From assembly GCF_024298765.1 (NCBI RefSeq), contig NZ_CP101210.1: a DNA stretch of 64,000 nucleotides. The stretch is one strand, 5' to 3'. Source of the stretch: Escherichia coli (GTDB lineage: Bacteria > Pseudomonadota > Gammaproteobacteria > Enterobacterales > Enterobacteriaceae). The notes under the pieces were generated by a model. The model was not told where the DNA came from and searched no databases. It saw nothing but the letters and a program-made list of their open reading frames with translations. A program made the position numbers and the translations under genes. Below are positions 1 through 64,000 of this stretch, piece by piece; positions within the stretch are counted from its first letter, which is position 1; each line of letters opens with the position of its first letter.

Positions 1-124
1 CTTTTCGGGCATGGGCGACCGTATTCGCGGCATTTTCAGTAGCGGGGAATTTTTCCAGCAATGCGACAGGAGGAAGTAACTCTTTGATTTCTTTGATGCG
101 TAAATCGTCGTTCTGATAATTCAT
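1..124 (-). CDS. aroG: DAHP synthase AroG, N-terminal 41 codons only (gene continues beyond window start)
   Basis: Reverse-strand translation from ATG at 122-124 reads MNYQNDDLRIKEIKELLPPVALLEKFPATENAANTVAHARK, the AroG N-terminus. Confidence 0.8.
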   Translation of the reverse strand, partial: MNYQNDDLRIKEIKELLPPVALLEKFPATENAANTVAHARK

Positions 125-439
125 GTCTGTTCCAGTGTTGCCATACTTATCTTAGTGAATGCAATACTTCCAATCTATATCTTCCGTCAGAATGTGTAAA
201 CGGGGTTTTACACTATGAACGGATTAATCCTGGAATTAGCAAGAAAAACGCCAGATTGTCGCGAAAAACGAGATCTCTCCTACAATTTCTAACTGTAACT
301 CCTTTGTTTGTTAATTATTTCAAGATTCTCTGCTGGGTATCTTTGCCTGGCTGAAATCTTAAACCATTGCCTTATATTCACCTGCAAATGCACTGTTGGA
401 AGAGGTTATCCGACATAACGACCATAACAGGAGCATCCT

Positions 440-820
440 ATGAAAATGACAAAACTGGCCACACTATTTTTGACTGCCACTCTAAGCCTTGCCAGCGGTG
501 CCGCACTGGCTGCCGATAGCGGAGCGCAAAGCAATAACGGCCAGGCAAACGCCGCAGCTGATGCGGGCCAGGTAGCCCCTGACGCCCGTGAAAATGTCGC
601 GCCAAATAACGTCGACAATAACGGGGTAAATACCGGTTCTGGAGGCACAATGCTGCATCCGGATGGTTCTTCAATGAACAACGACGGCATGACCAAAGAT
701 GAAGAGCACAAGAACACCATGTGCAAAGATGGTCGCTGCCCGGATATCAATAAAAAAGTCCAAACCGGTGATGGCATCAACAATGATGTCGATACCAAAA
801 CCGACGGTACCACGCAGTAA
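440..820 (+). CDS. ybgS: Small secreted Gly/Asn-rich protein YbgS
   Basis: 126-aa ORF with an N-terminal signal peptide ([24 protein letters not shown]) and low-complexity N/G/D-rich body; position between aroG and zitB. Confidence 0.8.
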
Positions 821-841
821 CCCTGCGAAATAGCCAATAAT

Positions 842-872
842 GGGAGAGCGGAGTCTCTCCCTTTTAATTTTT
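842..872 (+). terminator. Rho-independent terminator after ybgS
   Basis: GC hairpin gggagagcggagtctctccc followed by a T-run. Confidence 0.5.
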
Positions 873-933
873 CCCTTCTAAAAGCAGTATGATGTCATAA
901 AGTTAAGTGAGAATAATTAAGGGATGACTCGTC

Positions 934-1875
934 ATGGCGCACTCACACTCACACACTTCCTCACACCTGCCAGAAGATAATAATGCTCGTCGCTTGTTAT
1001 ATGCTTTCGGCGTGACTGCCGGGTTTATGCTCGTAGAAGTCATTGGTGGTTTTCTTTCCGGTTCTCTGGCATTGCTGGCCGATGCGGGTCATATGTTGAC
1101 CGATACTGCCGCCCTGCTTTTCGCCCTACTCGCAGTGCAATTTTCCCGTCGTCCTCCCACCATTCGCCACACTTTCGGTTGGCTAAGATTGACCACGCTC
1201 GCGGCGTTTGTGAATGCCATCGCCCTGGTGGTGATTACTATTTTGATTGTCTGGGAGGCGATAGAACGCTTCCGCACTCCGCGTCCGGTCGAGGGCGGCA
1301 TGATGATGGCAATTGCCGTGGCTGGGCTGCTGGCAAATATACTTTCTTTCTGGTTACTTCATCACGGCAGCGAAGAGAAAAACCTCAACGTGCGAGCAGC
1401 GGCACTGCATGTGCTCGGGGACCTGCTGGGTTCGGTTGGGGCTATTATTGCCGCGTTGATTATTATCTGGACCGGCTGGACACCTGCTGACCCCATTCTC
1501 TCAATACTGGTGTCGCTTCTGGTTCTGCGTAGCGCGTGGCGACTGTTGAAAGATAGCGTGAATGAATTACTTGAAGGTGCACCGGTATCGCTGGATATCG
1601 CCGAACTGAAGCGTCGTATGTGCCGGGAAATCCCGGAAGTCCGCAATGTGCACCATGTGCATGTATGGATGGTAGGCGAGAAGCCGGTGATGACGCTGCA
1701 TGTGCAGGTGATCCCGCCACACGATCACGATGCCTTGTTAGATCAGATCCAACACTACCTGATGGATCACTATCAGATTGAGCACGCCACTATTCAGATG
1801 GAATATCAACCTTGTCATGGGCCAGACTGCCACCTGAATGAAGGGGTGTCTGGCCATTCACATCATCACCATTAA
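934..1875 (+). CDS. zitB: Zn(II) efflux transporter, cation diffusion facilitator family
   Basis: 313-aa ORF, His-rich N- and C-termini, CDF transmembrane core; conserved position. Confidence 0.93.
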
Positions 1876-2591
1876 TGGGACAGCGCGCGTGAACCTCTTT
1901 CGCGTGCGCTGTTGATCCACATCCGGCTGCCGTTGAGGGCAATAAAGGTCAGGATGATGTACTCCAGAGACATGGCGTAAACGCCCTGAAGTGCAAAAAT
2001 AACGACGCTAATCACGTTAATAATCACCCACAACAGCCAGTTTTCCACATACTTACGCGTCATCAGAATCATTGCCACGATAGATAACACCATCATGCAT
2101 GAATCCCAGAACGGGAAAGCGTCCGGCTGTAGTTCAGGCATCGCAACCTGTAATCCTAATGCTTGCATGATCATGACTGCCACGCGGGTCAAAAATGCAA
2201 ACACCGGATTGATAAATACTGTCATCAGACCAATCGAAACAACGCAAACCGCTAACCAGCTTAGCGCCTTCGGCAATGGCAACCAGCGAATTTTCAACTC
2301 CGCCTCGTTCTGACTGGTTTGTCGCGACCACGCATACCAGCCGTAAATATTCGCGGCAAAGAAAAACACCTGTAATAGCAGGCTGGCATACAGCTGAATC
2401 TGAAAGAAAATAATGCCAAACAAGGTGACGTTGATCAGGCCAAAGAAGTAGTTGCTGATCTTCTCCAGACTGGCAAGGCCAATACACAGCAACCCGGCGA
2501 TCGTGCCTACCGCTTCGATCCATGAGAGATCATAACCGCCTGCACCTATTGGTATATGTACCAGGATATTCTGCACACTAAAAAAATCCAT
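1872..2591 (-). CDS. pnuC: Nicotinamide riboside transporter PnuC
   Basis: 239-aa polytopic membrane ORF directly downstream of nadA; 3' end overlaps the zitB stop by 4 nt (convergent). Confidence 0.93.
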
Positions 2592-2628
2592 CTTTCCCCC
2601 AAAGCGTAACGTTACGCCTTATTATTCG

Positions 2629-3672
2629 TTATCCACGTAGTGTAGCCGCAAAATCCAGCATACGATTGAGCGGCACCAGCGCCCTCTCTCGCAGCCTTTC
2701 ATCAACATGAACCTCGTGATTGCTTCCTTCCTGTTCTAATGCCTCTGCGATGGCCTGAAGGCCATTCATGGCCATCCACGGACAATGCGCGCAGCTGCGG
2801 CAGGTTGCACCCTCACCCGCGGTTGGTGCTTCCAGTAACTCTTTATCTGGCACCGCCTGCTGCATTTTGTAGAAAATGCCCCGATCGGTTGCCACGATAA
2901 GCCGCTGATGTGGCAATGTTTTCGCAGCAGCGATCAGTTGACTGGTGGAACCGACCGCATCCGCCATATCGACAATAGCTTGTGGTGATTCTGGATGCAC
3001 CAGTATGGCAGCATCCGGGTATTCTTCTTGCAAGCGGGTTAACGCCTGAGTCTTAAATTCATCATGCACAATGCAGGCACCCTGCCAGCATAAAATGTCT
3101 GCGCCCGTCTGTTTTTGCACGTAACGCCCCAGATGTTTGTCGGGTGCCCAGATGATTTTTTCACCCAAACTATCCAGATGATCAATAAGTTCGACGGCAA
3201 TGCTTGAAGTTACCACCCAATCTGCGCGCGCTTTTACCGCAGCAGAAGTGTTGGCGTAGACGACGACAGTACGATCGGGATGGGCATCGCAAAATGCGTT
3301 AAATTCTTCAACAGGGCAGCCGAGATCCAGTGAACATTCAGCCTGAAGTGTCGGCATCAGAATTGTTTTTTCCGGACTGAGAATTTTGGCGGTTTCTCCC
3401 ATAAATCTCACCCCAGCGACTAATAACGTAGAAGCGGGATGCTTTGCACCGAAGCGCGCCATTTCCAGAGAATCAGAAATACAGCCACCGGTTTCTTCTG
3501 CCAGTTGTTGAATTTCGGGATCGGTATAGTAGTGGGCAACCATCACCGCATTACGTTCTTTTAGCAGACGTTTTATCTTCTCACGGTAATACGCTTTTTC
3601 ATCAATGCTTAACGGCGTCGGCTTCGGGGGGAAAGGATAAATCGCCGTGTCTGGATCAAACATCACGCTCAT
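2629..3672 (-). CDS. nadA: Quinolinate synthase A
   Basis: 347-aa ORF with conserved Cys ligands ([10 protein letters not shown] region) of the NadA 4Fe-4S family. Confidence 0.95.
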
Positions 3673-3744
3673 CTTACCATCTCGTTTTACAGGCTTAACG
3701 TTAAAACCGACATGAGCGTAATATTCGCTGTTATCGGTGAAATT

Positions 3745-3762
3745 TGTTTTATATGCTAAACA
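3745..3762 (-). promoter_or_regulatory. Candidate NadR operator in the nadA promoter
   Basis: TGTTTT-N6-TAAACA palindrome about 75-90 bp upstream of the nadA start, matching the TGTTTA-N6-TAAACA NadR box with one mismatch. Confidence 0.45.
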
Positions 3763-3920
3763 AGATAGTCGAATGGTGGGGAAAAGTCACTCGAATTACG
3801 TATGAGATGCCGAATGCCACACTTTGCGTCTTATTCCTCCGACGTAGAGTTGTTTACGCAGCAAACGCGGAGTATGTCATCAGGGTCAAGAATTGAAATT
3901 GAGAGATGCCTGAATAGCAA

Positions 3921-3946
3921 AAAAGCGCCTTTAGGGCGCTTTTTTG
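3921..3946 (-). terminator. Rho-independent terminator at 3' end of the lys/val tRNA operon
   Basis: Hairpin agcgccctaaaggcgct flanked by A-run/T-run immediately downstream of the last tRNA. Confidence 0.6.
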
Positions 3947-3949
3947 CAT

Positions 3950-4025
3950 TGGTGGGTCGTGCAGGATTCGAACCTGCGACCAATTGATTAAAAGTCAACT
4001 GCTCTACCAACTGAGCTAACGACCC
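3950..4025 (-). tRNA. lysQ: tRNA-Lys (UUU)
   Basis: Reverse complement gives GGGTCGTTAGCTCAGTTGGTAGAGCAGTTGACTTTTAATCAATTGGTCGCAGGTTCGAATCCTGCACGACCCACCA. Confidence 0.95.
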
Positions 4026-4058
4026 CTTGCGGGATTATGCTGCTTTAATCATTCAGGA

Positions 4059-4134
4059 TGGTGGGTCGTGCAGGATTCGAACCTGCGACCAATTGATTAA
4101 AAGTCAACTGCTCTACCAACTGAGCTAACGACCC
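4059..4134 (-). tRNA. lysZ: tRNA-Lys (UUU)
   Basis: Identical tRNA-Lys sequence, CCA encoded. Confidence 0.95.
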
Positions 4135-4182
4135 ATACGGGTGTTACCTGAAAGATTTCTACTCGGAACCAATGTTTAAAAT

Positions 4183-4258
4183 TGGTGGGTCGTGCAGGAT
4201 TCGAACCTGCGACCAATTGATTAAAAGTCAACTGCTCTACCAACTGAGCTAACGACCC
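4183..4258 (-). tRNA. lysY: tRNA-Lys (UUU)
   Basis: Identical tRNA-Lys sequence. Confidence 0.95.
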
Positions 4259-4261
4259 GAG

Positions 4262-4337
4262 TGGTGGGTGATGACGGGATCGAACCGCCGACCCCCTCCT
4301 TGTAAGGGAGGTGCTCTCCCAGCTGAGCTAATCACCC
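4262..4337 (-). tRNA. valZ: tRNA-Val (UAC)
   Basis: Reverse complement gives GGGTGATTAGCTCAGCTGGGAGAGCACCTCCCTTACAAGGAGGGGGTCGGCGGTTCGATCCCGTCATCACCCACCA. Confidence 0.95.
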
Positions 4338-4388
4338 GATACTGCGCTGGATACTACAAACTACTTCCACCGAACCCACAGTAATTAG

Positions 4389-4464
4389 TGGTGGGTCGTG
4401 CAGGATTCGAACCTGCGACCAATTGATTAAAAGTCAACTGCTCTACCAACTGAGCTAACGACCC
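4389..4464 (-). tRNA. lysW: tRNA-Lys (UUU)
   Basis: Identical tRNA-Lys sequence. Confidence 0.95.
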
Positions 4465-4466
4465 GG

Positions 4467-4542
4467 TGGTGGGTGATGACGGGATCGAACCGCCGACCCC
4501 CTCCTTGTAAGGGAGGTGCTCTCCCAGCTGAGCTAATCACCC
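4467..4542 (-). tRNA. valT: tRNA-Val (UAC)
   Basis: Identical tRNA-Val sequence. Confidence 0.95.
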
Positions 4543-4577
4543 GATACTACGCTGGATACTACAACTAACTATGTTAG

Positions 4578-4594
4578 TGGTGGGTCGTGCAGGA
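4578..4594 (-). other. 17-nt fragment identical to the 3' end of tRNA-Lys, in the lysT-valT spacer
   Basis: tggtgggtcgtgcagga matches the acceptor/T-arm end of tRNA-Lys, then diverges. Confidence 0.5.
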
Positions 4595-4677
4595 TGACTC
4601 GACTTCGTCTCGCCCTTCGGGCCGTTGCTGACGCAACGTTATCCTTCACGTTTTACTACCGCGTCCACCTTAGCGAT

Positions 4678-4753
4678 TGGTGGGTCGTGCAGGATTCGAA
4701 CCTGCGACCAATTGATTAAAAGTCAACTGCTCTACCAACTGAGCTAACGACCC
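4678..4753 (-). tRNA. lysT: tRNA-Lys (UUU), first gene of the operon
   Basis: Identical tRNA-Lys sequence. Confidence 0.95.
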
Positions 4754-4917
4754 ACTTTTTCGTTGCTTTCGGTTTGTTTGATATCCCGTGGCAACGGCGG
4801 CATATATTACTGATTTCAGACTTGAGCGCAACAAAAATTTCGATGTAGATCACTCAACTGCTTATGATTCGCACGACACGACCAGAAATAATGCGACTTC
4901 TGGTCGTGTGTTATGCA

Positions 4918-5709
4918 TTACATCGCGTTCAGACGTTTTTGCGCCTGTTTAGCGCCATCAGTACCAGGGTATTTACTGATAACCTGCTGGTATACGGCTT
5001 TCGCTTTTGCGGTGTCACCTTTGTCCTGCATGATGACGCCGACTTTAAACATCGCATCTGCAGCCTTCGGTGACTTCGGATAGTTTTTCACTACCGAAGC
5101 AAAATAATACGCCGCATCATCTTTTTTACCCTTGTTGTAGTTTAACTGACCCAGCCAATAATTGGCGTTTGGCAGGTAAGTTGAATCAGGGTAATTTTTG
5201 ATGAAATTCTGAAATGCCACCATTGCGTCATCCTGGCGGGATTTATCCTGCACCAGCGCAATAGCTGCATTGTAATCCGTGTTTGCATCACCGCTTTTCA
5301 CCGGCGCGCCAGCATTCGCAGTACCAGCATCAGCTGTCGGCGTCGTTGATGCCGCCACACCGCTTTGATCGCCGCTGGTTGATTGCGCCGCTGCACCACC
5401 GCTGCTGAGGCTGTCGATCTGCAACAGGATCTGCTTTTGCCGCTCCACGACCTGATTCAGTTGATACTGATTTTCCTGAATCTGACCACGCAGGGAATCA
5501 ATATCGGATTGATTATCAGAGAGTTGTTGCTGGAGTTGGGTTAAAAGCTGGCTGTGAGCATTAGAAATACGCTCAAGTTGAGTGACGCGGTCTTCGACCG
5601 AGCCTGAGCCGACACTACTGATTGGTGCCTGAGCAAAAGCGGCCCAGGGGGCCGCTATACCAACCAGTAACGACAGACTCAATAGTTGATGTCTGAAGTT
5701 ACTGCTCAT
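4918..5709 (-). CDS. cpoB: Cell division coordinator CpoB (YbgF), TPR periplasmic protein
   Basis: 263-aa ORF with signal peptide, coiled-coil and C-terminal TPR repeats; last gene of the tol-pal cluster. Confidence 0.93.
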   Translation of the reverse strand: MSSNFRHQLLSLSLLVGIAAPWAAFAQAPISSVGSGSVEDRVTQLERISNAHSQLLTQLQQQLSDNQSDIDSLRGQIQENQYQLNQVVERQKQILLQIDSLSSGGAAAQSTSGDQSGVAASTTPTADAGTANAGAPVKSGDANTDYNAAIALVQDKSRQDDAMVAFQNFIKNYPDSTYLPNANYWLGQLNYNKGKKDDAAYYFASVVKNYPKSPKAADAMFKVGVIMQDKGDTAKAKAVYQQVISKYPGTDGAKQAQKRLNAM

Positions 5710-5718
5710 GCAATTCTC

Positions 5719-6264
<546 letters not shown>

Positions 6265-6274
6265 TTAATTATTA

Positions 6275-7567
6275 TCACAGATACGGCGACCAGGCAGGGA
6301 ATTTGACCTGTCCATCAGTTGCCGGAAGACGCGCTTTGAAACGCCCATCTGTAGAAACCAAATTCAGCACGGATCCCATCCCCTGAGAAGAGCTGTAGAT
6401 TACCATAGTGCCGTTAGGTGCCAGACTTGGCGTTTCATCCAGGAACGTGGACGACAGAACTTGTACGCCTCCCGTTGCCAGATCTTGTTTGGCAATGTGC
6501 TGCTGCCCACCGTTGGAGCTGACCATTACCATAAATTTACCGTCGCTGCTGACATCCGCATCCTGGTTCTGCGAACCTTCCCAGGTAATACGTTGTGGCG
6601 CACCGCCGTTGATATTCACTTTATAAACCTGCGGACGACCGGCCTGGTCAGAAGTAAATGCCAGGTTCTGGCTGTCCGGGAACCAGGTCGGTTCGGTATT
6701 GTTACTGCGACCATCAGTTACCTGGCGGATCTGACCAGAAGCCAAATCCATTACGTACAGGTTCAGGCTACCGGTTTTCGACAAGGCGAATGCCAGTTTG
6801 CTGCCGTCTGGCGAGAATGCAGGTGCACCGTTGTGACGCGGGAATGAAGCCACCTGACGTACAGCGCCATTTGCCAGCGTCTGAATAACCAGCGCGGAAC
6901 GACCGCTTTCGAAGGTCACATAAGCCAGTTTAGAACCGTCTGGTGACCACGCCGGAGACATCAGCGGTTGCGGTGAACGGTGAACGACAAACTGGTTGTA
7001 ACCGTCATAGTCAGATACGCGCAGTTCATACGGGAACTGACCGCCGTTAGTCTGAACAACGTAGGCAATACGGGTACGGAACGCACCTTTAATACCGGTC
7101 AGTTTTTCAAATACTTCGTCACTGGCGGTATGACCAGCATAACGCAGCCACTGCTTGTTCACTTTGTACGAGTTCTGAGCAAGTACAGTACCCGGTGCGC
7201 CGCCAGTGTCAACAAGTTGATAAGCGACATTGTAAGAACCATCCGGATTCGGAGTGACCTGACCGACAACCACAGCGTCAATGCCCAGCGCGGACCATGC
7301 AGCTGGTTGTACTTCCTGCGCACTACCCGGCTGCTGTGGCAGACGAGCACGATCTAACGGATTAAATTTACCGCTGTTACGCAAGTCAGCAGCAACGATG
7401 CCGCCAATATCTTCAGGTGCCGCACCAGGCCCCGCCCACTGGAAAGGAACAACACCAATAGGACGACCGGAATCTACACCGCTGTCGATCACAATGCGGA
7501 CTTCAGCATGCAGAACTGATGCCCACAGTATGAGAAAACCAAATGCTACTCGTAATGCCTGCTTCAT
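6275..7567 (-). CDS. tolB: Tol-Pal system periplasmic beta-propeller protein TolB
   Basis: 430-aa ORF with signal peptide and WD40-like propeller repeats. Confidence 0.95.
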
Positions 7568-7699
7568 CATATCTCCCTTATCTGGACCGATGGCCCACGA
7601 TAATTTAGCAGAATGTTAACAAACTAAAATACACAAAACTACCAGAACCCCGTAGCAACCGGTGCCTGATGTTGACCGTCGGAACAGTCAACATCGCGA

Positions 7700-8989
7700 T
7701 TACGGTTTGAAGTCCAATGGCGCGTTTTTGAACACTTCATATACTGCCTGGCTTGGTGGTTTCGGGATCTTCGCAAGTTTAGCTGCTGCCAACGCAGCTT
7801 GACAAAGTGCGGGATCGCCACCTTCAGGTTTGATATCCAGTAACATACCATCGGGTGCCAGTTTTATGCGCAGCGTACAGGTTTTGCCTGCATAGGACGA
7901 TGCGTCATAGAACTTACTTTCGATAGCAGATTTAATCTGCCCGGCATAGTTATTGATATCGGCCCCTGATGCGCCATTGTTTTTAGTATTACCACTCCCG
8001 GCAGGCGAAGCATTGTTCCCTTTCGCCCCTCCCCCCGTTTTCGGTGCATTCTTACCAGAGCTTAGCTCACCGAAAATATCATCTGCCTCTGCGGCAGCTT
8101 TTGCTGCAGCGGCTTTTTCAGCTGCTGCTTTTGCCGCTGCCGCTTTTTTGTCTGCGGCGGCTTTTTCTGCCGCTGCTTTCTTATCAGCTGCTGCCTTTTC
8201 AGCAGCCGCTTTTTCTGCTGCTTTTTTGTCGGCTGCCGCTTTCTCTGCTGCCGCTTTCTTATCAGCTGCAGCCTTTTCAGCAGCCGCTTTCTTCTCAGCT
8301 TCTGCCTTGGCTTTTTCAGCAGCTTCGGTTGCCGCTTTCTTTCTTGCTTCAGCTGCAGCTGCTTCTGTCGCTTCAGCTTTCTTCTTCAGCGCCGCAGCAG
8401 CAGCCTCGGCTTTTTTCTGCGCTTCGACTGCGGCTTTGGCGGCTTCTGCTTCTGCTTTTTTCTTCGCGTCTGCCGCCGCTTTCTTCGCTGCTTCTTCCGC
8501 AGCTTTAGCATCCGCTTCGGCCTTCGCTTTAGCATCCGCTTCGGCCTTCGCTTTAGCATCTGCCGCCGCTTTCGCTGCCGCCTCTTCCGCTTGCTTCTGC
8601 TTTAACTCGGCCTGTTTTGCGGCTTCTTCAGCCTGCTTTTTCTGCTCCTGAGCCGCTAACCGCTCTTTCTCAAGTTGCTTCAGGCGTTCCTGTTCAGCCG
8701 CTTGTTTCTCACGCAGTTCTTCAGCAGCCTGCTGCTCCTTCATCTTGCGCTGCTCATCAGAACGCTTCGCGCTTGATTCCTGGCTTTGCATACGTTTGTA
8801 CTGCTCAACTACCGCACCTGAATCAACCATGACAGCGTCGATGGACGAACCACCGCCGCCTCCGGCTGAAGCTTCTATATTCTCATCGAACGAACTCCAG
8901 ATCAGCGCCGCAAATAAGATGACATGCAGCACTGCTGAAATAATTATCGCCCGCTTGAGCTTGTCGTTTTGTTCGGTTGCCTTTGACAC
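7700..8989 (-). CDS. tolA: Tol-Pal system protein TolA
   Basis: N-terminal TM anchor, long Ala/Lys/Glu-rich helical domain II, conserved C-terminal domain III; 429 aa. Confidence 0.93.
   Translation of the reverse strand: MSKATEQNDKLKRAIIISAVLHVILFAALIWSSFDENIEASAGGGGGSSIDAVMVDSGAVVEQYKRMQSQESSAKRSDEQRKMKEQQAAEELREKQAAEQERLKQLEKERLAAQEQKKQAEEAAKQAELKQKQAEEAAAKAAADAKAKAEADAKAKAEADAKAAEEAAKKAAADAKKKAEAEAAKAAVEAQKKAEAAAAALKKKAEATEAAAAEARKKAATEAAEKAKAEAEKKAAAEKAAADKKAAAEKAAADKKAAEKAAAEKAAADKKAAAEKAAADKKAAAAKAAAEKAAAAKAAAEADDIFGELSSGKNAPKTGGGAKGNNASPAGSGNTKNNGASGADINNYAGQIKSAIESKFYDASSYAGKTCTLRIKLAPDGMLLDIKPEGGDPALCQAALAAAKLAKIPKPPSQAVYEVFKNAPLDFKP
8080..8620. repeat. Imperfect tandem coding repeats in tolA domain II
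   Basis: Directly repeated units, e.g. the 24-nt unit gcatccgcttcggccttcgctttagca repeated in tandem at about 8510-8560, encoding A/K/E/D repeats. Confidence 0.8.
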
Positions 8990-9053
8990 TCTCGGTTTCC
9001 AAAAACTGTTCGCCTGTTACCCGCTCTCTTTCAAGCAAGGGAAACGCAGATGT

Positions 9054-9482
9054 TTAGATAGGCTGCGTCATTAAACCAACCGATTTCACACCCGCACTAT
9101 GTAACAAGTTCAGTGCTTTAATTATTTCATCGTAAGGCACATCTTTTGCGCCACCGATCAGAAAGACCGTTTTCGGGTTGGCCTTGAAACGGCTGGACAC
9201 TTCCGCCACCACCTGCTCTGGTGGTAAACGCTCCAGACGATCTTTCTCAACCACCACGGTGTACTGACCAATACCAGACACTTCAACAATCACTGGCGGA
9301 TTATCGTTACTGCTCACCGCCTGTGATTCAGTAGCGTCTGGCAGATCGACCTCCACGCTCTGGGTGATGATGGGCGCTGTCGCCATAAAGATCAGCAACA
9401 GCACCAGCAGTACGTCCAGCAACGGTACAATGTTGATTTCGGACTTGAGATCGCGACGACCTCGTCCACGCGCTCTGGCCAT
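9054..9482 (-). CDS. tolR: Tol-Pal system protein TolR (ExbD family)
   Basis: 142-aa ORF, single TM, ExbD/TolR fold; gene order. Confidence 0.95.
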   Translation of the reverse strand: MARARGRGRRDLKSEINIVPLLDVLLVLLLIFMATAPIITQSVEVDLPDATESQAVSSNDNPPVIVEVSGIGQYTVVVEKDRLERLPPEQVVAEVSSRFKANPKTVFLIGGAKDVPYDEIIKALNLLHSAGVKSVGLMTQPI

Positions 9483-9485
9483 GGC

Positions 9486-10579
<1,094 letters not shown>

Positions 10580-10677
10580 TTTACATCCCGGTAATGCAAC
10601 AAAAGTTAGAGCTTTTAAACGCTGCTACTATACGCGCGCGATTGAGGTTTGGGAATGAGGGCAAGTTAAGGGAGCGT

Positions 10678-10714
10678 AAAAATTTATGGGCCTGACTCGG
10701 CCCATAAATTTTTA
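10678..10714 (-). terminator. Palindromic terminator between ybgE and the ybgC-tol promoter
   Basis: Perfect inverted repeat aaaaatttatgggcc / ggcccataaattttt flanked by A/T runs. Confidence 0.6.
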
Positions 10715-10728
10715 AAGAGAATTCTGAT

Positions 10729-11022
10729 TTAAAAGAAGAAGAAAATCAGCCCGACAATGAGAACAATATCGGCAAGCAATGGGCAAAAAATCCCTTGCCA
10801 GAGAACCTTCTGCGGACGAAAGCCCACGCCGTGAATCACACCAGCACAGACGGCCCACATCAGCAGTAAACCATGCCAGATTTCCAGTTCACTGGTCTTC
10901 GCGGCGAAACGTGATGGGTCCCAAAACATACATCCTGCTAACAGAAGTGCCATCACGAAGGAAAGCGCCCGCAGGGGGCGCTTGTCCATTACCGCATACA
11001 AGGTTGCGATAATCTTACTCAT
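10729..11022 (-). CDS. ybgE: Small inner-membrane protein YbgE (cyd operon)
   Basis: 97-aa hydrophobic ORF downstream of cydX. Confidence 0.85.
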   Translation of the reverse strand: MSKIIATLYAVMDKRPLRALSFVMALLLAGCMFWDPSRFAAKTSELEIWHGLLLMWAVCAGVIHGVGFRPQKVLWQGIFCPLLADIVLIVGLIFFFF

Positions 11023-11135
11023 CAGATGTCTTCTTGACCGGCTTTGCCTGATTCGACGTGCTCAAGCGCCAGCGCGGTGATTACCCCAAACGAACAGGCA
11101 AGAAGCGTTCCCAGAATCCATGCGAAATACCACAT
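11022..11135 (-). CDS. cydX: Cytochrome bd-I accessory subunit CydX (37 aa)
   Basis: Translation MWYFAWILGTLLACSFGVITALALEHVESGKAGQEDI; absent from the ORF track because it is under 60 aa; stop overlaps the ybgE start. Confidence 0.9.
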   Translation of the reverse strand: MWYFAWILGTLLACSFGVITALALEHVESGKAGQEDI

Positions 11136-11149
11136 TTTTAGCTCCTTAC

Positions 11150-12289
11150 TTAGTACAGAGAGTGGGTGTTACGTTCAATATCTTCTTTGGTGATACGACC
11201 GAACATTTTCCAGTAACACCAGGCGGTGTAGAGCAGAATGATCGGTACCAGAACCACCGCAACCCAGGTCATGACGTTAAGCGTCAGCTGGCTGGAAGTT
11301 GCATCCCACATTGTCAGACTTGCGTTCATCATGGTGCTGGACGGCATCACAAACGGGAACATTGCGATACCGGCAGTCAGGATGATGCAGGCCAGCGTCA
11401 GGGAGGAGAACACAAACGCCCACGCGGCTTTATCCATACGTGCAGTCAGGATGGTCAGCAGCGGCAGAACCACACCCAGTGCCGGAATAGCCCACAGAAT
11501 TGGCGTGTTGTTGAAGTTAACCAGCCATGCGCCAGCTTCACGAACCACTTCTTTATTCAGCGGGTTAGAGGCTGCGTAATGGTCCATTGTCGATTTCACG
11601 ACATAACCATCGATACCGTACATCACCCATACGCCAGCCAGTGCGAAGCAGACCAGCGTCACCAGTGCCGCCACCTGAGCCGTTGCACGGGTACGCAGGT
11701 GCAGTTCGCCCACGGTACGCATTTGCAGATAGGTTGCGCCCTGAGTAATGATCATCCCTACGCTCACCACACCTGCCAGCAGGCCGAACGGGTTAAGCAG
11801 CTGGAAGAAGTTACCGGTGTAGTACAGACGCAGATATTCATCAACGTTGAATGGTACGCCCTGCAACAGGTTACCGAACGCTACACCAATCACCAGCGGC
11901 GGAACGAAGCTACCAATGAAGATGCCCCAGTCCCACATGTTACGCCAGCGGGTTTCTTCAATCTTGGAGCGGTAATCAAAACCGACCGGACGGAAGAACA
12001 AAGACGCCAGCACGAGGATCATCGCCACATAGAAGCCGGAGAACGCAGCGGCATAGACCATCGGCCAGGCAGCAAACAGTGCGCCGCCTGCGGTGATCAG
12101 CCAAACCTGGTTACCGTCCCAGTGTGGTGCGATGGAGTTAATCATAATTCGACGCTCGGTGTCGTTACGACCGAGGAAACGGGTGAGCATGCCCACCCCC
12201 ATGTCGAAACCGTCAGTGACTGCAAAACCAATCAGCAGAACGCCAACCAGCAGCCACCAGATAAAACGCAATACTTCATAATCGATCAT
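11150..12289 (-). CDS. cydB: Cytochrome bd-I ubiquinol oxidase subunit II
   Basis: 379-aa polytopic membrane ORF downstream of cydA. Confidence 0.95.
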   Translation of the reverse strand: MIDYEVLRFIWWLLVGVLLIGFAVTDGFDMGVGMLTRFLGRNDTERRIMINSIAPHWDGNQVWLITAGGALFAAWPMVYAAAFSGFYVAMILVLASLFFRPVGFDYRSKIEETRWRNMWDWGIFIGSFVPPLVIGVAFGNLLQGVPFNVDEYLRLYYTGNFFQLLNPFGLLAGVVSVGMIITQGATYLQMRTVGELHLRTRATAQVAALVTLVCFALAGVWVMYGIDGYVVKSTMDHYAASNPLNKEVVREAGAWLVNFNNTPILWAIPALGVVLPLLTILTARMDKAAWAFVFSSLTLACIILTAGIAMFPFVMPSSTMMNASLTMWDATSSQLTLNVMTWVAVVLVPIILLYTAWCYWKMFGRITKEDIERNTHSLY

Positions 12290-12304
12290 TTGACGACTCC
12301 TGTC

Positions 12305-13873
12305 TTAGCGTGCCGGCTGAGTAGTCGTGGAAGACTGCTCAAAGTGATAGCGACCGGTTTTCAGGCTGCTTGGGCCGAGGCGTGCAAACTTGAACATTAA
12401 GAACAATTCTGCCACCAGGAACAGGGTATACAGGCCGCAAATCAGCACCATTGAGAAGATGAGATCGCCTGCGGTCAGTGACGAATTCGCCACAGCTGTC
12501 GGCAGCACTTCACCGATAGCCCACGGTTGGCGGCCATATTCAGCCACGAACCAGCCCGCTTCTACAGCAATCCACGGCAGCGGAATACCGTACAGCGCGG
12601 CGCGCAGCAGCCATTTTTTCTCGCCAATGCGGTTGCGGATGACACTCCAGAAAGAGAGCGCAATGATTGCCAGCAGCAGGAAGCCACACGCCACCATGAT
12701 ACGGAACGCGAAGTACAGCGGCGCTACACGCGGAATGGAGTCTTTGGTTGCCTGTTGAATCTGAGCTTCAGTCGCATCAGCCACGTTTGGCGTATAGCGT
12801 TTCAGCAGCAGACCGTAACCGAGATCTTTCTTCATGCTATTGAACTGGTCACGAACGGCCTGGTCAGTAGAACCAGAACGCAGTTGTTCGAGCAGAGAGT
12901 ACGCCTTCATCCCGTTACGAATGCGTTCTTCATGCTGCACCATCAGTTCTTTCAGGCCGATAACTGGAGTATCCACGGAACGCGTTGCAATGATGCCCAG
13001 CGCGTAAGGGATCTGGATCGCAAATTTGTTCGTCTCCTCTTCCTGATCAGGAATGCCGAACAGAGTAAAGGCAGCAGGTGCAGGTTGCGTTTCCCACTCG
13101 GCTTCGATAGCAGCCAGTTTGGTTTTCTGCACGTCGCCCATTTCGTAACCGGATTCATCACCCAGAACAATAACAGACAGAACGGCAGCCATACCGAAGC
13201 TGGCAGCGATAGCAAAGGAGCGTTTAGCGAAGGCGAAGTCACGACCTTTCAGCATATACCATGCGCTGATACCGAGGATGAACATTGCGCCAGTCACATA
13301 ACCAGAAGCTACGGTGTGAACGAATTTCACCTGAGCAACCGGGTTAAGCACCAGCTCGGAGAAGCTCACCATCTCCATACGCATAGTTTCAAAGTTGAAA
13401 TCGGACGCGATTGGGTTTTGCATCCAGCCGTTTGCAACCAGAATCCACAGTGCGGACAGGTTTGAACCGAGCGCCACCAGCCAGGTGACACACATATGCT
13501 GAACTTTACCCAGACGATCCCAACCGAAGAAGAACAGACCTACAAAGGTGGATTCGAGGAAGAAGGCCATCAGACCTTCGATTGCCAGCGGCGCACCGAA
13601 GATATCCCCTACATAGTGGGAATAGTAAGACCAGTTAGTCCCGAACTGGAACTCCATGGTCAGACCGGTAGCCACACCCAGAGCAAAGTTGATACCAAAC
13701 AACTTGCCCCAGAACTTGGTCATATCTTTATAAATCTGTTTGCCGGAAAGAACGTAGACCGTTTCCATAATGGCCAGCAGGAACGCCATACCGAGCGTCA
13801 GTGGCACAAAAAGGAAGTGGTACATCGCGGTCAAGGCAAACTGTAAGCGCGACAGTTCGACTATATCTAACAT
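12305..13873 (-). CDS. cydA: Cytochrome bd-I ubiquinol oxidase subunit I
   Basis: 522 aa from the second Met ([28 protein letters not shown]), with the Q-loop region. Confidence 0.95.
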
Positions 13874-14450
13874 CATGACTCCTTGCTCATCGCATGAAGA
13901 CTCCGAGAGTGAACCCCGTTAGAAAGGGTCACACGCATGCCCCAATACAAAATTATTTGCTCGCCTCTATCGTTGCCATTTCATCAAAAGAGGAAAAGAC
14001 AATGATAAAAAAGTTACAAATGTGTTAATGAATAAACCAAATTGATCCCGTAATTATATTACGCCGCAAAATCCTTACAATAAACAGGTTTTTATTGAGC
14101 AAATTTGCATTTTTCGACAGTGATCAATTTATAGCGAAATTGTCACGATCTCACCAATTTGATCTACAACAATTTATCGTGTTTTGCAGATTTTTTTCAA
14201 GAATTAAAAATTGATTTATATCAAAATCAACCATATATGTTAATTATGTGTGAATCATGAGCCACTGGTAACTTTATTGTTAATTTATTGTAACAAAATA
14301 GCACAGTAAAATTACCCACATGGAAATATATAGATAAAAAACCAGTATTTTATTTAACAGAGCCGCTTTATCGACTTTTTATAATACTAATTAGTTAGAG
14401 TAGCTACTTTATTGCCATTTTACATAACATATTTTTATCAACGTTAATTG
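13874..14450 (-). promoter_or_regulatory. cydA upstream regulatory region (complex promoter, expected FNR/ArcA/H-NS control)
   Basis: Long AT-rich non-coding leader upstream of cydA; individual sites not resolved by eye. Confidence 0.45.
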
Positions 14451-15201
14451 ATTGTTGTCTTTATGAGCAACGTACTGTAAATCCGTCACTTATTGTTTCA
14501 TTGGTAATAATCACAAGAAGAAATAGATACCTTAGGTATAGTCAGATGGAACAAGGATTTTCAAAATAAAATATATATGGTATTAATATTTCCCGATCTG
14601 TATTCAATGATTAGCTCAAAGATTGAAAATCAAGAGAAATTGTTATAGCAGTGATACGAAACAACAAAACGGAATGATTGCCAGCCGTTAGAAAACACCG
14701 GACACTCTCGTGTAAAAAGCTACCCTGTCTATGGATATAGCGATATCAACTCATCAAGCGTGGACTGAATGATATTCAGCTCCATATGGGCGGCAACCTG
14801 GAGGATAAACATGATTTCGCCGTTGGAATCAAGGTTGTTCTGCAATATCTACCAGACTGCTTCAATTTATCTGTTTTGGCAGTGCCATAATCTTAATTTA
14901 ACTATTTGAAGATGATGATATTGTAAGATGCCAGAAATTTAGTAATCTGGAGAACCATGTTTACGATCACTAAATATTAAAGTAATAGTCGATAATTCAG
15001 TAACACATCGGGTAATATAATGTATTGATACATAATCATATTAAAAATTCGTGATTAAATAACATAAGAATATGTTTTATTATCATTAAAAAACCTTCTA
15101 TTTCCATCATCCTTAAGATAATAGAACAGTGAATGATGGATAACTTCACCAGAAAAACAAGCAAGAATATAAAATTTAAAAATATGATTCCACTTTCATT
15201 G

Positions 15202-16317
15202 TTATAAAATGGCATCGTGAAGAGCGAGTTGATAATACTGCAATGCATCAGCGTCCTGTCCAGCAGTTTCATAAATTTTGGCAATGTTATAATAGGAGTT
15301 AGCGCGCATTGTCGCCGCATTTGCTCCACTGGCTAACGAGATCGCTTTACGATTTGCCCAAATTGCTTCCGCGATGTTGCCATTTTTCTGATACGCCAGC
15401 CCCAGGTTACTAAATGCCTGTCCGTAATTGCCGTCTAATTCTGTTGCCTGTTGGAAGAGTTGAATGGCTTGCTCAAGTTGACCGGTTTTATAAACAGCTT
15501 CACCTTCGCGATTATATTTTCTTGCCAGTTGAGTATCTCCACTGTTTTGCATCGCAGGTGAAGCCGGAGTTGAAGAACCCGTCGCAGGCATTATCACAGT
15601 GGCTAAATCCCTGACGCCTAATGTGGTGTCGTTAAAATTGGCGCTGGTAACAGAGTTGATATCTTCAAACTCGCCGTTTGGATTGAGTTTAAACACGGTC
15701 CAGATGTTCCCTCGTTTTCCAGCAGGGACACTATAACTACGCACCAGGGAGCTCCCTACATAAACAAACACTTTTGCCTTACTGGCAGAGAGATAATTAC
15801 TGTTGGGCAACCCTTTGTTGCTATAGTCCTGCACGGCATAGATGTAACTTTCGCCAAAATGCTTTTTGCTGATAGTGACAGTTTCTGATCCATAGCTATC
15901 CGTATCATCAACATCCAGATTAGCATCAGTCCCCTCTTTACTATCAAAATAGATATGTCCGCCAGGGAAGATCAAATGTGAATCAAGATCAAAAGGCTTT
16001 TCGCCCCAGCTCAAAACTACACGCATGCCATCCAGACTAGTCATTGCCGGACTAATCGCATAAGTCATGCCAGCACACGAACATTTGACCACCAGATTAG
16101 AATAGCCCTCTTTTTTGACGATCAATAAAGCATCTTGATCATCAGCAAATGTAGAACCCAGATTAACGCTGCCCGATGCATTTGTGGTTCCAGAAACAGA
16201 TTGTGCGCCATTGCGTTGCAGCGTCACCGATACTCCCTCAATGCGTTTATCTTTCACTGTCGCACTTAAAATATCGATATTTACATCGGCCGCATAAACG
16301 TCCGAATTTACACCCAT
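15202..16317 (-). CDS. Hypothetical protein with C-terminal TPR repeats, probably secreted; occupies the position where K-12 has mngR-mngA-mngB
   Basis: 371-aa ORF; C-terminal TPR-like helices; in-frame upstream codons encode a Sec-signal-like segment (KKKIVLPVALALMGVNSDVYA/AD) with no ATG/GTG/TTG start, so the true start is uncertain. Confidence 0.6.
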   Translation of the reverse strand: MGVNSDVYAADVNIDILSATVKDKRIEGVSVTLQRNGAQSVSGTTNASGSVNLGSTFADDQDALLIVKKEGYSNLVVKCSCAGMTYAISPAMTSLDGMRVVLSWGEKPFDLDSHLIFPGGHIYFDSKEGTDANLDVDDTDSYGSETVTISKKHFGESYIYAVQDYSNKGLPNSNYLSASKAKVFVYVGSSLVRSYSVPAGKRGNIWTVFKLNPNGEFEDINSVTSANFNDTTLGVRDLATVIMPATGSSTPASPAMQNSGDTQLARKYNREGEAVYKTGQLEQAIQLFQQATELDGNYGQAFSNLGLAYQKNGNIAEAIWANRKAISLASGANAATMRANSYYNIAKIYETAGQDADALQYYQLALHDAIL

Positions 16318-16454
16318 CAGGGCCAGAGCAACCGGCAGAACAATTTTCTTCTTGTATAAATGCTTTTACAGAACGGAGAGGGGATATTTTGCCGGGCATT
16401 ATTGCGCAGAAGATGGGAGAAAAGCAGTGGGCAAACTTTTCAGATTAGTGCCCG

Positions 16455-16481
16455 AATAAAAAAGGCCATCATAAGATGGCC
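16455..16481 (-). terminator. Rho-independent terminator downstream of sucD
   Basis: Hairpin ggccatc-ataa-gatggcc followed on the transcribed strand by a U-run. Confidence 0.6.
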
Positions 16482-16556
16482 AACCATGTCGAAACCGACA
16501 GCCCTTCGCCCCTCCTGTAGAGGGAAGCGGCGAGGGCTATTTCTTATTACAGATAT

Positions 16557-17426
16557 TTATTTCAGAACAGTTTTCAGTGCTTCACCGATATCCGCCAGGC
16601 TGCGAACGGTTTTCACGCCTGCGGCTTCCAGAGCAGCGAATTTCTCATCCGCAGTCCCTTTACCACCGGCAATGATCGCACCTGCGTGACCCATACGTTT
16701 GCCTTTCGGCGCAGTCACACCAGCGATGTAACCCACAACTGGCTTGGTAACGTGCTCCTTGATGTACGCCGCTGCTTCTTCTTCAGCGCTACCGCCGATC
16801 TCACCGATCATCACGATCGCTTCGGTCTGCGGATCTTTTTCGAACATTTCGAGGATGTCGATAAAGTTAGAGCCAGGGATCGGGTCGCCGCCGATACCAA
16901 CGCAGGTCGACTGACCGAAACCGTAATCCGTGGTCTGTTTAACCGCTTCATAGGTCAGCGTACCGGAACGGGAAACGATACCCACTTTACCCGGTTTGTG
17001 AATGTGACCCGGCTGGATACCGATTTTGCATTCCCCCGGGGTGATAACGCCTGGGCAGTTCGGGCCGATCATACGAACGCCTGCTTCATCCAGTTTCACT
17101 TTCACCGTCAGCATATCCAGCGTCGGGATGCCTTCAGTGATGGTGATAATCAGTTTGATGCCTGCATCGATAGCTTCCAGAATGGAGTCTTTGCAGAACG
17201 GTGCTGGTACGTAGATAACAGAGGCGGTAGCGCCAGTAGCAGCAACAGCTTCACGCACGGTGTTGAACACTGGCAGGCCGAGGTGGGTAGTACCGCCTTT
17301 ACCTGGGGTTACGCCGCCAACCATTTTAGTGCCGTATGCAATGGCCTGTTCTGAGTGGAAAGTCCCCTGGCTACCGGTAAAGCCCTGGCAGATAACCTTG
17401 GTGTTTTTATCAATTAAAATGGACAT
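16557..17426 (-). CDS. sucD: Succinyl-CoA synthetase alpha subunit
   Basis: 289-aa ORF with CoA-binding and His-phosphorylation loop motifs. Confidence 0.96.
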
Positions 17427-18592
17427 TATTTCCCCTCCACTGCGGCAACAACCTGCTGAGCTGCATCCGTCAGACCTTTTGCTGCAATAATATTCAGGCC
17501 GCTGTCAGCCAGTTTCTTCGCGCCGAGTTCGGCGTTGTTACCTTCCAGACGTACCACGACCGGTACGTTAACACCCACTTCCGCTACCGCGCCGATGATA
17601 CCGTCAGCGATCAGGTCGCAACGAACGATACCGCCGAAGATGTTAACCAGAACGGCTTTCACTTTGTCGTCAGAGAGGATGATTTTGAACGCTTCGGTTA
17701 CACGTTCTTTGGTTGCGCCGCCGCCAACGTCCAGGAAGTTAGCTGGTTCGCCGCCGTGCAGTTTAACGATGTCCATGGTGCCCATCGCCAGGCCTGCGCC
17801 GTTAACCATACAACCGATGTTACCGTCCAGCGCAACGTAGTTCAGTTCCCACTGTGCAGCCTGTGCTTCACGCGGATCTTCCTGCGACTGGTCACGCATT
17901 TCGCGCAGATCAGGCTGGCGGAACAGTGCGTTGCCATCAGCGCCCAGTTTGCCGTCGAGGCAAATCAGATCGCCCTGTTTGGTAATGACCAGCGGGTTGA
18001 TTTCGATCAGCGCCAGGTCGCGCTCCAGGAAAATGGTCGCCAGGCCCATGAAGATTTTGGTGAACTGCTGAACCAGTTTACCTTCCAGACCCAGTTTGAA
18101 CGCCAGCTCGCGTCCCTGATACGGCATCGGGCCAGTCAGCGGATCAAGCGCAACTTTGTGGATCAGGTGCGGAGTTTCTTCCGCCACTTTTTCAATTTCC
18201 ACGCCGCCTTCGGTGGAGGCCATAAAGACCACACGACGGGAACTACGGTCAACAACGGCACCGAGATACAGCTCTTTAGCGATATCGGTCGCTGCTTCAA
18301 CCAGAATCTGGTTAACCGGTTGGCCATTGGCATCTGTTTGATACGTTACCAGACGCTTGCCCAGCCAGTTTTCTGCAAAAGCACGGATGTCTTCTTTGCT
18401 GTTTACCACTTTCACACCGCCCGCTTTACCGCGGCCACCAGCGTGAACCTGACATTTCACTACCCACGGACCGGCACCGATTTTTGAAGCGGCTTCTTCT
18501 GCTTCGCGCGGAGTAGTACAGGCATAACCCACCGGTGCTGGTAAGCCATAGCGGGCAAAAAGTTGTTTTGCCTGATATTCATGTAAGTTCAT
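17426..18592 (-). CDS. sucC: Succinyl-CoA synthetase beta subunit
   Basis: 388-aa ATP-grasp ORF; stop overlaps the sucD start. Confidence 0.96.
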
Positions 18593-18685
18593 GTGTTCTG
18601 TCCATCCTTCAGTAATCGTTATCTTTTAAACCGTAGACCGACACCCTATTCACGTCGGTCTACAGTGCAGGTGAAGCTTAAACTA

Positions 18686-19903
18686 CTACACGTCCAGCAG
18701 CAGACGAGTCGGATCTTCCAGCAACTCTTTGATCGTTACCAGGAAGCCCACGGATTCGCGACCATCGATCAGACGGTGATCGTAGGACAGCGCCAGGTAC
18801 ATCATCGGCAGGATCTCAACCTGACCATTCACCGCCATCGGACGATCTTTGATAGCGTGCATACCCAGAATTGCGCTCTGCGGCGGGTTGATGATAGGCG
18901 TTGACATCAGGGAACCGAACACACCACCGTTGGTGATGGTGAAGTTACCACCGGTCAGATCTTCAACCGTCAGCTTGCCGTCACGGCCTTTAACTGCCAG
19001 CTCTTTGATTTTCTTCTCGATGTCTGCCATGCCGAGGGTATCGACATCACGCAGAACCGGCGTCACCAGGCCGCGCGGCGTAGAAACCGCCATACTGACG
19101 TCGAAATAGTTGTGGTAAACCACATCATCGCCGTCGATAGACGCATTCACTTCCGGGTAACGTTTCAGGGCTTCAACCACCGCTTTCACGTAGAAGGACA
19201 TAAAGCCCAGACGAATGCCGTGGCGTTTTTCAAACGCTTCACCGTACTGCTTACGCAGATCCATAATCGGCTTCATGTTGACTTCGTTGAACGTGGTCAG
19301 CATGGCGGTGGAGTTTTTCGCTTCCAGCAGACGCTCTGCCACACGCTTACGCAGGCGGGTCATCGGGACACGTTTTTCGCTACGTGCAGCCAGGGCCGGT
19401 TGCGCCGCCGGAGCAGCCGCTGCCGGAGCAGACTCTTTCGCCGGGGCTTTCGCCAGATGTTTTTCCACATCTTCACGGGTCAGACGACCACCCACACCGG
19501 TGCCTTTAATGGCGCTGGCGTCGAGGTTATGTTCAGCCAGCAGGCGACGGATCGCCGGGCTTAACGCATCGTTGTTTTGCTCTTCCAGAGACGCCTGCTG
19601 GCGTTGCGCCGGAGTGGACGCTTTCTCTTCAGATTTCGCGCTGGTTTCTTTACCCGCGCTGTTGCCTTCACGCAGGCGACCAAGGATCTGACGAGACGTT
19701 ACCGTTGTACCTTCATCTTCCAGAACCGCATCCAGAATGCCGTCTGCTGATGCCGGTACTTCCAGTACCACTTTGTCAGTTTCGATTTCTACCAGCACTT
19801 CATCACGTACGACTGCGTCGCCGGGTTTTTTATGCCAGGTTGCGACGGTGGCATCGGCTACGGATTCAGGCAGGTCAGGGACCAGAATATCTACGCTACT
19901 CAT
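18686..19903 (-). CDS. sucB: 2-oxoglutarate dehydrogenase E2 (dihydrolipoyl succinyltransferase)
   Basis: 405-aa ORF with lipoyl domain, Ala/Pro linker and catalytic DHRxxDG motif. Confidence 0.96.
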
Positions 19904-19917
19904 TGTGTATCCTTTAT

Positions 19918-22719
19918 TTATTCGACGTTCAGCGCGTCATTAACCAGATCTTGTTGCTGTTTCTGGTGAACGGACATATACCCTACCGCCGGAGAGGCGG
20001 AGGCCGGGCGGCCTGCATAACGCAGAGAAGCCCCAAACGGAATCACTTCACGGAAATGATGCTGGCTGCAGTACCATGCGCCCTGGTTGAGCGGCTCTTC
20101 CTGGCACCAGACAAAATCCTTGACGTGAGCAAACTGCTGCAACACTTCCTGCATCGCTTTATGCGGGAACGGGTAGAGTTGCTCGATACGCACAATGGCG
20201 ACATCGTGTTGATTGTTCTTACGACGTTGTTCCAGCAGGTCGTAATAAACCTTACCAGAACACATCACTACACGCTTAACGCCCTTCGGATCAAGCTCGT
20301 CGATTTCACCGATGGCTGGCAGGAAGGTGCCGTTCGCCAGTTCTTCGAGGCTGGAAACCGCCAGCGGATGACGCAGCAGGGATTTCGGCGACATCACGAC
20401 CAGCGGACGACGCATCCCGCGCAGCGCCTGACGACGCAGCATGTGGTAAACCTGTGCCGGGGTAGAAGGTACGCAAACCTGCATGTTTTGCTCAGCACAA
20501 AGTTGCAGATAACGTTCCAGACGCGCGGAGGAGTGCTCCGGCCCCTGCCCTTCGTAACCGTGCGGCAGCAACATCACCAGACCACACATCCGGCCCCATT
20601 TCTGTTCGCCAGAGGAGATGAACTGGTCGATAACCACCTGCGCACCGTTGGCGAAGTCACCGAACTGCGCTTCCCAGATGGTCAGAGTGCGTGGTTCTGC
20701 GGTGGCATAACCGTATTCAAACGCCAGCACGGCTTCTTCTGACAGTACGGAGTCCCAGACACGGAACGCGCCCTGACCGTTATGGATGTGTTGCAGCGGC
20801 GTGTAAGTGGAACCGTTAGACTGGTTGTGGATCACCGCGTGGCGGTGGAAGAAGGTACCGCGACCGGAGTCTTCACCCGACAGGCGAACCGGAATGCCTT
20901 CATCAACCAGCGTGGCGTAAGCGAGGTTTTCCGCACCGCCCCAGTCGAACAGTTTCTCACCGGCTGCCATTGCCTGGCGATCGCCATAAATCTTGGCAAC
21001 GCGAGACTGCATTTCAACTGCTTCCGGCACCGTACTGATGCGTTTAGCCAGTTCCTGCAGGCGCTTCATCTCAACTTTGTTCGGGTACTCTTCGTCCCAT
21101 TCGTGGTTGAGGTATGGCGACCAGGTGAAAGAGTGCATGTTCATCGGACGCCACTCTGCTACCACGCAATCGCCAGCATCCAGCGCATCGCGGTACAGGT
21201 TAACCATCTCGGTGGCATCTTCCAGCGTCGCCACTTTTTCCTGCTCCAGCTTGTCAGCGTAGATTTTGCGCGGCGTCGGATGTTTTTTGATTTTCTGATA
21301 CATCAGCGGCTGGGTTGCGCTCGGCTCGTCGGCTTCGTTGTGGCCATGACGGCGGTAGCACACCAGGTCGATGAAGACATCACGTTTAAAGGTGTTACGG
21401 AAATCGAGCGCCAGACGGGTCACAAAGGCAACGGCTTCCGGATCATCCGCGTTTACGTGGAAAATCGGTGCCTGAACCATCTTACCGATATCAGTACAGT
21501 ACGGCGTCGAACGGGCATCCAGCGGGTTAGAGGTGGTGAAGCCAACCTGGTTGTTGATAACGATACGTACCGTACCGCCAACTTCATAGCCACGCGCTTT
21601 CGACATGTTCAGGGTTTCCTGAACCACGCCCTGTCCGGTCACTGCGGCGTCACCGTGGATGGTGATTGGCAGCACTTTGTTGCTGCTCGGCTCATCAAGT
21701 CTGTCCAGACGGGCACGAACAGAACCGATAACTACCGGGCTGACAATCTCAAGGTGAGACGGGTTAAACGCCAGCGCCAGGTGCACCAGGCCGCCATCGG
21801 TCTGGAAGTCAGACGAGAAGCCCATGTGGTATTTCACGTCACCCGTGCCGAGGTGTTCTTTATGTTTACCGGCGAACTCGTCGAACAAGTCTTGCGGTTT
21901 TTTACCCAGCACGTTCACCAGCACGTTCAGACGACCACGGTGCGCCATCCCGAGAACCACTTCGCGGGTGCCGCTGTTGCCAGCGTGGCGGATCATCTCT
22001 TTAAGCATCGGGATTAACGCGTCACCGCCTTCCAGCGAGAAGCGTTTTGCGCCAGGGAATTTTGCGCCGAGGTAACGTTCAAGGCCTTCAGCGGCGGTCA
22101 GTTCGCTTAAGAAGCGTTTTTTCTCTTCGCTATTGAAAGTCGCGCGACCAGACTCGATACGCTGTTGGATCCAGCGTTTTTCTTCGGTGCTGGTGATGTG
22201 CATATACTCGGCACCAATCGGGCCGCAGTAGGTTTGCTTGAGGGCTTCCAGCAGCTCGCCGAGTTTCATGGTTTCTTTGCCGCTGGCAAATGAACCGACG
22301 TTGAAGGTCTCCTGGAAGTCTGCTTCGGTCAGATCGTGGAAAGATGGATCCAGATCGGCCACTTTATCTTGCTGCCACAGTCCCAGCGGATCGAGATTCG
22401 CATGCTGGTGACCACGGAAGCGGTATGCGTTAATGAGCTGCAGGACTTTAACCTGCTTCACATTGGTGTCAGGGTCGGAGATCGTTGAAGAGTAACGTGA
22501 AGCGTCTTTCGCCAGGCGGCGGAAATATTCACGCGTTTGAGAGTGGAATTGATCCGGTTTGACTCCCGTACCAGGTAACTGCTGGAACGTCGAACGCCAG
22601 TTAGCGTCAACCGAGTCAGGATCGGTTAAGAAGTCTTCATAGAGCTGTTCTATCCAGCTCTGGTTTGCGCCAGAGAGGTAAGAAGAGTCCAACCAGGCTT
22701 TCAAAGCGCTGTTCTGCAT
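19918..22719 (-). CDS. sucA: 2-oxoglutarate dehydrogenase E1 component
   Basis: 933-aa ThDP-dependent E1 ORF. Confidence 0.96.
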
Positions 22720-22904
22720 CGTGATCCCTTAAGCATCTTTTTTATGCTTACTTCGCCGTGGATACTACCACGCACATTTCATATCTGATGTGCGTGCCGG
22801 GGTTCACTTGTTGCGGACTTGTCGTGTTTTCTGCGTCCGCTAAGGAACCTTTAAAAACTGTCTTAGTGTCAGGGGCAGTTTTTAAAGATTTCCTGCATTT
22901 CTTT

Positions 22905-23078
22905 TGTAGGCCGGATAAGGCATTCACGCCGCATCCGGCGCTGTTTGCCTGATGCGACGCTTGCGCGTCTTATCAGGCCTACGGTTTCTGCATTTCTTTT
23001 GTAGGCCGGATAAGGCGTTCACGCCGCATCCGGCACTGGTTGCCTGATGCGACGCTTGTGCGTCTTATCAGGCCTGGG
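22905..23078. repeat. Two tandem REP (BIME-type) palindromic units between sucA and sdhB
   Basis: Two near-identical units tgtaggccggataaggc...gccgcatccggc...tgcctgatgcgacgctt..cgcgtcttatcaggcc. Confidence 0.85.
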
Positions 23079-23079
23079 T

Positions 23080-23796
23080 TTACGCATTACGTTGCAACAA
23101 CATCGACTTGATATGGCCGATGGCGCGCGTCGGGTTCAGCCCCTTCGGACATACACTGACGCAGTTCATGATGCTGTGACAGCGGAATACGCTGAATGCA
23201 TCGCTCAAACCGTCGAGGCGGCTGTCAGTCTCGGTATCACGGCTATCGATCAGGAAACGATATGCCGCTAACAAGCCTGCCGGGCCGATAAACTTATCGG
23301 GATTCCACCAGAAAGACGGACAAGAGGTTGAACAACATGCGCAGAGAATACATTCATACAGCCCGTCGAGTTTTTCGCGCTGCTCTGGCATCTGTAAATG
23401 CTCGCGAGCTGGCGGATTTTGTCCATTATTCAACAGGTAAGGCTTAATTTTCTCATATTGCGCATAGAATTGTCCCATGTCTACCACCAAATCGCGGATC
23501 ACCGGTAAACCTGGCAGCGGGCGAATCACAATCTTCTTGCCCGGCTGGTTGAGTGCCGAAATCGGGGTAATACAGGCCAGACCATTCTTGCCGTTCATGT
23601 TCAGACCGTCGGAACCGCACACACCTTCACGGCAGGAGCGACGGAACGACAGGCTGGGATCTTTCTCTTTCAGCTGGATAAGCGCATCCAGCAGCATCAT
23701 GTCACGACCTTCTTCCGCTTCCAGGGTGTAATCCTGCATACGCGGAGCATCATCAACATCCGGGTTATAGCGATAAATTGAAAACTCGAGTCTCAT
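23080..23796 (-). CDS. sdhB: Succinate dehydrogenase iron-sulfur subunit
   Basis: 238-aa ORF with three Cys clusters for 2Fe-2S, 4Fe-4S and 3Fe-4S centres. Confidence 0.96.
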   Translation of the reverse strand: MRLEFSIYRYNPDVDDAPRMQDYTLEAEEGRDMMLLDALIQLKEKDPSLSFRRSCREGVCGSDGLNMNGKNGLACITPISALNQPGKKIVIRPLPGLPVIRDLVVDMGQFYAQYEKIKPYLLNNGQNPPAREHLQMPEQREKLDGLYECILCACCSTSCPSFWWNPDKFIGPAGLLAAYRFLIDSRDTETDSRLDGLSDAFSVFRCHSIMNCVSVCPKGLNPTRAIGHIKSMLLQRNA

Positions 23797-23811
23797 TTTC
23801 CTGTCTCCGCA

Positions 23812-25578
23812 TTAGTAAGTACGAATCTTCGGCGGGAATGCCGGGCGCAGTTTCGGTTCCATGTTGACGCTTCGGCGCGTCATGGATTCCGACTCAGGCA
23901 GATACAGGGAGTGGCACAGCCAGTTTTCATCATCACGATCCGGGAAGTCGAAGCGGCTATGTGCGCCACGGCTTTCGGTACGGAAGTTGGCAGAAACAGC
24001 CGTTGCATACGCCGTTTCCATCAGGTTATCCAGTTCCAGGCACTCAACGCGCTGGGTGTTGAACTCGCTGGAAGTGTCATCCAGACGGGCATTTTTCAGA
24101 CGCTCGCGGATAACTTTCAACTGCTCAAGCCCTTTCGCCATCGCATCACCTTCACGGAAGACCGAGAAGTTATGCTGCATACATTCTTGCAGCGCTTTAC
24201 GAATCGCCACCGGATCTTCACCGTTACGATTATTGTTCCAGCGGTTCAGACGATCCAGAGATGCTTCAACATCAGACTCGCTGGCATCGCGCAATGCGCC
24301 CTGCTCGGCGATAGACTCTTGCAGATGCAAACCCGCTGCGCGACCAAAGACCACCAGGTCCAGCAGCGAGTTGCCGCCCAGACGGTTAGCGCCGTGTACC
24401 GATACACAAGCGATTTCACCAACGGCAAACAGCCCCGGAACAACCACATCTTCGCCTTTCTCGTTCACCGTCAGCGCCTGACCGGTCACTTTGGTCGGAA
24501 TACCGCCCATCATGTAGTGACAGGTTGGGATAACCGGAATCGGCTCTTTCACCGGATCAACGTGAGCGAAGGTACGGGAGAGTTCCAGAATACCCGGCAG
24601 ACGGGATTCGAGAACTTCTTTACCCAAGTGGTCAAGTTTCAGTTTCGCGTGTGGCCCCCACGGACCATCACAGCCGCGACCTTCACGGATTTCAATCATG
24701 ATGGAACGCGCCACCACGTCACGGCCCGCCAGGTCTTTGGCGTTCGGCGCATAACGCTCCATAAAGCGTTCGCCATGTTTGTTCAGCAGATAACCGCCTT
24801 CACCACGGCACCCTTCGGTGACCAGTACGCCCGCACCGGCAATACCGGTCGGGTGGAACTGCCACATTTCCATATCCTGCACTGGTACGCCTGCACGGAT
24901 AGCCATGCCGACGCCGTCGCCAGTGTTAATGTGGGCGTTGGTAGTGGACTGATAAATACGCCCTGCCCCGCCAGTCGCCAGCACGGTAGCGCGAGCTTTG
25001 AAGTAAACCACTTCACCAGTTTCGATGCACAGTGCGGTACAACCGACCACCGCGCCATCCTGGTTTTTCACCAGATCCAGCGCATACCACTCGGAGAAAA
25101 TGGTGGTGTGGTTTTTCAGGTTCTGCTGATAAAGGGTGTGCAACAGTGCGTGACCGGTACGGTCAGCTGCCGCCGCAGTACGTGCCGCCTGCTCGCCGCC
25201 GAAGTTTTTCGACTGACCGCCAAACGGACGTTGATAGATACGACCATCATCAAGACGCGAGAACGGCAGGCCCATATGTTCCAGTTCCAGAATCGCTTCC
25301 GGCCCGGTTTTACACATATATTCAATCGCGTCCTGGTCACCGATATAGTCCGAACCTTTTACGGTGTCGTACATATGCCATTCCCAGTTATCTTCATGGG
25401 TATTACCCAGCGCAACGGTAATGCCGCCTTGCGCAGAAACGGTATGGGAACGGGTCGGGAAGACTTTAGAGAGCAGCGCACAGGTCTGACCGCTCTGGGA
25501 AATTTGCAGCGCCGCGCGCATACCTGCGCCACCGGCACCAATCACAACTGCATCAAATTCTCTGACTGGCAATTTCAT
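23812..25578 (-). CDS. sdhA: Succinate dehydrogenase flavoprotein subunit
   Basis: 588 aa from [24 protein letters not shown] (FAD-binding GxGxxG); track ORF is 4 codons longer. Confidence 0.96.
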
Positions 25579-25925
25579 CACACACCCCACACCACAACGA
25601 ATCCATAAATCACGTAAACCACCAGAGCAACGACAATCACCAGTTGCAGCATCAGGCGCAAGGCCAGCGGTTTAACGTAGTCGGTCAACACCTGCCACAT
25701 GCCGATCCAGGCATGGATCAAGATAGAAAACAGCGCCAGCAGGGTGAACACTTTGGTGAACGCAGAGGCGAAGAAACCGATCCAGACTTCATATGTCAGT
25801 TCGCCACTGGTGGCGAAAAAACCGACCATATAAATGATGTAGAGCGTCAGGACGATAGCGGTAGCGCGAACGAGGATGAAATCATGTACGCCATTGCGTC
25901 CTAATGCGGAGGCGTTGCTTACCAT
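25578..25925 (-). CDS. sdhD: Succinate dehydrogenase membrane anchor subunit
   Basis: 115-aa three-TM ORF. Confidence 0.95.
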
Positions 25926-26308
25926 ACGAGGACTCCTGCGAGAAGTGAAAGCACGACAGTAATAACAAAGGAGATTTTGGCGGAGCGTTTACCCGCTTCG
26001 AATGTTTCTTCCAGATAGCCAAAATCCATCATCATGTGGCGAATACCTACGACGACGTGATACGCCAGAGCGGTAAGGATGCCCCACATGATAAATTTGA
26101 CGAAGAAGCTGCCCATAATCGCGGAAGCTTGCTCGAAACCTTCAGGGGAAGAGAGGCTGGTACCCAGAAGCCACAGCAGGATGCCCACTGCAACAAAGGT
26201 GATCACACCGGAAACGCGATGGAGAATGGACGCTATCGCCGTGATGGGGAACCGGATGGTCTGTAGGTCCAGATTAACAGGTCTTTGTTTTTTCACATTT
26301 CTTATCAT
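25919..26308 (-). CDS. sdhC: Succinate dehydrogenase cytochrome b556 subunit
   Basis: 129 aa from [15 protein letters not shown]; track ORF is 5 codons longer. Confidence 0.95.
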
Positions 26309-27016
26309 GAATAACGCCCACATGCTGTTCTTATTATTCCCTGGGGACTACGGGCACAGAGGTTAACTTTCTGTTACCTGGAGACGTCGGGATTTCCTTC
26401 CTCCGGTCTGCTTGCGGGTCAGACAGCGTCCTTTCTATAACTGCGCGTCATGCAAAACACTGCTTCCAGATGCGAAAACGACACGTTACAACGCTGGGTG
26501 GCTCGGGATTGCAGGGTGTTCCGGAGACCTGGCGGCAGTATAGGCCGTTCACAAAATCATTACAATTAACCTACATATAGTTTGTCGGGTTTTATCCTGA
26601 ACAGTGATCTGCGTCACGATAACAACATTTATTTAATTTTTAATCATCTAATTTGACAATCATTCAACAAAGTTGTTACAAACATTACCAGGAAAAGCAT
26701 ATAATGCGTAAAAGTTATGAAGTCGGTATTTCACCTAAGATTAACTTATGTAACAGTGTGGAAGTATTGACCAATTCATTCGGGACAGTTATTAGTGGTA
26801 GACAAGTTTAATAATTCGGATTGCTAAGTACTTGATTCGCCATTTATTCGTCATCAATGGATCCTTTACCTGCAAGCGCCCAGAGCTCTGTACCCAGGTT
26901 TTCCCCTCTTTCACAGAGCGGCGAGCCAAATAACAAACGGGTAAAGCCAGGTTGATGTGCGAAGGCAAATTTAAGTTCCGGCAGTCTTACGCAATAAGGC
27001 GCTAAGGAGACCTTAA
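26309..27016. promoter_or_regulatory. Divergent sdhC / gltA promoter-regulatory region
   Basis: 708-bp non-coding region between divergently transcribed sdhC and gltA; sites not individually resolved. Confidence 0.6.
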
Positions 27017-28300
27017 ATGGCTGATACAAAAGCAAAACTCACCCTCAACGGGGATACAGCTGTTGAACTGGATGTGCTGAAAGGCACGCTGGGTCAAGAT
27101 GTTATTGATATCCGTACTCTCGGTTCAAAAGGTGTATTCACCTTTGACCCAGGCTTCACTTCAACCGCATCCTGCGAATCTAAAATTACTTTTATTGATG
27201 GTGATGAAGGTATTTTGCTGCACCGCGGTTTCCCGATCGATCAGCTGGCGACCGATTCTAACTACCTGGAAGTTTGTTACATCCTGCTGAATGGTGAAAA
27301 ACCGACTCAGGAACAGTATGACGAATTTAAAACTACGGTGACCCGTCATACCATGATCCACGAGCAGATTACCCGTCTGTTCCATGCTTTCCGTCGCGAC
27401 TCGCATCCAATGGCAGTCATGTGTGGTATTACCGGCGCGCTGGCGGCGTTCTACCACGACTCGCTGGATGTTAACAATCCTCGTCATCGTGAAATTGCCG
27501 CGTTCCGCCTGCTGTCAAAAATGCCGACCATGGCCGCGATGTGTTACAAGTATTCCATTGGTCAGCCATTTGTTTACCCGCGCAATGATCTCTCCTACGC
27601 TGGTAACTTCCTGAATATGATGTTCTCCACGCCGTGCGAACCGTATGAAGTTAATCCGATTCTGGAACGTGCTATGGACCGTATTCTGATCCTGCACGCT
27701 GACCATGAACAGAACGCCTCCACCTCCACCGTGCGTACCGCTGGCTCTTCGGGTGCGAACCCGTTTGCCTGTATCGCTGCAGGTATTGCTTCACTGTGGG
27801 GACCTGCGCACGGTGGTGCTAACGAAGCGGCGCTGAAAATGCTGGAAGAAATCAGCTCCGTTAAACACATTCCGGAATTTGTTCGTCGTGCGAAAGACAA
27901 AAATGATTCTTTCCGCCTGATGGGCTTCGGTCACCGCGTGTACAAAAATTACGACCCGCGCGCCACCGTAATGCGTGAAACCTGCCATGAAGTTCTGAAA
28001 GAGCTGGGTACCAAAGATGACCTGCTGGAAGTGGCTATGGAGCTGGAAAACATCGCGCTGAACGACCCGTACTTTATCGAGAAAAAACTGTACCCGAACG
28101 TCGATTTCTACTCTGGTATCATCCTGAAAGCGATGGGTATTCCGTCTTCCATGTTCACCGTCATTTTCGCAATGGCACGTACCGTTGGCTGGATCGCCCA
28201 CTGGAGCGAAATGCACAGTGACGGTATGAAGATTGCCCGTCCGCGTCAACTGTATACAGGATATGAAAAACGCGACTTTAAAAGCGATATCAAGCGTTAA
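27017..28300 (+). CDS. gltA: Citrate synthase (type II)
   Basis: 427-aa ORF matching the GltA family. Confidence 0.96.
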
Positions 28301-28330
28301 TGATTGATTGCTAAGCCGTTTACTTTCCGG

Positions 28331-28360
28331 ACCCGCCTTTAATAGAGCGGGTTCTTTTTT
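28331..28360 (+). terminator. Rho-independent terminator after gltA
   Basis: Stem acccgc/gcgggt followed by tctttttt. Confidence 0.6.
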
Positions 28361-28689
28361 ATATGGCTGAACATAATAAATTGTAAAAATTAAACCAGAT
28401 GCAAATACCCATTAATAAGGTGAAAAAATGTGACAAGTCACATACTGAGCAGAATGATAAGTTTATTTTTTTACTTTCCTGCCGGTAGCATTGTTAACCC
28501 AATGAAAATTATGCATATCCATCCCACCCCATCTTTCATCTCATTAAACAATAAATTTATGCACTCAATTATTCCATTCTTTATATAACAAGCTTTTTAA
28601 TATTGTTAAATAAAACCAAATACATTCAACTGTCAGTTAATATATTCTTGCCTCGCAACACTCTATCTCATTATTTAAAGGACTCAGCT

Positions 28690-29256
28690 ATGTTTAAAGG
28701 ACAAAAAACATTTGCCGCACTGGCCGTATCTCTGCTGTTCACTGCACCTGTTTATGCGGCTGATGAAGGATCCGGTGAAATTCACTTTAAAGGTGAAGTT
28801 ATTGAAGCACCGTGTGAAATACATCAGGATGATATTGATAAAGAAGTTGAACTCGGTCAGGTGACCACCAGCCACATTAATCAGTCGCATCACAGCGATG
28901 CCGTTGCTGTCGACCTGCGCTTAGTCAACTGCGATCTGGAAAACTCCAACAACGGTTCCGGCGGCAAGATTTCTAAAGTTGCAGTCACCTTTGACAGCTC
29001 AGCGAAAACCACCGGCGCAGATCCGATTCTCAACAACACCAGCACGGGTGAAGCGACCGGTGTCGGCGTGCGTTTAATGAATAAAGATCAAAGCAATATC
29101 GTTTTAGGCACCGCTACTCCAGATATCGACCTGGCACCAACCTCCAGCGAACAAACGTTAAATTTCTTTGCGTGGATGGAACAAATTGATCAGGCTACGC
29201 CCGTAACACCAGGCGCAGTTACGGCGAATGCGACCTACGTACTGGATTATAAATAA
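28690..29256 (+). CDS. ybgD: Fimbrial major subunit (type 1 pilin family), YbgD-like
   Basis: 188 aa from MFKGQKTFAALAVSLLFTAPVYA with signal peptide and RBS aagga; pilin C-terminal beta-strand; first gene of a chaperone-usher operon. Confidence 0.85.
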   Translation: MFKGQKTFAALAVSLLFTAPVYAADEGSGEIHFKGEVIEAPCEIHQDDIDKEVELGQVTTSHINQSHHSDAVAVDLRLVNCDLENSNNGSGGKISKVAVTFDSSAKTTGADPILNNTSTGEATGVGVRLMNKDQSNIVLGTATPDIDLAPTSSEQTLNFFAWMEQIDQATPVTPGAVTANATYVLDYK

Positions 29257-29306
29257 GTATCACTTTGGCGGCGTCATCGCCGCCTTTCTTCAAATATTTA
29301 TCAGGT

Positions 29307-31766
29307 ATGGACACCGTGAATATTTATCGACTCTCTTTTATATCCTGCCTGGTCATGGCGATACCTTCCGCATTGGCGGTCGAATTCAACCTGAATGTCC
29401 TCGATAAATCGATGCGAGATCGCATTGATATTTCATTATTAAAGGAAAAAGGGGGCATTGCTCCCGGTGAATATTTTGTTAGCGTTACAGTAAATAACAA
29501 CCAAATCAGTAACGGACAAAAAATTGACTGGAAAAAGAACGGTGACCAAACCATTCCGTGTATTAATGATTTACTGGTAGATAAATTTGGTTTAAAACCT
29601 GAAGTTCGTCAGTCGTTACCACGGTTAAACCAGTGCGTCGATTTTAGCTCCCGGCCTGAAATTCTCTTCATTTTTGATCAGGCTAGCCAGCAACTGAATA
29701 TCACTATTCCACAAGCCTGGCTGGCGTGGCACTCAGATAACTGGACTCCCCCCTCAACATGGAAAGAAGGTGTCGCCGGCGTCCTGATGGACTACAACCT
29801 GTTTGCAAGCAGCTACCGCCCACAGGATGGTAGCAACAGCACTAACCTGAACGCCTATGGAACAGCCGGAATTAACGCGGGAGCATGGCGTTTACGCAGT
29901 GATTACCAATTGAATCAGACCGATAGCGATGATAACCATGAACAGTCAGGCGAAATATCACGCACCTATCTTTTTCGTCCATTACCGCAATTAGGTTCAA
30001 AATTAACCCTTGGTGAAACGGATTTCAGTTCCAATATTTTCGACGGCTTTTCTTATACCGGCGCGGCACTGGCAAGTGACGATCGGATGTTACCGTGGGA
30101 GCTACGCGGCTACGCCCCACAAATCAGCGGCATTGCACAAACCAACGCCACCGTCACCGTGAGTCACTCAGGGCGAGTTATTTACCAGAAGAAAGTCCCA
30201 CCAGGTCCGTTTATCATTGATGACCTTAATCAGTCCGTCCAGGGTACGTTAGATGTCAAAGTGACGGAAGAAGATGGTCGGGCGAACAATTTCCAGGTTT
30301 CGGCAGCATCGACGCCTTTCCTTACGCGCCAGGGGCAGGTTCGCTATAAACTTGCTGCCGGTCAGCCGCGAACATCTATGTCTCATCAAACTGAAAATGA
30401 AACCTTTTTTAGCAATGAAGTTTCCTGGGGGATGCTGTCAAATACCTCACTGTACGGCGGCCTGCTGATTTCGGGTGACGACTACCATTCTGCCGCAATG
30501 GGTATCGGGCAAAATATGCTGTGGCTTGGTGCATTGTCGTTTGATGTCACGTGGGCCAGTAGTCAGTTTGATACTCAGCAGGACGAGCGGGGCTTAAGTT
30601 ACCGCTTTAATTACAGCAAACAAGTGGATGCCACCGACAGCACGATTTCGCTCGCCGCTTATCGTTTCTCCGATCGTCATTTTCACAGCTACGCCAACTA
30701 TCTGGATCACAAATACAACAACAGCGATGCGCAGGACGAAAAACAGACGATCAGCTTATCCGTGGGCCAACCGATTACCCCACTGAACCTCAATCTGTAC
30801 GCCAACCTGCTGCATCAAACCTGGTGGAATGCAGACGCCTCCACGACCGCCAACATCACGGCGGGTTTTAATGTTGATATTGGTAACTGGAGAGATATCT
30901 CGATCTCGACGTCATTCAATACAACCCATTACGAAGATAAAGATCGCGACAATCAGATTTACCTGTCGATTTCGCTCCCCTTCGGTAACGGGGGGCGGGT
31001 CGGTTATGACATGCAAAACAGTAGTCACAGCACCACACACCGCATGTCGTGGAATGATACGTTAGATGAACGTAATAGCTGGGGCATGTCTACCGGACTG
31101 CAATCCGACCGTCCGGATAATGGAGTCCAGGTGAGCGGTAACTATCAGCACCTGAGTTCAGCGGGTGAGTGGGATATTTCTGGTACCTATGCCGCCAATG
31201 ATTACAGTTCCGTCAGCAGCAGCTGGAGCGGTTCTTTCACGGCAACTCAATATGGTGCGGCGTTCCATCGTCGCAGCTCCACCAATGAACCACGTCTGAT
31301 GGTCAGTACCGATGGCGTGGCAGATATTCCGGTTCAGGGCAATCTCGACTACACCAACCATTTTGGCATTGCGGTGGTGCCGTTGATTTCCAGTTATCAG
31401 CCTTCCACCGTGGCGGTGAACATGAATGATTTACCCGACGGCGTAACAGTGGCAGAAAACGTTATCAAAGAAACGTGGATTGAAGGCGCGATAGGTTACA
31501 AATCGCTGGCTTCCCGTTCCGGTAAAGACGTTAACGTCATCATTCGCAACGCCAGCGGTCAGTTCCCTCCCCTCGGTGCGGATATCCGCCAGGATAACAG
31601 CGGCATTAGCGTGGGGATGGTTGGCGAGGAAGGACATGCCTGGTTAAGCGGAGTCGCTGAAAATCAAATGCTTACCGTGGTCTGGGGTGATAGTCAGCAT
31701 TGCTCGCTCCATCTTCCTGAACATATGGAAGACACCGCAAATCGACTGATTTTACCTTGTCATTAA
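29307..31766 (+). CDS. ybgQ: Fimbrial outer-membrane usher, YbgQ-like
   Basis: About 820 aa; usher family; start set at the ATG giving signal peptide MDTVNIYRLSFISCLVMAIPSALA (track ORF starts at an upstream TTG at 29265). Confidence 0.85.
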   Translation: MDTVNIYRLSFISCLVMAIPSALAVEFNLNVLDKSMRDRIDISLLKEKGGIAPGEYFVSVTVNNNQISNGQKIDWKKNGDQTIPCINDLLVDKFGLKPEVRQSLPRLNQCVDFSSRPEILFIFDQASQQLNITIPQAWLAWHSDNWTPPSTWKEGVAGVLMDYNLFASSYRPQDGSNSTNLNAYGTAGINAGAWRLRSDYQLNQTDSDDNHEQSGEISRTYLFRPLPQLGSKLTLGETDFSSNIFDGFSYTGAALASDDRMLPWELRGYAPQISGIAQTNATVTVSHSGRVIYQKKVPPGPFIIDDLNQSVQGTLDVKVTEEDGRANNFQVSAASTPFLTRQGQVRYKLAAGQPRTSMSHQTENETFFSNEVSWGMLSNTSLYGGLLISGDDYHSAAMGIGQNMLWLGALSFDVTWASSQFDTQQDERGLSYRFNYSKQVDATDSTISLAAYRFSDRHFHSYANYLDHKYNNSDAQDEKQTISLSVGQPITPLNLNLYANLLHQTWWNADASTTANITAGFNVDIGNWRDISISTSFNTTHYEDKDRDNQIYLSISLPFGNGGRVGYDMQNSSHSTTHRMSWNDTLDERNSWGMSTGLQSDRPDNGVQVSGNYQHLSSAGEWDISGTYAANDYSSVSSSWSGSFTATQYGAAFHRRSSTNEPRLMVSTDGVADIPVQGNLDYTNHFGIAVVPLISSYQPSTVAVNMNDLPDGVTVAENVIKETWIEGAIGYKSLASRSGKDVNVIIRNASGQFPPLGADIRQDNSGISVGMVGEEGHAWLSGVAENQMLTVVWGDSQHCSLHLPEHMEDTANRLILPCH

Positions 31767-31780
31767 TTAAGGAAATGAAA

Positions 31781-32512
31781 ATGACATTTATGAAAGGACT
31801 ACCCCTTTTGTTGTTGGTTGCCAGTCTGTGCAGCCACGCTGCACTACAACCCGATCGCACTCGTATTGTGTTTAACGCTAATGATAAAGCTACCAGTCTG
31901 CGCGTGGATAATCGTAGCGATAAACTCCCCTACCTCGCTTATTCCTGGCTCGAAAATGAAAAAGGGGAGAAAAGCGATGATCTTCTGGTTGCCCTGCCAC
32001 CGATACAACGTCTGGAACCGAAAGCAACAACGCAGGTACGGATAGTAAAGCAAGCCTCGACCACAAAATTACCGGGCGATCGCGAAACGCTATTTTTCTA
32101 CAATATGCGTGAAATTCCTCCCTCCCCAGAAAAAAACAGCGGCCATGCCGTTCTGCAAGTCGCCATTCAGAGTCGTATCAAGGTATTCTGGCGACCGGCT
32201 GCATTACGCAAGAAAGCAGGAGAAAAGGTCGAGCTACAGTTACAAGTCAGCCAGCAGGGCAACCAACTGACACTGAAAAATCCTACCGCGTATTATCTGA
32301 CCATTGCCTATCTGGGGAGAAATGAAAAAGGCGTTCTTCCCGGCTTCAAAACCGTGATGGTTGCGCCTTTTAGTACAGTAATTACAAACACCGGAAGTTA
32401 TAGCGGCAGTCAGTTTTATCTCGGTTATATGGATGATTACGGCGCGTTACGCATGACGACGCTCAACTGCAGCGGACAATGCCGTTTACAAGCAGTGGAG
32501 GCGAAGAAATGA
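31781..32512 (+). CDS. ybgP: Fimbrial periplasmic chaperone (PapD family), YbgP-like
   Basis: 243 aa from [20 protein letters not shown] with RBS aggaa; PapD-like. Confidence 0.85.
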
Positions 32513-33570
32513 GTGCTGGCAAGGGAGTGTTGCTCGTCATCTGTCTGGTATTTCTGCCATTGAAGTCTGCGCTAGCGCTGAACTGCTATTTTGGTACTTC
32601 CGGCGGAACGGTAGAAAAATCGGAAGCGATTCAACCCTTTGCTGTGCCAGGTAATGCCAAACCCGGCGATAAGATCTGGGAATCTGACGATATTAAAATT
32701 CCCGTCTATTGTGACAACAATACCAACGGCAACTTTGAAAGCGAACATGTCTACGCATGGGTAAACCCCTACCCCGGGGTACAGGATCGTTATTATCAAC
32801 TCGGCGTGACATACAATGGTGTCGATTACGATGCCAGTCTGGGGAAAAGCCGCATCGACACCAACCAGTGTATCGACAGTAAGAACATTAACATTTATAC
32901 CCCTGAGCAGATTATCGCGATGGGCTGGCAGAACAAAATATGCTCGGGTGACCCCGCTAATATTCACATGTCGCGAACCTTTCTCGCTCGTATGCGGTTA
33001 TACGTTAAGATTCGCGAAATGCCGCCGCATGATTATCAAAGTACGCTTAGCGACTATATCGTCGTGCAATTTGACGGTGCCGGTAGCGTTAACGAAGACC
33101 CTACTGCCCAAAACCTGAAATATCATATTACTGGTCTGGAAAACATTCGCGTGCTGGATTGCAGCGTCAATTTTTCCATTTCACCGGAAACACAGGTGAT
33201 TGATTTTGGTAAATTTAATTTGCTGGATATTCGCCGCCACACAATGTCGAAAACATTCAGTATTAAGACGACAAAATCACAAAATGACCAGTGCACCGAC
33301 GGATTTAAGGTCAGCTCTTCGTTTTATACCGAAGAAACATTGATTGAAGAGGATAAAGCACTGCTGATTGGTAATGGACTGAAGCTACGTTTGCTGGATG
33401 AAAATTCTTCACCCTATACTTTCAACAAATACAGCGAATATGCTGATTTCACCAGCGATATGCTGATCTACGAAAAAACCTATACGGCTGAACTTTCGTC
33501 CATTCCCGGCACCCCCATCGAAGCGGGTCCCTTCGATACAGTGGTGCTTTTTAAGATTAACTATAACTAA
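32509..33570 (+). CDS. ybgO: Fimbrial adhesin-like tip subunit, YbgO-like
   Basis: 353 aa from [23 protein letters not shown] with RBS ggagg; two-domain adhesin-like size; overlaps the chaperone stop. Confidence 0.8.
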
Positions 33571-33722
33571 TTTATCATGATGCCCTTTGCAGTCAGTAAA
33601 GGGCCTCTCTTTCAGAAAATTGCTGATTTTCCCCTTTTCCTTGATTGCTGTTATTTTTTCCTGGCCCGGCTTTCTTTATGCTGTATCGATACACCAAAGA
33701 GAAAATAATGAGGGAGCGAAGG

Positions 33723-34769
33723 ATGCCAGTTTTGCAGTGGGGAATGTTATGTGTGCTCTCACTTCTACTTTCTATTGGCTTCCTCGGATTACATCTCCCG
33801 GCGGCGCTATTACTTGGGCCGATGCTCGCCGGGATCATCTTCAGTATGCGCGGGGTTACCCTGCAACTCCCCCGCTCCGCTTTTCTCGCCGCGCAGGCCA
33901 TTCTTGGCTGCATGATTGCGCAAAACCTGACCGGTTCGATCCTGACCACGCTAGCGGTGAACTGGCCGATTGTGTTAGCTATTTTACTGGTGACGTTACT
34001 TTCCAGCGCCATCGTGGGTTGGTTATTGGTGCGCTATAGCTCGCTGCCAGGAAATACCGGGGCCTGGGGTTCTTCTCCTGGCGGCGCGGCGGCAATGGTC
34101 GCAATGGCGCAAGATTACGGCGCAGATATTCGCCTGGTGGCGTTTATGCAATATCTGCGAGTGCTGTTCGTCGCAGGAGCCGCTGTTCTGGTCACCCGCA
34201 TGATGCTGGGCGATAACGCTGAAGCGGTTAACCAGCAGATCGTCTGGTTCCCGCCAGTGAGCATTAATCTCCTGCTTACGATTTTGCTCGCGGTCGTTGC
34301 CGGTACGGCGGGATGCTTGCTACGTCTTCCTTCCGGCACGATGCTCATCCCGATGCTGGCGGGCGCAGTGCTCCAGTCTGGTCAGCTCATCACGATTGAA
34401 CTCCCGGAATGGCTGCTGGCGATGGCATATATGGCAATTGGCTGGCGGATTGGTCTTGGTTTCGATAAGCAAATATTACTGCGGGCATTGCGCCCACTGC
34501 CACAAATCCTGCTGTCGATTTTTGCTCTGCTGGCTATTTGTGCGGGTATGGCGTGGGGGCTGACCCGGTTTATGCATATTGATTTTATGACCGCCTACCT
34601 CGCCACCAGCCCCGGCGGGCTTGATACCGTGGCGGTCATCGCCGCAGGGAGCAATGCCGATATGGCGCTCATCATGGCGATGCAAACCCTGCGCCTGTTC
34701 AGTATTTTGCTGACGGGACCTGCCATTGCGCGGTTTATTTCAACCTATGCGCCGAAGCGTTCTGCCTAA
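33723..34769 (+). CDS. abrB: Inner-membrane protein AbrB (putative regulator/transporter, AbrB duplication family)
   Basis: 348 aa from [16 protein letters not shown]; polytopic membrane protein; conserved position next to nei. Confidence 0.85.
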
Positions 34770-35557
34770 TGCTGGCAGCCAGGGCACCAGTAAAACGGGC
34801 GAGATGACAGCGTGGTTTTCTCAATGATGCCGCCACAGCGTTCGCACAGTTCGCCATCACGATGAAAAACCTTAAAGCGAAACAGCGCCCCATGATGCTT
34901 ATTCTCATCCACCTGCCCCCGCGTAGCGTAGGAAAATCGAGGAATATCCAGTAACGCGTGTGCGAGTGCATCCAGTTGCGCCGCATTGAGATCTTTCGCT
35001 TTATGATTTCCAGTCAACCCAACCTGCCAGAGGATCTCCACCCGCAAATAATTGCCAAGCCCAGCCAGAAACGCCTGATCGAGCAGTAATCCAGCAAACT
35101 GACGGTTACGAAAGCGCGGCGACAATAACCGTTCCTTTACCACCTCCGGCGTCAGATTCGGATCCAGCACATCGGGGCCGACTCGTTGTAAAAACGGATG
35201 CGTGATCAGTTGTTCCGGCGTCAACATCTCAATATCCGAGGCGCTATAAAGCAGAATAGTTTTGTCAACCGTTTGCAGTTTTACCCGCAATACTCGCATA
35301 GTCTGCGGCTCTTCGCCGGTATCAACCACGCGCCAGACGCCGTAAAGCTGATTATGGCTGTAGAGCGTTAAGTCGTTGGAAAAATGAGTTAACAACGCCT
35401 TACCACGCGTTTCCACATGGGTAACGTGTTGACCGATAAGTTGTGATTGATAAGGTTTTAACTGCGGGAAGGCAAACCAGACATCAGTTAGTGGTTTGCC
35501 TTTGATCGCCGCCTCCAGGTTATCCGCTGCACGGCGGATCTCCGGGCCTTCAGGCAT
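34766..35557 (-). CDS. nei: Endonuclease VIII (DNA glycosylase/AP lyase)
   Basis: 263-aa ORF starting MPEGPEIRR (Fpg/Nei catalytic N-terminal Pro) with C-terminal zinc finger CxxC...CxxC. Confidence 0.95.
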
Positions 35558-35592
35558 GGTGATATCCTTTTTTCATTCTTTATTAAACGGGG

Positions 35593-36327
35593 TTATGCTG
35601 CGACAACAATCCCCTTTTCGGCAAATGTAGAGCGTAGTCGGCGGGCGAATGCCAGTGCGTGCTCGCCGTCGCCATGCAGGCAGACCGTTTGCGCCGTGAC
35701 CGTTGCCCATTCGCCGGTGATGCTTTTGACTCTGCCGTGTTGCACCATCTCCAGCGTTTGCGCCAGCGCCTGTTCTTCGTTTTCAATCAACGCGCCTGGC
35801 TGGCTTCGCGGCACCAGCGAACCGTCTGCCTGATAACCGCGATCGGCAAACACTTCCTCGCGCGTTGTCAGGCCATATTGCTTGCCTGCACGAATCAGCT
35901 CGCTTCCTGCCAGCCCGACGAGAATCAATGCCGGATCGCAAGCGTATACCGCTCTGGCGATGGCGTCTGCCAGTTGTGCCTCTTTCGCTGCCTGGTTGTA
36001 TAACATGCCGTGAGGTTTGACATGACGCATAACACCGCCTTGCGCACGGGCAATCGTTGCCAGCGCGCCAATTTGATACAGCGTCTGGGCGTAAACGGTT
36101 TCTGGCGGCAGCTGCATGACGCTGCGCCCAAAATTTTCCCTGTCGGGAAAACTCGGGTGAGCGCCAATCGCAACACCATTTTTTATTGCTTCACGCACGC
36201 AAGCCTGCATGGTTTGCGCATCGCCTGCATGAAATCCACAGGCAATATTGGCAGAGGAAACCAGCGTTAATAGCTCTGCGTCGCTGGCATAGCCTTCGCC
36301 CAGATCGGCGTTCAGGTCAATTTTCAT
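35593..36327 (-). CDS. pxpA: 5-oxoprolinase subunit A (LamB/YcsF family)
   Basis: 244-aa ORF; gene order ybgJ-ybgK-ybgL. Confidence 0.9.
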
Positions 36328-37249
36328 TGTGCAGCCGCCACGCTAATTGTTCGAAATAACGTTGCTGATCTTGCCGTGCTTTCAGTGCTTCTTCCAGTGA
36401 ACACTGGACAAAATGAATCGGCTGACCGAGCGGAATTTGCGCCAGATGGTACATATCAGCCTCGATGATACAGGCAATACGCGGATAACCACCGGTGGTC
36501 TGTGCGTCGTTCATCAACACAATCGGCTGCCCGTTATGTGGCACCTGCACCACGCCCGGTAACAAACCGTGAGATAACAGTTCGCGATCGGTGGTGCGTT
36601 TTAAAATTTGCCCCTGTAAGCGATAGCCCATTCGGTTACTTTGCGAGCTAAGCTGCCAGGGCGAACGCCAGAATGCATCCTGCGAGGCGCGATCGAACTC
36701 ATGATATTCCGGCCCCGGCAAGGCGCGAATGCGGTTGCCCCACAGCAGCTGTTTAACGCCCTGCGCTTCCATAAAATCACGCTTCGATTTGCCAATCGGG
36801 AGTCGGTCACCATCCTTTAGTAAACGGCCTTCCAGCCCGCCAATCCCCACTTTGAGATCGGTGCTGCATGACCCCATTACCGGCGGAACATCAATACCAC
36901 CCGCGACCGCCAGATAACTGCGCATCCCGTGCTGCGGGCGTTTAAGCGTTAAACGCTGACCTGCTTTCATCGGCAATCGCCAGCCGGTCCAGACGGCGTT
37001 ATCATCCAGCCGCGCTTCGCAACCGGCCCCCGTCAGAGCAAACCACCCATCAGTTTCGAACTCAACCGTTAACTGACCGAGCGTGATCTCCAGCGCGGGG
37101 GCATTGGCGTCATTACCCACCAGTAGGTTAGCAATGCGTAACGCGGGCATATCCAGTGCGCCGCAGTGGCTGATACCCGACTGGCGAAAACCGTGACGAC
37201 CGCCATCCTGCACAGTGGTATACATGCCCGCACGAATAATCTTCAGCAT
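36317..37249 (-). CDS. pxpC: 5-oxoprolinase subunit C (allophanate hydrolase subunit 2-like)
   Basis: 310-aa ORF; gene order. Confidence 0.9.
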
Positions 37250-37899
37250 ACTCCCTCCTTCTGCGGTACAAAGCGCACGCTGTCTCCCGGACGTAATAAG
37301 ATGGGTTCGTCACGCGCCGGATCAAACAGGCTGAGTGAGGTATGACCAATCAACTGCCAGCCACCCGGCGTTGCCAGCGGATAAACACCGGTCTGCGGCC
37401 CGCCGATCCCGACAGAACCTGCCGGAACGAGCAAGCGCGGTTCAGCGCGCCGTGGCGTGTGTAGTTGTTCCGGCAAACTCCCGAGATACGGGAAGCCCGG
37501 TTGAAAACCTAAAAACCAGACCACGTATTCCACGGAGGAGTGCAATTCAACAACCTGTTTTTCGCTCAACCCACAATGCGCCGCGACCACCGCCAAATCC
37601 GGTCCGCCTGCGCCACCGTAAACCACCGGAATTTCAATAAAACGAGACTCCGGCTCCAGCGCCTCACTCTCCTCCCACCAGCGTTGCAAACGCTCTATGG
37701 CATCCAGCGCCAGCGACTCAGGATTACGTAAAATCACCGTGATATTGTTCATGCCAGGAATGGCTTCAACCACATTCGGCATATCCACCAGACGCTGCGC
37801 CAGTCGCCAGATCCGTTTCTGGCTAGCCAGCGTCACCGGCGGTTCCAGCTCCAGCACTACCGCCGTTTCACCTATCAGATAACAACGCGCTCGTTGCAC
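37243..37899 (-). CDS. pxpB: 5-oxoprolinase subunit B (allophanate hydrolase subunit 1-like)
   Basis: 218-aa ORF; gene order. Confidence 0.9.
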
Positions 37900-37921
37900 T
37901 TTCGATCCCTCTGATTATTCG

Positions 37922-38665
37922 TTATGCAGGATTAGGAATATCAATAAAGGTCACATCAAGATCGGTATTTTCATTCAGCCACTCGCTCAATGCGCGAATA
38001 CCACCGCGTTCAGTGGCATGGTGACCCGCAGCATAAAAATGCAATCCCTGCTCGCGGGCTGAATGAATGGTCTGTTCAGAAACTTCGCCAGTAATAAAAG
38101 CATCCACGCCAAAACGCGCGGCGCTATCGATAAAACTTTGCCCGCCGCCCGTGCACCAGGCGACGCGCTGGACCACCTCAGGTCCGGTATCGCCACACCA
38201 TAACGGCTTACGTCCCAGACGCGCTTCAATCCAGGAGGCCAGTTCCAGTCCCGGCACAGGCATGGTCAGTTCGCCCCACGGCACCAACGGCTCAATTTCG
38301 CCCATGACCGTGATCCCCAGTAACGCCGCCAGCTGTGCGTTATTGCCCAGCTCAGGATGTGCGTCAAGCGGCAAATGCCAGCCATACAGGTTGATATCAT
38401 TCGCCAGCAACGTTTTTAAACGGTTACGCTTCATGCCGCGAATGACCGGGGATTCGCCTTTCCAGAAGTAGCCATGATGCACAATGACCGCATCCGCGCC
38501 CAGACGCACCGCTTCATCGAGCAAAGCCTGGCTGGCAGTGACACCGGTAACAATTTTTTGCACCGTCTCTTTGCCTTCCACCTGCAAACCATTCGGCGCG
38601 TAATCACTAATCGCCGCGCTGTTCAGTTTTTCGTTAATCAGTTGTTCCAGTTCGGTGTTTTTCAT
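37922..38665 (-). CDS. ybgI: Nif3-family dinuclear metal-centre protein YbgI
   Basis: 247-aa ORF with Nif3-like His-rich motifs. Confidence 0.9.
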   Translation of the reverse strand: MKNTELEQLINEKLNSAAISDYAPNGLQVEGKETVQKIVTGVTASQALLDEAVRLGADAVIVHHGYFWKGESPVIRGMKRNRLKTLLANDINLYGWHLPLDAHPELGNNAQLAALLGITVMGEIEPLVPWGELTMPVPGLELASWIEARLGRKPLWCGDTGPEVVQRVAWCTGGGQSFIDSAARFGVDAFITGEVSEQTIHSAREQGLHFYAAGHHATERGGIRALSEWLNENTDLDVTFIDIPNPA

Positions 38666-38752
38666 CTTCGCGCCTTCCGTATTCTGATAGCTACACCGTT
38701 AACATAGCGTTACCTCGCCTGTTCGTCGATAGCCAATCTTTTGACATATTAA

Positions 38753-40417
<1,665 letters not shown>

Positions 40418-40459
40418 TAGACCAGCACCGATGCCTGATAAGACGCTCACTGCGTTTTA

Positions 40460-41878
40460 TCAGGCTCCTTTCCTCGCTTCTTCGTACGCTGCCAGCGTTC
40501 GCAGCCTTGCCTCTTTGTGATCAACTATCGGTTGCGGATAATCCAGCGTCATACCTGCTTTCTGCGCCCACTTCCACGGCTCATGCACCACTTTCCCTGG
40601 CACATCGCGCAGTTCCGGTAGCCACTGGCGGATAAACTCGCCTTCGCGGTCAAATTTCTCGCCCTGGGTTGTCGGGTTAAAAATACGAAAATACGGCGCT
40701 GCATCGGTTCCGGTTGAAGCGGCCCACTGCCAGCCACCGTTATTAGCTGCCAAATCACCATCAATCAGCTGCGACATGAAATATCGCTCGCCTTCGCGCC
40801 AGTCGATCAACAAATCTTTCACCAGAAAACTGGCTGTAATCATCCGTAGCCTGTTATGCATCCAGCCAGTGCTGTTAAGCTGACGCATGGCAGCATCGAC
40901 AATCGGGTATCCCGTTTTGCCTTCCTGCCAGGCCTGTAAATGTGCGGGATTGCTCTGCCACTGCACACGATCCGTCCAGGCAATAAACGGACAATGTTTA
41001 CACAACGAGGGGTAATACGTCATCAGATGACGGTAGAACTCGCGCCAGATCAGCTCACTAAGCCAGACACTACCGGCCCCACCGTCCAGCGCCTGCGGCT
41101 GTTCCGCCAACAAGCGATGCAAACACTGGCGAGGCGATAACCCGCCCGTTGCCAGGCTGGCGGACAAACGACTGGTGCCTTCCACTGCCGGAAAATCTCG
41201 TTGTTGCTCATATTCTCCGGCACCGTTCTGGCAAAACTGGCGTAATTGCGCAATCGCAGCTTTTTCTTCCACCGGGAAATGCGCAGTATCGAAAGACTGA
41301 CGAGGATAATTCAGCGTAATGGATGGCGCGGGCTTTATCGATCCGCTACTACGAACTTTTGGTGCAGCGACGCACTCCGGCATCCCTTCCCGCAGCCGTT
41401 TCAGCCAGGCATTTTGAAAAGGCGTAAAGACTTTGTACATCTCATGATTGTCAGTCATCACCGCGCCAGGCGGCAGGATCACGCTGTCATCAAATCCTTC
41501 ACACACCACGTTACGCAGCGTTCTCTCAACCTGCACATCCCGCGCCCGCTCATTCACCTCATACTGATAGTTATAAAAAAGATGAGTAACGCTGTTTTCC
41601 GCGCACACCTGTTTAACTATTTCGACGCTGGCGGCAAAGTCATCCACTTCACGGAACAATAAAGGAATGCCTTTTTCCGCCAGCGCGATTTGTAGCCCGT
41701 TCAGTTGAGCATTGATAAGTTCAGCCTGACGCGGCGACATGTTATGCGCCGCCCACTGGCGTGGTGTAGCGATATACAACGCCAGCACGCTTGCAGACGA
41801 ATTGCGGCAGGCGGCAGCCAGCGCGAGATTATCGTGCTGACGTAAATCCTGGCGAAACCAGACCAGATGGGTAGTCAT
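40460..41878 (-). CDS. phr: Deoxyribodipyrimidine photolyase
   Basis: 472-aa ORF; photolyase/cryptochrome FAD-binding domain. Confidence 0.95.
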   Translation of the reverse strand: MTTHLVWFRQDLRQHDNLALAAACRNSSASVLALYIATPRQWAAHNMSPRQAELINAQLNGLQIALAEKGIPLLFREVDDFAASVEIVKQVCAENSVTHLFYNYQYEVNERARDVQVERTLRNVVCEGFDDSVILPPGAVMTDNHEMYKVFTPFQNAWLKRLREGMPECVAAPKVRSSGSIKPAPSITLNYPRQSFDTAHFPVEEKAAIAQLRQFCQNGAGEYEQQRDFPAVEGTSRLSASLATGGLSPRQCLHRLLAEQPQALDGGAGSVWLSELIWREFYRHLMTYYPSLCKHCPFIAWTDRVQWQSNPAHLQAWQEGKTGYPIVDAAMRQLNSTGWMHNRLRMITASFLVKDLLIDWREGERYFMSQLIDGDLAANNGGWQWAASTGTDAAPYFRIFNPTTQGEKFDREGEFIRQWLPELRDVPGKVVHEPWKWAQKAGMTLDYPQPIVDHKEARLRTLAAYEEARKGA

Positions 41879-42384
41879 AAAACTCCTGAATGGCGCAAGT
41901 TAATCACACACGGCCAAAGTTCGAAATAACGCTGCACTGAAAGCCAGGCGTCAGGATAAAGCGCCATATAGTGTTTGATACGCATCAGCGGCGCAAGAAG
42001 TGGTTGCTCGCCACGGCGATAACTGTCGATAAGCGCCGCCAGCTGCTGGCGTTCTGTGGAATCAATATGTGGGCGAAAATATCCCTGAACGTGCATCAAA
42101 ACGTTAGTATGATCACGCCGGTTGGCAGGGTGAGAAAGCAAAACAATCACGCGTTGGCGGTACTGGTTGTAATAGTCATCCAGACTTTGCCACCGGTGAA
42201 TATCAGCCACAAACGGGCCAAGTTTGCGGTATTCCGGCTGGGAATGCGCCAGAAAGACGAGTTTATAACGGCTGTGATAATCGAGAAGCGCCCCGCGCGT
42301 TAAGCCATGTTCTTTCAGTCGATATAGCTCATAAATCGCGAAGATGCGGATTAGGGTGCTTTCATCAAATCGTTGCTGATTCAT
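41875..42384 (-). CDS. ybgA: DUF1722-family protein YbgA
   Basis: 169-aa ORF upstream of and overlapping phr. Confidence 0.9.
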   Translation of the reverse strand: MNQQRFDESTLIRIFAIYELYRLKEHGLTRGALLDYHSRYKLVFLAHSQPEYRKLGPFVADIHRWQSLDDYYNQYRQRVIVLLSHPANRRDHTNVLMHVQGYFRPHIDSTERQQLAALIDSYRRGEQPLLAPLMRIKHYMALYPDAWLSVQRYFELWPCVINLRHSGVL

Positions 42385-42459
42385 TACTGCTCCTGAACGG
42401 TTTACAGGAGTAAGTGTAGACGTTGGGAAATGAAATTTGTGAAGTTAATCCTGTTGTAG

Positions 42460-43294
42460 CAGGGCAAGATTACGAAAGCCCGCTCCCCGTAAGGACTGAC
42501 GCCAGGTAGTTTCTGTCCATAGCTGCCCTTTCTATTCAAACGTGAAATCAATAAGTTCATCAGGGACATCACAAACAATATGAAGACGGGTTTCTTCTCT
42601 GCCGTGACTCTTTTCACTAATTGAGTAACTGTCGTGCTCTGGATTATTTAATTCTTTCAGCGGAAATTTTTCCTCAAAGGCTTTATTAAGCCGCCACCTG
42701 ATTTCCTTTTACAGCGAATAAATAATCACCTCCCTGTTTTTGTATCTTCTCTGCAATATCTTTCTGGCAACTCATCGCATCAGTTGTGATGATTTTTCCT
42801 TTAATATCCAGCATGTTAAGAAGTTCAGGGATAGCTGTAATTTCATTGGATTTCTCATCCGTCCTGATCTGTCCGATGACCAGACTGTGCATTGTTGAGA
42901 ACGCACTAATGACATGAATCGCTCCCCTGCGGCGACTCTTGTCATAAGAATGCCGGAGCGTTTTTCCATCAATTGCAATAACGTCTTTATCATCTGAAGA
43001 ATGGCAGTCACGCATCCAGTTAATAAAGCACTCGTGAAATTTTGAAGGACTGATACAGGATACAACTCTGGCGATGGTATCGTGAACAGGAATACCATTT
43101 TAAAAATCACCATATTGTTTTAAAAAATCGAGATGTGTTTCCCCAAAATCCTCTATATCTTCCCAACCATCTGCACCAGAAATAACGGCACAAATAGTCA
43201 ACAGTAGAATATCCGACAATTTATGTTCCACTTTTCCAGGATTGTCTGTAATCGGGAATAACAGAAATATGTTCCATCAATTTTTTAAGTACCA
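42460..43294 (-). pseudogene. H-repeat (ISAs1-family) transposase pseudogene, copy 1: internal deletion plus nonsense/frameshift
   Basis: Aligns to the intact copy at 45108-46244 but lacks about 330 bp near the 3' end, has the 1-bp insertion shared with copy 3, and a stop (ttttaaaa in place of ttttcaaa) near 43100. Confidence 0.85.
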
Positions 43295-43424
43295 TTTTGT
43301 TCTCCTTAATTATGTAAGGAGTATTTGATCATGTATAAGCAATAAAAAACAGCTTTAGGTAATGAGGAATATCTCAATTTTTAAACATAAAATGCGAATT
43401 GTCTAGTACAAAAAAGCAGCGTTA

Positions 43425-43531
43425 CGTGATCTTTCCCTGAGAGGTACAGGAACTGCGGGAGGAACTTTATCAGGTTAAACAGGGGTTAAGGGGATGCGGA
43501 ACGGGATGTTTAGTGTGCTGAACGAAAGCTA
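43425..43531 (+). pseudogene. SymE-like toxin gene remnant (internal deletion)
   Basis: Retains the leader and GTG start context and the 3' end of the intact copy at 46375-46725; central part deleted, early stop. Confidence 0.7.
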
Positions 43532-43587
43532 AATAATAAAAAAGCCGGGAAGATCTTATCTTTCCCGGCCATCTTGCCATACATTAA

Positions 43588-44022
43588 TTATTTATGAATA
43601 TAATATAACTGAACATCATATTCATTATCACTTAAAACTATTAGTCGATCGGGAAATGTAAATGCTAATGAAAGATCATATGTTTCATTTATCGAAAACA
43701 AACTCAATATGAAATTTGAAAAATTTTCGACATGAAGAGATATGCAAACATCTCCATTATAGAATATATTGCAAAGAATATCTTTTTTCACATTCAGTGT
43801 ACTTTCAACATCTCTCGCTAGATCATTAATATTTAAAGGTAAATTGAAAACTCTCCTTTCAATAATATTATCGGTTTTATTTATTGCCATTAGCATTTCT
43901 CGATGCCACATGAAGTCATTCTTACGTAAGAATGATACATCAAAGGAAGTGACACCATTTAATTTAGAAGCATAATCTTTTGCTCTAATTAAATTTAATT
44001 TATCTTCAAGGCTAATTTTCAT
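43588..44022 (-). CDS. Putative Rhs-toxin immunity protein (orphan cassette 1)
   Basis: 144-aa low-GC ORF starting 4 nt before the stop of the orphan toxin reading frame; typical rhs-CT/rhsI arrangement. Confidence 0.6.
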   Translation of the reverse strand: MKISLEDKLNLIRAKDYASKLNGVTSFDVSFLRKNDFMWHREMLMAINKTDNIIERRVFNLPLNINDLARDVESTLNVKKDILCNIFYNGDVCISLHVENFSNFILSLFSINETYDLSLAFTFPDRLIVLSDNEYDVQLYYIHK

Positions 44023-44470
44023 AATATATATGATGATCCTTAGTTACAGGGTCATTGATCTTCTGATATCTATCACTTTTGAAATCGTATGTTCTAGGAT
44101 CAGCGCCCGGTTTAGGTTGTCCTGCATGTGCGTGAGGGCCAGGTGCCCTAGGATCTGCCGTGTGCTCGACTACAACTTTCTTACGTCCGTAGGCATCTGT
44201 ATATTCATAATATCGCCCATGAGACCCTAAATCTTCCGAATATTTATAATTTGTTTGTCCCCTTCTTCTAGGATCATTTCCAACGGTCCATTGCCTATTA
44301 GGTTGCTGTGAACGAGGTATGCCCGCAAGATCTTTTGCTTTATTTAGTGCCTGACGACGGTTTCTTAATTCACCACATTTAAGACCAAGCGGATCTATCC
44401 AGCTTACTGGATTAGGCGCGTAAGCATATAAGTTTAGCCCCCCCGCCAGCCCTATCGGGTCGGGTTACGT
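44011..44470 (-). pseudogene. Orphan rhs C-terminal toxin remnant (no start codon; in-frame stop before the DPxGL motif)
   Basis: Reverse-strand frame reads ...[46 protein letters not shown] followed by a 125-aa unique domain ending at the immunity gene; not in the ORF track because it lacks a start. Confidence 0.7.
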
Positions 44471-44634
44471 AAATGTTCCACAGTCCGAGTCGTAGTACCT
44501 CAGAAGGTTGCAGTGCAATCCCGCCTTGCGACATCAAGGCATAGTTTCAGAAAAAGTAAGGAGCAATCACCATACCCCAATTCACTGGGTGCTAAATAAT
44601 ATCTGGTAACATCCCTTACTTCAATTCTATTTCA

Positions 44635-45030
44635 TTACAACTTCTTTACTTTCCATATTCTTTGCGCAGCTAAAAAAGATACTCCTTTGAACCAAGACGC
44701 ACATTCAATAACTTGTTCCCATGAATATATTTTATGTGAGCTAAATTTTATCGATTCATCTTGGTTCATTATCTCAATAAAATAATATCCTTTATTATAA
44801 TCTCTTTTTTCTATTCTATCTTCAGCTCTTGCCGAACGTATAGAAATAACACAATCATCTAATAAACAAAATCTTTTCTTTATAATCGCATCATCTTGGT
44901 TCCATGGATTTGTACTTGCCATTTGTTCTGATTGTTTCAGCTCATTCACTACTGTATACCAAATAGCTTCGGTATCACTTGCCTTTGCATTCTCTCTATC
45001 AGACTCGGATCTAAATATAATTTTGTCCAT
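44635..45030 (-). CDS. Hypothetical protein, possibly an orphan immunity gene
   Basis: 131-aa low-GC ORF between H-repeat copy 2 and the orphan toxin remnant; no recognisable motif. Confidence 0.4.
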   Translation of the reverse strand: MDKIIFRSESDRENAKASDTEAIWYTVVNELKQSEQMASTNPWNQDDAIIKKRFCLLDDCVISIRSARAEDRIEKRDYNKGYYFIEIMNQDESIKFSSHKIYSWEQVIECASWFKGVSFLAAQRIWKVKKL

Positions 45031-45107
45031 TTTAATAATCCAAATGTAAATTACTTAAAATACCCTCTGCCTCATTCCAGGCATTGACATGGGAACCCAG
45101 GGAAAGA

Positions 45108-46244
45108 TTACGAAAGCCCGCTCCCAGCAAGGACTGACGCCAGATAGTTTCTGTCCATGGCTGCTTTTCGCATCTTACGTCTTAACCCTGCCTTGAATAC
45201 CTTATCATTCGTCAAAATATTAATAGCGATGTGCCGTATCCCTGAAAATAATTCTGCTGCATTTCCTCTTCTTATTTTGCAGTCGTCTTCATTCATTACC
45301 ACGTCCAGACGCCAGTGCAGCTTATTCTCCACGTGCCAGTGGTTTCGGATTGCTGTGGCGAACTTCTCTGCGGTTAAATCAGCAGAACTGATATAATATC
45401 TGACCGTCATTTCTGGCTCTTTCTTTTGTTCTGCTATTATTGACCGAAAGGAGACTGCCACGCATAATTTCTTCAGACCTTTCCATTCAAACGTGAAATC
45501 AATAAGTTCATCAGGGACATCGCAAACAATATGAAGACGGATTTCTTCTCTGCCGTGACTTTTTTCACTAATTGCGTAACTGTCATGCTCTGGATTATTT
45601 AATTCTTTCAGTGGGAATTTTTCCTCAAAGGCTTTATTAAGCCGCCCCTGATTTCCTTTTACAGCGAATAAATAATCACCGCCCTGTTTTTGTATCTTCT
45701 CTGCGATATCTTTCTGGCACCCCATCGCATCAGTTGTGATAATTTTTCCTTTAATATCCAACATGTTAAGAAGTTCAGGGATAGCTGTGATCTCATTGGA
45801 TTTCTCATCCGTCCTGATCTGTCCGATGACCAGACTGTGCATTGTTGAGAACGCACTAATGACATGAATCGCTCCCCTGCGGCGACTCTTGTCATAAGAA
45901 TGCCGGAGCGTTTTTCCATCAATTGCAATAACGTCTTTATCATCTGAAGAATGGCAGTCACGCATCCAGTTAATAAAGCACTCGTGAAATTTTGCAGGAC
46001 TGATACAGGATACAACTCTGGCAATGGTATCGTGAACAGGAATACCATTTTCAAAATCACCATATTGCTTCAAAAAATCGAGATGTGTTTCCCCAAAATC
46101 CTCTATATCTTCCCAGCCTTCTGCACAAGAAATAACGGCACAAATAGTCAACAGTAGAATATCCGACAATTTATGTTCCACTTTCCAGGCTTGTCTGTAA
46201 TCGGGGATAATAGAAATATGTTCCATCAATTTTTTAAGTTCCAT
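45108..46244 (-). CDS. H-repeat-associated protein (ISAs1-family transposase), intact copy 2
   Basis: 378-aa ORF of the YhhI/YdcC/YbfD H-rpt type; element left end about 45094 (aagattacgaaagcccgc). Confidence 0.9.
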
Positions 46245-46374
46245 TTTGTTCTCCTTAATTATGTAAGGAGTATTTGACCATGTATACGCAATAAAAAACA
46301 GCTTCAGGTAATGAGGAATATCTCAATTTTTAAACATAAAATGCGAATTATTTAGTACAAAAAAGCAGCGTTAC

Positions 46375-46725
46375 GTGATCTTTCCCTGGTTAATCATGGC
46401 TGAACACGATATTACGCCAGAAATCACCATTTCCAAAACACAGCGCCGCTATAAAGTCGGCTATGTCAGAGCCCGCCACATAAACAGCAAAACCTACATG
46501 ACCACGTACTACTCACGACACCCCAGCCTGAACCTCAAGGGCGACTGGCTGAAAGAGGCCGGATTTGATACCGGGCGGGGTGTCACGGTGAAGATTTCGG
46601 AGGGGTGCCTGACCATCATCGCTGACAGTGACGAGGTGCAGGAACTGCGGGAGGAACTTTATCAGGTTAAACAGGTGGTTAAGGGGATGCGGAGCGGGAT
46701 GTTTAGTGTGCTGAACGATAATTAA
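46375..46725 (+). CDS. SymE-like toxin (AbrB/SpoVT-fold type I toxin family), intact copy
   Basis: 116-aa ORF from GTG (or 109 aa from ATG at 46396); contains the SymE-family core LKGDWLKEAGFDTGRGVTVKISEGCLTI. Confidence 0.75.
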   Translation: MIFPWLIMAEHDITPEITISKTQRRYKVGYVRARHINSKTYMTTYYSRHPSLNLKGDWLKEAGFDTGRGVTVKISEGCLTIIADSDEVQELREELYQVKQVVKGMRSGMFSVLNDN

Positions 46726-46734
46726 ATAATAAAA

Positions 46735-46765
46735 AGCCGGGAAGATTTAATTTTCTTTCCGGCTT
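46735..46765 (-). terminator. Hairpin terminator between the SymE-like gene and the immunity gene
   Basis: gccgggaaga...tctttccggc hairpin flanked by an A-run on the plus strand (U-run for the minus-strand transcript); same motif at 43540-43572 and 51983-52018. Confidence 0.55.
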
Positions 46766-46776
46766 TGTCTAATTAA

Positions 46777-47172
46777 TTATTCAGGAAATTTTCTATTTTT
46801 ATATGATGACCATAAGTGAGTGATCGACCAAGAGTTTTCCTTTCCGAGTACAAAACTTTTGGAGATTATCTCAATATCATCAGATATACGCGAAGATATT
46901 TCAGAATTATTAATCACCCTGAATGAGTATTTAAATGCCTTTTCTCGCAAGGAATCAATAAACTCAATATCATCATCCTGAAAACTTTCCTTATCTAATG
47001 AATTAAACTCACTCATCCAGCAATCATCAAACTCCGGTTCATCTCTTGAGTCTAATGCACTATCAACATTTAATGATTTAAGAAAATCAAAAAATGACGG
47101 GGTGGATAAACAGTTATCAATTTCAATTAGCTTATTATTAATCATCACATTAACCCTTGTCCTTTGAGCCAA
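46777..47172 (-). CDS. Putative Rhs-toxin immunity protein (orphan cassette 2)
   Basis: 131-aa acidic low-GC ORF immediately 3' of and overlapping the GHH-type orphan toxin. Confidence 0.6.
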   Translation of the reverse strand: MAQRTRVNVMINNKLIEIDNCLSTPSFFDFLKSLNVDSALDSRDEPEFDDCWMSEFNSLDKESFQDDDIEFIDSLREKAFKYSFRVINNSEISSRISDDIEIISKSFVLGKENSWSITHLWSSYKNRKFPE

Positions 47173-47790
47173 ACCTCTATTAAATCAACAGCCTTGGATG
47201 GTGTCACATTAGTACCTAGCGTATAAGTTCCATTTGGAGATTTAACATCAACTCTGATGTCATCTAATTTTGAATACGCTTTTCTGTAAGCATCAAATAA
47301 CTCTTTATCCGAACCAAGGAAATCACCTTGTCTTGGACCTATCACATCTCGTTCCGCATGATGTAAACGCCAGTGATTATGTTCTGGATTTTCTCCTCTA
47401 GGGAATAATGTTGGGCGAGTTTTATCAGATCGGGAAACTTCAAACGGACGTCCTTTAGATTTACGAACCGCAGGAACATGATGTCCAGATTCACTCACGC
47501 CCATACACTTCTTCGTTAATCCAAGGGGATCGATCCAGCTTAACGGATTCGGTGCATAAGCATACAGGTTTAACCCGCCTCTTAGCCCTATCGGGTCCGT
47601 TACCATGAACCGCCCGACATCCGGATCATAGTACCTGTGCAGATTGTAATGCAGCCCCGTTTCCCTGTCGAGGTACTGTCCCTGGTAGCGCAGGTTCTGC
47701 TCCACCCCGCCGTGGTCCTTCTCCTGTATCGTGTTACCCCAGACCTGATACCCCGTCTCCCACACGATTTTCCCGTCACTGTCCGTCATC
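47145..47790 (-). CDS. Orphan rhs C-terminal fragment with GHH-signature HNH/EndoVII-like nuclease toxin domain
   Basis: Core end ([38 protein letters not shown]) followed by a unique domain containing SGHHVPAV and EHNHWRLHH; 5' end truncated by the H-repeat copy 3 insertion; the track Met is fortuitous. Confidence 0.65.
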
Positions 47791-47802
47791 TCCAGGGCAA
47801 GA

Positions 47803-48940
47803 TTACGAAAGCCCGCACCCCGCAAGGACTGACGCCAGATAGTTTCTGTCCATGGCTGCTTTTCGCATCTTACGTCTTAACCCTGCCTTGAATACCTTAT
47901 CATTCGTCAAAATATTAATAGCGATGTGCCGTATCCCTGAAAATAATTCTGCTGCATTTCCTCTTCTTATTTTGCAGTCGTCTTCATTCATTACCACGTC
48001 CAGACGCCAGTGCAGCTTATTCTCCACGTGCCAGTGATTTCGGATCGCTGTGGCGAACTTTTCTGCGGTTAAATCAGCAGAACTGATATAATATCTGACC
48101 GTCATTTCTGGCTCTTTCTTTTGTTCTGCTATTATGGACCGAAAGGAGACTGCCACGCATAATTTCTTCAGTCCTTTCCATTCAAACGTGAAATCAATAA
48201 GTTCATCAGGGACATCACAAACAATATGAAGACGGGTTTCTTCTCTGCCGTGACTCTTTTCACTAATTGAGTAACTGTCGTGCTCTGGATTATTTAATTC
48301 TTTCAGCGGAAATTTTTCCTCAAAGGCTTTATTAAGCCGCCACCTGATTTCCTTTTACAGCGAATAAATAATCACCTCCCTGTTTTTGTATCTTCTCTGC
48401 AATATCTTTCTGGCAACTCATCGCATCAGTTGTGATGATTTTTCCTTTAATATCCAGCATGTTAAGAAGTTCAGGGATAGCTGTAATTTCATTGGATTTC
48501 TCATCCGTCCTGATCTGTCCGATGACCAGACTGTGCATTGTTGAGAACGCACTAATGACATGAATCGCTCCCCTGCGGCGACTCTTGTCATAAGAATGCC
48601 GGAGCGTTTTTCCATCAATTGCAATAACGTCTTTATCATCTGAAGAATGGCAGTCACGCATCCAGTTAATAAAGCACTCGTGAAATTTTGCAGGACTGAT
48701 ACAGGATACAACTCTGGCAATGGTATCGTGAACAGGAATACCATTTTCAAAATCACCATATTGCTTCAAAAAATCGAGATGTGTTTCCCCAAAATCCTCT
48801 ATATCTTCCCAGCCTTCTGCACCAGAAATAACGGCACAAATAGTCAACAGTAGAATATCCGACAATTTATGTTCCACTTTCCAGGCTTGTCTGTAATCGG
48901 GGACAATAGAAATATGTTCCATCAATTTTTTAAGTTCCAT
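47803..48940 (-). pseudogene. H-repeat (ISAs1-family) transposase pseudogene, copy 3 (frameshifted)
   Basis: Split into two ORFs (47803-48156 and 48332-48940) by a 1-bp insertion (aagccgccacctg versus aagccgcccctg in the intact copy). Confidence 0.85.
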
Positions 48941-49080
48941 TTTGTTCTCCTTAATTATGTAAGGAGTATTTGATCATGTATAAGCAATAAAAAACAGCTT
49001 TAGGTAATGAGGAATATCTCAAATCTTAAACATAAAATGCCAATTATTTAGTACAAAAAAGTAGCGTTACGTGATCTTTC

Positions 49081-49570
49081 CCTAAAACGCAGACCCAGTT
49101 GTGCATAGTACACATGGTACGCAACAGCCTGCGGTTCGTGACGTGGAAAGACTATAAAGCGGTAACCCGTGACCTGAAACAGGTTTACCGCGCGGCCACG
49201 GAAGAAGGCGTGTTGCAGGCGCTGGATGCGTTCGGGAAGGAATGGGATGCACGGTACCCGCAGATAAGTCGCAGCTGGCGGGCAAACTGACCGAATGTTG
49301 CCACCTTCTTCGTGTACCCGGAGGCGATCCGAAAGGTTATCTACACCACTAACGCAATCGAATCGCTGAATAGCGTCATCAGACATGCGATAAAGAAAAG
49401 GAAAGTGTTCCCGACAGATGAATCGGTGAAAAAAGTGGTGTGGCTGGCTATCCAGTCAGCCTCACAGAAATGGACGATGCCACTTCAGGACTAGCGGATA
49501 GCCATGAGTCGCTTTATTATCGAGTTCGGTGACCGCCTTGACGGTCACTTCTGAGAAAGGCATTTACACA
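49081..49570 (+). mobile_element. IS256-family (mutator-type) transposase gene remnant, 5'-truncated and frameshifted
   Basis: ORFs 49099-49290 and 49312-49494 encode the C-terminal part of an IS256-type transposase (...YPQISRSWRAN / IRKVIYTTNAIESLNSVIRHAIKKRKVFPTDESV...); begins abruptly at the shared leader sequence. Confidence 0.75.
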
Positions 49571-49619
49571 GAATGATGGACAGGCTCAACGGGAAGGCTA
49601 CATGCCTTCCCATTTTATA

Positions 49620-49946
49620 TTAATCACCCGGCTTCTCCCAACATTTTATCTTTTCTATTTCTCTCTCAATATCATCCATATCATCATCTCCAAGATCGGT
49701 ATTAAAATTTTCAGTAATAACCCTTCTTATTTCAGCCAACCGATGTGTAATATTTTTATCATCAATAAATTTAGTGGTTTCTTTAAAGTAAGAATTCAAC
49801 AATTTATCATCAATAACGTTCTGCTCTATACCATTGAAATAATACCTTGCAATATTCTTAAGTGATATCAATATGTACTCTACCTCACTTAGAATATAAA
49901 GGGCATCCTTCCCGGGTATATTAATTACATCATTGTTTTTATTCAT
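49620..49946 (-). CDS. Putative Rhs-toxin immunity protein (orphan cassette 3)
   Basis: 108-aa acidic low-GC ORF 1 nt downstream of the 601-aa orphan rhs. Confidence 0.6.
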   Translation of the reverse strand: MNKNNDVINIPGKDALYILSEVEYILISLKNIARYYFNGIEQNVIDDKLLNSYFKETTKFIDDKNITHRLAEIRRVITENFNTDLGDDDMDDIEREIEKIKCWEKPGD

Positions 49947-49947
49947 A

Positions 49948-51753
49948 TTATTTACGCCGAGTTATTTTTGCATTATCAGAAAGAACAATATCACCTTTCA
50001 CAGTCAATTCATCTATATGGTATCGAGGGTTTGTTACCCACTCTAATTGCTCGTTAGGTACATCTGTTTCCACATAATCTCTACCTTTCCCACGACCTAT
50101 TTGATATTTCGCCTCTATGTCTACTTGACTGAGTGGTTTTTTATTCGCAGGTTCCAAATATACACGACCGTTATCATGCGCCTTAATTATCCCACTTTCA
50201 GCAATCGCATTTGAACCTTTACGATTAGTATAATGCCGCACACGAGTAGTTCCATTACAGAGCTCTTTTTTTAATCCGAGTGGATCAATATATTTCAGCG
50301 GATTAGGCGCATAAGCATATAAGTTCAACCCACCCGCCAGCCCTATCGGATCCGTTACAATGAACCGCCCGACATCCGGATCATAGTACCTGTGCAGATT
50401 GTAATGCAGCCCTGTTTCCCTGTCGAGGTACTGTCCCTGGTAGCGCAGGTTCTGCTCCACCCTGCCGTGGTCCTTCTCCTGTATCGTGTTACCCCAGACC
50501 TGATACCCCGTCTCCCACACGATTTTCCCGTCACTGTCCGTCATCTCTTCCGGCGCGCCGTTCACATCCGTGTGAAAATACAGTATCCGGTTCGGGCCCT
50601 CTTTGCCCGCCTTATCCACCCGCGCCAGCGGTTCATAACTCCCCGGGTCCCTGTAGATGTACAGGCTGTCTGTTCCCTCCGGCCTGCTCTCCTGCGCCAG
50701 CCGCATTCCGTCCCATAAAAATGCCGTCCGGTTGTACGGTTTACCGTCAGGGCTGATGTGCTGTTTTTCCGTCCGCCTCCCCAGCGCATCGTACACATAC
50801 CGGTACGTTCCCCGCGCTGTCGTCACTTCCACCATCCGGTGTTCCGCATCATAACGGTAACTCTGCGTGCCGCTCCGCCCCTCCTTTTCCACCGCACGGC
50901 CAAATTCGTCGTAACGGTAGTGCACACCACGGTAAGACATCAGCCGGTTGAACGGCACCACGCTGTTTTCTGCCGTGGCCCTTTCCCCCGCGCGCCGCCC
51001 CAGCAGGTTTCCCGCCGCGTCGTACTGCCAGCTCGCCAGATACCCCTCATCCTCCGAGCGGCACGCCGTGATGCGCCCCGTGGGGTCGTAGAAGTAATCC
51101 GTTTCCCCCCGCCGGCTGTGCCGCGTCTTCAGCAGTTCATCCTCGCCACTGTAGCTGTACTGCCGGTCCGTGAACGTCTCCGGTACCACCCCGCGCATCC
51201 CGCTGTATGTCTCCCTGCGCTTCAGCCGCCCGGCGGGGTCGTAAAGCTGCCGCGTGCTCAGTCGCCCCTGACTTCTGAGCACTTCACGGTGCAGGGCGTC
51301 ACGAGTGAACTCGCTGATGACCTCCCGGTCCAGATTTATCTGCTGGAGATGGCCGCTGCCGTAGTACAGATGACGCTGCGTTCTGCCGTCCGGAAAGGTG
51401 GTGGCTGTCCGGTTGCTGAGTTCATCGTACTGATGGGTCAGGACGCCCTGCGCCGTCTCCTCAGTCAGCATCCGCCCCAGTCTGTCGTAACTGAAACGGA
51501 TAATCTCCGGTGCGTCTGTTTCCCCGGCATCCGACCGTCGGCGGCGGATTTCCAGTAACTGGTCTGCCGCATCATGGACGTATTCCGTACGGCTATCGGC
51601 TGTCTCCTTTGCCGTGAGCCGGCCCGCCGCATCACGTGCCAGCCGGTGGCGGATTTCACCGCCCCGGTCCCCGGTGAACACCACTTCCGTGACCGCGTTC
51701 AGCGCGTTGTAGCGGTACGTCTGGCGGCAGCCGTCGTGCTGCCAGCGCAGCAT
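49948..51753 (-). CDS. Orphan rhs fragment: about 480 aa of Rhs core plus a distinct C-terminal toxin domain
   Basis: YD-repeat core near-identical to the main rhs, then DPIGLAGG...DPLGL and a unique roughly 108-aa tail (KKELCNGTTRVRHYTNRKGSNAIAESGII...); rhs homology starts at DGCRQTYRY, so the track Met is fortuitous. Confidence 0.8.
   Translation of the reverse strand: MLRWQHDGCRQTYRYNALNAVTEVVFTGDRGGEIRHRLARDAAGRLTAKETADSRTEYVHDAADQLLEIRRRRSDAGETDAPEIIRFSYDRLGRMLTEETAQGVLTHQYDELSNRTATTFPDGRTQRHLYYGSGHLQQINLDREVISEFTRDALHREVLRSQGRLSTRQLYDPAGRLKRRETYSGMRGVVPETFTDRQYSYSGEDELLKTRHSRRGETDYFYDPTGRITACRSEDEGYLASWQYDAAGNLLGRRAGERATAENSVVPFNRLMSYRGVHYRYDEFGRAVEKEGRSGTQSYRYDAEHRMVEVTTARGTYRYVYDALGRRTEKQHISPDGKPYNRTAFLWDGMRLAQESRPEGTDSLYIYRDPGSYEPLARVDKAGKEGPNRILYFHTDVNGAPEEMTDSDGKIVWETGYQVWGNTIQEKDHGRVEQNLRYQGQYLDRETGLHYNLHRYYDPDVGRFIVTDPIGLAGGLNLYAYAPNPLKYIDPLGLKKELCNGTTRVRHYTNRKGSNAIAESGIIKAHDNGRVYLEPANKKPLSQVDIEAKYQIGRGKGRDYVETDVPNEQLEWVTNPRYHIDELTVKGDIVLSDNAKITRRK
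50362..51735. repeat. 1.37-kb direct repeat, copy A (orphan rhs core)
   Basis: Essentially identical to 52880-54253 (offset 2518 bp); the antisense track ORFs 50392-50718 and 50758-51558 recur identically at 52910-53236 and 53276-54076. Confidence 0.9.
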
Positions 51754-51774
51754 CTGCCCAACCGCAGCGACACG

Positions 51775-51978
51775 CCGGTGATCAAAATCAGCGCCAAATG
51801 GCTGAGAGAAGCGGGATTTGAGATCGGCACGGGCGTTACCGTGAAGATCTCGGAAGGCTGCCTGATCCTGCTTGCAGATAACAACGGAGTACAGGAACTG
51901 CGCAGGGAACTTTATCAGGTTAAACAGTCTGTTAAGGGGATGCGGAACGGGATGTTTAGTATGCTGAACGATAATTAA
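51775..51978 (+). pseudogene. SymE-like toxin gene 3' fragment
   Basis: Encodes ...IKISAKWLREAGFEIGTGVTVKISEGCLILLADNNGVQELRRELYQVKQSVKGMRNGMFSMLNDN; 5' part replaced by the orphan rhs junction. Confidence 0.7.
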
Positions 51979-52043
51979 ATAATAAAAAGCCGGGAAGATT
52001 TAATTTCTTACCCGGCTTTTGATAACTTAATAATATTATAATC

Positions 52044-52424
52044 CTAAATCAATCTTTTTTTTAATTCCCTTATTTCAGGAGTTAATGCAAAACTGTCTTC
52101 TAAAGATTCGTCATCCAAGGCCCAGTAATTAATAAGATCTATATGATTTTTATAATTATCAAGCAGAGTGTTGAGTGCTTTTACAATAACTTTATCTGAA
52201 GGAGGTACTCCAGAAGATAATAAATCATTACAGACATCAAGGGCTAAAGTCATTAATTCATTCTTCCCTTTTTGTGAGTAGCCATTATTTAAATATGCAG
52301 CAATATATTTACTTAACCACTCTTTAGTTCGATATTTTTCAGGCAGTTCATAAGCCCAATCTTGTGTAAACTTATCACTCACTGGTACACCAAGTTCACT
52401 ACAGATTTTATCTATTTCATTCAT
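52044..52424 (-). CDS. Putative immunity protein for the main Rhs toxin
   Basis: 126-aa low-GC ORF 18 nt downstream of the main rhs stop. Confidence 0.65.
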   Translation of the reverse strand: MNEIDKICSELGVPVSDKFTQDWAYELPEKYRTKEWLSKYIAAYLNNGYSQKGKNELMTLALDVCNDLLSSGVPPSDKVIVKALNTLLDNYKNHIDLINYWALDDESLEDSFALTPEIRELKKRLI

Positions 52425-52441
52425 ATATATCCTTCATTATT

Positions 52442-55400
52442 TTAGTTGTCGTGTGATGAATTGAATGGGAACGATGTACGTACAGAACCGTCGGGTTTTA
52501 CAACAACCCTTGCCATATCTGGAACTACCTCTGTCCCATCAGGTAAATAACCTCGACTTTTTATATTTGTAGGCAATGGCACATCATGCACACCTGGTCC
52601 TTTTTTGGCAACAGAAGCAATAAAATCAGCAGCAGAATTATCATCGAGATATTGTCCAACTTGATGACCTTTATTTCTGGCACGATCAATTAACTGATTT
52701 GGTTTCATTTTCTGTCCGTGTTCAGAAAAGGTGTGACCGTATGTAGGCTTACTTTTTGGATTTCCCCATTTGAAGTCAGATTTAGGACACAATCCAAGTG
52801 GGTCGATCCATGACAGTGGATTAGGTGCATACTGATATAAGTTTAACCCGCCTCTCAGCCCTATCGGGTCCGTTACCATGAACCGCCCGACATCCGGATC
52901 ATAGTACCTGTGCAGATTGTAATGCAGTCCCGTTTCCCTGTCGAGGTACTGTCCCTGGTAGCGCAGGTTCTGCGCCACCCCGCCGTGGTCCTTCTCCTGT
53001 ATCGTGTTACCCCAGACCTGATACCCCGTCTCCCACACGATTTTCCCGTCACTGTCCGTCATCTCTTCCGGCGCGCCGTTCACATCCGTGTGAAAATACA
53101 GTATCCGGTTCGGGCCCTCTTTGCCCGCCTTATCCACCCGCGCCAGCGGTTCATAACTCCCCGGGTCCCTGTAGATGTACAGGCTGTCTGTTCCCTCCGG
53201 CCTGCTCTCCTGCGCCAGCCGCATTCCGTCCCATAAAAATGCCGTCCGGTTGTACGGTTTACCGTCAGGGCTGATGTGCTGTTTTTCCGTCCGCCTCCCC
53301 AGCGCATCGTACACATACCGGTACGTTCCCCGCGCTGTCGTCACTTCCACCATCCGGTGTTCCGCATCATAACGGTAACTCTGCGTGCCGCTCCGCCCCT
53401 CCTTTTCCACCGCACGGCCAAATTCGTCGTAACGGTAGTGCACACCACGGTAAGACATCAGCCGGTTGAACGGCACCACGCTGTTTTCTGCCGTGGCCCT
53501 TTCCCCCGCGCGCCGCCCCAGCAGGTTTCCCGCCGCGTCGTACTGCCAGCTCGCCAGATACCCCTCATCCTCCGAGCGGCACGCCGTGATGCGCCCCGTG
53601 GGGTCGTAGAAGTAATCCGTTTCCCCCCGCCGGCTGTGCCGCGTCTTCAGCAGTTCATCCTCGCCACTGTAGCTGTACTGCCGGTCCGTGAACGTCTCCG
53701 GTACCACCCCGCGCATCCCGCTGTATGTCTCCCTGCGCTTCAGCCGCCCGGCGGGGTCGTAAAGCTGCCGCGTGCTCAGTCGCCCCTGACTTCTGAGCAC
53801 TTCACGGTGCAGGGCGTCACGAGTGAACTCGCTGATGACCTCCCGGTCCAGATTTATCTGCTGGAGATGGCCGCTGCCGTAGTACAGATGACGCTGCGTT
53901 CTGCCGTCCGGAAAGGTGGTGGCTGTCCGGTTGCTGAGTTCATCGTACTGATGGGTCAGGACGCCCTGCGCCGTCTCCTCAGTCAGCATCCGCCCCAGTC
54001 TGTCGTAACTGAAACGGATAATCTCCGGTGCGTCTGTTTCCCCGGCATCCGACCGTCGGCGGCGGATTTCCAGTAACTGGTCTGCCGCATCATGGACGTA
54101 TTCCGTACGGCTATCGGCTGTCTCCTTTGCCGTGAGCCGGCCCGCCGCATCACGTGCCAGCCGGTGGCGGATTTCACCGCCCCGGTCCCCGGTGAACACC
54201 ACTTCCGTGACCGCGTTCAGCGCGTTGTAGCGGTACGTCTGGCGGCAGCCGTCCGGATTTATCTGCTCCGCCAGACGGTCCAGCACGTCATGGCGGAACC
54301 GGTAGCTTTCTCCGTTCTCGTTTGTCAGCGTGACCAGACGCCCGTAAGCATCGTACCCGAACGCCGTCCTGCGCCCCGTCGCGTCTGTCCGGCTGCGCAC
54401 CCGGCCCTGCCCGTCCCGCTGCCAGCGCGTTATCCTCCCCATCGGGCTGGTGTACTTCACCAGCCTGCCCGCCGCGTCCGACTGGTAATTCACCGTGCGG
54501 CCGTCCGCCAGTATCACCTCCGTCAGGTGGCCGCTGTCGTCATACCCGTAGCGCGTGCTGTGGCTCTGCGCGTCTGTCATCCGTATCAGCCGCGTGCGTT
54601 CGTCGTAGAACCAGGCCGTCTGCGAGCCGGAACAGTCCGTGTGCCGCATGAGCTGCCCGTCTTCGTTCCACTGAAGGTATTTATTCCCCCCGCGCGCATC
54701 GGTTATCTGCACCACCTGGCCGTGGCGGTCATACTGATACCGGGTGTTCTGCTGCAGCGGGTCGGTCACCGCAAGAAGATTGCCGCGTTCATCGTACTCA
54801 CAGCACCAGCTGTTCCCCGCCGCGTCCACCTCCGTTTCCGGCTGGTGCCACACCGGGTGCCACTGTGTCTGTGCCACCCGCCCCAGCGGGTCGTGCGTCT
54901 CCGTGATATGCCCCTGCCGGTCATACACATAGCGCCATTTGCCGCCCTGCGCATCGGTCATTCCCAGTAACAGCCGTTCTTCGTCGCTCCAGCGGAACGT
55001 CGTCACCTGCCCGGCTTCGTCCTGGTACGCCGTCACCTGATTCTGCGCGTCCCACTGATGATAACGCGTGCGCCCCAGCCCGTCCGTCACGCACAGCCTG
55101 CGTGACGCCAGGCTCCACGCCAGCCGGTACTGTTCACCGCTGTCCGTGTGGTGCCCCGTCACCCGCCACGCTGCGTCATCCGGGCCTTCATACCAGCTCC
55201 ACTGGTAATAATACCCTTCGCCGCCCGGCTGGCGGTGCAGGGTCATGCAGTGGTTTTCGTCGTAAGCAAACTCGCGCAGCAGGTGTCCCGTGCTGTCGTA
55301 CACGCCGTTCAGGTCGCCGGCCTCGTCATAGCGGTAACGACGCAGCAGTAAAGGAGCCGTCTCAGGGAAATGCTGATAAATCTGTGTCACCCGCCGGGGA

Positions 55401-57100
55401 TGCGCCGCCAGTTCATAATGCAGACGGATGCACGGACGCTGCTGTTCACCGCTGATTTGCGTGATGCGCCCCAGCTCGTCGTAGTACAGATTCAGACAGT
55501 TGCTGTTGCGGTCGCCCAGCATTTTCAGCCGCTGGCGCTGCGGGTGATGCGGGTCGGCTTCAAACAGAAAAAACTGCCCGTCATCGCTGCTGATAAGCCA
55601 GTGCCCCTGCTCACCCCGCCTTACCGCCAGTCCTTCGCCGGGGCTGTAAAACCCGCTCCCCGGCAGCACGGCCTCCATATCCAGGCGTCGCCCCATGCCC
55701 GACACAAAGGTCATGCAGTTTTCGTCAGCAGTACCCGGCGTGCGCCCGAGGCTGACTTCATACATCACGCTCCAGCCCTGCCCGAACATCCCTTCCGTGC
55801 GGTCGTCACGACTGCTGTACACGCGCTGCCAGTCCAGCGGAAAGTGGCCCGGCAGACTGAAATCGAAGTCATCGTCATCGGCCAGATATTTGGCTCCGGT
55901 GGCGGCATTGACCGGATGCGGAAGGGCACTGATGGCCTTCTGCGTCATCACCCCCATCCCGACACTGGCAGCAAAACAGGCGATTTTAGAAAGCATTTTG
56001 CCCGGGCGAAGAAACATCAGCGCCACGGTTGCCACCAGGGTTATCTGCGACCTGCCGCTTCTGATATCCCTGACCACCAGTAACGGACCGCCAATGCGGA
56101 CATCCGGTGACACAAACGCCCCGTTCCCCGGCTCATTCACCACCCTGGCCTCGCAGGTGCAGCGTGCCCCGCTGCGTGCCGCCGGCTGGCTGTTGATACG
56201 CACATCCCGCGCGCCTTCCGCGATATATTCCGCTGCGGGCGGTTCATCATCGCCTTTGAACAGATTACTGATGCTGCCAATAACCGCATTCACTCCCTGA
56301 AAGGCGGTTTCCAGCATACCGTCCGGACTCAGCAGGTTAAGGGCCGTTCCCAGGGGGTCATCCAGAAAGGCGGCTTTTTTTTGTGCGAGAAACTGCGTCA
56401 GTGAGGAGGGATGTTTATGGCAGTCGATTTTATCGTCAGGGGTCGGGGTGGAGCCCGGGGCCGCACTGGCCACGGTGGGCTGCCATAGTTCCGACACAAA
56501 ATGTGTCACGCCATCCACCATTTCAGAACGCCCTTCTTCCGTACTGAGCTGGTCGTGCAGCGCCCGGGACATCAGCACAGGCCCTGTCACCGGGTTAACC
56601 GCCAGGGCTATGGCCCCCGCCATTTCCAGATATTCCCCGGCCACATCCAGGAACGTTCTGGCATCCTCCTGACGCTGCGCTTCTTCCTGTTCCGCCTTCG
56701 CCTGCGCCTCCTGCGCCTCAATGTCCTGCCGCGATGCCGCAGTCGCCGCGGCCCGCGCGGCAGGTTTGCTGTTGATCCATGTGTCGCCAGAGCCGGTGAG
56801 GATGTAACCTTCAATCTGAGGCGGGAAAAGCATATTTGCGAGGTCTGAACAGACTTCGCTGACCGTGTCTGTCACGCCGGTGTACACCATCGCCACACCC
56901 GCCACAAAACCGGTCAGCACGACGGCCGTGCACCCCATCGTGATCCCCACTGACGCCGCCAGTAACGAGGTTGTGCCGACAATGAGGGCATCAATAACGA
57001 CATTTGCGGCCACCTCCAGCACCGCCCCCAGCACATCTGCCATAAACGACGTATGCAGCAGGGCATCACCCTGCCTTGCCGCCCAGAATGCCTCTTCCAT
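52442..57100 (-). CDS. Full-length Rhs polymorphic toxin with N-terminal prePAAR-like motif and hydrophobic segment (T6SS effector-like), YD-repeat shell and variable C-terminal toxin domain
   Basis: 1552-aa ORF; N-terminus MEEAFWAARQGDALLH fits AARxxDxxxH, followed by about 55 hydrophobic residues and PAAR-containing segments; YD repeats; core ends PxxxxDPxGL (WIDPLGL) about 115 aa before the stop. Confidence 0.85.
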   Translation of the reverse strand: MEEAFWAARQGDALLHTSFMADVLGAVLEVAANVVIDALIVGTTSLLAASVGITMGCTAVVLTGFVAGVAMVYTGVTDTVSEVCSDLANMLFPPQIEGYILTGSGDTWINSKPAARAAATAASRQDIEAQEAQAKAEQEEAQRQEDARTFLDVAGEYLEMAGAIALAVNPVTGPVLMSRALHDQLSTEEGRSEMVDGVTHFVSELWQPTVASAAPGSTPTPDDKIDCHKHPSSLTQFLAQKKAAFLDDPLGTALNLLSPDGMLETAFQGVNAVIGSISNLFKGDDEPPAAEYIAEGARDVRINSQPAARSGARCTCEARVVNEPGNGAFVSPDVRIGGPLLVVRDIRSGRSQITLVATVALMFLRPGKMLSKIACFAASVGMGVMTQKAISALPHPVNAATGAKYLADDDDFDFSLPGHFPLDWQRVYSSRDDRTEGMFGQGWSVMYEVSLGRTPGTADENCMTFVSGMGRRLDMEAVLPGSGFYSPGEGLAVRRGEQGHWLISSDDGQFFLFEADPHHPQRQRLKMLGDRNSNCLNLYYDELGRITQISGEQQRPCIRLHYELAAHPRRVTQIYQHFPETAPLLLRRYRYDEAGDLNGVYDSTGHLLREFAYDENHCMTLHRQPGGEGYYYQWSWYEGPDDAAWRVTGHHTDSGEQYRLAWSLASRRLCVTDGLGRTRYHQWDAQNQVTAYQDEAGQVTTFRWSDEERLLLGMTDAQGGKWRYVYDRQGHITETHDPLGRVAQTQWHPVWHQPETEVDAAGNSWCCEYDERGNLLAVTDPLQQNTRYQYDRHGQVVQITDARGGNKYLQWNEDGQLMRHTDCSGSQTAWFYDERTRLIRMTDAQSHSTRYGYDDSGHLTEVILADGRTVNYQSDAAGRLVKYTSPMGRITRWQRDGQGRVRSRTDATGRRTAFGYDAYGRLVTLTNENGESYRFRHDVLDRLAEQINPDGCRQTYRYNALNAVTEVVFTGDRGGEIRHRLARDAAGRLTAKETADSRTEYVHDAADQLLEIRRRRSDAGETDAPEIIRFSYDRLGRMLTEETAQGVLTHQYDELSNRTATTFPDGRTQRHLYYGSGHLQQINLDREVISEFTRDALHREVLRSQGRLSTRQLYDPAGRLKRRETYSGMRGVVPETFTDRQYSYSGEDELLKTRHSRRGETDYFYDPTGRITACRSEDEGYLASWQYDAAGNLLGRRAGERATAENSVVPFNRLMSYRGVHYRYDEFGRAVEKEGRSGTQSYRYDAEHRMVEVTTARGTYRYVYDALGRRTEKQHISPDGKPYNRTAFLWDGMRLAQESRPEGTDSLYIYRDPGSYEPLARVDKAGKEGPNRILYFHTDVNGAPEEMTDSDGKIVWETGYQVWGNTIQEKDHGGVAQNLRYQGQYLDRETGLHYNLHRYYDPDVGRFMVTDPIGLRGGLNLYQYAPNPLSWIDPLGLCPKSDFKWGNPKSKPTYGHTFSEHGQKMKPNQLIDRARNKGHQVGQYLDDNSAADFIASVAKKGPGVHDVPLPTNIKSRGYLPDGTEVVPDMARVVVKPDGSVRTSFPFNSSHDN
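52880..54253. repeat. 1.37-kb direct repeat, copy B (main rhs core)
   Basis: Essentially identical to 50362-51735. Confidence 0.9.
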
Positions 57101-57118
57101 GTCCCGTTCCCTGTGTGA

Positions 57119-57349
57119 TTAATTCGTCCCGGCTTCCTGCCGCATCCTGAAGCGCAGATTCTTTTTAATTTCAGCCCAGCGCGTCATATCAGCCGGGGTC
57201 AGCGGTGTGGTTCGGGCGTAGGTGAAGGCCATCATGACCCGCTCACCCGGCAATACAAATGCCACCTGACACTGGTACACCTGCTCGTTACCCCGGAGAA
57301 ACTGGCTCTGTATTTGCAAACCGCCTCATTGAGATAATATTCCGTCATA
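57119..57349 (-). pseudogene. Possible degenerate Eag-type (DUF1795-like) chaperone gene remnant upstream of rhs
   Basis: ATG at 57347-57349 opens MTEYYLNEAV... (resembles the DUF1795 N-terminus) but stops after 38 codons; a second frame continues 66 codons to 57119; total length is about half that of an intact Eag gene. Confidence 0.25.
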
Positions 57350-58102
57350 ATAGAAGTCGTCCTTTTTAATAAATGAATTATTTATTGACAGGTTCTGTTT
57401 TTTAATCATGAATGTAATGTCTATCACCGCTTTACAGCACTCTTTATCTTTCAAGCCGTAATCACTAATAACATTAAGCAATTACCCATATTTACAATGA
57501 CCGGAACTGATATGCCGTTATGTATTTAACAATCCCAACATATTCACCATACAAATAAAATCACGAGTAACAAACACACTACCGCCTCCATATAAAAAAT
57601 GGACAGCTTATAAAATTGCATCTTGCATAGAAAGGGCTGAGATATCGAGTGTATTTTAATTATCAACTATAAATGTTGAATATTTTCATTAACAGAAACA
57701 CATCTTATCCCATTAGATATGTTAACAATCAATTATTCTTAACATATCACTAAAGTATATATTACTCTCTTTACTATCTGTTTTTATTGCGGTAGCGATA
57801 TTAATAGCAAAATTCGGAATTTATTTAGATGCTGGAATAAGAAAAAGTGATGGCGGCTTTCTCACCTTACCCTGAAGTTTCAGGAAAGTGTGTAAGGAAG
57901 GATGCAACCTAACTGGAGATTTCTGAGGATCTAGTTGCTTAGAGCGACAATGAAGGTGAACGCATCCAGAGTAGTCCTATGAAAGGATACTATTGAAAAT
58001 TGATGCTAAAACAGTGATTAAATGAACAACACCATGGAACCCGTTGATTCAAAACGCCTAAACCAGCCCCCTGATACGAGGCTGGCTTAAACGCGCAGGC
58101 AA

Positions 58103-58309
58103 TCAGTAAAAATCACCCGTTGCCTTTTCGGCCTGATCCATCCACACCGGTTTCTCGCTGGTTTTCGACCAGACGCGGTGCAGGTAGCTGTAAAAGCGGG
58201 CGCGGTCTTTCCAGAAAAGCATGAAAGGCAGCGCCAGAACGCCCGCTGCAACCGCATAAGTACGGCGTAAAAAGATAAGCCATGCAGGATATTCTCTGTA
58301 GAGTTCCAT
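58103..58309 (-). CDS. ybfA: Small inner-membrane protein YbfA (DUF2517)
   Basis: 68-aa [38 protein letters not shown]... Confidence 0.85.
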
Positions 58310-58520
58310 ACTTTTCTCCCCCTTTTGTATCTACCCGGTGAATGGCACCGGAAAAATGAATTTGTTTATCTGATGAAAATAGTACCGCCTTTTGTGTAAT
58401 TTTACTACTCATCCGACCACTTATTTTTGCTTATTGATGGTTTATTTACATTCACACTGTAATTAAGTTACACAAAAGTTAAATTAATACTAACCATCAG
58501 TTAAATCATGGCTTTTGCCA

Positions 58521-58540
58521 TTTTTATACTTTTTTTACAC
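58521..58540 (+). promoter_or_regulatory. Candidate KdpE-binding T-rich box in the kdpFABC promoter
   Basis: tttttatactttttttacac about 80-100 bp upstream of the kdpF start, resembling the known KdpE operator. Confidence 0.5.
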
Positions 58541-58621
58541 CACGCCCGAAGATTTTTGCGAAATCTTTGCAGCCAGAATTCTACCCTTCCGGTATCACTT
58601 TTAGGCCACTGGAGGTGCACT

Positions 58622-58711
58622 GTGAGTGCAGGCGTGATAGCCGGCGTGTTGCTGGTGTTTTTATTACTGGGTTATCTGGTTTATGCCCTGATCAATGCGG
58701 AGGCGTTCTGA
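58622..58711 (+). CDS. kdpF: K+-transporting ATPase small subunit KdpF (29 aa)
   Basis: GTG start after RBS ggagg; [29 protein letters not shown]; stop overlaps the kdpA ATG. Confidence 0.85.
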
Positions 58712-60384
58712 TGGCTGCGCAAGGGTTCTTACTGATCGCCACGTTTTTACTGGTGTTCATGGTGCTGGCACGTCCTTTAGGCAGCGGGCTGGCGCGGCTG
58801 ATTAATGATATTCCTCTTCCTGGTACGACGGGCGTTGAACGCGTACTCTTTAGCGCGCTTGGCGTCTCTGACCGCGAGATGAACTGGAAGCAGTATCTCT
58901 CAGCCATTCTTGGCCTGAATATGCTGGGGCTGGCGGTGCTGTTTTTTATGTTGCTCGGTCAGCACTATCTGCCGCTTAATCCACAGCAGTTGCCAGGGCT
59001 GTCATGGGATCTGGCGCTGAATACCGCCGTCAGCTTTGTCACCAATACCAACTGGCAATCTTATAGCGGTGAAACCACGTTGAGCTATTTCAGCCAGATG
59101 GCGGGCTTAACGGTGCAAAACTTTCTTTCTGCCGCCAGCGGGATTGCGGTGATTTTTGCCCTCATCCGTGCGTTTACCCGCCAGAGCATGAGCACACTCG
59201 GGAATGCCTGGGTCGATCTGCTACGCATCACGTTATGGGTGCTAGTCCCTGTGGCGTTGTTGATCGCACTGTTTTTTATTCAACAAGGTGCGCTGCAAAA
59301 CTTTCTGCCCTATCAGGCGGTGAATACCGTTGAAGGAGCGCAACAGCTGTTACCCATGGGGCCTGTAGCTTCTCAGGAAGCGATCAAGATGCTCGGTACT
59401 AACGGCGGTGGCTTCTTTAATGCCAACTCGTCGCATCCGTTTGAAAACCCAACCGCACTGACCAACTTCGTGCAGATGCTAGCGATCTTCTTGATCCCAA
59501 CAGCGCTGTGCTTTGCCTTTGGTGAAGTGGCGGGCGATCGTCGTCAGGGGCGCATGTTGCTGTGGGCGATGTCAGTGATTTTTGTTATCTGCACAAGCGT
59601 GGTGATGTGGGCAGAAGTTCAGGGTAATCCTCATCTGCTGGCGCTGGGTGCGGACAGCAGCATCAATATGGAAGGTAAAGAGAGCCGTTTCGGCGTGCTG
59701 GTCAGTAGCCTGTTTGCGGTCGTGACTACGGCGGCTTCCTGTGGCGCGGTGATTGCGATGCATGATTCGTTTACCGCTCTTGGTGGCATGGTGCCGATGT
59801 GGTTGATGCAAATTGGTGAAGTGGTATTCGGCGGCGTCGGTTCAGGCCTTTACGGCATGATGCTGTTTGTCCTGCTGGCGGTGTTTATTGCCGGGCTGAT
59901 GATTGGTCGTACACCGGAATATCTGGGTAAAAAAATCGACGTACGCGAGATGAAACTGACTGCACTGGCGATTCTGGTCACCCCGACGCTGGTGCTGATG
60001 GGCGCGGCGCTGGCGATGATGACCGACGCCGGACGTAGCGCCATGCTCAACCCTGGCCCGCATGGTTTTAGCGAAGTGCTGTACGCCGTGTCATCCGCCG
60101 CTAACAACAACGGCAGCGCCTTTGCCGGATTAAGCGCCAACTCTCCGTTCTGGAACTGTTTACTGGCGTTGTGCATGTTTGTCGGGCGCTTCGGGGTGAT
60201 TATCCCGGTGATGGCAATTGCCGGTTCGCTGGTGAGTAAAAAGAGCCAACCCGCCAGCTCCGGCACGCTGCCAACGCACGGCCCGCTGTTTGTTGGCCTG
60301 TTAATCGGCACCGTGTTGCTGGTTGGCGCACTGACCTTTATCCCTGCCCTGGCGCTTGGTCCGGTGGCGGAATATCTCTCCTGA
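58711..60384 (+). CDS. kdpA: K+-transporting ATPase subunit A
   Basis: 557 aa from [15 protein letters not shown]; the track ORF start lies upstream, inside kdpF. Confidence 0.95.
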
Positions 60385-60406
60385 TGATATTGAGTGAGCA
60401 CTGAAT

Positions 60407-62455
60407 ATGAGTCGTAAACAACTGGCGCTATTCGAACCAACACTTGTCGTTCAGGCGCTGAAAGAAGCGGTGAAAAAATTAAACCCGCAGGCGCAATGGC
60501 GTAATCCGGTGATGTTTATCGTCTGGATCGGCAGTCTGTTAACCACCTTTATTTGCATCGCAATGGCAAGCGGTGCGATGCCTGGCAATGCGCTGTTTAG
60601 CGCGGCAATTAGCGGCTGGCTGTGGGTCACCGTACTGTTCGCTAATTTCGCCGAGGCGCTGGCAGAGGGCCGCAGTAAAGCGCAGGCCAACAGTCTGAAA
60701 GGGGTGAAAAAAACTGCCTTTGCCCGCAAGCTTCGTGAGCCGAAATATGGCGCTGCGGCAGACAAAGTTCCTGCCGATCAACTGCGTAAAGGCGATATCG
60801 TACTGGTAGAAGCTGGCGATATTATCCCCTGCGATGGTGAAGTTATTGAAGGGGGTGCATCGGTCGATGAAAGCGCCATCACCGGGGAATCAGCACCGGT
60901 TATCCGTGAATCCGGCGGCGATTTTGCCTCCGTCACCGGCGGCACGCGTATTCTTTCTGACTGGCTGGTAATTGAGTGCAGCGTTAACCCCGGTGAGACA
61001 TTTCTGGATCGGATGATCGCGATGGTGGAAGGCGCACAGCGACGCAAAACGCCGAACGAGATTGCCCTGACCATTCTCCTGATTGCCCTGACTATCGTCT
61101 TTTTACTGGCAACCGCCACGCTGTGGCCGTTTTCCGCGTGGGGCGGTAATGCAGTGAGTGTAACGGTACTGGTGGCGCTGCTGGTCTGTCTGATCCCAAC
61201 CACTATTGGCGGCCTGTTGTCAGCGATCGGCGTCGCCGGGATGAGTCGGATGCTGGGCGCGAATGTGATTGCCACCAGCGGACGTGCAGTTGAAGCGGCA
61301 GGTGACGTTGACGTTCTGCTACTGGATAAAACCGGCACCATCACACTCGGTAACCGTCAGGCGTCGGAGTTTATCCCCGCGCAGGGCGTGGATGAAAAAA
61401 CGCTGGCTGACGCCGCACAACTGGCTTCGCTGGCTGATGAAACGCCGGAAGGTCGCAGTATTGTGATCCTCGCCAAGCAACGTTTTAACCTGCGCGAGCG
61501 CGATGTGCAGTCGCTCCATGCCACCTTTGTACCGTTTACTGCGCAAAGCCGGATGAGCGGGATCAACATCGACAACCGCATGATCCGTAAAGGTTCTGTC
61601 GATGCCATTCGCCGCCATGTTGAGGCTAATGGTGGTCACTTCCCTGCCGATGTCGATCAAAAAGTCGATCAGGTTGCGCGTCAGGGAGCCACGCCGCTGG
61701 TAGTAGTAGAAGGCTCCCATGTGCTTGGCGTTATTGCGCTGAAAGATATCGTCAAAGGCGGTATTAAAGAGCGCTTCGCGCAGTTGCGTAAAATGGGCAT
61801 TAAAACGGTGATGATTACCGGCGATAACCGTCTGACTGCCGCCGCGATAGCTGCGGAAGCGGGCGTCGATGATTTTCTCGCCGAAGCAACACCGGAGGCC
61901 AAGCTGGCACTGATTCGTCAGTATCAGGCGGAAGGCCGTTTAGTGGCGATGACCGGCGATGGCACCAACGATGCTCCGGCGCTGGCACAGGCCGATGTTG
62001 CGGTGGCGATGAACTCCGGCACCCAGGCGGCGAAAGAAGCGGGCAATATGGTGGATCTCGACTCCAACCCGACCAAGTTGATCGAGGTAGTGCACATTGG
62101 CAAACAGATGCTGATGACCCGTGGCTCGTTGACCACCTTCAGCATTGCCAACGATGTGGCGAAATACTTCGCCATTATTCCAGCGGCGTTCGCGGCAACG
62201 TATCCGCAGTTAAATGCGCTGAACATCATGCGCCTGCATTCGCCCGACTCCGCCATTCTCAGTGCGGTCATTTTCAACGCCTTGATTATCGCCTTTTTGA
62301 TTCCCCTGGCGTTAAAAGGCGTGAGTTATAAACCGCTTACCGCTTCTGCCATGTTGCGCCGTAACTTATGGATTTACGGTCTGGGTGGGCTGCTGGTGCC
62401 GTTTATTGGTATCAAAGTCATTGATTTACTGCTAACCGTTTGCGGTCTGGTGTGA
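60407..62455 (+). CDS. kdpB: K+-transporting P-type ATPase subunit B
   Basis: 682-aa ORF with DKTGT phosphorylation motif and [11 protein letters not shown] hinge. Confidence 0.96.
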
Positions 62456-62463
62456 GGTTTACC

Positions 62464-63036
62464 ATGCGTGGATTACGTCCGGCATTATCGACATTTCTCT
62501 TTCTGTTATTGATTACTGGCGGCGTTTACCCGCTGCTGACCACCGCACTGGGGCAATGGTGGTTTCCCTGGCAGGCCAACGGTTCATTGATTCGTGAAGG
62601 TGATACGGTGCGCGGTTCGGCATTAATCGGGCAAAATTTTACCGGCAACGGCTATTTTCATGGTCGCCCGTCGGCAACAGCAGAAATGCCCTATAATCCA
62701 CAGGCTTCTGGCGGGAGCAATCTGGCAGTCAGTAACCCGGAGCTGGATAAACAGATAGCCGCACGCGTTGCCGCATTACGGGCTGCTAACCCGGATGCCA
62801 GCACGAACGTTCCGGTTGAACTGGTGACGGCGTCAGCAAGCGGGCTGGACAATAACATCACCCCGCAAGCGGCGGCCTGGCAGATCCCACGCGTGGCGAA
62901 AGCGCGTAATCTCAGCGTTGAACAGCTCACGCAACTGATCGCAAAATACAGCCAACAACCGCTGGTGAAATATATCGGCCAGCCGGTCGTCAACATTGTC
63001 GAACTCAATCTGGCACTGGATAAGCTTGATGAATAA
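62464..63036 (+). CDS. kdpC: K+-transporting ATPase subunit C
   Basis: 190 aa from [25 protein letters not shown] with RBS gaggt. Confidence 0.93.
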
Positions 63037-64000
63037 CGAACCCTTACGTCCCGACCCCGATCGTCTGCTGGAACAAGCTGCCGCGCCGCATCGGGGGAAG
63101 CTGAAAGTATTCTTCGGTGCCTGCGCAGGCGTCGGGAAGACCTGGGCGATGCTGGCGGAAGCCCAGCGACTGCGGGCGCAAGGGCTGGATATTGTGGCTG
63201 GCGTGGTAGAAACCCACGGTCGGAAAGATACCGCCGCAATGCTGGAAGGGCTGGCTGTTCTGCCGTTAAAACGCCAGGCGTACCGTGGGCGGCACATCAG
63301 CGAGTTTGATCTCGATGCCGCCCTCGCCCGCCGTCCGGCACTGATCTTAATGGACGAACTGGCGCACAGTAATGCGCCAGGTTCTCGTCATCCCAAACGC
63401 TGGCAGGACATCGAAGAGCTGCTGGAAGCTGGCATTGATGTTTTCACTACCGTCAACGTTCAACATCTGGAAAGCCTGAATGATGTGGTCAGCGGCGTCA
63501 CCGGAATTCAGGTTCGGGAAACCGTGCCCGATCCTTTTTTTGATGCCGCCGACGACGTAGTGCTGGTGGACTTGCCCCCGGACGATCTGCGCCAGCGACT
63601 GAAAGAAGGCAAAGTCTATATTGCCGGGCAGGCGGAGCGCGCCATTGAACATTTTTTCCGCAAAGGTAATCTGATCGCCCTGCGCGAACTGGCACTACGC
63701 CGTACTGCCGATCGCGTAGATGAGCAAATGCGCGCCTGGCGGGGGCATCCTGGCGAAGAGAAAGTCTGGCACACACGCGACGCGATCCTATTATGCATCG
63801 GGCATAACACCGGCAGTGAGAAACTGGTCCGCGCGGCGGCGCGGTTGGCCTCGCGCCTGGGCAGTGTCTGGCACGCGGTGTATGTTGAAACCCCTGCCCT
63901 GCATCGCTTACCGGAGAAAAAACGTCGGGCAATTCTCAGCGCCTTACGTCTGGCGCAGGAGCTGGGCGCGGAGACGGCAACACTTTCTGATCCAGCGGAA
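63029..64000 (+). CDS. kdpD: Sensor histidine kinase KdpD, N-terminal part (continues beyond window end)
   Basis: ATG overlapping the kdpC 3' end; [38 protein letters not shown] (Walker A of the KdpD N-terminal domain); no stop before the window end. Confidence 0.9.

Follow-up and report, generated by a model that had tools for sequence, protein, structure and literature searches.

The convergent genes zitB and pnuC of Escherichia coli interlock at their stop codons in an arrangement that appears to have been fixed anciently in the Enterobacteriaceae, and each gene is followed, within the last codons of its partner, by a stable stem-loop that we propose to be the 3' end structure of its own mRNA. 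Neither stem-loop carries a U-tract, and we suggest that they lie at transcript ends produced by leaky or Rho-type termination. Taken as a whole, that is, a genuine and old tail-to-tail junction between zitB and the nadA-pnuC operon together with a 3'-terminal hairpin for each mRNA, we consider this explanation probable, though well short of certain. The junction lies near the beginning of a stretch of 64,000 nucleotides of E. coli DNA, hereafter the window, to which all coordinates refer unless stated otherwise.

The gene zitB occupies positions 934 to 1875 on the plus strand, encodes a zinc exporter of the CDF family (313 amino acids) and ends with TAA at 1873-1875. Opposite to it lies pnuC (1872 to 2591, minus strand), the second gene of the nadA-pnuC operon, which encodes a nicotinamide riboside transporter of 239 amino acids; its TAA is the reverse complement of 1872-1874 and therefore appears as TTA on the plus strand. 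From 1871 to 1876 the window reads A-T-T-A-A-T, the tetramer TTAA (1872 to 1875, not assigned to a strand) belongs to both coding sequences, and the two stop codons have two nucleotides in common. The sequence-only reading had reported this four-nucleotide overlap and a TAA stop on each strand, and the sequence and the list of open reading frames confirm both; it had also allowed that re-annotation might give either gene a different true stop, and no such stop was found. ZitB matches the NCBIfam equivalog NF002923 with 647.8 bits over residues 1-313 of 313, and PnuC matches NF011926 with 465.1 bits over 1-238 of 239. The PGAP annotation of a 100%-identical E. coli genome places the ends of both genes where we do, as does that of K-12 MG1655 (pnuC 783166..783885, plus strand; zitB 783882..784823, minus strand). 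The first 4.5 kb of the window are E. coli chromosome, comprising aroG, ybgS, zitB, pnuC, nadA and a tRNA-Lys/Val cluster; several complete genomes match them with 100% identity and they occur in 5,390 of 5,426 E. coli genomes, and within zitB and pnuC the window differs from MG1655 at 34 sites. An annotation artefact, in which one of the genes truly stops elsewhere and no overlap exists, would have to be reconciled with full-length matches to curated equivalog and subfamily models, with identical ends in PGAP and K-12, and with stop positions that are kept in 81 species through solely stop-preserving substitutions. We regard it as extremely improbable, and mis-annotation of either end was excluded on these grounds.

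Conservation of the junction was followed by fetching the locus from 80 further Enterobacteriaceae species (81 in total) and locating both stops in each. The stops overlap by four nucleotides in 70 species, abut in eight (Buttiauxella and a few others) and overlap by seven nucleotides, as TCAnTGA, in the remaining three; a spacer between zitB and pnuC was seen in none of the 81, despite ZitB identities that go down to 69%. Each of the four stop-compatible tetramers, TTAA, CTAA, TTAG and CTAG, is present among the 70 species with the shorter overlap, from which it appears that the junction has mutated repeatedly, but only in ways that preserve both stops. The constraint on the two stops is asymmetric. 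Past its TAA, the pnuC frame continues as TGG TGA TGA (1863 to 1871, minus strand), the antisense of the C-terminal His codons of ZitB (CAT/CAC), which thus supply back-up stops and keep pnuC from extending into zitB; for zitB, the next in-frame stop lies 35 codons further on.

As a class, this arrangement is ordinary and common. Lillo & Krakauer (2007; PMC2174442) counted 1,890 convergent overlaps in 58 species, with 58 in E. coli, and saw a jump in their number at four nucleotides, with the four-base motifs CTAA, TTAA, CTAG and TTAG, which are explained by the complementarity of stop codons. The terminators of such genes must sit within the coding sequence of the partner, and in E. coli a terminator was found there in 19 of the 58 overlaps, and both terminators in two (PMC2174442). 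With two real opposed genes whose stops interlock as TTAA, zitB and pnuC belong to the four-nucleotide stop/stop class. The overlap is, moreover, already known, since it stands in the reference annotation and the pair has been catalogued as an excludon; by itself it has little significance.

The convergent junction appears to be specific to the Enterobacteriaceae type of arrangement, because at the locus of a PnuC that is 51% identical (L083, 1928-5021) nadA-pnuC is followed by 225 nt and then by aroG, without zitB or ybgS. This suggests an insertion of zitB-ybgS between pnuC and aroG on the way to the Enterobacteriaceae, or else its loss from other lineages. A 43%-identical PnuC, given by the same representative search as L083, lies in an unrelated gene context, and a word-indexed protein search for more distant genomic contexts gave matches from Enterobacteriaceae only. 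We also considered whether the PnuC tail is an unusual extension that arose from reading into a terminator, and rejected this: past the conserved Trp225, distant homologues and the solved N. mucosa protein have tails of comparable length but varying sequence. One record (L061), titled 'Chryseobacterium sp. 18061', contains a typical Enterobacteriaceae nadA-pnuC/zitB locus with a PnuC 90% identical to that of E. coli; the assembly is probably contaminated or mislabelled.

Because the interlocked TTAA leaves no intergenic DNA, both polymerases must transcribe into the coding sequence of the partner, and it is there that the two hairpins lie. The first, HP1 (1879 to 1913, plus strand), begins 3 nt past the zitB stop, inside pnuC codons 227-238, among the final 13 codons of that gene, and has a 15-bp stem and a 5-nt loop. 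Its predicted folding energy is -25.2 kcal/mol (z = -5.5) in the zitB sense, compared with -16.9 in the pnuC sense; the last stem bases are UGUU and the tail, GAUCCACAU, contains no canonical U-tract. We propose that HP1 is the 3' stem-loop of the zitB mRNA and, in the same way, that the second hairpin, HP2 (1820 to 1855, minus strand), is the 3' stem-loop of the nadA-pnuC mRNA. HP2 lies 16 nt past the pnuC stop, inside zitB codons Gly296-His308; its core is GGCCAGAC/GUCUGGCC, an imperfect extension spans 1813-1862, and its tail, CAUGACAAGG, also lacks a U-tract. Its folding energy is -21.9 kcal/mol (z = -3.1) on the minus strand and -24.6 (z = -4.0) on the plus strand, so that, in the present E. 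coli sequence, the zitB sense is the slightly more stable one, which counts against a role in the pnuC mRNA.

Over the 1.66 kb of zitB and pnuC, on both strands, HP1 and HP2 are the two most stable 40-nt segments, HP1 being the most stable of all, and within the 64-kb window both belong to the top 0.1-0.5%. A species-averaged folding scan shows the same two peaks, at about -20 and about -17 kcal/mol, against a background of -4 to -10. HP1 reaches -15 kcal/mol or lower in 69 of the 81 species, compared with 6.9% of interior controls, and HP2 does so in 77 of 81, compared with 14.1%. For an intrinsic terminator we required at least five T in the 8 nt directly after the stem; neither hairpin has a U-tract, and therefore neither qualifies. 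A consensus scan found no canonical intrinsic terminator at the zitB/pnuC junction, a scan of the Buttiauxella locus L046, where UUUU comes after HP1, also found none, and between 1400 and 2400 there was no Rfam match at E <= 1. The earlier statement that the overlap leaves no room for terminators thus holds in that there is neither intergenic space nor a canonical intrinsic terminator, but it misses the conserved stem-loop that lies shortly past each stop, inside the C-terminal codons of the partner. Two further candidates were set aside. A weak sigma-70-like site on the minus strand (1818-1789) was dismissed, one having been found where 4.3 would be expected by chance. The identification of HP1 or HP2 as a REP element or a protein-binding palindrome was rejected by inspection, as the hairpins lie in frame within conserved coding sequence and the strand bias of their G·U pairs points to RNA.

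A G·U pair exists on one strand only, the other strand having an A·C mismatch at that place, and the G·U pairs of the two hairpins are distributed very unevenly. In HP1, 160 G·U cells are found in the zitB sense versus 43 in the pnuC sense, or 86 versus 43 when a nearly invariant closing pair is left out; in HP2 the direction is reversed, with 63 in the pnuC sense versus 13 in the zitB sense, and 16 versus 4 at its Gly/Gly pair. The rule extends to non-synonymous changes: with R235H (PnuC) and G307D/E (ZitB), a U·G pair persists solely in the transcript of the partner. Relative to MG1655, two E. coli polymorphisms fall inside HP1 (1893 A/G and 1902 G/A), turning A-U into G·U and U·G into U-A. 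In the zitB sense pairing is kept with both alleles, whereas in the pnuC sense each allele breaks one pair (1890-1902 in the window, 1893-1899 in MG1655). Given this bias, each hairpin looks suited to the transcript whose gene ends directly upstream, rather than to the open reading frame that hosts it.

Whether the hairpins are selected as structures was judged from covariation, which is stronger for HP2 than for HP1. In both hairpins, the pairing joins third codon positions of the host gene to one another. In HP2, for which 71 gap-free sequences were used (alignment A2), 82.4% of cells are paired, versus 25-49% when the partner is slid; against shuffle and permutation controls, which for both hairpins ignore phylogeny, 71 cells are changed on both sides, where shuffles give 30.6 +/- 4.0, and covariation scores 0.264, versus 0.130 (equalled in 0 of 500 shuffles). 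At the four-fold degenerate third positions of Gly307 and Gly296, pairing is seen in 59 of 68 distinct sequences where 30.8 would be expected (0/20,000 permutations), and five pair types, GC, CG, UG, GU and AU, are found there; a second pair, 305.3 with 298.3, is formed in 57 of 68, against 31.8 expected (0/20,000 permutations). In ten species with a differing ZitB tail (Buttiauxella and relatives, and two 'Pantoea'-labelled loci) entirely different hairpins occupy the same place, an example at the HP2 position being GAGCATGGTC...GACCATGCTC. From this comparison of sequences, HP2 as a selected structure is well supported. For HP1 the corresponding claim is only moderately supported. Across the 81 species 85.6% of its cells are paired, versus 23-63% when slid, but covariation is weak, since column composition, as measured in shuffles, already accounts for 84.5%. 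The conserved PnuC peptide SARERGS(R/H)ALS fixes the non-wobble positions of HP1, and no extra synonymous-site constraint was seen in the last 14 codons of pnuC, whose third-position entropy is 1.08, versus a gene mean of 1.12.

The weak covariation of HP1 would also be expected if nothing but packing were involved. The overlap would then be the closest arrangement that stop complementarity permits, frozen since any change either lengthens ZitB by 35 codons or hits the PnuC back-up stops, the hairpins would arise incidentally from conserved peptides (GP[D/E]C...SGH on the ZitB side, and the PnuC tail), and the overlap would leave expression unaffected. The arms of both hairpins do fall on conserved residues, four-nucleotide convergent overlaps are common and their tetramers explained by stop complementarity (58 convergent overlaps in E. 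coli; PMC2174442), zitB and pnuC are weakly expressed (PMC7373196), and the accessible parts of the Term-seq and SMRT-Cappable-seq supplements hold no 3' ends near the hairpins. A neutral origin is nevertheless difficult to square with the wobble-wobble pairs of HP2, which covary far beyond column composition (59/68 versus 30.8, and 57/68 versus 31.8), with lineages that have other ZitB tails and have evolved other hairpins at the same position, and with a G·U bias opposite to the strand of the host reading frame; two structures from the top 0.5% within 60 nt of the junction are also an unlikely coincidence. We therefore hold it to be somewhat unlikely. In the opposite direction, the argument could be carried further than our preferred reading. 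The C-terminal codons of ZitB and PnuC might be dual-purpose, each set encoding the 3'-end stem-loop of the partner's mRNA and being maintained by compensatory synonymous, and even non-synonymous, changes across the Enterobacteriaceae, so that selection on RNA shapes the tail of the partner protein; the complementary 3' ends of about 100 nt could then couple the expression of NAD salvage and zinc efflux. We put this forward tentatively, and think it less likely than not.

For the preferred reading, mRNA 3'-end stem-loops with leaky or Rho-type termination, we suggest the following course of events. The ribosome would be released at the stop codon, and HP1 or HP2 could fold once it has departed. 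Transcription would end inefficiently; HP1 itself may terminate weakly in the intrinsic manner, and 100-350 nt further on the untranslated, C-rich antisense RNA may be a target for Rho. Exonucleases working 3' to 5' would trim the RNA back to the hairpin and leave a stable 3' end. Once mature, the zitB and pnuC mRNAs would thus have about 100 nt of complementary sequence (roughly 1815-1915), and part of the transcription would read through to yield antisense RNA, chiefly over zitB. Judged by composition alone, a candidate Rho-loading region on the zitB side is a C-rich, G-poor stretch at 1980 to 2109 on the plus strand (zitB-sense RNA, antisense to pnuC), located at +105 to +234 from the zitB stop, with a C/G ratio of 2.1-2.4 in 78-nt windows. 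The corresponding candidate on the pnuC side, judged in the same way, consists of C-rich stretches at 1508 to 1741 on the minus strand (pnuC-sense RNA, antisense to zitB), located at +131 to +364 from the pnuC stop, with C/G 1.4-1.9. Dar & Sorek (2018; PMC6061677) found that Rho-dependent transcripts of E. coli have precise steady-state 3' ends just past stable stem-loops without U-tracts, which shield the RNA against PNPase and RNase II, and that rut sites lie just downstream. We infer from the features described here the use of HP1 and HP2 as actual mRNA 3' ends, a role for Rho and any regulatory consequence. In the part of the Term-seq supplement of Adams (2021) that was accessible, no mapped 3' ends lie near HP1 or HP2 (K-12 78383x-78395x), the only ones in this neighbourhood being at the ybgS terminator, and the accessible part of the SMRT-Cappable-seq supplement likewise has none near the hairpins; expression of the two genes is weak.

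Stem-loops without U-tracts on both strands of a convergent junction would also be the right anatomy for termination by collision. HP1 and HP2 would in that case pause or position the converging polymerases, and head-on collisions backed by trailing polymerases would end both transcripts between the hairpins. According to a preprint by Wang et al. (2022; 10.1101/2022.10.23.513370), bidirectional terminators between convergent E. coli genes are neither intrinsic-like nor Rho-dependent, and they need a nascent-RNA stem-loop that fixes the site of collision. However, collisions should be rare between two genes that are both weakly expressed, and the substantial antisense signal over zitB argues for read-through over efficient termination, so that we think this mode of termination very unlikely here.

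That antisense 3' ends are possible at this junction had also been proposed from the sequence alone, and for full-length mRNAs this is correct: the coding sequences overlap, and the 3' ends of full-length zitB and pnuC mRNAs are therefore necessarily antisense to each other. Published transcriptomes agree with transcript overlap and read-through at the pair. An RNA-seq survey with ExcludonFinder (2025; PMC12288877) includes pnuC-zitB in the 165 convergent excludons that it detected in 50% or more of 58 MG1655 transcriptomes. In the wild-type total RNA of Huang et al. (2020; PMC7373196), zitB has 24.0 RPM in sense and 12.8 RPM in antisense, and pnuC has 40.9 RPM in sense and 2.0 RPM in antisense. 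The same study reports p19-captured dsRNAs over both genes (zitB 45-88 RPM, pnuC 11-70 RPM) and an RNase III cleavage duplex at U00096.2 784002-784026, that is, window 954-978, at the 5' end of zitB (PMC7373196, Table S3); sense reads of zitB go from 24.0 RPM in the wild type to 12.9 and 8.9 RPM in rnc mutants. As a side observation, the strand column of its Table S1c has '+' for zitB, ybgS and gpmA, which are minus-strand genes and carry '-' in Table S1b; the assignment of values to sense and antisense nonetheless looks right.

Calculated per kb, antisense over zitB amounts to about 1/4 of pnuC sense, and antisense over pnuC to about 1/10 of zitB sense. The lower relative antisense over pnuC fits HP1 as the better stop. 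The antisense reads over zitB could come from read-through or from an internal promoter. Likewise, the RNase III site lies about 900 nt from the pnuC stop and implies antisense RNA at that point, which could be due to long read-through or to an internal antisense promoter.

A stronger claim would be that the pair is regulated as an excludon, with nadA-pnuC, derepressed from NadR at low NAD, and zinc-induced zitB antagonising each other through polymerase interference and RNase III cleavage of their complementary 3' regions; strong expression of either gene would then depress the other. The listing of the pair in the E. coli excludome (PMC12288877), a wild-type antisense-to-sense ratio of about 0.5 over zitB, the p19-captured dsRNAs over both genes and the RNase III site within zitB (PMC7373196) are in keeping with this idea, and the convergent mscL-arfA pair offers a precedent for RNase III-dependent cross-talk (PMC10070815). 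Sense reads of zitB do not, however, rise in rnc mutants (PMC7373196). A pair with overlapping coding sequences also counts as an excludon almost automatically once both genes are expressed, and we found no data or other evidence in the literature for reciprocal expression of zitB and pnuC. Moreover, we know of no functional link between NAD salvage and zinc efflux. Mutual regulation of this kind therefore seems unlikely.

Two structures in the immediate neighbourhood deserve mention in their own right. Upstream of zitB, ybgS has an intrinsic terminator on the plus strand at 842-871, with its stem at 842-861 followed by a T-run. Two 3' ends in the accessible Term-seq data, NC_000913.3 784890/784891 on the minus strand (window 867/866), coincide with it (Adams 2021). 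They lie 67-68 nt upstream of zitB, and with a terminator in this position zitB probably either has its own promoter or relies on read-through. The 37-nt spacer between nadA and pnuC contains a perfect palindrome, GCGTAACGTTACGC, at 2604-2617, which on the operon strand is followed by TTTGGGGG; it could be an intra-operon attenuator or stabiliser.

What we add to the overlap already on record is the family-wide reciprocal embedding, in which the proposed 3' stem-loop of each mRNA lies in the last codons of the other gene, together with the wobble covariation of HP2. We consider this to be a modest new detail of a known kind. Beyond that, the locus is a natural test case for the way in which convergent genes of low expression terminate transcription when canonical terminators are lacking, for how much read-through antisense RNA is produced as a result, and for how far the constraints of RNA structure on one strand limit protein evolution on the other.

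Set beside known systems, the geometry and the tetramer of zitB/pnuC are exactly those of the class of Lillo & Krakauer (2007; PMC2174442). The differences are that neither of the structures here is a canonical Rho-independent terminator, that the junction is fixed across a whole family and that structures are found on both sides of it. With intrinsic terminators, HP1 and HP2 share a G+C-rich stem-loop just past the gene. They come closer to the protective stem-loops of Dar & Sorek (PMC6061677), being stable, free of a U-tract and situated soon past the stop, with C-rich sequence downstream; in contrast, those 3' ends and their Rho dependence were measured, whereas HP1 and HP2 are predicted from sequence, and they lie inside the opposite coding sequence, not within a spacer that is left untranslated. 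Bidirectional terminators of the overlapping kind (Ju et al. 2019; Wang et al. 2022) resemble zitB/pnuC in that a convergent pair has stem-loops unlike intrinsic terminators at its boundary, but at zitB/pnuC there are two separate hairpins about 23 nt apart instead of one common element, and expression is low. Among convergent excludons, a concept from Listeria, pnuC-zitB is itself listed as a convergent pair with overlapping 3' transcription (PMC12288877); the functional definition is reciprocal, mutually exclusive expression, and pnuC-zitB qualifies through its listing by transcript overlap. Finally, mscL-arfA (PMC10070815) is also an E. coli tail-to-tail pair, with complementary 3' regions that are processed by RNase III. 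There, experiments demonstrated that antisense RNA acts on the partner, and the stress responses of the pair are functionally linked, whereas the complementarity of zitB and pnuC is known from their sequence and from published reads.

Follow-up and report, generated by a model that had tools for sequence, protein, structure and literature searches.

The tol-pal locus and the tolA gene of the window

The window, a stretch of 64,000 nucleotides from Escherichia coli (RefSeq assembly GCF_024298765.1, contig NZ_CP101210.1), carries tolA within the gene order ybgC-tolQ-tolR-tolA-tolB-pal-cpoB, which is collinear with K-12 and represents the usual context of the gene (Table 1). RefSeq places tolA at the same coordinates in near-identical genomes, and the locus whose RefSeq annotation was used for tolB and pal shows 3 differences from the window in 25 kb.

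Domain II of TolA is the stalk that joins the inner-membrane TolQR motor to domain III, and domain III engages TolB-Pal, group A colicins and g3p of filamentous phages. All three domains are readily recognised in the encoded protein. Its N-terminus reads MSKATEQNDKLKR, and residues 1-142 match K-12 TolA exactly, S18 and H22 included, i.e. the anchor that interacts with the motor is present in its K-12 form; AlphaFold2 predicts a domain I helix at residues 4-34. The motor-interaction role of the domain I motif, including His22, has been described (PMC10666116). Domain II is composed of Lys1-2-Ala3-4-Glu/Asp repeats and forms long helices in the predicted structure (residues 57-181 and 194-305), in keeping with an Ala/Lys/Glu-rich helical stalk. 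The C-terminus is the TolA C-terminal domain, which Pfam PF06519 matches with E=2e-38 at profile positions 1-96 of 96. A 429-aa TolA is also deposited in RefSeq (WP_000030668.1); it lacks the substitution A208T that is private to the window.

Table 1. Features of the tolA locus (positions counted from the first nucleotide of the window).
Feature	Position	Strand	Remarks
tolA coding sequence	7700..8989	minus	429 aa + stop, GTG start; from the ORF list
TolA domain I (N-terminal membrane anchor, Gly-rich linker)	8849..8989	minus	about aa 1-47; same as K-12
Perfect 24-nt tandem repeat, 2.5 copies	8502..8560	minus	unit GATGCTAAAGCGAAGGCCGAAGCG; gene positions 430-488, aa 144-163
One full 24-nt unit taken as extra relative to K-12	8513..8536	minus	placement arbitrary; 8537-8560 equivalent
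Private nonsynonymous SNP A208T in tolA	8368	minus	absent from 14EC020, EC31 and GPEC1035
Classical tolA repeat tract, degenerate 15/18-bp units K(1-2)A(3-4)E/D	8087..8293	minus	aa 233-301
TolA domain III (C-terminal globular)	7709..7993	minus	aa 333-427; Pfam PF06519
tolR	9054-9482	minus	motor gene upstream of tolA, same operon; ORF, collinear with K-12/RefSeq
tolQ	9486-10178	minus	motor gene upstream of tolA, same operon; ORF, collinear with K-12/RefSeq
tolB	6275-7567	minus	downstream partner; longest ORF, from an upstream ATG, extends to 7570
pal	5719-6240	minus	downstream partner; ORFs and RefSeq annotation of an almost identical locus

Several features outside the tol-pal region are also worth recording. 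Between sucD/sdhX and cydA, where K-12 has mngR-mngA-mngB (about 5.9 kb), the window lacks these three genes and has about 2.2 kb instead (14255-16458). This replacement encodes a 371-aa tetratricopeptide-repeat protein (15202..16317, minus strand) that carries the same RefSeq annotation in sister genomes. The seven-tRNA cluster at 3950-4753 (Lys-Val-Lys-Val-Lys-Lys-Lys) has the K-12 order, and three of its inter-tRNA spacers are about 100 nt shorter (51, 48 and 33 nt vs 149, 146 and 132 nt in K-12). An Rhs locus extends from about 43000 to 57100. A PAAR-DUF6531-RHS protein is encoded there at full length (1552 aa; 52442..57100, minus strand). It is accompanied by an orphan Rhs C-terminus of 601 aa (49948..51753, minus strand), which bears a Tox-ART-HYD1 ADP-ribosyltransferase tip, and by an additional 226-aa tip fragment (47145..47825, minus strand). 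Interspersed among them are ISAs1/H-repeat DDE transposases, one intact (45108..46244) and one truncated (48332..48940).

A single 24-nt unit accounts for the length difference from K-12

The tolA gene of K-12 MG1655 (NC_000913.3, 776342-777607) comprises 1266 nt and encodes 421 aa. Its pairwise alignment with the window gene gave a DNA identity of 98% and one 24-nt indel. The sole length difference is thus one extra in-frame unit of 24 nt, which encodes DAKAKAEA and alters the protein at residues 143-150. The initial annotation had given TolA 429 aa here vs 421 aa in K-12, and the alignment to MG1655 bears this out. In the protein and DNA alignments the 8-aa gap in K-12 reads ADAKAKAE, DAKAKAEA or AKAKAEAD depending on the phase, so that the extra AKAKAEAD noted at first is indeed present and is the DAKAKAEA unit in another phase, of tandem 24-nt origin. 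Apart from the extra unit, the two proteins differ by the substitutions A188V and A208T, and the genes by 20 bases in total, 18 of them beyond those two.

Tandem Repeats Finder (TRF) reports a repeat with a period of 24, 2.5 copies, 100% matches and a score of 118 at 8502-8560. Such perfect head-to-tail repeats with a unit length divisible by 3 have the make-up of an intragenic VNTR. K-12 has 1.5 copies of the unit, with one mismatch. When 24 nt are removed from the window after position 8501, the sequence equals that of strain GPEC1035 except for 3 SNPs.

A 24-nt array had been proposed for the whole span 8080-8620. According to TRF, this holds for the 59 nt from 8502 to 8560 and fails for the remaining span. 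A single 24-nt array of 540 nt was rejected, since the other repeats have different periods. At 8088-8300, these are 15, 30, 33, 45 and 78 nt with 64-88% identity, and the region corresponds to the classical repeat tract of tolA, which consists of 13 imperfect repeats in MG1655 (PMC3477136). Window residues 233-301 match the K-12 protein without an indel. The copy number of the tract is therefore the same as in K-12, and the window gene is not a tract variant in the published sense, i.e. one with a copy number other than the 13 of MG1655.

Length variation of tolA in E. coli

A gene megablast detected tolA in 5,425 of 5,426 complete E. coli genomes. The remaining genome was without any tolA match, and two tolA matches were located on plasmids. 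Length frequencies were derived from two samples of 40 and 60 rows, taken at even intervals along the ranking, and were complemented by targeted fetches. Samples and fetches together yielded 17 tolA lengths from 1185 to 1338 nt, every one a multiple of 3, which correspond to proteins of 394-445 aa. In the evenly spaced sample, 41 of 59 full-length rows (69%) had 1266 nt, or 421 aa. A protein alignment of 13 alleles located every indel in domain II, at no fewer than six separate sites and mostly in the C-terminal tract, while domains I and III were free of indels and varied by a single substitution, S413N in domain III. These 17 in-frame classes, with indels confined to domain II, substantiate the earlier suggestion that the length of this domain is strain-variable. 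Most of the natural length variation falls in the classical tract, away from the 24-nt site. The TolA of strain CE-O153H30, for example, also has 429 aa, but attains this length via a loss of 2 aa and a gain of 10 aa elsewhere, and its 24-nt unit is present in 1.5 copies.

In the clinical isolate NIPH17_0036 (NZ_AP024561.1), RefSeq lists tolA as a pseudogene with a frameshift and an internal stop, which could mean that TolA has truly been lost or that the repeat tract was wrongly assembled.

Two other indels are found no more than 100 nt from the 24-nt array. In EC23-1020, the 15 nt of GCGGCAGCGAAAGCG are duplicated, which adds 5 aa (426 aa), and LR-50 has lost 24 nt between direct repeats of GAAGCAG (413 aa). 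Both bear the same direct-repeat signature as the 24-nt duplication. Their location at gene positions of about 405-480 suggests that the upstream part of domain II is itself a minor indel-prone zone.

Distribution and recurrence of the duplication

The copy state of the 24-nt repeat was scored with probes. With an 83-nt probe that spans the array, the default E-value is unsuitable, because K-12-like genomes match it as two joined pieces with 100% coverage. We therefore tightened the E-value cut-offs for the copy-state probes to 1e-24 and 1e-36; at E<=1e-24 the 83-nt probe excludes 1.5-copy genomes. Thereby, at least 2.5 copies were detected in 61 of the 5,426 genomes (1.1%), 55 of which match the probe at 100%. 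Many of the 2.5-copy carriers stem from chickens, turkeys or APEC collections. A synthetic 3.5-copy probe identified one genome only, SCU-171, which encodes a TolA of 437 aa. The tolA of this genome corresponds to the window allele with one further unit, from which it deviates at a single base, the private SNP of the window.

The duplication occurs on three tolA backgrounds, each with its own unit sequence. The K-12-type unit ends in A and the window-type unit in G, and this lineage SNP is present in both copies. In strains 13E0767, OkiPb01716 and MB50, tolA shows 0 differences from a synthetic sequence composed of K-12 tolA and a duplicated K-12 unit. FDAARGOS_943 represents the third background, with 11 differences from this K-12-plus-duplication sequence and 19 from the window. 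The duplication has thus arisen independently at least three times.

Over its first 25 kb, the window is almost perfectly matched by one clonal group. Among the best 60 matches to this segment, about 45 cover the full span and 11 are exactly 24 nt shorter. Strains 14EC020 (429 aa) and GPEC1035 (421 aa) have the same three SNPs relative to the window over 25 kb, and hence the 24-nt unit is the sole difference between the two. Accordingly, 1.5 and 2.5 copies coexist on an otherwise identical 25-kb haplotype, and 3.5 copies are found on the same tolA haplotype, as in a VNTR. Since these 25-kb twins differ only by the unit, the copy number appears to shift faster than point mutations build up.

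The best full-length match to the window tolA has 99.9% identity. Relative to 14EC020, EC31 and GPEC1035, the window has private SNPs at 7654 (tolA-tolB spacer), 8368 (A208T) and 13751 (cydA), which could be strain-specific mutations or sequencing errors. We also considered ST117, which was suspected from strain names, as the carrier lineage. This assignment was dropped, as the window is without an MLST locus and O78:H4 genomes occur with and without the window-type allele.

Predicted effect on the TolA stalk

In AlphaFold2 models of the 429- and the 421-aa protein, the insertion site is located inside a long predicted helix (pLDDT about 87-91), and the extra residues are helical. The stalk helix should thus be 8 residues longer in these models, i.e. 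about 12 A at 1.5 A per residue. As a point of reference, a published AlphaFold model has a helical hairpin of 220 A vs a periplasm of 250-300 A (PMC8928145). As the insertion leaves domains I and III and the reading frame intact, TolA is expected to function. The position of the helix break is inconsistent between the two models (182-193 vs 212-229), with pLDDT <55 at the break and pTM of 0.26-0.27, so that the models are informative on the helical state of the insertion site and not on the hairpin register.

The initial suggestion that stalk length may affect colicin and phage import is plausible in kind, and published experiments give an indication of how the stalk length may matter. Isogenic strains in which 2, 6, 8, 26 or 39 units replace the 13 of the neighbouring tract become more tolerant to deoxycholate with increasing copy number, plating of phage fd is down to 28-43% at every non-wild-type tract length, and tolerance to high salt and low pH is best at 6-13 units (PMC3477136). 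In that account, phenotypes are altered only by large copy-number changes. Domain II chimeras of varied length and composition remain sensitive to colicins and differ in outer-membrane stabilisation (PMC10666116). By analogy, we would expect the effect of 8 additional residues to be small or negligible. As 421 aa is the length in about 69% of the genes sampled and every departure of the tract from wild type lowers fd plating, it is also conceivable that TolA length is under stabilising selection, and the additional 8 aa may not be fully neutral.

Origin and significance of the extra unit

Taken together, these data make it very probable that the extra unit is an in-frame short-tandem-repeat copy-number polymorphism in tolA, generated by slippage or unequal recombination and expected to be nearly neutral. 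The longest direct repeat with in-frame spacing in the ancestral zone is the 11-nt sequence GATGCTAAAGC, which occurs twice, 24 nt apart. In the allele regarded as ancestral (K-12 and about 99% of E. coli), these two copies would make up 1.5 units. Misalignment of GATGCTAAAGC in the course of replication (slipped-strand mispairing), or alternatively unequal recombination, could then duplicate the unit to give 2.5 copies, which would add DAKAKAEA to the Ala/Lys/Glu-rich alpha-helix of domain II. After the duplication, adjacent copies share 35 nt of perfect homology, which should make additional gains or losses of units more likely, and SCU-171 with its 3.5 copies exemplifies such a gain. We infer slippage or recombination as the mechanism by analogy with the neighbouring tract. 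There, contractions occur at a frequency of 6.9e-5, drop to 15% of this value in a recA mutant, rise 3.3-fold in uvrD and are unchanged by mutS (PMC3477136).

Among the alternatives, the one that fares best is an adaptive contingency locus, in which a longer stalk would tune bile-salt tolerance or lower the susceptibility to TolA-dependent colicins and filamentous phages. Such a role would explain why the duplication recurs and why it is so frequent in one avian-associated lineage: the unit has at least three independent origins, has expanded further to 3.5 copies and is carried by 55 genomes of one clonal group, and in the synthetic variants of the neighbouring tract deoxycholate tolerance rises with copy number and fd plating falls off the wild-type length (PMC3477136). 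However, recurrence is predicted by a mutational hot spot alone, carriers remain a small minority in a population dominated by 421 aa, sister genomes on the same 25-kb haplotype lack the unit, and 11 of the 60 best 25-kb matches are exactly 24 nt shorter. Moreover, the effects described in PMC3477136 took changes of at least 5 units (at least 25 aa) in another part of the stalk, and domain II chimeras of varied length kept their colicin sensitivity (PMC10666116). We therefore regard an adaptive role as unlikely. A more specific version appears still more doubtful, namely that residues 143-163 constitute a second, undescribed hypervariable site of TolA whose expansions (429 and 437 aa) are favoured in the avian-associated group via effects on bile or detergents, colicins or phages. 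The frequent occurrence of the 2.5-copy allele in this successful and largely avian-associated group could be due to hitch-hiking or to selection.

It is highly improbable that the longer allele was imported from another lineage by homologous recombination and not generated in place. Core genes of E. coli do recombine, and the tolA alleles fall into distinct SNP haplotypes. Nevertheless, both copies of the unit bear the SNP of their own lineage (G in the window group, A in that of the K-12 type), and the 25-kb flank is of identical sequence whether or not the unit is carried. Short tandem repeats are open to mis-assembly, yet an artefact of sequencing or assembly deserves practically no credence, as the array of 59 nt is below any read length and the same 83-nt stretch is shared, at 100% identity, by 55 independent complete genomes that stem from different laboratories.

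Comparison with known systems

A length polymorphism that arises in place within tolA, as favoured here, has a close precedent. Zhou, Michiels and Aertsen (PLoS One 2012; PMC3477136) interpreted the classical tract as a hypermutable contingency locus and found copy numbers of 8-16 in a survey of 234 isolates, 66% of which had the K-12 state. This proportion is close to the 69% at 421 aa in our sample. The likeness extends to the same gene, the same domain II helix and in-frame repeats that code for Ala, Lys and Glu and vary between strains. The extra unit of the window is thus a real and ordinary instance of the tolA length polymorphism published in 2012. Intragenic repeats in tolA were reportedly also the subject of another paper by Zhou, Vanoirbeek, Aertsen and Michiels (Res Microbiol 2012).

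The two repeats differ in position and regularity. The published tract occupies the C-terminal portion of domain II with 13 imperfect units, whereas the extra 8 aa lie about 80 residues upstream and derive from a perfect unit. The accessible text of PMC3477136 does not mention the 24-nt site, although it states that deletions can involve upstream repeats of lower conservation. The minor novelty is that this separate unit upstream of the published tract likewise behaves like a mini-VNTR, which occurs in 1.5, 2.5 or 3.5 copies, has at least three independent origins and is polymorphic within a 25-kb haplotype.

Stalk length bears on force transfer across the periplasm and on the entry of colicins and phages. 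From a practical perspective, tolA is a poor choice for allele-based typing, and a length unlike that of K-12 is nothing unusual.

Like other bacterial intragenic VNTRs, which arise through slipped-strand mispairing or unequal recombination, the site has head-to-tail units divisible by 3, several copy states on one haplotype and recurrent changes. Unlike typical VNTRs, its copies are very few (1.5-3.5), and the frame is always kept, so that there is no on/off switching. Domain II of TonB and other stalks offer a further parallel, as their low-complexity spacers vary between taxa and their ends are conserved (PMC12204202; PMC10666116). The TonB stalk, however, is a proline-rich PPII helix, whereas domain II of TolA is an Ala-rich alpha-helix, and the stalk variation described in these studies is found between species, whereas that of tolA described here occurs within one clonal group.

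Follow-up and report, generated by a model that had tools for sequence, protein, structure and literature searches.

We analysed the interval between sucD and cydA in the window, i.e. the whole stretch of 64,000 nucleotides of Escherichia coli DNA under study, in which the locus lies in reverse orientation. On the minus strand lie, in this order, cydB (11150-12289), cydA (12305-13876), an ORF of 371 aa (15202-16317) and sucD (16557-17426). The sucD-cydA interval (13877-16556) measures 2,680 bp vs 6,408 bp in K-12 MG1655 (765050-771457), where it contains sdhX, mngR, mngA and mngB; in the window it contains the 371-aa ORF and 1.3 kb of AT-rich DNA, and mngR-mngA-mngB is absent. When the K-12 sucB-cydB region was compared by BLASTN with positions 12301-17500, alignments were confined to the sucD/sdhX and cydA sides and included nothing of mngRAB. 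GC content is 27-40 % over 13800-15300, whereas the flanking genes reach 51-58 %. Many complete E. coli genomes have the interval at 100 % identity, and PGAP there labels the ORF 'tetratricopeptide repeat protein' (WP_000538731.1). The following features were retained.

12305..13876, minus strand: cydA, cytochrome bd-I subunit I, right boundary (ORF; annotation in an identical genome)
13877..14514, minus strand: conserved cydAB upstream region (comparison with other genomes, promoter scan)
14515..15201, no strand: AT-rich spacer, common to ST131-type genomes (sequence comparison)
14720..14821, plus strand: decayed glmS relic (methylaspartate mutase S subunit, residues 69-102) with an in-frame stop (tblastn, BLASTN)
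15202..16317, minus strand: 371-aa ORF, PGAP WP_000538731.1 (ORF list, PGAP, alignments)
15202..15543, minus strand: TPR region, residues 271-383, three motifs, capping helix missing in the window (Pfam, model, Foldseek)
15220..15226, minus strand: junction of a 259-bp deletion relative to the ST131-type sequence (BLAST map, alignment)
15646..16026, minus strand: domain 2, residues 110-236, YfaP/DUF2135-like beta-sandwich of TerD fold
16054..16287, minus strand: domain 1, ancestral residues 23-100, putative transthyretin-like / CarboxypepD_reg beta-sandwich with a C-P-C motif
16291..16353, minus strand: remnant of the signal-peptide coding sequence, KKKIVLPVALALMGVNSDVYA, cleaved before ADV (translations)
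16351..16353, minus strand: former start codon, now AAG, ATG in intact alleles (alignments)
16361..16365, minus strand: degenerate Shine-Dalgarno AAGCA, AAGGA in the intact ST131 and SCU-172 alleles (alignments)
16368..16455, minus strand: junction from the SdhX terminator to the leader of the TPR gene (BLAST map, MAFFT alignment, junction strings)
16456..16556, minus strand: SdhX small RNA, from the sucD 3' UTR (alignment to K-12 ncRNA sdhX, b4764)
16557..17426, minus strand: sucD, succinyl-CoA synthetase alpha subunit, left boundary (ORF; sucD annotation in an identical genome)

A preliminary description of this DNA, made from the sequence alone, had reported an interval of about 2.7 kb lacking mngRAB, with about 1.3 kb of AT-rich DNA, and the comparisons above bear out both points. 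The two findings that it had named as able to overturn it, an ORF derived from mngA or mngB and an interval identical to that of K-12, were also excluded by BLASTN, since the ORF has no similarity to mngA, mngB or mngR and only the two sides of the interval align. The minus-strand orientation of the ORF, its truncated state, SdhX, the cydAB upstream region and the glmS relic had gone unnoticed.

SdhX occupies the first 101 nt after sucD, with 3 differences from K-12 sdhX and an intrinsic terminator hairpin at 16464-16481. It was found by alignment to the K-12 annotation, as an Rfam scan of 13500-17000 returned no match at E<=1. Homology to mngRAB-containing genomes ends right after CCTTTTTTAT and restarts, strongly diverged, at TAATCTGAAAAGT. 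No promoter-like site was found by scanning the minus strand between the SdhX terminator and the ORF. Repeats in the interval were limited to short two-copy matches of the kind expected by chance, without mobile-element scars, and the PADLOC anti-phage defence models gave no family at E<=0.01.

The AT-rich DNA consists of two parts. One is probably what was left after loss of a methylaspartate-pathway island, to which the glmS relic testifies (tblastn E 3e-6, 54 % identity; BLASTN 76 % identity over 72 nt with glmS of SCU-172). This island fills the position of the spacer in SCU-172 (14.8 kb) and in O157:H7 (~11-12 kb), the latter, unlike SCU-172, without the hyp1/RtcB-fragment segment; the spacer had no plasmid match. 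The other part is the conserved cydAB upstream region, i.e. ~640 bp of AT-rich DNA whose proximal ~380 bp (13877-14255) are also common to K-12 and whose best predicted sigma-70-like site lies at 14053-14080. The cydAB regulatory region is known to be long and AT-rich. The K-12-specific 496 bp between mngB and cydA showed no significant similarity to the TPR island.

To place the window interval among its relatives, 5,426 complete genomes were surveyed. The K-12 type was found in 3,174 of them, the methylaspartate island type in 1,132, the order sucD-mngR-mngA-mngB-TPR-cydA with an intact TPR gene in 566 (ST131 included) and the window type in 546. The window interval is therefore one of four common states of a hypervariable sucD/sdhX-cydA locus, and the strain variability announced in the preliminary description is confirmed. 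In other lineages of E. coli, this hot spot accommodates two kinds of cargo. One is the mannosylglycerate cassette mngR-mngA-mngB; the other is the glutamate-fermentation (methylaspartate/mesaconate) island of O157:H7, of which the window keeps a glmS relic. Neither has any sequence in common with the TPR gene, and both can adjoin it as independent cargo (mngRAB in ST131-type genomes, the island in SCU-172). MngRAB has been reported missing from B2 sequence types other than ST131 (PMC9836092).

The earlier wording, in which the TPR gene stands 'instead of' mngRAB, proved misleading, as the two lie side by side in 566 complete genomes. Replacement of mngR-mngA-mngB by the TPR gene as an alternative, horizontally transferred cassette would agree with an interval devoid of mngRAB and of lower GC than its flanks, with the unusual divergence of the TPR alleles (dS 0.22 between the window and ST131, whereas the flanks differ by just 2-3 %) and with the 12-nt direct repeat GATGGCCTTTTT that flanks mngRAB in ST131-type genomes, a repeat that is compatible with insertion or deletion of the mng block. 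We nevertheless hold such a swap to be highly improbable: besides the co-occurrence in 566 genomes, Pseudocitrobacter has the order sucD-TPR-mngR-mngA-mngB, Pectobacterium and Enterobacter have sucD-TPR-cydA without mngRAB, and O157:H7 has neither mngRAB nor the TPR gene but a third cassette. With orthologues at the same sucD-cydA position in Pectobacterium and Enterobacter, the TPR gene is an old resident of the locus, and mngRAB, found next to it in the 566 genomes and in Pseudocitrobacter, is a cassette independent of it. The window lineage was initially read as having lost mngRAB by deletion; this was dropped as unproven, since the Pectobacterium and Enterobacter orthologues make sucD-TPR-cydA an old arrangement.

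The intact form of the protein has 397 aa. Its signal peptide precedes a putative transthyretin-like domain and a YfaP/DUF2135-like beta-sandwich of TerD fold; a linker then leads to three TPRs, which end in a capping helix. Pfam recognises the tandem 34-residue helix-turn-helix repeats over residues 278-380 of the intact form (TPR_11, E 2.3e-9; TPR_12, E 5.8e-8), and the AlphaFold2 model (pLDDT 89.7) has an all-beta N-terminal half followed by paired helices at residues 271-396. Both agree with the C-terminal TPRs and the beta-rich N-terminal half noted earlier from the translation, and the window ORF yields the same NCBIfam TPR-type matches as the intact form. Foldseek matched the C-terminal 125 residues to 3-TPR modules, e.g. 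CTPR3 and Hop TPR2A, with TM-scores of up to 0.9 relative to the target. The fold of three TPRs with a solvating helix is that of the peptide-binding modules of designed CTPR3, Hop TPR2A and SGT, which have a capping helix; in the window allele this helix is deleted. Pfam and NCBIfam gave generic TPR matches only, with no NCBIfam model at its curated cut-off: MamA, PilW, Tgl, BatC and NlpI appeared as sub-threshold NCBIfam matches (best 32 bits vs a cut-off of 200). The bacterial periplasmic TPR proteins compared were PilW, Tgl, BatC, NlpI and CpoB/YbgF.

An initial homologue search returned near-identical E. coli sequences only and no distant relatives; an exhaustive search using the N-terminal module gave > 5,000 cluster representatives with this module. 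Domain 2, with its conserved motifs W..DLDSH and LDVDDT..GPET, is homologous to the C-terminal DUF2135 of YfaP (E. coli b2225, in the operon of the alpha-2-macroglobulin-like yfaS): the family profile aligned to YfaP with an hhalign probability of 96.7 % (E 4.4e-10, 28 % identity, 109 columns), BLASTP gave E 1e-8, and the motifs (L/M)R(L/V)VLSW...DLD(S/L)H and LD(V/M)D..(S/T)GYGPE are common to both. In JGI the protein is named 'YfaP (DUF2135...)'. Domain 2 stayed unmatched, also by the DUF2135 model, when the protein and 21 homologues were scanned with Pfam-A, so that by sequence comparison the protein is a remote relative of DUF2135 and no member by the Pfam threshold. YfaP differs in having no TPR module and in being encoded in the yfaS operon, whereas the TPR gene stands alone. 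The beta-sandwich fold is shared with the TerD-family calcium-binding proteins (Streptomyces SCO6318, PDB 2qz7; Klebsiella TerD, PDB 2kxt), which have only 16 % sequence identity and are cytoplasmic, in contrast to the secreted product of the TPR gene. At the sequence level, no PDB sequence came up at E<=10 when a profile of the N-terminal module was used as query, and there was no Pfam TerD match.

As the preliminary description had presumed, the protein is uncharacterised: searches of the literature on the protein accessions, on DUF2135/YfaP and on the locus found no functional study. The neighbourhoods of three distant homologues had no neighbours in common, and neither cydA nor sucD was found near non-enterobacterial homologues; gene context thus gives no functional hint outside Enterobacterales. 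Guessing from the modelled fold, the intact protein is most likely a periplasmic or envelope adaptor. Its two beta-sandwich domains would recognise a ligand, perhaps with Ca2+ dependence as in TerD, and a protein or peptide partner would dock on its 3-TPR module. That it should be an envelope factor tied to its conserved neighbours, e.g. one that assists cytochrome bd-I in the periplasm as an accessory or in quality control, is a long shot. If true, this would explain the kept sucD-cydA position from Pectobacterium to Escherichia, and the contrast between an intact gene in pandemic ST131 and its decay in ST73/ST95-type B2 lineages would contribute to fitness differences between lineages.

Alignment with intact alleles revealed that the start of the 371-aa ORF corresponds to Met13 of the ancestral 397-aa precursor, within the former signal peptide, and that the ORF ends in a new tail, LHDAIL*. 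Intact ST131-type and SCU-172 alleles read AAGGA-N8-ATG where the window, CFT073, NC101 and DS566-1 read AAGCA-N8-AAG. At least 433 of the 546 window-type genomes match the 57-nt start region at 100 % identity, and no ATG, GTG or TTG occurs between the upstream stop codon and position 16317. All Pseudocitrobacter, Enterobacter and Pectobacterium orthologues have a Shine-Dalgarno sequence and an ATG or GTG start. The intact signal peptide, predicted from translations, reads MKKIVLPVALAL(L/M)G...AYA and is cleaved before A; a hydrophobic, signal-like N-terminal segment was present in 25/25 family members. Initiation at Met13 leaves MGVNSDVYA, with no charged n-region and no hydrophobic core, and the window allele has no signal peptide behind a usable start codon, as taken here to be required for Sec export. 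Intact SCU-172 has the ATG at 16317 too, so this codon is no new start; in the sequence just before it (GCTCTGGCCCTG), no Shine-Dalgarno-like motif was found.

The 3' end is affected as well. The 259-bp deletion takes out codons 378-397, the stop codon, the terminator hairpin and ~190 bp beyond the hairpin, and its junction is found in 539 of the 546 window-type genomes. The deleted segment corresponds to the final helix of the model (residues 384-396), which holds the family-conserved Y..AI.R with a nearly invariant Y386. An origin of the deletion between exact CTGGCG repeats was considered and rejected, the match being only approximate and the predicted product 3 nt off the window sequence. 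The substitutions M1K (the start codon change), A41V, P92S (16078-16080) and P156S (15886-15888) all fall at family-invariant or nearly invariant positions. In sister strains, a TGG to TAG stop is found in CFT073 and DS566-1, where PGAP flags the gene as a pseudogene, and an IS1 insertion in AHB10. The dN/dS ratio was 0.11 between two intact alleles vs 0.37-0.88 among AAG-bearing alleles, the latter range being drawn from small counts (e.g. 4 synonymous vs 9 nonsynonymous differences).

From these data we propose, with a probability of about 0.8, that the window ORF is no longer functional and represents a decaying allele of a long-standing resident gene, whose intact product is a 397-aa Sec-exported protein. 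In the window lineage, initiation would have been destroyed by the changes of the Shine-Dalgarno (AAGGA to AAGCA) and of the start codon (ATG to AAG); whatever is made from the next ATG would be without signal peptide and stay in the cytoplasm; the 259-bp deletion would have stripped the conserved capping helix and the terminator; and the sequence would now be drifting. The single TPR-protein gene of the preliminary description is thus a genuine member of a TPR family, but one deprived of its start codon and 3' end, which cannot be called intact. Three observations speak against a pseudogene: PGAP calls the 371-aa ORF an intact CDS in most genomes, the frame is open over 1.1 kb in the sampled genomes except CFT073 and DS566-1, and dN/dS stays below 1 within the AAG clade.

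The same observations, along with an allele structure common to 539 genomes, would favour a functional ORF as annotated, i.e. translation from the ATG at 16317 into a cytoplasmic beta-sandwich and TPR protein with a new role. This is improbable in our opinion: that ATG is the Met13 codon within a signal peptide, is shared with intact SCU-172 and has no Shine-Dalgarno-like motif upstream, substitutions hit invariant residues and the capping helix is gone, sister strains suffered independent nonsense and IS1 events, and every homologue has a signal peptide. The C-x-C motif also suggests an oxidising, extracytoplasmic setting. Low-level initiation at near-cognate codons occurs in E. coli, and it may take place here at AAG or at an in-frame ATT (codon 4), past which point the otherwise intact signal-peptide coding sequence would allow a little protein with an altered C-terminus to be secreted. 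We regard a residual function of such a leaky gene as very unlikely, given that the Shine-Dalgarno is mutated too, the deletion has removed the conserved helix at the C-terminus, P92S and P156S affect conserved positions and selection is apparently relaxed.

The window interval is ordinary strain variation at a known variable region, and the gene is already annotated in RefSeq; a decaying allele at such a locus is of little import for biology at large. Its interest lies in the four-state description of the sucD-cydA hot spot with its counts, in the pointer to a widespread secreted family (putative transthyretin-like domain, DUF2135/TerD-fold domain and three TPRs), for which the intact ST131 copy is available for study, and in a correction of annotation: ~540 complete E. 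coli genomes list as an intact CDS a 371-aa product without start codon, signal peptide and C-terminal helix. The intact gene of SCU-172 is also affected by annotation, its PGAP start being placed 12 codons too late.

The E. coli window lies in reverse orientation, and its sucD-cydA interval (13877-16556; 2,680 bp) is 100% identical in many complete E. coli chromosomes, e.g. strain 104 and APEC O78:H4 strains. The K-12 MG1655 counterpart measures 6,408 bp and contains sdhX, mngR, mngA and mngB. The following features were delimited.

11150-12289, minus: cydB (ORF list)
12305-13876, minus: cydA (ORF list)
13877-14514: cydAB upstream region, shared with SCU-172; 13877-14255 common to K-12 too
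14515-15201: spacer common only to ST131-type genomes; a methylaspartate-pathway island stands there instead in SCU-172 and O157:H7
14720-14821, plus: glmS relic (methylaspartate mutase S subunit, residues 69-102; tblastn, nucleotide match)
15202-16317, minus: 371-aa ORF (ORF list), annotated by PGAP as "tetratricopeptide repeat protein" (WP_000538731.1) in identical genomes
16351-16353, minus: former start codon, now AAG (nucleotide alignment)
16456-16556, minus: SdhX sRNA (sucD 3' UTR), 3 differences in 101 nt from K-12
16557-17426, minus: sucD (ORF list), with sucC, then sucB after it

When the K-12 region was used as BLASTN query, alignment was obtained at the sucD/sdhX side (97%) and at the cydA side from 14255 onward (95%), and no similarity to mngRAB was detected in the window. 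Together with the interval size and the fall in GC content to 27-40% over 13800-15300, this confirmed the preliminary description of a short interval devoid of mngRAB, carrying a single TPR ORF and AT-rich DNA; the same comparison showed that the ORF is not a fragment of mngA or mngB and that the interval differs from that of K-12.

The locus was also said to be strain-variable, which held among 5,426 complete genomes screened with junction-spanning queries. Four states were counted: the K-12 type, i.e. mngRAB then cydA without the TPR gene (3,174 genomes); a methylaspartate/mesaconate island comprising glmS, glmL, mutE, methylaspartate ammonia-lyase, fumarase, symporter, cobO and LysR genes (1,132 genomes); mngRAB followed by an intact TPR gene (566 genomes); and the window type, in which the TPR leader is joined directly to the SdhX terminator (546 genomes). 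O157:H7 has the island and neither mngRAB nor the TPR gene. SCU-172, with the order sucD, intact TPR gene, 14.8-kb methylaspartate island and cydA, is an informative intermediate. The sucD-cydA interval is an ordinary strain-variable locus that was already documented, and the absence of mngRAB here is already known, since, of ten B2 sequence types, a pangenome study found mngA, mngB and mngR in ST131 alone (PMC9836092).

The proposal that the TPR gene stands instead of mngRAB had to be abandoned, as both coexist in ST131-type genomes: the mngB-TPR junction is at least 99% identical in all 566 genomes of that state, ST131 among them. In a scan of species-representative genomes, Enterobacter sp. 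BIGb0383 and three Pectobacterium species proved to have the TPR gene in their sucD-cydA interval, from which mngRAB is absent, while Pseudocitrobacter vendiensis shows the order sucD-TPR-mngR-mngA-mngB. These gene orders and the ST131 coexistence show that the TPR gene has long occupied this position in Enterobacterales and that mngRAB is a separate cassette, found on either side of it. TPR orthologues in several Enterobacterales hold the position directly after sucD, mngRAB lying downstream of the TPR gene in Pseudocitrobacter and upstream in ST131.

The ST131-type mng block is bracketed by a 12-nt direct repeat, GATGGCCTTTTT, one copy being the SdhX terminator and the other a terminator-like hairpin after mngB (reverse-complement ~2495-2506 and ~8030-8045 of the ST131-type locus from NZ_AP022032.1); the repeat could be the trace of either an insertion or a deletion of the cassette. 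Window and ST131 TPR alleles (window 15202-16353 vs 2515-3708 of the ST131-type locus L003) share 93% nucleotide identity with a dS of 0.22, whereas the flanks differ by 2-3%, an unusual divergence that suggests either long-standing polymorphism or recombinational import. ST131 mngRAB is likewise only 93% identical to that of K-12. Given 93% identity for the TPR gene and mngRAB against 97-98% for the sucD and cydA sides, the history of the central block reaches, as judged from these alignments, much further back than that of its flanks.

The window ORF, whose frame is still open, is best read as a pseudogene (probability about 0.8) derived from a 397-aa protein. This version (WP_000725054.1) was found in a second class of genomes that includes WP3-S18-ESBL-08, G749 and an O25b:H4-ST131 strain, and begins with a standard Sec signal peptide, MKKIVLPVALALLGMNAGAYA, cleaved before ADV. 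Nucleotide alignment revealed AAGGA-N8-ATG in the intact alleles (ST131-type and SCU-172) and AAGCA-N8-AAG in the window, CFT073, NC101 and DS566-1; the exact AAG/AAGCA start region occurs in at least 433 of the 546 window-type genomes. No ATG, GTG or TTG lies between the in-frame upstream stop and 16317, so that the annotated start is Met13, within the old signal peptide; because the intact SCU-172 allele has Met13 as well, this codon is no new compensating start. A Shine-Dalgarno sequence accompanies an ATG or GTG start codon in every one of the Pseudocitrobacter, Enterobacter and Pectobacterium orthologues.

A 259-bp segment of ST131-type genomes is missing from the 3' end of the window allele (BLASTN map, alignment), a deletion shared by 539 of 546 window-type genomes. 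It removes codons 378-397, the stop codon, the terminator hairpin and ~190 bp further, and the frame continues into a new tail, LHDAIL and a stop. In the AlphaFold2 model, the lost C-terminus is the final helix (residues 384-396); it holds a family-conserved motif in which Y386 is nearly invariant. Compared with both intact alleles, M1K, A41V, P92S (in the conserved C-P-C motif) and P156S (in the conserved GPET motif) affect family-invariant or nearly invariant positions. Sister strains carry further lesions, i.e. an extra TGG to TAG stop with a PGAP pseudogene flag in CFT073 and DS566-1, and an IS1 insertion in AHB10. Nei-Gojobori dN/dS was 0.11 between the SCU-172 and ST131 intact alleles vs 0.37-0.88 among AAG-bearing alleles, the latter from small counts and therefore supporting evidence, not proof. 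In the promoter scan, the stretch from the SdhX terminator (16464-16481) to the ORF contained no sigma-70-like site. Taken together, these features argue that WP_000538731.1 is very probably a wrongly annotated pseudogene, belonging to a secreted-protein family that is widespread yet uncharacterised. The window allele would be non-functional through loss of its initiation and export signals, with a TPR module presumably destabilised and a sequence probably drifting.

In SCU-172 (NZ_CP054353.1, L011 2548-3741), PGAP starts the TPR gene at an internal ATG (385 aa); an in-frame ATG further upstream, which has an AAGGA Shine-Dalgarno sequence, yields the full 397-aa precursor including the signal peptide, and the start should probably be placed 12 codons earlier than annotated. 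In AHB10 (NZ_OZ546984.1, L005 4084-5085), IS1B lies in the TPR pseudogene and sequence is missing up to ~490 bp before cydA, which consequently has a far shorter upstream region than in other strains.

Regarding the AT-rich DNA, cydAB is known for a long, AT-rich, multi-promoter regulatory region. In the window, the best promoter-like site of the cydAB upstream region was at 14053-14080. The ~100-bp glmS relic in the spacer (54% amino-acid identity, in-frame stop, tblastn E 3e-6, 76% nucleotide identity) points to an ancestor of the window and ST131 types in which the TPR gene was probably followed by the methylaspartate island, the order seen in SCU-172 today. It implies that a glutamate-fermentation island, still present in O157:H7 and SCU-172, formerly occupied the locus. 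The Rfam 15 scan returned no match for the SdhX interval at E<=1.

The preliminary description considered the protein uncharacterised, and our literature search indeed found no functional literature on it; PADLOC gave no match. The intact protein starts with a Sec signal peptide (A-x-A site of signal-peptidase I type), followed by two beta-sandwich domains and a C-terminus of three TPRs and a capping helix, of which Pfam recognises the TPRs only (residues 278-380). AlphaFold2 models were confident (pLDDT 89.7 full length, 93.5 for the N-terminal half). Among solved structures, CTPR3, Hop TPR2A and SGT come closest to the TPR module, and the capping helix of such 3-TPR modules is the one deleted in the window. 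At E<=0.001, an exhaustive search with residues 22-255 retrieved 5,517 cluster representatives. Many of them share this layout at a length of ~390 aa, and many are large surface proteins with domain 2, the YfaP/DUF2135-like beta-sandwich. The same architecture occurs in Pseudomonas, Lysobacter, Vibrio, Flavobacterium, Pectobacterium and Helicobacter, with no member named and varying neighbour genes.

Tentatively, the intact protein may be a periplasmic or envelope adaptor, in which conserved acidic loops of domain 2 (DLDSH, LDVDD..GPET) would bind a ligand, possibly Ca2+ as in TerD, and the TPR groove a partner peptide; we regard this model as possible but rather doubtful. A functional tie to cydAB and sucABCD, the conserved neighbourhood of the TPR gene, with relevance to ST131 versus other B2 lineages, is very improbable. 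Two tandem paralogues of the family (395 and 397 aa) occur in GCA_052426985.1 (L010 6001-8714), adjoining a giant Big_12-repeat protein of >3,600 aa.

Follow-up and report, generated by a model that had tools for sequence, protein, structure and literature searches.

Here we analyzed the upstream end of a gene for a tetratricopeptide repeat (TPR) protein in a 64,000-nucleotide stretch of Escherichia coli DNA (contig NZ_CP101210.1, called the window throughout), whose reading frame continues beyond its annotated start codon into what looks like a Sec signal peptide, in which no canonical start codon is found. The question raised by this locus is whether translation begins at some rare codon within the extension or whether the start codon of the gene has been mutated, in which case the protein would be mislocalised or not made at all. 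Taking together the comparison with intact alleles, the counts of each allele in complete genomes and the analysis of selective constraints, the region is very probably the orphaned 5' end, a fossil export signal, of an ordinary start-codon-loss pseudogene of a periplasmic TPR protein.

The genes sucA, sucB (annotated as odhB), sucC and sucD are located on the minus strand of the window, with sucD ending at 16557, and the TPR gene is found directly downstream of sucD after its terminator hairpin (GGCCATCTTATGATGGCC and then a T-run; 16464..16481, minus strand), which lies approximately 110 nt upstream of the position where the start codon was lost. Reading the minus strand, a TAA at 16368-16366 is followed by 16 in-frame codons up to the annotated ATG at 16317, and no ATG, GTG or TTG occurs among these: TAA AAG CAT TTA TAC AAG (16353-16351) AAG AAA ATT GTT CTG CCG GTT GCT CTG GCC CTG ATG (16317-16315). 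From ATG 16317 onward the frame continues with ATG GGT GTA AAT TCG GAC GTT TAT GCG / GCC GAT, and the translation of the whole stretch is KHLYKKKIVLPVALAL followed by MGVNSDVYA/AD (here and below, the slash marks the predicted cleavage site). The chance of finding 16 codons without a start codon is (61/64)^16, or about 0.46; the missing start is hence unremarkable by itself, and it is the signal-peptide character of the stretch that is not due to chance and needs an explanation.

The window frame is still open for 383 codons, as it is in most of the start-lost copies sampled. Strain 104, which is 100% identical to the window over the whole 1461-nt query, carries a PGAP coding sequence from ATG 16317 to 15202 that is described as a 371-aa "tetratricopeptide repeat protein". 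Scanning 14000-16800 against Rfam gave nothing at gathering thresholds, and a promoter scan of the minus strand upstream of the TPR gene, which is to be taken as weak evidence, yielded no promoter-like site. We also considered that ribosomes might enter the frame by frameshifting from a 50-aa ORF with an ATG start that overlaps the lost start codon in another frame (16399..16247, minus strand). This candidate was rejected: no Shine-Dalgarno-like sequence is visible before its ATG, alignments of its upstream region between alleles show indels, unlike those of coding DNA, and it finds no support in conservation.

The remnant of a signal peptide and the protein behind it

Comparison with intact orthologs identified the remnant of a 21-codon Sec signal peptide, (M>K)KKIVLPVALALMGVNSDVYA, at 16291..16353 (minus strand), with predicted cleavage at VYA/AD: 12 codons upstream of the annotated start and the nine that follow match the 21-residue leader of these orthologs. 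The homologous leaders are MKKIVLPVALALMGINADVYA/AD in E. coli AF3 and MKKIVLPVALALLGMNAGAYA/AD in the ST131 strain 81009, and residues 2-13 of the remnant are identical to the signal peptide of AF3 and agree with that of 81009 at 11 of 12 positions. The in-frame extension that the initial annotation had described, with the appearance of a Sec signal and no ATG, GTG or TTG, is thus borne out by the minus-strand reading and by homology to the leaders of AF3 and 81009. Its extent was narrower than proposed, however, since only codons 5-16 (12 of the 16) are former coding sequence, whereas the first four (KHLY) belong to the old 5'-UTR and include the mutated Shine-Dalgarno sequence.

The signal peptide was judged by rule-based features (charge, hydropathy and the residues at -3 and -1) and by homology. 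In the ancestral frame, a positively charged n-region, (M)KK, with a charge of +2, precedes a hydrophobic core that falls within the 7-15 residues taken as the rule (IVLPVALALM, 10 residues, mean Kyte-Doolittle hydropathy of 2.8), and the residues at -3 and -1 are small or neutral, being V-Y-A/AD in the window and A-Y-A/AD in 81009, with comparable cleavage-like sites in other orthologs (VQA/E, AFA/A and LHA/A). The one feature that the window lacks is a start codon before the peptide: AAG occupies the homologous position and no ATG, GTG or TTG is found upstream of the core, while every ortholog inspected has a canonical start and a hydrophobic leader at this place. The predicted mature N-terminus is ADVNIDIL. 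The codon taken as the start by automated annotation, that of Met13 (16315..16317, minus strand), falls within the signal peptide's hydrophobic core and is also present in AF3 and in strain E69, both of which have kept the true start.

The part of the ORF that corresponds to the mature protein (15202..16290, minus strand) comprises two beta-rich domains and three TPR repeats, and its last residues before the stop codon form a non-native tail, HDAIL. Both Pfam and the fold assign the protein to the TPR repeats: TPR_1 scored 50.5 bits against a cut-off of 27.8, TPR_12 was also matched, and Foldseek aligned the TPR region to PDB 1na0 with E=2.6e-7; NCBIfam returned sub-threshold TPR matches only. 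Scanning the N-terminal 250 residues against Pfam identified no domain, with no match for residues 22-271 even at E<=10, DUF2135 included, and the labels "YfaP-like" and YfaP/DUF2135 come from the JGI and PGAP source annotations only. Superposition of the intact ortholog, over its C-terminal 120 residues, on PDB 1na0, one of the consensus three-repeat TPR proteins that have a C-terminal capping helix, gave a TM-score of 0.86 (target-normalised) and an rmsd of 1.9 A. In comparison with these, the natural protein adds the two N-terminal beta-rich domains and the signal peptide, and the window allele is devoid of the final helix.

Start codon, Shine-Dalgarno sequence and 3' end of the window allele

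At 16351..16353 (minus strand) the window reads AAG where AF3, E69, 81009 and Pseudocitrobacter have ATG, owing to a T>A change at 16352, and the annotated ATG of 81009 aligns exactly with this AAG. A degenerate Shine-Dalgarno sequence is located at 16361..16365 (minus strand), with AAGCA in place of the AAGGA of intact alleles (G>C at 16362). The alignment of E. coli AF3, E69 and 81009 therefore shows AAGGA-N8-ATG where the window shows AAGCA-N8-AAG, and Pseudocitrobacter vendiensis, whose start is intact, has AAAGGA-N8-ATG. AF3 reads TAAAAGGATTTATACATGAAGAAAATTGTT at the start region and the window TAAAAGCATTTATACAAGAAGAAAATTGTT, and over a longer stretch TAAAAGGATTTATACATGAAGAAAATTGTTCTGCCGGTTGCTCTGGCCCTGATGGGT in AF3 compares with TAAAAGCATTTATACAAGAAGAAAATTGTTCTGCCGGTTGCTCTGGCCCTGATGGGT in the window. 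As a canonical start is found at the homologous position in these four genomes, together with candidate starts in 18 distant loci, both point mutations (16362 G>C and 16352 T>A) are, on this comparison, derived in the window lineage. Of the two possibilities raised by the initial annotation, a mutated start with a protein mislocalised or not made is hence the one that these alignments support, the orthologs having ATG at 16353 behind AAGGA and the window lineage having mutated both.

The energies of pairing with the anti-Shine-Dalgarno sequence differ accordingly. Intact alleles gave duplexes of -5.3 to -5.4 kcal/mol, with the spacing read as 6 nt, while the old site in the window gave -0.1 kcal/mol and the gene-wide background mean was -2.5 kcal/mol. 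None of the candidate starts in the window (AAG, ATT 16344, CTG and ATG 16317) pairs clearly better than this background: the values were -1.6 kcal/mol at a spacing of 2 for ATT 16344 and -1.6 for CTG 16338, both weaker than the mean, and -2.4 kcal/mol at a spacing of 12, approximately the mean, for the annotated ATG 16317.

The gene has also been altered at its 3' end, which the initial annotation had missed. Compared with 81009, the window is missing 262 bp (positions 5142-5403 of the 81009 locus, L002); the deletion junction was mapped to 15224..15227 (minus strand), and CTGGCG microhomology flanks the deleted segment. The conserved C-terminal helix, encoded by the last 21 codons, has thereby been taken away along with the gene's own terminator hairpin, and the tail now reads HDAIL*. 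A conserved tail, Y..AI.R.K, is found at the C-terminus of every ortholog inspected, and in the AlphaFold model of the intact ortholog (pLDDT 86, pTM 0.82) helix 384-396, which is among the residues removed, has a pLDDT of about 96.

Taking these changes together, the ancestral gene would have encoded a Sec-exported protein of approximately 397 aa consisting of the signal peptide, the two beta-rich domains, the three TPR repeats and the capping helix. In the window lineage, the changes of ATG to AAG and of AAGGA to AAGCA would have destroyed translation initiation, and the 262-bp deletion has removed the C-terminal helix and the terminator in this same lineage. What is left is a frame that still encodes the signal peptide but has no efficient start before it, so that gene callers fall back on Met13 and predict a 371-aa protein devoid of the export signal. 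We infer from the sequence that little or no protein is made, and that any product initiated at Met13 would be cytoplasmic and non-functional.

Population frequency, selective constraints and alternative readings

We surveyed 5426 complete E. coli genomes using diagnostic 41-mers, in which every 28-nt seed spans a variable base. The 5' coding region of the gene is present in 1112 of these genomes, being of the window type (at least 95% identity) in 539, of the ST131 type in 566 and of a third type (90-95% identity) in about 7, of which the one fetched (AF3) has ATG. The exact AAG allele was found in 540 of the 5426 genomes, the exact ST131-type ATG allele in 565, the junction of the 3' deletion in 528 and a nonsense allele, W332*, in 183. 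CFT073, LF82 and APEC O1 strains are among those with the AAG allele, and ATCC 11775 has the window-type 5' region; the window lineage is non-ST131 and includes the known phylogroup-B2 strains CFT073, Nissle 1917, LF82, APEC O1 and ATCC 11775.

Further lesions have accumulated in this lineage. The W332* allele is found in CFT073 and Nissle 1917, whose copies PGAP flags as pseudogenes, and all three W332* carriers inspected are start-lost; in MS 200-1 (one sampled genome) the gene is interrupted by an IS21 insertion. An extra lesion was detected in 4 of the 12 start-lost genomes sampled, while the six ST131-type copies sampled were all intact, and the damage added to the loss of the start codon in the lineage comprises the Shine-Dalgarno mutation, the 262-bp 3' deletion, W332* and the IS21 insertion. 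The seven sampled start-lost copies that carry no additional lesion all appear in RefSeq as an intact 371-aa "tetratricopeptide repeat protein". Strain E69 (CP089930.1, L046 at ~1955), where the gene is adjacent to sucD and has its start and 3' end intact, carries a 457-bp internal deletion that corresponds to window 16094-15637, an independent inactivation of the same gene.

To examine selective constraints, substitutions were polarised at sites where the intact alleles AF3 and 81009 agree and were analyzed by simple counting, in a sample of seven start-lost haplotypes and two outgroups at a locus that is visibly mosaic through recombination. The derived changes in the start-lost haplotypes amounted to 23 non-synonymous and 8 synonymous, over 871.7 and 256.3 sites, respectively (ω ~0.85), a value not different from neutral (binomial p=0.67), and those still polymorphic in the lineage were 18 non-synonymous and 4 synonymous. 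In contrast, 23 non-synonymous and 54 synonymous changes separate the intact alleles AF3 and 81009 (ω = 0.125), and the difference between start-lost and intact alleles was significant (Fisher p=3.4e-5). Selection has therefore been relaxed after the loss of the start codon, with dN/dS near 1 in this small sample of 7 haplotypes.

Against reading the gene as a pseudogene it can be argued that the frame is open over its 383 codons and annotated by PGAP as an intact 371-aa protein, that only 7 start-lost haplotypes and 2 outgroups, at a recombining locus, entered the selection test, and that near-cognate initiation, at 0.01-3% of AUG in E. coli, would allow trace translation. The last point leads to the proposal that one of the codons in the remnant (ATT 16344, CTG 16338 or AAG 16353) serves as a near-cognate start for a low-level exported protein that keeps most of the signal peptide. 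In E. coli reporters AUU and CUG initiate at 0.02-3% of AUG and other codons at 0.01-1%, and infC and pcnB are the only confirmed natural AUU starts in this species (Hecht et al., bioRxiv 10.1101/063800). Upstream of Met13 the frame has remained open, and the ATT-initiated product, MVLPVALALMGVNSDVYA, would keep the hydrophobic core and the VYA cleavage site. The likeness to infC and pcnB consists in an in-frame ATT near the 5' end of the frame; in those genes, however, AUU is a conserved start with a functional ribosome-binding site, whereas ATT 16344 is the ordinary Ile4 codon of the ancestral signal peptide, has no Shine-Dalgarno sequence before it, and lies downstream of the ATG in AF3 and 81009. 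Because it occurs in alleles with a true ATG, it is not a conserved alternative start. Of the two marks of a conserved non-AUG start, a conserved initiation site in orthologs and a Shine-Dalgarno sequence at functional spacing, neither was found, and anti-Shine-Dalgarno pairing at both ATT and CTG is weaker than the background. The ATT product would moreover be deprived of the positive n-region and of the C-terminal helix, and the lineage shows an ω of ~0.85 together with nonsense and IS lesions. Initiation at a near-cognate codon is hence very unlikely, and the rare start codon (ATT or CTG) that the initial annotation had suggested is disfavored by the pairing energies, the neutral evolution and the further lesions. 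It is extremely doubtful that the start-lost allele is kept at a very low, condition-dependent level of expression by initiation at AAG, ATT or CTG that is sensitive to fidelity factors such as IF3; if this were so, a trickle of exported protein would be made in the E. coli lineages that carry the allele. Trace initiation is possible, and nothing suggests that it is selected for.

Taking the annotated ORF at face value, with ATG 16317 starting a 371-aa cytoplasmic protein of retained or new function, has in its favor that the codon is canonical, that the ORF is intact in the window and that PGAP calls this coding sequence in many genomes (strain 104, LF82 and others). Such a product would nevertheless begin in the middle of the signal peptide without its hydrophobic core, would place in the cytoplasm domains that come with an export signal in all orthologs inspected, and would be devoid of the C-terminal helix; no Shine-Dalgarno sequence precedes its start, and the lineage evolves neutrally and carries secondary lesions. 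Met13 is found beside the true start in AF3 and E69, which makes it an internal residue and rules out a compensatory new start, and the short start is the one annotated by PGAP in AF3 as well, despite the intact long one, suggesting that the call was inherited from short reference proteins. The comparison of orthologs likewise gave no instance of the arrangement that would have spoken for the annotated start, namely initiation at the internal ATG without a conserved extension. We therefore regard this reading as highly improbable. The chance that a sequencing or assembly error hides a canonical start, which the initial annotation had allowed for, is negligible, as the exact 41-mer around AAG recurs in 540 complete genomes that were assembled independently, and strain 104 is identical to the window at every one of 1461 nt.

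The start-codon-loss pseudogene that we favor resembles known cases annotated as intact but N-terminally shortened coding sequences in the lost ATG, the degraded Shine-Dalgarno sequence, the additional lesions, the neutral substitutions and the fallback of the annotation to the next in-frame ATG. It differs from them in having lost a signal peptide, which makes the truncation obvious from the protein sequence; it is otherwise not unusual, and no new mechanism is implied.

Intact alleles, the wider family and the annotation of the locus

The closest intact relative of the window is AF3, in which the gene also lies directly after sucD, the two being 96.5% identical in nucleotides across the shared segment from sucD to the TPR gene. 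In the ST131 strain 81009 the gene follows mngB and PGAP annotates a 397-aa protein (MKKIVLPVALALLGMNAGAYAADVS...); the window frame is 92% identical in amino acids to this intact allele, which is WP_000725054.1 in ST131-type genomes. The intact E. coli alleles and the window share the same chromosomal neighbourhood, between the sucABCD side and cydAB, and the window allele differs by the loss of its ATG and Shine-Dalgarno sequence at one end and of the last 21 codons with the terminator at the other, as well as by the absence of mngRAB from its locus. In K-12 and ST131-type genomes mngR, mngA and mngB are located between sucD and cydA (in K-12, L006 7604-13056), and they are absent from the window (16458-16556), in agreement with a pangenome study in which, of the B2 sequence types studied, ST131 alone had mngRAB (PMC9836092). 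Whether the TPR gene follows sucD or mngB, the sequence preceding it can still be recognised as homologous.

Between the TPR gene and cydA, about 1.3 kb (13950-15300) is AT-rich, with 27-37% GC, and contains no substantial ORF; positions 14256-15224 have no counterpart in K-12 and are common to ST131-type genomes at 97% identity. Downstream of the gene in AF3 (L051 3632-4384), the PGAP annotation lists a hypothetical protein together with a short RtcB-family fragment on the opposite strand, a homolog of this segment was not detected in window 12001-17000, and the accessory island may formerly have been more extensive. The window-type and ST131-type alleles diverge very unevenly, with identity of ~85% over the first 180 nt (region 16150-16353) against 93% overall, and in strain E1 a window-type 5' end is joined to a 3' third that is ST131-like, which points to recombination mosaics within the TPR gene.

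A first protein search was saturated by near-identical E. coli sequences and was uninformative on the start codon. Orthologs were then searched for among 1.8 billion cluster representatives and by scanning the genomes of GTDB species, which identified proteins of the same architecture at 36-76% identity in Enterobacter, Pectobacterium, Cellvibrio, Nitrosomonadales, many Bacteroidota, Sulfuricurvum and Helicobacter. All 18 distant loci inspected, from Enterobacterales to Bacteroidota and Helicobacter, have a canonical ATG, GTG or TTG candidate upstream of an I.VLSA.VKD motif and have kept the C-terminal tail. The family (loci L020-L050) is patchily distributed while its architecture is conserved, and its first 250 residues have no Pfam model. 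Searching the literature for the gene and the family returned nothing specific, and these proteins appear to constitute an uncharacterised exported family.

The main value of these results lies in correcting the annotation of several hundred genomes, including the reference strains LF82 and ATCC 11775, since in start-lost genomes the gene no longer has a start codon or a ribosome-binding site, and both the export signal and the C-terminal helix have been lost. The locus presents a polymorphism of presence, absence and decay, with ST131-type genomes having the intact gene and mngRAB on one side and the start-lost lineage, including known B2 strains, on the other. The short protein models may mislead annotation elsewhere, as AF3 has the true start and is yet annotated with the short one. 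In this genome (NZ_OZ547117.1, L051 2478-3671) the PGAP coding sequence starts at the internal ATG 2514 (MGINADVYA...), while an intact AAGGA and an ATG at 2478, 12 codons before the annotated start, are present and the full signal peptide is encoded from there. The start call in AF3 thus looks 12 codons too short, and was possibly carried over from truncated reference proteins of the start-lost lineage.

Follow-up and report, generated by a model that had tools for sequence, protein, structure and literature searches.

The window, the whole 64,000-nucleotide stretch of Escherichia coli DNA analysed here, carries what we assess at about 93% probability to be the ybgDQPO operon of E. coli in intact form: a minimal chaperone-usher system of the π class (P-pilus-like), in its ancestral location between gltA and abrB. 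Positions 28690–33570 hold four uninterrupted open reading frames (ORFs) on the same (+) strand, adjoining gltA and running in the order pilin, usher, chaperone and adhesin, with the usher gene placed before the chaperone gene. The gltA gene ends at 28300, 389 bp upstream of the pilin gene; the gltA and abrB flanks are common to the window, strain 104, K-12 DH1 and O157:H7, and synteny with K-12 ybgDQPO is exact. Because the protein lengths match those of the K-12 and O157 orthologues (188/818–819/242–243/353 residues), frameshifts are absent. The RefSeq/PGAP annotation of E. coli strain 104, which is 100% identical to the window across 28300–33700 and shows 11 differences across the 50,000 positions 1–50000, places a fimbrial protein, ybgQ, ybgP and ybgO at the same coordinates. 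Together, the ORFs, lengths, annotation and synteny bear out an earlier note on this DNA, which had described a complete and intact four-gene operon next to gltA. Its description of the junctions as overlapping or tight holds for the 14-nt usher–chaperone gap and the 4-nt ATGA overlap of the chaperone and adhesin genes, but not for the pilin–usher junction, where a 50-nt gap contains a hairpin and a T-run. A terminator-like hairpin at 33582–33612 (+), GCCCTTTGC-AGTCA-GTAAAGGGC followed by CTCTCTTTC (dG -15.6, z -3.6), lies after ybgO at the operon end.

The operon is ordinary and already known: RefSeq names it, published surveys classify it, engineered strains have been made without it, and the PDB already contains its adhesin domain. 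K-12 ybgDQPO (Ybg fimbriae; Korea et al. 2010, Wurpel et al. 2013) shares its locus, gene order, lengths and the PGAP names ybgQ, ybgP and ybgO, and differs from the window in the allele class of the major subunit and in the upstream region. With respect to the features that define Ybg fimbriae, locus position and usher identity (Wurpel et al. 2013), the window has the gltA–abrB site and orthologues of YbgQ, YbgP and YbgO. The ybgDQPO operon is listed as π type (PMC3032704, Table 5) and as a core-associated fimbrial type (PMC3559732). Its one notable feature is that the versions found in different strains are very old and have been reshuffled.

The profile search that the earlier note had proposed assigns all four products to their families in Pfam, three of them above the curated cut-off. 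The major pilin subunit (188 aa; 28690–29256, +) matches Fimbrial (PF00419) at 105.5 bits over profile positions 1–151 of 151. Its signal peptide is cleaved, judging by inspection, after VYA, its C-terminus reads YVLDYK, and its donor-strand motif GEIHFKGEVIEAPC aligns to GTVHFKGEVVNAAC of FimA, which with PapA is the nearest solved relative and aligns through this N-terminal motif. A polymerising pilin is recognised by its Fimbrial domain, N-terminal donor strand, Cys pair and penultimate Tyr, and the protein has all of these. By position and by its identical length of 188 aa it is the orthologue of K-12 YbgD, and PGAP names it 'fimbrial protein', not ybgD. At 79% amino-acid and 74% nucleotide identity to K-12 YbgD, with a dS of 1.56, it is a member of a separate allele class.

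The outer-membrane usher YbgQ (819 aa from ATG; 29307–31766, +) displays the N-terminal domain, plugged β-barrel and C-terminal domain of its family, with PapC_N, Usher (profile 2–548 of 549) and PapC_C scoring 114, 623 and 50 bits, all above the Pfam gathering cut-offs. Its predicted signal peptide ends in SALA and the mature protein starts with VEFNLN. It is 93% identical to K-12 YbgQ, and residues 25–818 align to PapC 1–805 at 527 bits for the full-length protein, against 276 bits for FimD. The periplasmic PapD-like chaperone YbgP (243 aa; 31781–32512, +) is preceded by a Shine-Dalgarno sequence, AAGGA, 7 nt upstream of ATG 31781, and matches PapD_N (118 bits) and PapD_C (53 bits) above the Pfam cut-off. 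It is 90% identical to K-12 YbgP; its nearest solved relative is PapD (170 bits versus 104 for FimC). PapD Arg8 and Lys112 of the anchoring cleft align to R28 and K134, and the C-terminal Cys pair that forms the PapD disulfide is retained. Since PapC and PapD are the closest solved relatives and the usher precedes the chaperone, the fimbria is of π type; with reference to the usher phylogeny of Nuccio and Baumler, the PapC-type outranks the FimD-type by similarity ranking rather than by a tree.

The tip adhesin YbgO (353 aa; 32509–33570, +) comprises a signal peptide (32509–32577, +), a receptor-binding domain (residues 24–217; 32578–33159, +) that replaces the donor strand, and a pilin domain (residues 218–353; 33160–33567, +); the N-terminal donor strand is absent, as in two-domain tip adhesins. 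The C-terminal Fimbrial match of 24 bits falls just short of the curated Pfam cut-off of 25.6, and the pilin domain is supported by the structure model together with solved structures. Specifically, YbgO has a confident AlphaFold model whose Foldseek matches are two-domain tip adhesins, FimH being the top match for the whole model. Crystal structures of its receptor-binding domain are already in the PDB (9RX0/9RWW), and 9RWU/9RWV are solved structures of a related receptor-binding domain. YbgO is 97.5% identical to its K-12 counterpart at the amino-acid level, and its receptor-binding domain 99%. The cross-strain comparison of this domain that the earlier note had suggested reveals tight conservation, with dN/dS of 0.014–0.034.

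By analogy with the Pap and Fim systems, assembly would begin with Sec-dependent export of all four products. In the periplasm, donor-strand complementation would attach YbgP to each subunit, whose C-terminus would be anchored by the Arg and Lys of the chaperone cleft, and YbgQ would first recruit the YbgP–YbgO complex. YbgO would be restricted to the distal tip because its receptor-binding domain stands in for the N-terminal donor strand. YbgQ would then polymerise YbgD beneath YbgO by donor-strand exchange and extrude the fibre. As Korea et al. (2010) are reported in PMC6033998, Ybg fimbriae raise adherence to bladder cells, an effect of the K-12 allele seen only when it is artificially expressed.

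Several characterised systems are close to ybg. P pili (papA-K; PapC/PapD/PapG) likewise have the usher before the chaperone and a two-domain tip adhesin, and their cleft residues R8 and K112 and PapD C-terminal disulfide are conserved in the ybg chaperone; the PapH terminator, the PapK/E/F adaptors, the PapI/PapB regulators and the upstream GATC sites are missing from ybg, and no sequence similarity to PapG is detectable in the YbgO receptor-binding domain. Type 1 fimbriae (fimAICDFGH) follow the same assembly principle, but belong to the γ1 clade, have the chaperone before the usher, and possess FimI/F/G, an invertible fimS switch and the FimB/FimE recombinases, which ybg lacks. Among NCBIfam models, the top matches are StdB (633 bits) and PRK15284, an unnamed usher subfamily model (629 bits), for the usher, and Salmonella SteC, StfD and StdC (171–188 bits) for the chaperone. 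These scores are far under the equivalog cut-offs (e.g. 633 versus 1289), indicating that Salmonella Std/Stf/Ste are related π-type systems rather than orthologues. No NCBIfam model reaches its cut-off for the Ybg proteins, and K-12's own Ybg proteins are also below; therefore, no Ybg-specific model exists. The ygiL-yqiGHI operon (Yqi fimbriae/ExPEC adhesin I) is, like ybg, a four-gene π-type system with major subunit, usher, chaperone and two-domain adhesin, but it is a distant paralogue at another chromosomal locus. A 349-aa E. coli paralogue (P0107) is 37% identical to YbgO over its full length and, from its length, species and similarity, is presumed to be of YqiI type. An Enterobacter YbgO homologue (63% identity) lies between zupT and ribB, a site that we take to be the yqi position in E. 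coli.

Across E. coli, variation is greatest in the shaft subunit, which is antigenic, and in the promoter region, and the receptor-binding domain shows tight conservation; with a conserved binding domain on a variable shaft, YbgO is therefore a sensible target for receptor identification. The window's pilin class is the majority one: of the 4185 genomes that match ybgD, 2800 do so at 95% identity or more. The K-12 class accounts for about 920 of these carriers, an estimate obtained by subtracting the 412 operons that fall in a 60–80% band from the 1335 ybgD matches in that band. K-12 thus does not represent the species in its major subunit or promoter, and read mapping or GWAS against K-12 will therefore return a very high ybg 'variant density' that in reality reflects allele classes.

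Between ybg allele classes dS reaches 1.5–2, compared with 0.05–0.13 in gltA. Identity falls sharply at 28300 and recovers at about 33700, and the locus is a mosaic of recombined modules with breakpoints at the ybgD borders. We tentatively suggest, at a confidence well short of even, that Ybg may be an ancient balanced polymorphism in E. coli with independently assorting modules; we found no paper describing such a pattern for ybg in the searchable literature. Were it so, the fimbria would be expressed in natural hosts, seen by immunity or phages and bound to one conserved receptor, and its shaft antigen would be under negative frequency-dependent selection. The modules in such a scheme comprise at least three promoter versions, three discrete major-subunit classes at 95% or more, about 74% and about 71% nucleotide identity, and diverged assembly and adhesin genes, with a receptor-binding domain that hardly changes among them.

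The excess of between-class dS over the flanking gltA value, the sharp identity borders and the mosaic breakpoints are also what favours a different history, in which homologous recombination across the conserved flanks brought the window allele, or another class, into E. coli from another lineage of the Enterobacteriaceae. Moreover, O157-type YbgO is as distant from the main E. coli type (88%) as are the orthologues of other Escherichia species (84–86%). Such an import is conceivable but doubtful, as is its corollary that no old polymorphism was maintained within E. coli: no donor was found, the O157 type reaching only 80–82% identity with the other sampled Escherichia YbgO sequences; the locus GC of 0.45–0.49 is near the genome value; mobility genes are absent from the locus; and the homologous Enterobacter operon sits at a different locus.

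The operon is dispensable, as a substantial minority of E. coli genomes have lost it by deletion or have it disrupted by IS elements. Specifically, 1,268 of 5,426 complete genomes lack at least 80% of it, two independent deletions leave ybgO 3′ remnants, IS1 and IS21 insertions interrupt it in other strains, and Wurpel et al. describe the locus as not intact in many strains (PMC3559732). These losses lend some weight to the view that the operon is a silent, decaying relic, intact by chance in the window strain and without a present contribution to fitness. We nevertheless consider this very unlikely. All four genes have dN/dS values of 0.04–0.12, a signature of strong purifying selection at a divergence where synonymous sites are saturated, and all three allele classes keep the reading frames and lengths intact. 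In addition, PMC6033998 reports transcription of the operon in STEC isolates, more so in the HUS-associated group. The low dN/dS across the four genes and the deep allelic divergence also support the earlier suggestion that intactness reflects retained function in the π-type operon identified here.

The gltA–ybgD intergenic region (28301–28689, +) contains the gltA terminator hairpin (about 28328–28354, dG -15.6), a presumed regulatory or promoter region rich in AT, and the ybgD Shine-Dalgarno sequence AAGGA at 28677–28681. These 389 bp have a GC content of 0.32, compared with 0.504 for the whole window, and carry A/T tracts; the region would be the likely site of any H-NS silencing. It is also the segment that diverges most between strains, with 65% identity to K-12 (with indels) and 43% to O157. 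A promoter search upstream of the operon located no promoter, promoter-like matches being no commoner than in shuffled sequences. The region 28301–28689 has no GATC sites and no papI/papB-like regulator ORF occurs between gltA and abrB, a composition that departs from Pap-type phase variation. Likewise, the search for a fimS-type switch returned only weak inverted repeats of 12–20 nt with 75–85% complementarity, and the annotation has no site-specific recombinase gene in the locus.

Within the pilin–usher gap, a terminator scan identified a GC hairpin with seven GC pairs at 29267–29290 (+), GGCGGCG-TCAT-CGCCGCC followed by TTTCTT. Its dG is -15.4 kcal/mol (z -5.2), and none of 200 shuffles is equally stable. 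The stem is kept in the K-12 and O157 alleles with a variable loop, and in strain ZH142 a recombination breakpoint coincides with the hairpin. We infer that it is a partial terminator or an mRNA-stabilising element; by terminating or stabilising a fraction of the transcripts, as it probably does, it would leave pilin mRNA in excess of usher, chaperone and adhesin mRNA.

The hairpin also bears on the usher start, which the earlier note had left ambiguous between TTG 29265 and ATG 29307 and which is now resolved to the ATG. The TTG would follow the longest ORF and yield an 833-aa product, and the frame is open from this codon in both the window strain and K-12. Initiation there is nonetheless barely credible, given that the TTG sits at the foot of the -15.4 kcal/mol stem, that in the O157 allele a TGA interrupts the frame after the hairpin and before the ATG, and that the 14 extra residues, MAASSPPFFKYLSG, are unlike a signal peptide, whereas MDTVNIYRLSFISCLVMAIPSALA, read from ATG 29307, does resemble one. 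Furthermore, residue 1 of mature PapC aligns to usher residue 25 counted from ATG 29307, and PGAP places the start at the same ATG. The assignment of the usher start to ATG 29307, not the TTG upstream, is of practical use. A start at GTG 29316, three codons past the ATG, is conceivable and would alter the signal peptide only.

The four-gene fimbrial operon lies directly downstream of gltA (27017–28300) and comprises, all on the + strand and without interruption, a major pilin gene at the ybgD position (28690–29256, 188 aa), the usher gene ybgQ (29307–31766, 819 aa from its ATG, in a reading frame that stays open back to TTG 29265), the chaperone gene ybgP (31781–32512, 243 aa) and the adhesin gene ybgO (32509–33570, 353 aa). 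The pilin and usher genes are 50 nt apart, the usher and chaperone genes 14 nt, and the chaperone and adhesin genes overlap by 4 nt (ATGA). On the 3′ side abrB (33723–34769) comes next, and nei is on the opposite strand. Over 28300–33700 the sequence matches that of E. coli strain 104, isolated from a chicken in China, at 100% identity; this genome differs from positions 1–50000 of the window at 11 positions, and its PGAP annotation places the genes at exactly the same coordinates under the names 'fimbrial protein', ybgQ, ybgP and ybgO. The ORF listing, the translations and these PGAP coordinates together confirm the earlier note's description of four intact same-strand genes beside gltA. The finding is correct and ordinary: the operon is known, annotated and structurally studied, and it is intact in this strain, with modest interest residing in its allele-class structure. 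Antisense ORFs of 62–131 aa within the operon are regarded as mechanical, PGAP having no gene there, and an Rfam search of 26000–35000 returned no known RNA family.

The usher start, which had been left ambiguous between TTG 29265 and ATG 29307, is resolved in favor of the ATG by three observations. TTG 29265 sits at the base of a hairpin whose 7-bp stem consists of GC pairs only (29267–29284; dG −15.4 kcal/mol, z −5.2) and which is followed by TTTCTT, the O157 allele carries an in-frame TGA 5′ of the conserved usher ATG, and mature residue 1 of PapC aligns with residue 25 of YbgQ counted from ATG 29307. An alternative GTG three codons after this ATG (29316) would affect the signal peptide alone. 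The chaperone start at ATG 31775 was rejected because its Shine-Dalgarno spacing is 1 nt, versus 7 nt for 31781. Likewise, ATG 32479 (giving 363 aa) was ruled out as the adhesin start in favor of 32509, which has GGAGG 7 nt upstream, encodes an M1 nearly invariant in an alignment of 41 YbgO homologues (Escherichia, Enterobacter, Citrobacter, Salmonella, Kluyvera and others) and matches PGAP. The pilin–usher hairpin recurs in the K-12 and O157 alleles with its stem kept and a different loop; we infer, from analogous fimbrial operons, that it could serve as a partial terminator or mRNA stabilizer raising the pilin:usher ratio. A second terminator-like hairpin (33582–33604) closes the operon.

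Profile searches yielded Pfam matches in all four proteins, supporting the family assignments. The pilin matches Fimbrial over the full profile (105 bits), the usher matches PapC_N (114 bits), Usher (623 bits) and PapC_C (50 bits), and the chaperone matches PapD_N (118 bits) and PapD_C (53 bits), while the C-terminal Fimbrial domain of YbgO, at 24 bits, falls slightly below the 25.6 cut-off. None of the four brings any NCBIfam model to cut-off; the best matches, all far under it, are the Salmonella StdB usher, an unnamed usher subfamily model and the SteC/StfD/StdC chaperones. The K-12 Ybg proteins behave in the same way, and NCBIfam is without a Ybg-specific model. PRK09733, tried as a YbgD model, is failed by the window protein; K-12 (133 bits) and O157 (132 bits) YbgD fall equally below its cut-off of 189, so PRK09733 is not a Ybg model.

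Among solved structures, PapC of P pili aligns end to end with YbgQ at 527 bits, compared with 276 bits for FimD of type 1 pili, and PapD is the closest solved relative of YbgP (170 bits, versus 104 bits for FimC). PapD Arg8 and Lys112 correspond by alignment to R28 and K134 of YbgP, which also contains the C-terminal cysteine pair of PapD. As in pap, the usher is encoded ahead of the chaperone. The closeness to PapC and PapD and this gene order agree with published work that lists ybgDQPO as pi type (PMC3032704 Table 5) and places it among the 'core-associated' fimbrial types of E. coli (PMC3559732).

A homologous operon in Enterobacter hormaechei has the identical four-gene order and a YbgO of 63% identity. 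It occupies a locus unlike that of E. coli ybg (L010 3165–8062), between zupT/ygiD-like genes and ribB, and the zupT–ribB interval is the ygiL-yqiGHI position in E. coli. With a 349-aa E. coli paralogue 37% identical to YbgO, this locus identifies Ybg and Yqi as sister four-gene pi systems.

The AlphaFold2 model of YbgO is confident and consists of two domains (pLDDT 88.4, pTM 0.79), and Foldseek ranks two-domain tip adhesins highest against it: FimH, LpfD, CupB6, PapG, CsuE and CfaE. The receptor-binding domain stands at the N-terminus of mature YbgO (first residue L24), which lacks a donor strand; by the logic of donor-strand exchange, YbgO is therefore predicted to sit at the fibre tip. Residues 24–217 (32578–33159) match PDB entries 9RX0/9RWW ('Fimbrial protein') at E 1e-130, differing by six substitutions, and more distantly 9RWU/9RWV and 9RWE; the structure of the receptor-binding domain is therefore already known, under uninformative entry names. 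The fold-search library, whose contents run to 2026-04-08, includes none of the five entries, so they are apparently newer; the literature searched contained no paper on these structures.

The 389-bp upstream region has 32% GC, no GATC site and only weak inverted repeats, and the locus contains no regulator gene. These features exclude both a Pap-like Dam/Lrp switch, which the missing GATC rules out, and a fimS-like invertible element, ruled out by the weakness of the inverted repeats. H-NS silencing is a plausible candidate mechanism. The promoter scan gave 6 matches where shuffled sequence would yield 8.8, which leaves no promoter assignable. An exact 10-nt direct repeat, TTTAAAGGAC, flanks the ybgD start codon at 28674–28683 and 28693–28702, its first copy forming the Shine-Dalgarno sequence and its second coding for residues 2–4; the repeat may be a chance match.

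The operon is at least 80% present in 4,158 of 5,426 complete E. coli genomes. Compared with K-12 and O157, respectively, identity is 74/70% for ybgD, 91/77% for ybgQ, 87/76% for ybgP, 92/80% for ybgO and 65/43% for the upstream region, while the flanking genes are 97–100% identical to both. A ybgD match is present in 4,185 genomes, and the gene falls into discrete classes there: 2,800 are window-like (at least 95% identity), only 50 lie in the 80–95% band, and the remaining 1,335 stand near 74% (K-12 type) or near 71% (O157 type). Major subunits of fimbriae are well known to diversify, and these classes fit that picture. Between classes, dS is saturated at 1.5–2.0, against 0.05–0.13 in gltA. 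Across all four genes dN/dS is 0.04–0.12, with the lowest value, 0.014, in the YbgO receptor-binding domain, which has 99% amino acid identity to K-12. This pattern argues that the genes are kept by selection and lends support to the earlier suggestion of retained function. It fits either a balanced polymorphism of long standing or introgression in the past. O157-type YbgO stands about as far from the main type (88% identity) as do the orthologues of other Escherichia species (84–86%), and it is not close to any of those orthologues.

Against comparison loci from other genomes (L002, L003, L006, L007 and L008), 28301–33722 is a hypervariable mosaic between nearly invariant flanks, with three discrete ybgD classes, several promoter versions and recombination breakpoints at the ybgD borders. 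In strain ZH142 the promoter and ybgD are of the window type and ybgQPO is of the K-12 type, the breakpoint between them falling at the hairpin, and strain OkiPb01696 carries window-type ybgD with a different promoter region. In abrB, dS between strains is 0.19–0.24, versus 0.05–0.13 in gltA, and identity drops to about 89% in the bin at 33900; this raised divergence could reflect linked diversity beside a polymorphic operon or recombination tracts reaching abrB.

Two independent, clean deletions occur in other E. coli strains, joining window position 28429 to 33178 (L004 4001–4674) and 28372 to 33520 (L005 4001–4270). Each keeps a ybgO 3′ remnant, which indicates that presence of the operon at this site is the ancestral state and that its loss has recurred. 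A foreign genomic island was rejected on these remnants, a GC content near the genome average and the absence of mobility genes.

Elsewhere in the window, the divergent sdhC–gltA intergenic region encodes a 35-aa hypothetical protein (26704–26811; WP_001305582.1, PGAP) kept in every strain examined. The cydA–sucD interval (13874–16556), presumably the position of mngR-mngA-mngB in K-12, holds only a 1.1-kb tetratricopeptide-repeat protein gene (15202–16317, − strand) and looks like another variable segment. In an Rhs-associated region (42535–50000), truncated RHS core fragments occur together with ISAs1-family transposase genes, of which some are pseudogenes. The region also includes the gene of a polymorphic toxin with an HNH/EndoVII fold, which small ORFs adjoin, and a SymE-family toxin gene.

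Follow-up and report, generated by a model that had tools for sequence, protein, structure and literature searches.

Two defective ISEc1 (H-repeat) copies at an Escherichia coli rhs locus share a frameshift that was probably pasted into an older ybfD relic by gene conversion

The 64,000-nucleotide stretch of Escherichia coli DNA analysed here (contig NZ_CP101210.1), referred to as the window in the following, contains three ISEc1/H-repeat elements, all of them on the minus strand. The elements, the block that is identical between copies 1 and 3, which holds a one-base insertion (+T), and the neighboring rhs orphan genes are:

42460-43439, minus strand: copy 1, the ybfD relic adjoining ybgA; 980 bp, both terminal inverted repeats kept
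42534-43044, minus strand: identical block on the side of copy 1; 511 bp, 100% identical to copy 3, holding +T; the maximal extent of the presumed conversion tract
43441-43542, plus strand: 3' part of a SymE-family gene that the left end of copy 1 has truncated
45098-46388, minus strand: copy 2; 1291 bp, full length, with an intact transposase
45108-46244, minus strand: transposase ORF of copy 2; 378 aa, unbroken
46396-46725, plus strand: SymE-family gene, starting 8 bp from the left end of copy 2
46467-46595: match to the isrA sRNA, antisense to this SymE-family gene
46777-47172: immunity-like ORF beside the orphan rhs fragment
47145-47792, minus strand: orphan rhs fragment with the last ~77 core codons and a C-terminal toxin domain; bounded at the 5' end by the right end of copy 3
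47793-49084, minus strand: copy 3; 1292 bp, full length, frameshifted by +T
48180-48690, minus strand: identical block on the side of copy 3, the presumed donor side of the conversion
49099-49494, plus strand: C-terminal part of a transposase gene of the IS256/Mutator family (match to PF00872, profile positions 253-377 of 379), truncated where it meets the left end of copy 3

All three copies are already included in the RefSeq annotation, in which PGAP labels copy 1 as 'ybfD: ISAs1 family transposase, frameshifted; internal stop; incomplete'. A preliminary description of this DNA had recognized three H-repeat (ISAs1-family) elements, and alignment to copy 2 as well as the family models bear this out. 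Position 48940, which it gave as an end, is the ATG of the copy 3 ORF, and the true end of the element lies at 49084. Copy 3 is 97.4% identical to copy 2 over element positions 2-1291, and +T (extra base 48342) breaks its ORF into an N-terminal part of 202 aa (48332-48940) and a C-terminal part of 117 aa (47803-48156). Copy 1 aligns to copy 2 over element positions 1-911 and 1225-1291.

The three copies belong to ISEc1 (H-repeat), an insertion sequence long established in E. coli, and are of an already known kind; knowledge of these elements, of the family to which they belong and of their link to Rhs loci goes back to the 1990s. The 378-aa transposase of copy 2, correctly described as intact, matches the model NF033564 ('ISAs1 family transposase') over its full length (profile positions 1-314 of 314; 412.5 bits at a cut-off of 70 bits), and the two halves of copy 3 match positions 1-172 and 241-314. 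Pfam detects the domains DDE_Tnp_1_assoc (3e-32) and DDE_Tnp_1 (2e-30) in the copy 2 protein, which differs from K-12 YhhI at four positions (374/378 aa identical) and is named 'ISAs1-like element ISEc1 family transposase' by PGAP. On the DNA level, copy 2 is colinear with the K-12 type copy, with 96.5% identity over 1291 bp and no gaps. Its ends, CAGGGAAAGATCACGTAACGCTGCT and CAGGGAAAGATTACGAAAGCCCGCT, are imperfect terminal inverted repeats that agree at 20 of their first 25 bases; with 1291 bp, a single 378-aa ORF and short terminal inverted repeats, the element shows the layout of the ISAs1 family. Target-site duplications, proposed as a check in the preliminary description, were not found: none of the nine combinations of left and right flanks contains a direct repeat of at least 3 bp, an absence that is little informative, since the flanks have been exchanged by recombination. 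Likewise, no target-site duplication was found for the K-12 type copy H-rptB. Transposition of the H-repeat is reported never to have been observed (PMC3032704).

Copy 3 had been placed inside an rhs core. This holds for its right end, which meets an rhs core at ...EMTDSDGK, but not for its left end, which abuts the truncated IS256/Mutator-family transposase gene instead of upstream core; a simple insertion into an rhs core is ruled out by this left flank. The truncated orphan had further been labeled 'GHH', a name that goes back to a visible SGHH string alone: at E<=1, the 122-aa C-terminal domain of the orphan (47145-47825) matches no Pfam family, including Tox-GHH and HNH-EndoVII. Nearby, the mini-orphan at 44012-44455 matches Tox-HNH-EHHH (9e-10).

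The lesions of copy 1 comprise a 313-bp deletion, two frameshifts (+A and +T) and two nonsense codons (TAA and TAG). The sequence AAGCCGCCACCTG, which carries +T, occurs at 42688-42700 in copy 1 (extra base 42696) and at 48334-48346 in copy 3, with an expected chance occurrence of 0, while its counterpart in copy 2 is AAGCCGCCCCTG at 45639. The two copies thus do have a 1-bp insertion in common, as had been noticed. They also share further changes, although not the single 'second substitution' described before, but at least five substitutions that are exclusive to them. The deletion, estimated at about 330 bp in the preliminary description, covers element positions 912-1224 (junction at 42526|42527, minus strand) and takes out the region with a conserved W-H-V-E-N motif, which presumably contains the third DDE residue expected in IS4-like transposases. 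Where one nonsense codon had been mentioned, there are two, TAA at 43100-43102 (E65*) and TAG at 42532-42534 (W254*), and the +A frameshift (extra base 43232) had been overlooked.

The evidence supports the earlier view that the +T of copies 1 and 3 arose once and not by two independent hits. An independent recurrence at a mutational hotspot might be considered given strain 2017.09.02CC (L008), in which copy 2 carries +T between copy-2 markers located 34 bp upstream and 32 bp downstream. For copies 1 and 3, we regard this as almost certainly wrong: their +T lies within a 511-bp identical block together with five further exclusive substitutions, it is restricted to one lineage and absent from 5,354 other genomes, and it is no homopolymer slip (CAGGGGCGG to CAGGTGGCGG). 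Templating by a quasi-palindrome was likewise rejected, as the only nearby hairpin, a 5-bp GGCTT/AAGCC, does not template a T and the allele is lineage-restricted.

A single origin of the lesion does not imply a single origin of the elements. Copy 1 is the positional ortholog of K-12 ybfD, with matching ybgA flank, 911/1225 deletion junction and TAG. The junction and the flank are identical in copy 1, K-12 ybfD and three further orthologs (L003, L004 and L005), and about 3,300 of 5,426 complete E. coli genomes, K-12 included, show an alignment that runs from ybgA through the entire deleted element. All four ybfD orthologs examined (K-12, L003, L004 and L005) lack +T and possess 738C/750A, markers of the ybfD lineage that copy 1 has lost. 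L003 moreover shares the copy 1 markers 273T, 318A, 321A, 337T (the TAA), 366C and 394T, but not the tract markers 597A, 667A, 804C, 814T and 867T. Since they recur in orthologs without +T that occupy this chromosomal site elsewhere in the species, the deletion, the TAG and the TAA of copy 1 predate +T.

The comparison of copies 1 and 3 yields a matching picture. They differ at 20 of the first 395 element positions (5%), are then identical over 511 bp (no difference at element positions 396-906; permutation p of about 5e-6) and diverge again thereafter. Copy 1 is consequently a mosaic: element positions 273-394 are ybfD-like and common to L003, including the TAA, positions 395-904 are identical to copy 3, and the sequence from 905 to the end is again ybfD-like. 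By informative markers, the minimal tract spans element positions 597-867. This mosaic and the pattern in the orthologs suggest that copy 1 was already dead when gene conversion brought +T into it. The preliminary description had instead derived copies 1 and 3 from one already-defective element; a frameshifted element would have been duplicated, by transposition in trans or segmentally, and copy 1 would have suffered its deletion and nonsense codon later. The exclusive sharing of +T and several substitutions would fit this scenario, yet it is contradicted by the ybfD orthologs, in which the deletion, TAG and TAA occur without +T, and by the confinement of the similarity to the 511-bp block, next to 395 bp that are 5% different; nor are there target-site duplications. 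We therefore consider it very unlikely.

The direction of the transfer is a separate question, as the tract is identical in both copies and its identity alone is directionless. Copy 1 could have converted copy 3, or a third ISEc1 copy, located elsewhere in the genome or received by horizontal transfer, could have converted both. The 287-bp tract haplotype was found in no other context among the 5,426 genomes, which leaves its original source unsampled, and an unsampled third donor could have acted on both copies. On the other hand, copy 1 lacks the 738C/750A present in all four orthologs, so the tract is foreign to copy 1, and the surveyed genomes contain no third carrier of the haplotype, which occupies one or two places per genome. 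Altogether, a reverse or third-donor conversion appears unlikely, and transfer from copy 3 to copy 1, presumably by RecA-type recombination, is favored by the four orthologs and by parsimony.

The survey of the 5,426 complete E. coli genomes further shows how restricted the allele is. The lineage with the rhsC-side orphan array of the window comprises about 60-70 of these genomes, many of them avian isolates. The exact +T 61-mer is present in only 72 genomes, and of the roughly 3,800 places that match in 3,164 genomes, only those in this lineage have +T. The tract haplotype occurs in 73 genomes; 142 records at >=99% identity were not counted as further carriers, the remainder being assumed to be short partial matches. 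Within the lineage, natural isolates carry +T in one, two or three H-repeat copies. In the aforementioned L008, the copy-2 markers at positions 708 and 774 are kept, and its copy-2 +T may stem from a third, very short transfer (tract <66 bp), but could instead be a recurrent mutation.

Ten genomes contain a single-copy hybrid with the left flank of copy 3 and the right flank of copy 1. Their breakpoints fall into two different intervals, element positions 63-148 in L006/L007 and 490-904 in L011/L012, which points to two independent 5.3-kb deletions by crossover between copies 3 and 1. Lost with each deletion are two orphan toxin/immunity modules as well as the single intact transposase. The same single-copy alleles could be read in the opposite direction, as precursors: a circular segment with copy 2 and two orphan cassettes would have integrated homologously into a hybrid of the L011 or L006 type, with copies 1 and 3 as the recombinant halves. 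We deem this quite unlikely, as the two breakpoints are more easily explained by two deletions from one three-copy ancestor, the incoming element would have needed ybfD-lineage markers, including the TAA of the resident ybfD in L003, and one crossover would still not yield +T in both products. In line with conversion among existing copies, 455G/459C/489C are present in copy 3 of L008, L009, L011 and L012 and missing from copy 3 of the window, a pattern that implies further patch exchange.

Strain FCI1 (L009; GCF_057655095.1) matches the window in architecture and in the tract haplotype, but lacks +T in both copies and +A in copy 1. If this state is real, the tract was common before +T arose and +T came by a second transfer, which would still be conversion, only in another order. 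We do not accept FCI1 as a clean pre-frameshift ancestor, as each of its four indel differences consists of a missing base, among them a private 1-bp deletion at window position 40430 in intergenic DNA, and a deletion-biased assembly error is possible.

Taken together, we think it probable, on the basis of these sequence comparisons, that an old, dead relic was converted by a copy-3-like donor and that the copies continue to exchange patches and to delete cassettes. Copy 1 would be an ancient ybfD relic, inactivated beforehand by the 313-bp deletion and nonsense codons, and copy 3 a separate full-length element that gained the +T frameshift. Non-reciprocal homologous recombination would then have replaced a stretch of copy 1 by 271-511 bp of sequence of the copy-3 type, +T among it. 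With or without transposase being made, the copies would mainly serve as portable homology for patch exchange and for crossovers that delete or reshuffle orphan cassettes.

Two further possibilities concern the frameshifted product itself. In some other IS families, truncated products act as trans-dominant inhibitors. By analogy, the 202-aa N-terminal product of the +T allele (DDE_Tnp_1_assoc and a partial DDE domain) might inhibit the copy 2 transposase in trans, and the spread of +T by conversion would amount to self-silencing of the IS within one locus; we regard this as extremely doubtful. Alternatively, CAGGTGGCGGCT-TAA, with an SD-like AGGTGG followed by the stop, might act as a prfB-like +1 recoding site through which full-length transposase is still made, which is unlikely due to the poor re-pairing from GCU to CUU.

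The more general point is that an inactivating lesion common to repeated elements is no proof that the elements were duplicated once inactivated, because the lesion can also reach an older, independently dead copy by gene conversion. Locally, the spread of +T among the isolates and the two 5.3-kb deletions show that H-repeats are substrates of recombination through which the rhs orphan array is remodeled. Beyond such bookkeeping, the importance of these findings is small: this is ordinary biology, and the useful points are methodological and local.

Compared with known systems, the elements do not differ in kind from the ISAs1 family (NCBIfam NF033564; DDE_Tnp_1 with DDE_Tnp_1_assoc), whose members are likewise single-ORF elements of ~1.3 kb with short imperfect inverted repeats. 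The ISEc1 type copy, H-rptB/yhhI downstream of rhsB in K-12, has the same terminal sequences (CAGGGAAAGAT...) as copy 2, but lies at another chromosomal site with other neighbors, whereas in the window a single rhs locus contains three copies, of which two are defective. Closest are the K-12 H-repeats ybfQ, ybfL and ybfD, reportedly described in 1993 as the defective H-rptC1-C3. They occupy the same rhsC to ybgA-phr locus, and ybfD has the ybgA flank, junction and TAG of copy 1. The K-12 copies are, however, contiguous and fused (C1 consists of the first 380 bp and C3 lacks the first 20 bp), and none of them carries +T; in the window, the copies are spaced by orphan toxin/immunity cassettes, and the left end of copy 1 is intact, its middle being overwritten by copy-3 sequence.

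Rhs orphan arrays with C-terminal tips and immunity genes have been described (Jackson et al., 2009, PMC2935791; Poole et al., 2011, PMC3150448), and the window shares their order of a main rhs gene followed by orphans with partial core and toxin/immunity genes; the former paper, on rhs evolution, does not discuss H-repeats. Finally, an H-repeat remnant at a recombination junction has been proposed for the Salmonella O-antigen group D2 gene cluster (PMC3715488). The window resembles this case in the position of H-repeats at recombination junctions, but there the exchange would have taken place between gene clusters, whereas here it is documented among H-repeat copies of one locus, with patch conversion and two deletion breakpoints in natural isolates.

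In the window, a segment of the E. coli chromosome, the genes ybgI, dtpD, phr and ybgA (about 37.9-42.4 kb) are followed by a minus-strand rhs locus. Its features include three H-repeat (H-rpt) elements and several orphans, i.e. rhs C-terminal toxin/immunity cassettes:

Features of the rhs locus (window coordinates)
57100-52442, minus strand: main rhs gene
52424-52044, minus strand: immunity-like ORF after the main rhs gene
51736-51978, plus strand: SymE-family gene by orphan A
51753-49948, minus strand: orphan A, with a Tox-ART-HYD1 tip (2e-14)
49946-49620, minus strand: ORF after orphan A
49099-49494, plus strand: IS256/Mutator-family transposase, C-terminal fragment
49084-47793, minus strand: H-rpt copy 3
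47792-47145, minus strand: orphan B
47172-46777, minus strand: ORF after orphan B
46396-46725, plus strand: SymE-family gene by copy 2
46388-45098, minus strand: H-rpt copy 2
45030-44635, minus strand: ORF past copy 2
44455-44012, minus strand: mini-orphan, with a Tox-HNH-EHHH match (9e-10)
44022-43588, minus strand: ORF after the mini-orphan
43441-43542, plus strand: SymE 3' remnant, truncated by H-rpt copy 1
43439-42460, minus strand: H-rpt copy 1, then ybgA

The 7.3-kb stretch 42300-49600 recurs with 100% identity in 55 of 5,426 complete RefSeq E. coli genomes, many of them from avian isolates. PGAP annotates copy 1 of an identical genome as 'ybfD: ISAs1 family transposase, frameshifted; internal stop; incomplete', copy 2 as 'ISAs1-like element ISEc1 family transposase' and copy 3 as 'ISAs1 family transposase, frameshifted'. 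Strain 181.1 carries an IS21-family element (istA/istB, ISSso4-like; 18558-20865 of its locus, L001) between orphan A and the SymE-family gene; the window, which lacks this element, therefore represents another member of the lineage.

Two elements are full-length (1291 and 1292 bp) and the third measures 980 bp, as confirmed by a three-copy alignment and by BLAST with copy 2 as the reference; together they extend from 42460 to 49084, and 48940, the limit given previously, is where the ORF of copy 3 starts. The 378-aa transposase of copy 2 is indeed intact: it covers the NCBIfam ISAs1 model end to end (412 bits; cut-off 70) and differs at four residues from YhhI of the K-12 type copy (H-rptB/ISEc1), to which copy 2 is 96.5% identical over 1291 bp of DNA, without gaps. 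The 1-bp insertion common to copies 1 and 3 (+T) is exact: AAGCCGCCACCTG lies at 42688 and 48334, whereas 45639 has the sequence without the insertion. The insertion is accompanied by at least five exclusive substitutions rather than one. The lesions described for copy 1 are present, but the deletion measures 313 bp (positions 912-1224 of the element) rather than about 330 bp, there are two nonsense codons (E65*, TAA, and W254*, TAG) instead of one, and +A at 43232, which shifts the frame a second time, had been overlooked.

The preliminary description held that copies 1 and 3 arose by duplication of one already-defective element. This is contradicted by the non-uniform likeness of the two copies and by the presence of the deletion and the TAG codon in K-12 ybfD, which lacks +T. 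Copies 1 and 3 differ at 20 of the first 395 aligned positions and at none of the following 511 (42534-43044 and 48180-48690), before diverging again from the TAG and deletion junction onward; given the difference density, a run of this length yields p of about 5e-6 by permutation. By position, copy 1 is orthologous to K-12 ybfD, with which it has the ybgA flank, the 911/1225 deletion junction and the TAG in common. Since ybgA through the whole deleted element aligns in about 3,300 of the 5,426 genomes, this relic is old and widespread. All four ybfD orthologues aligned (K-12 and strains 266917_2, 98200 and 22-245) lack +T and have 738C and 750A inside the tract identical to copy 3, both of which are missing from copy 1 of the window. 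Just upstream of the tract, copy 1 agrees with strain 266917_2 (273T, 318A, 321A, 337T (the TAA), 366C and 394T), while that strain lacks every tract marker (597A, 667A, 804C, 814T and 867T). Both ends of copy 1 are thus of ybfD type, whereas its middle resembles copy 3, and the simplest reading is that an already dead relic was gene-converted by a copy-3-type donor, over at least element positions 597-867 and at most 395-904.

Comparison across genomes indicates that sequence continues to pass between the copies. The exact 61-mer around +T is found in 72 genomes, and the 287-bp tract haplotype in 73 and at no other place. By place counts, +T is present in two copies in 61 genomes, in one copy in 10 and in three copies only in strain 2017.09.02CC, whose copy 2 equals that of the window, including 708C and 774C, except for +T, in a patch of <66 bp. 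Four of the five one-copy genomes examined possess a single hybrid element, flanked on the left as copy 3 (IS256 fragment) and on the right as copy 1 (ybgA), and lack the intervening 5.3 kb with copy 2 and two orphan modules. Copy-3 markers give way to copy-1 markers at element positions 63-148 in two of them (L006, L007) and at 490-904, within the identical tract, in the other two (L011, L012), breakpoints that represent two independent crossovers. The fifth, strain E04, differs in its neighbourhood and carries an IS5 (6811-7791 of its locus, L013) within copy 1, near element position 34-36; past the mini-orphan, xerC/primase genes belonging to another mobile element stand in place of the array. 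Finally, 455G, 459C and 489C occur in copy 3 of 2017.09.02CC, FCI1, L011 and L012 and are absent from the window, a distribution that requires yet another patch exchange.

Strain FCI1 (NZ_CM172811.1) combines the complete locus architecture and the tract haplotype with the absence of +T from copies 1 and 3 and of +A from copy 1, and its copy 3 is intact according to PGAP. If this state is real, the tract would have been common to the copies before +T arose, and +T would have moved between them later, still by conversion. A live alternative to such a genuine pre-frameshift haplotype is deletion-biased assembly error, because all four indel differences from the window (40430, 42696, 43232 and 48342) are missing bases in FCI1, and the one at 40430, a 1-bp intergenic deletion, is private, being absent from four close relatives. 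FCI1/window substitutions also recur at paralogous positions of the orphan-A and main rhs cores (50724/53242, 50806/53324, 50809/53327 and 50869/53387), which suggests that rhs cores may likewise undergo gene conversion with one another.

Target-site duplications were found in no left/right flank combination, nor at the K-12 type copy. Copy 3, described as sitting inside an rhs core, does adjoin core sequence on its right, precisely at the point that in paralogous cores lies between ...GCGCCGGAA and GAGATGACGGAC; its left flank, a truncated IS256-family gene, rules out a simple insertion. This fragment comprises the C-terminal third of the gene with an internal stop, is truncated exactly at the left end of copy 3 and is retained beside the single hybrid H-rpt of the deletion strains. 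That H-rpts mark the boundaries of orphan cassettes is a fair description, since each lies at the distal end of an orphan module and two of the three beside a SymE-family gene (intact at copy 2, truncated at copy 1). Three of the four rhs toxin/immunity modules are followed by an opposite-strand SymE-family gene or remnant (51736-51978, 46396-46725, 43441-43542), which therefore seems to belong to the repeated orphan module. The Hfq-binding sRNA isrA (Rfam RF01385) has a full-length match at 46467-46595, minus strand (117.6 bits; gathering score 51), antisense inside the SymE-family toxin gene that begins 8 bp from the left end of copy 2, and looks like a putative SymR-type partner. The 'GHH' label of orphan B, applied to 47145-47825, is without HMM support; its C-terminal domain has no Pfam match at E<=1, only a visible SGHH string.

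For the observed mosaic structure, restricted allele distribution and hybrid deletion alleles, we infer homologous, presumably RecA-dependent, recombination between repeats of about 1 kb and 96-97% identity, which would yield both non-reciprocal patches, the main one probably from copy 3 to copy 1, and reciprocal deletions. Copy 2 could still produce transposase; the data examined here contain no sign of recent transposition, and no transposition of H-rpt has reportedly ever been seen (PMC3032704). Earlier work has also placed remnants of H-repeats at recombination junctions, for instance in connection with how the O-antigen cluster of Salmonella group D2 arose (PMC3715488).

The main value of this analysis is a correction: the lesion common to copies 1 and 3 appears to have been carried by conversion into an older, already dead element rather than to stem from the duplication of a defective one. 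All three copies, which lie in the rhsC locus, belong to ISEc1 (ISAs1 family); such elements, this locus and the part that repeats play in Rhs rearrangement were already known. Lineage-specific are the arrangement of the copies and the documented conversion-driven spread of one frameshift. The rhsC locus of K-12 likewise contains three H-rpts (ybfQ, ybfL and ybfD), but there all are defective.
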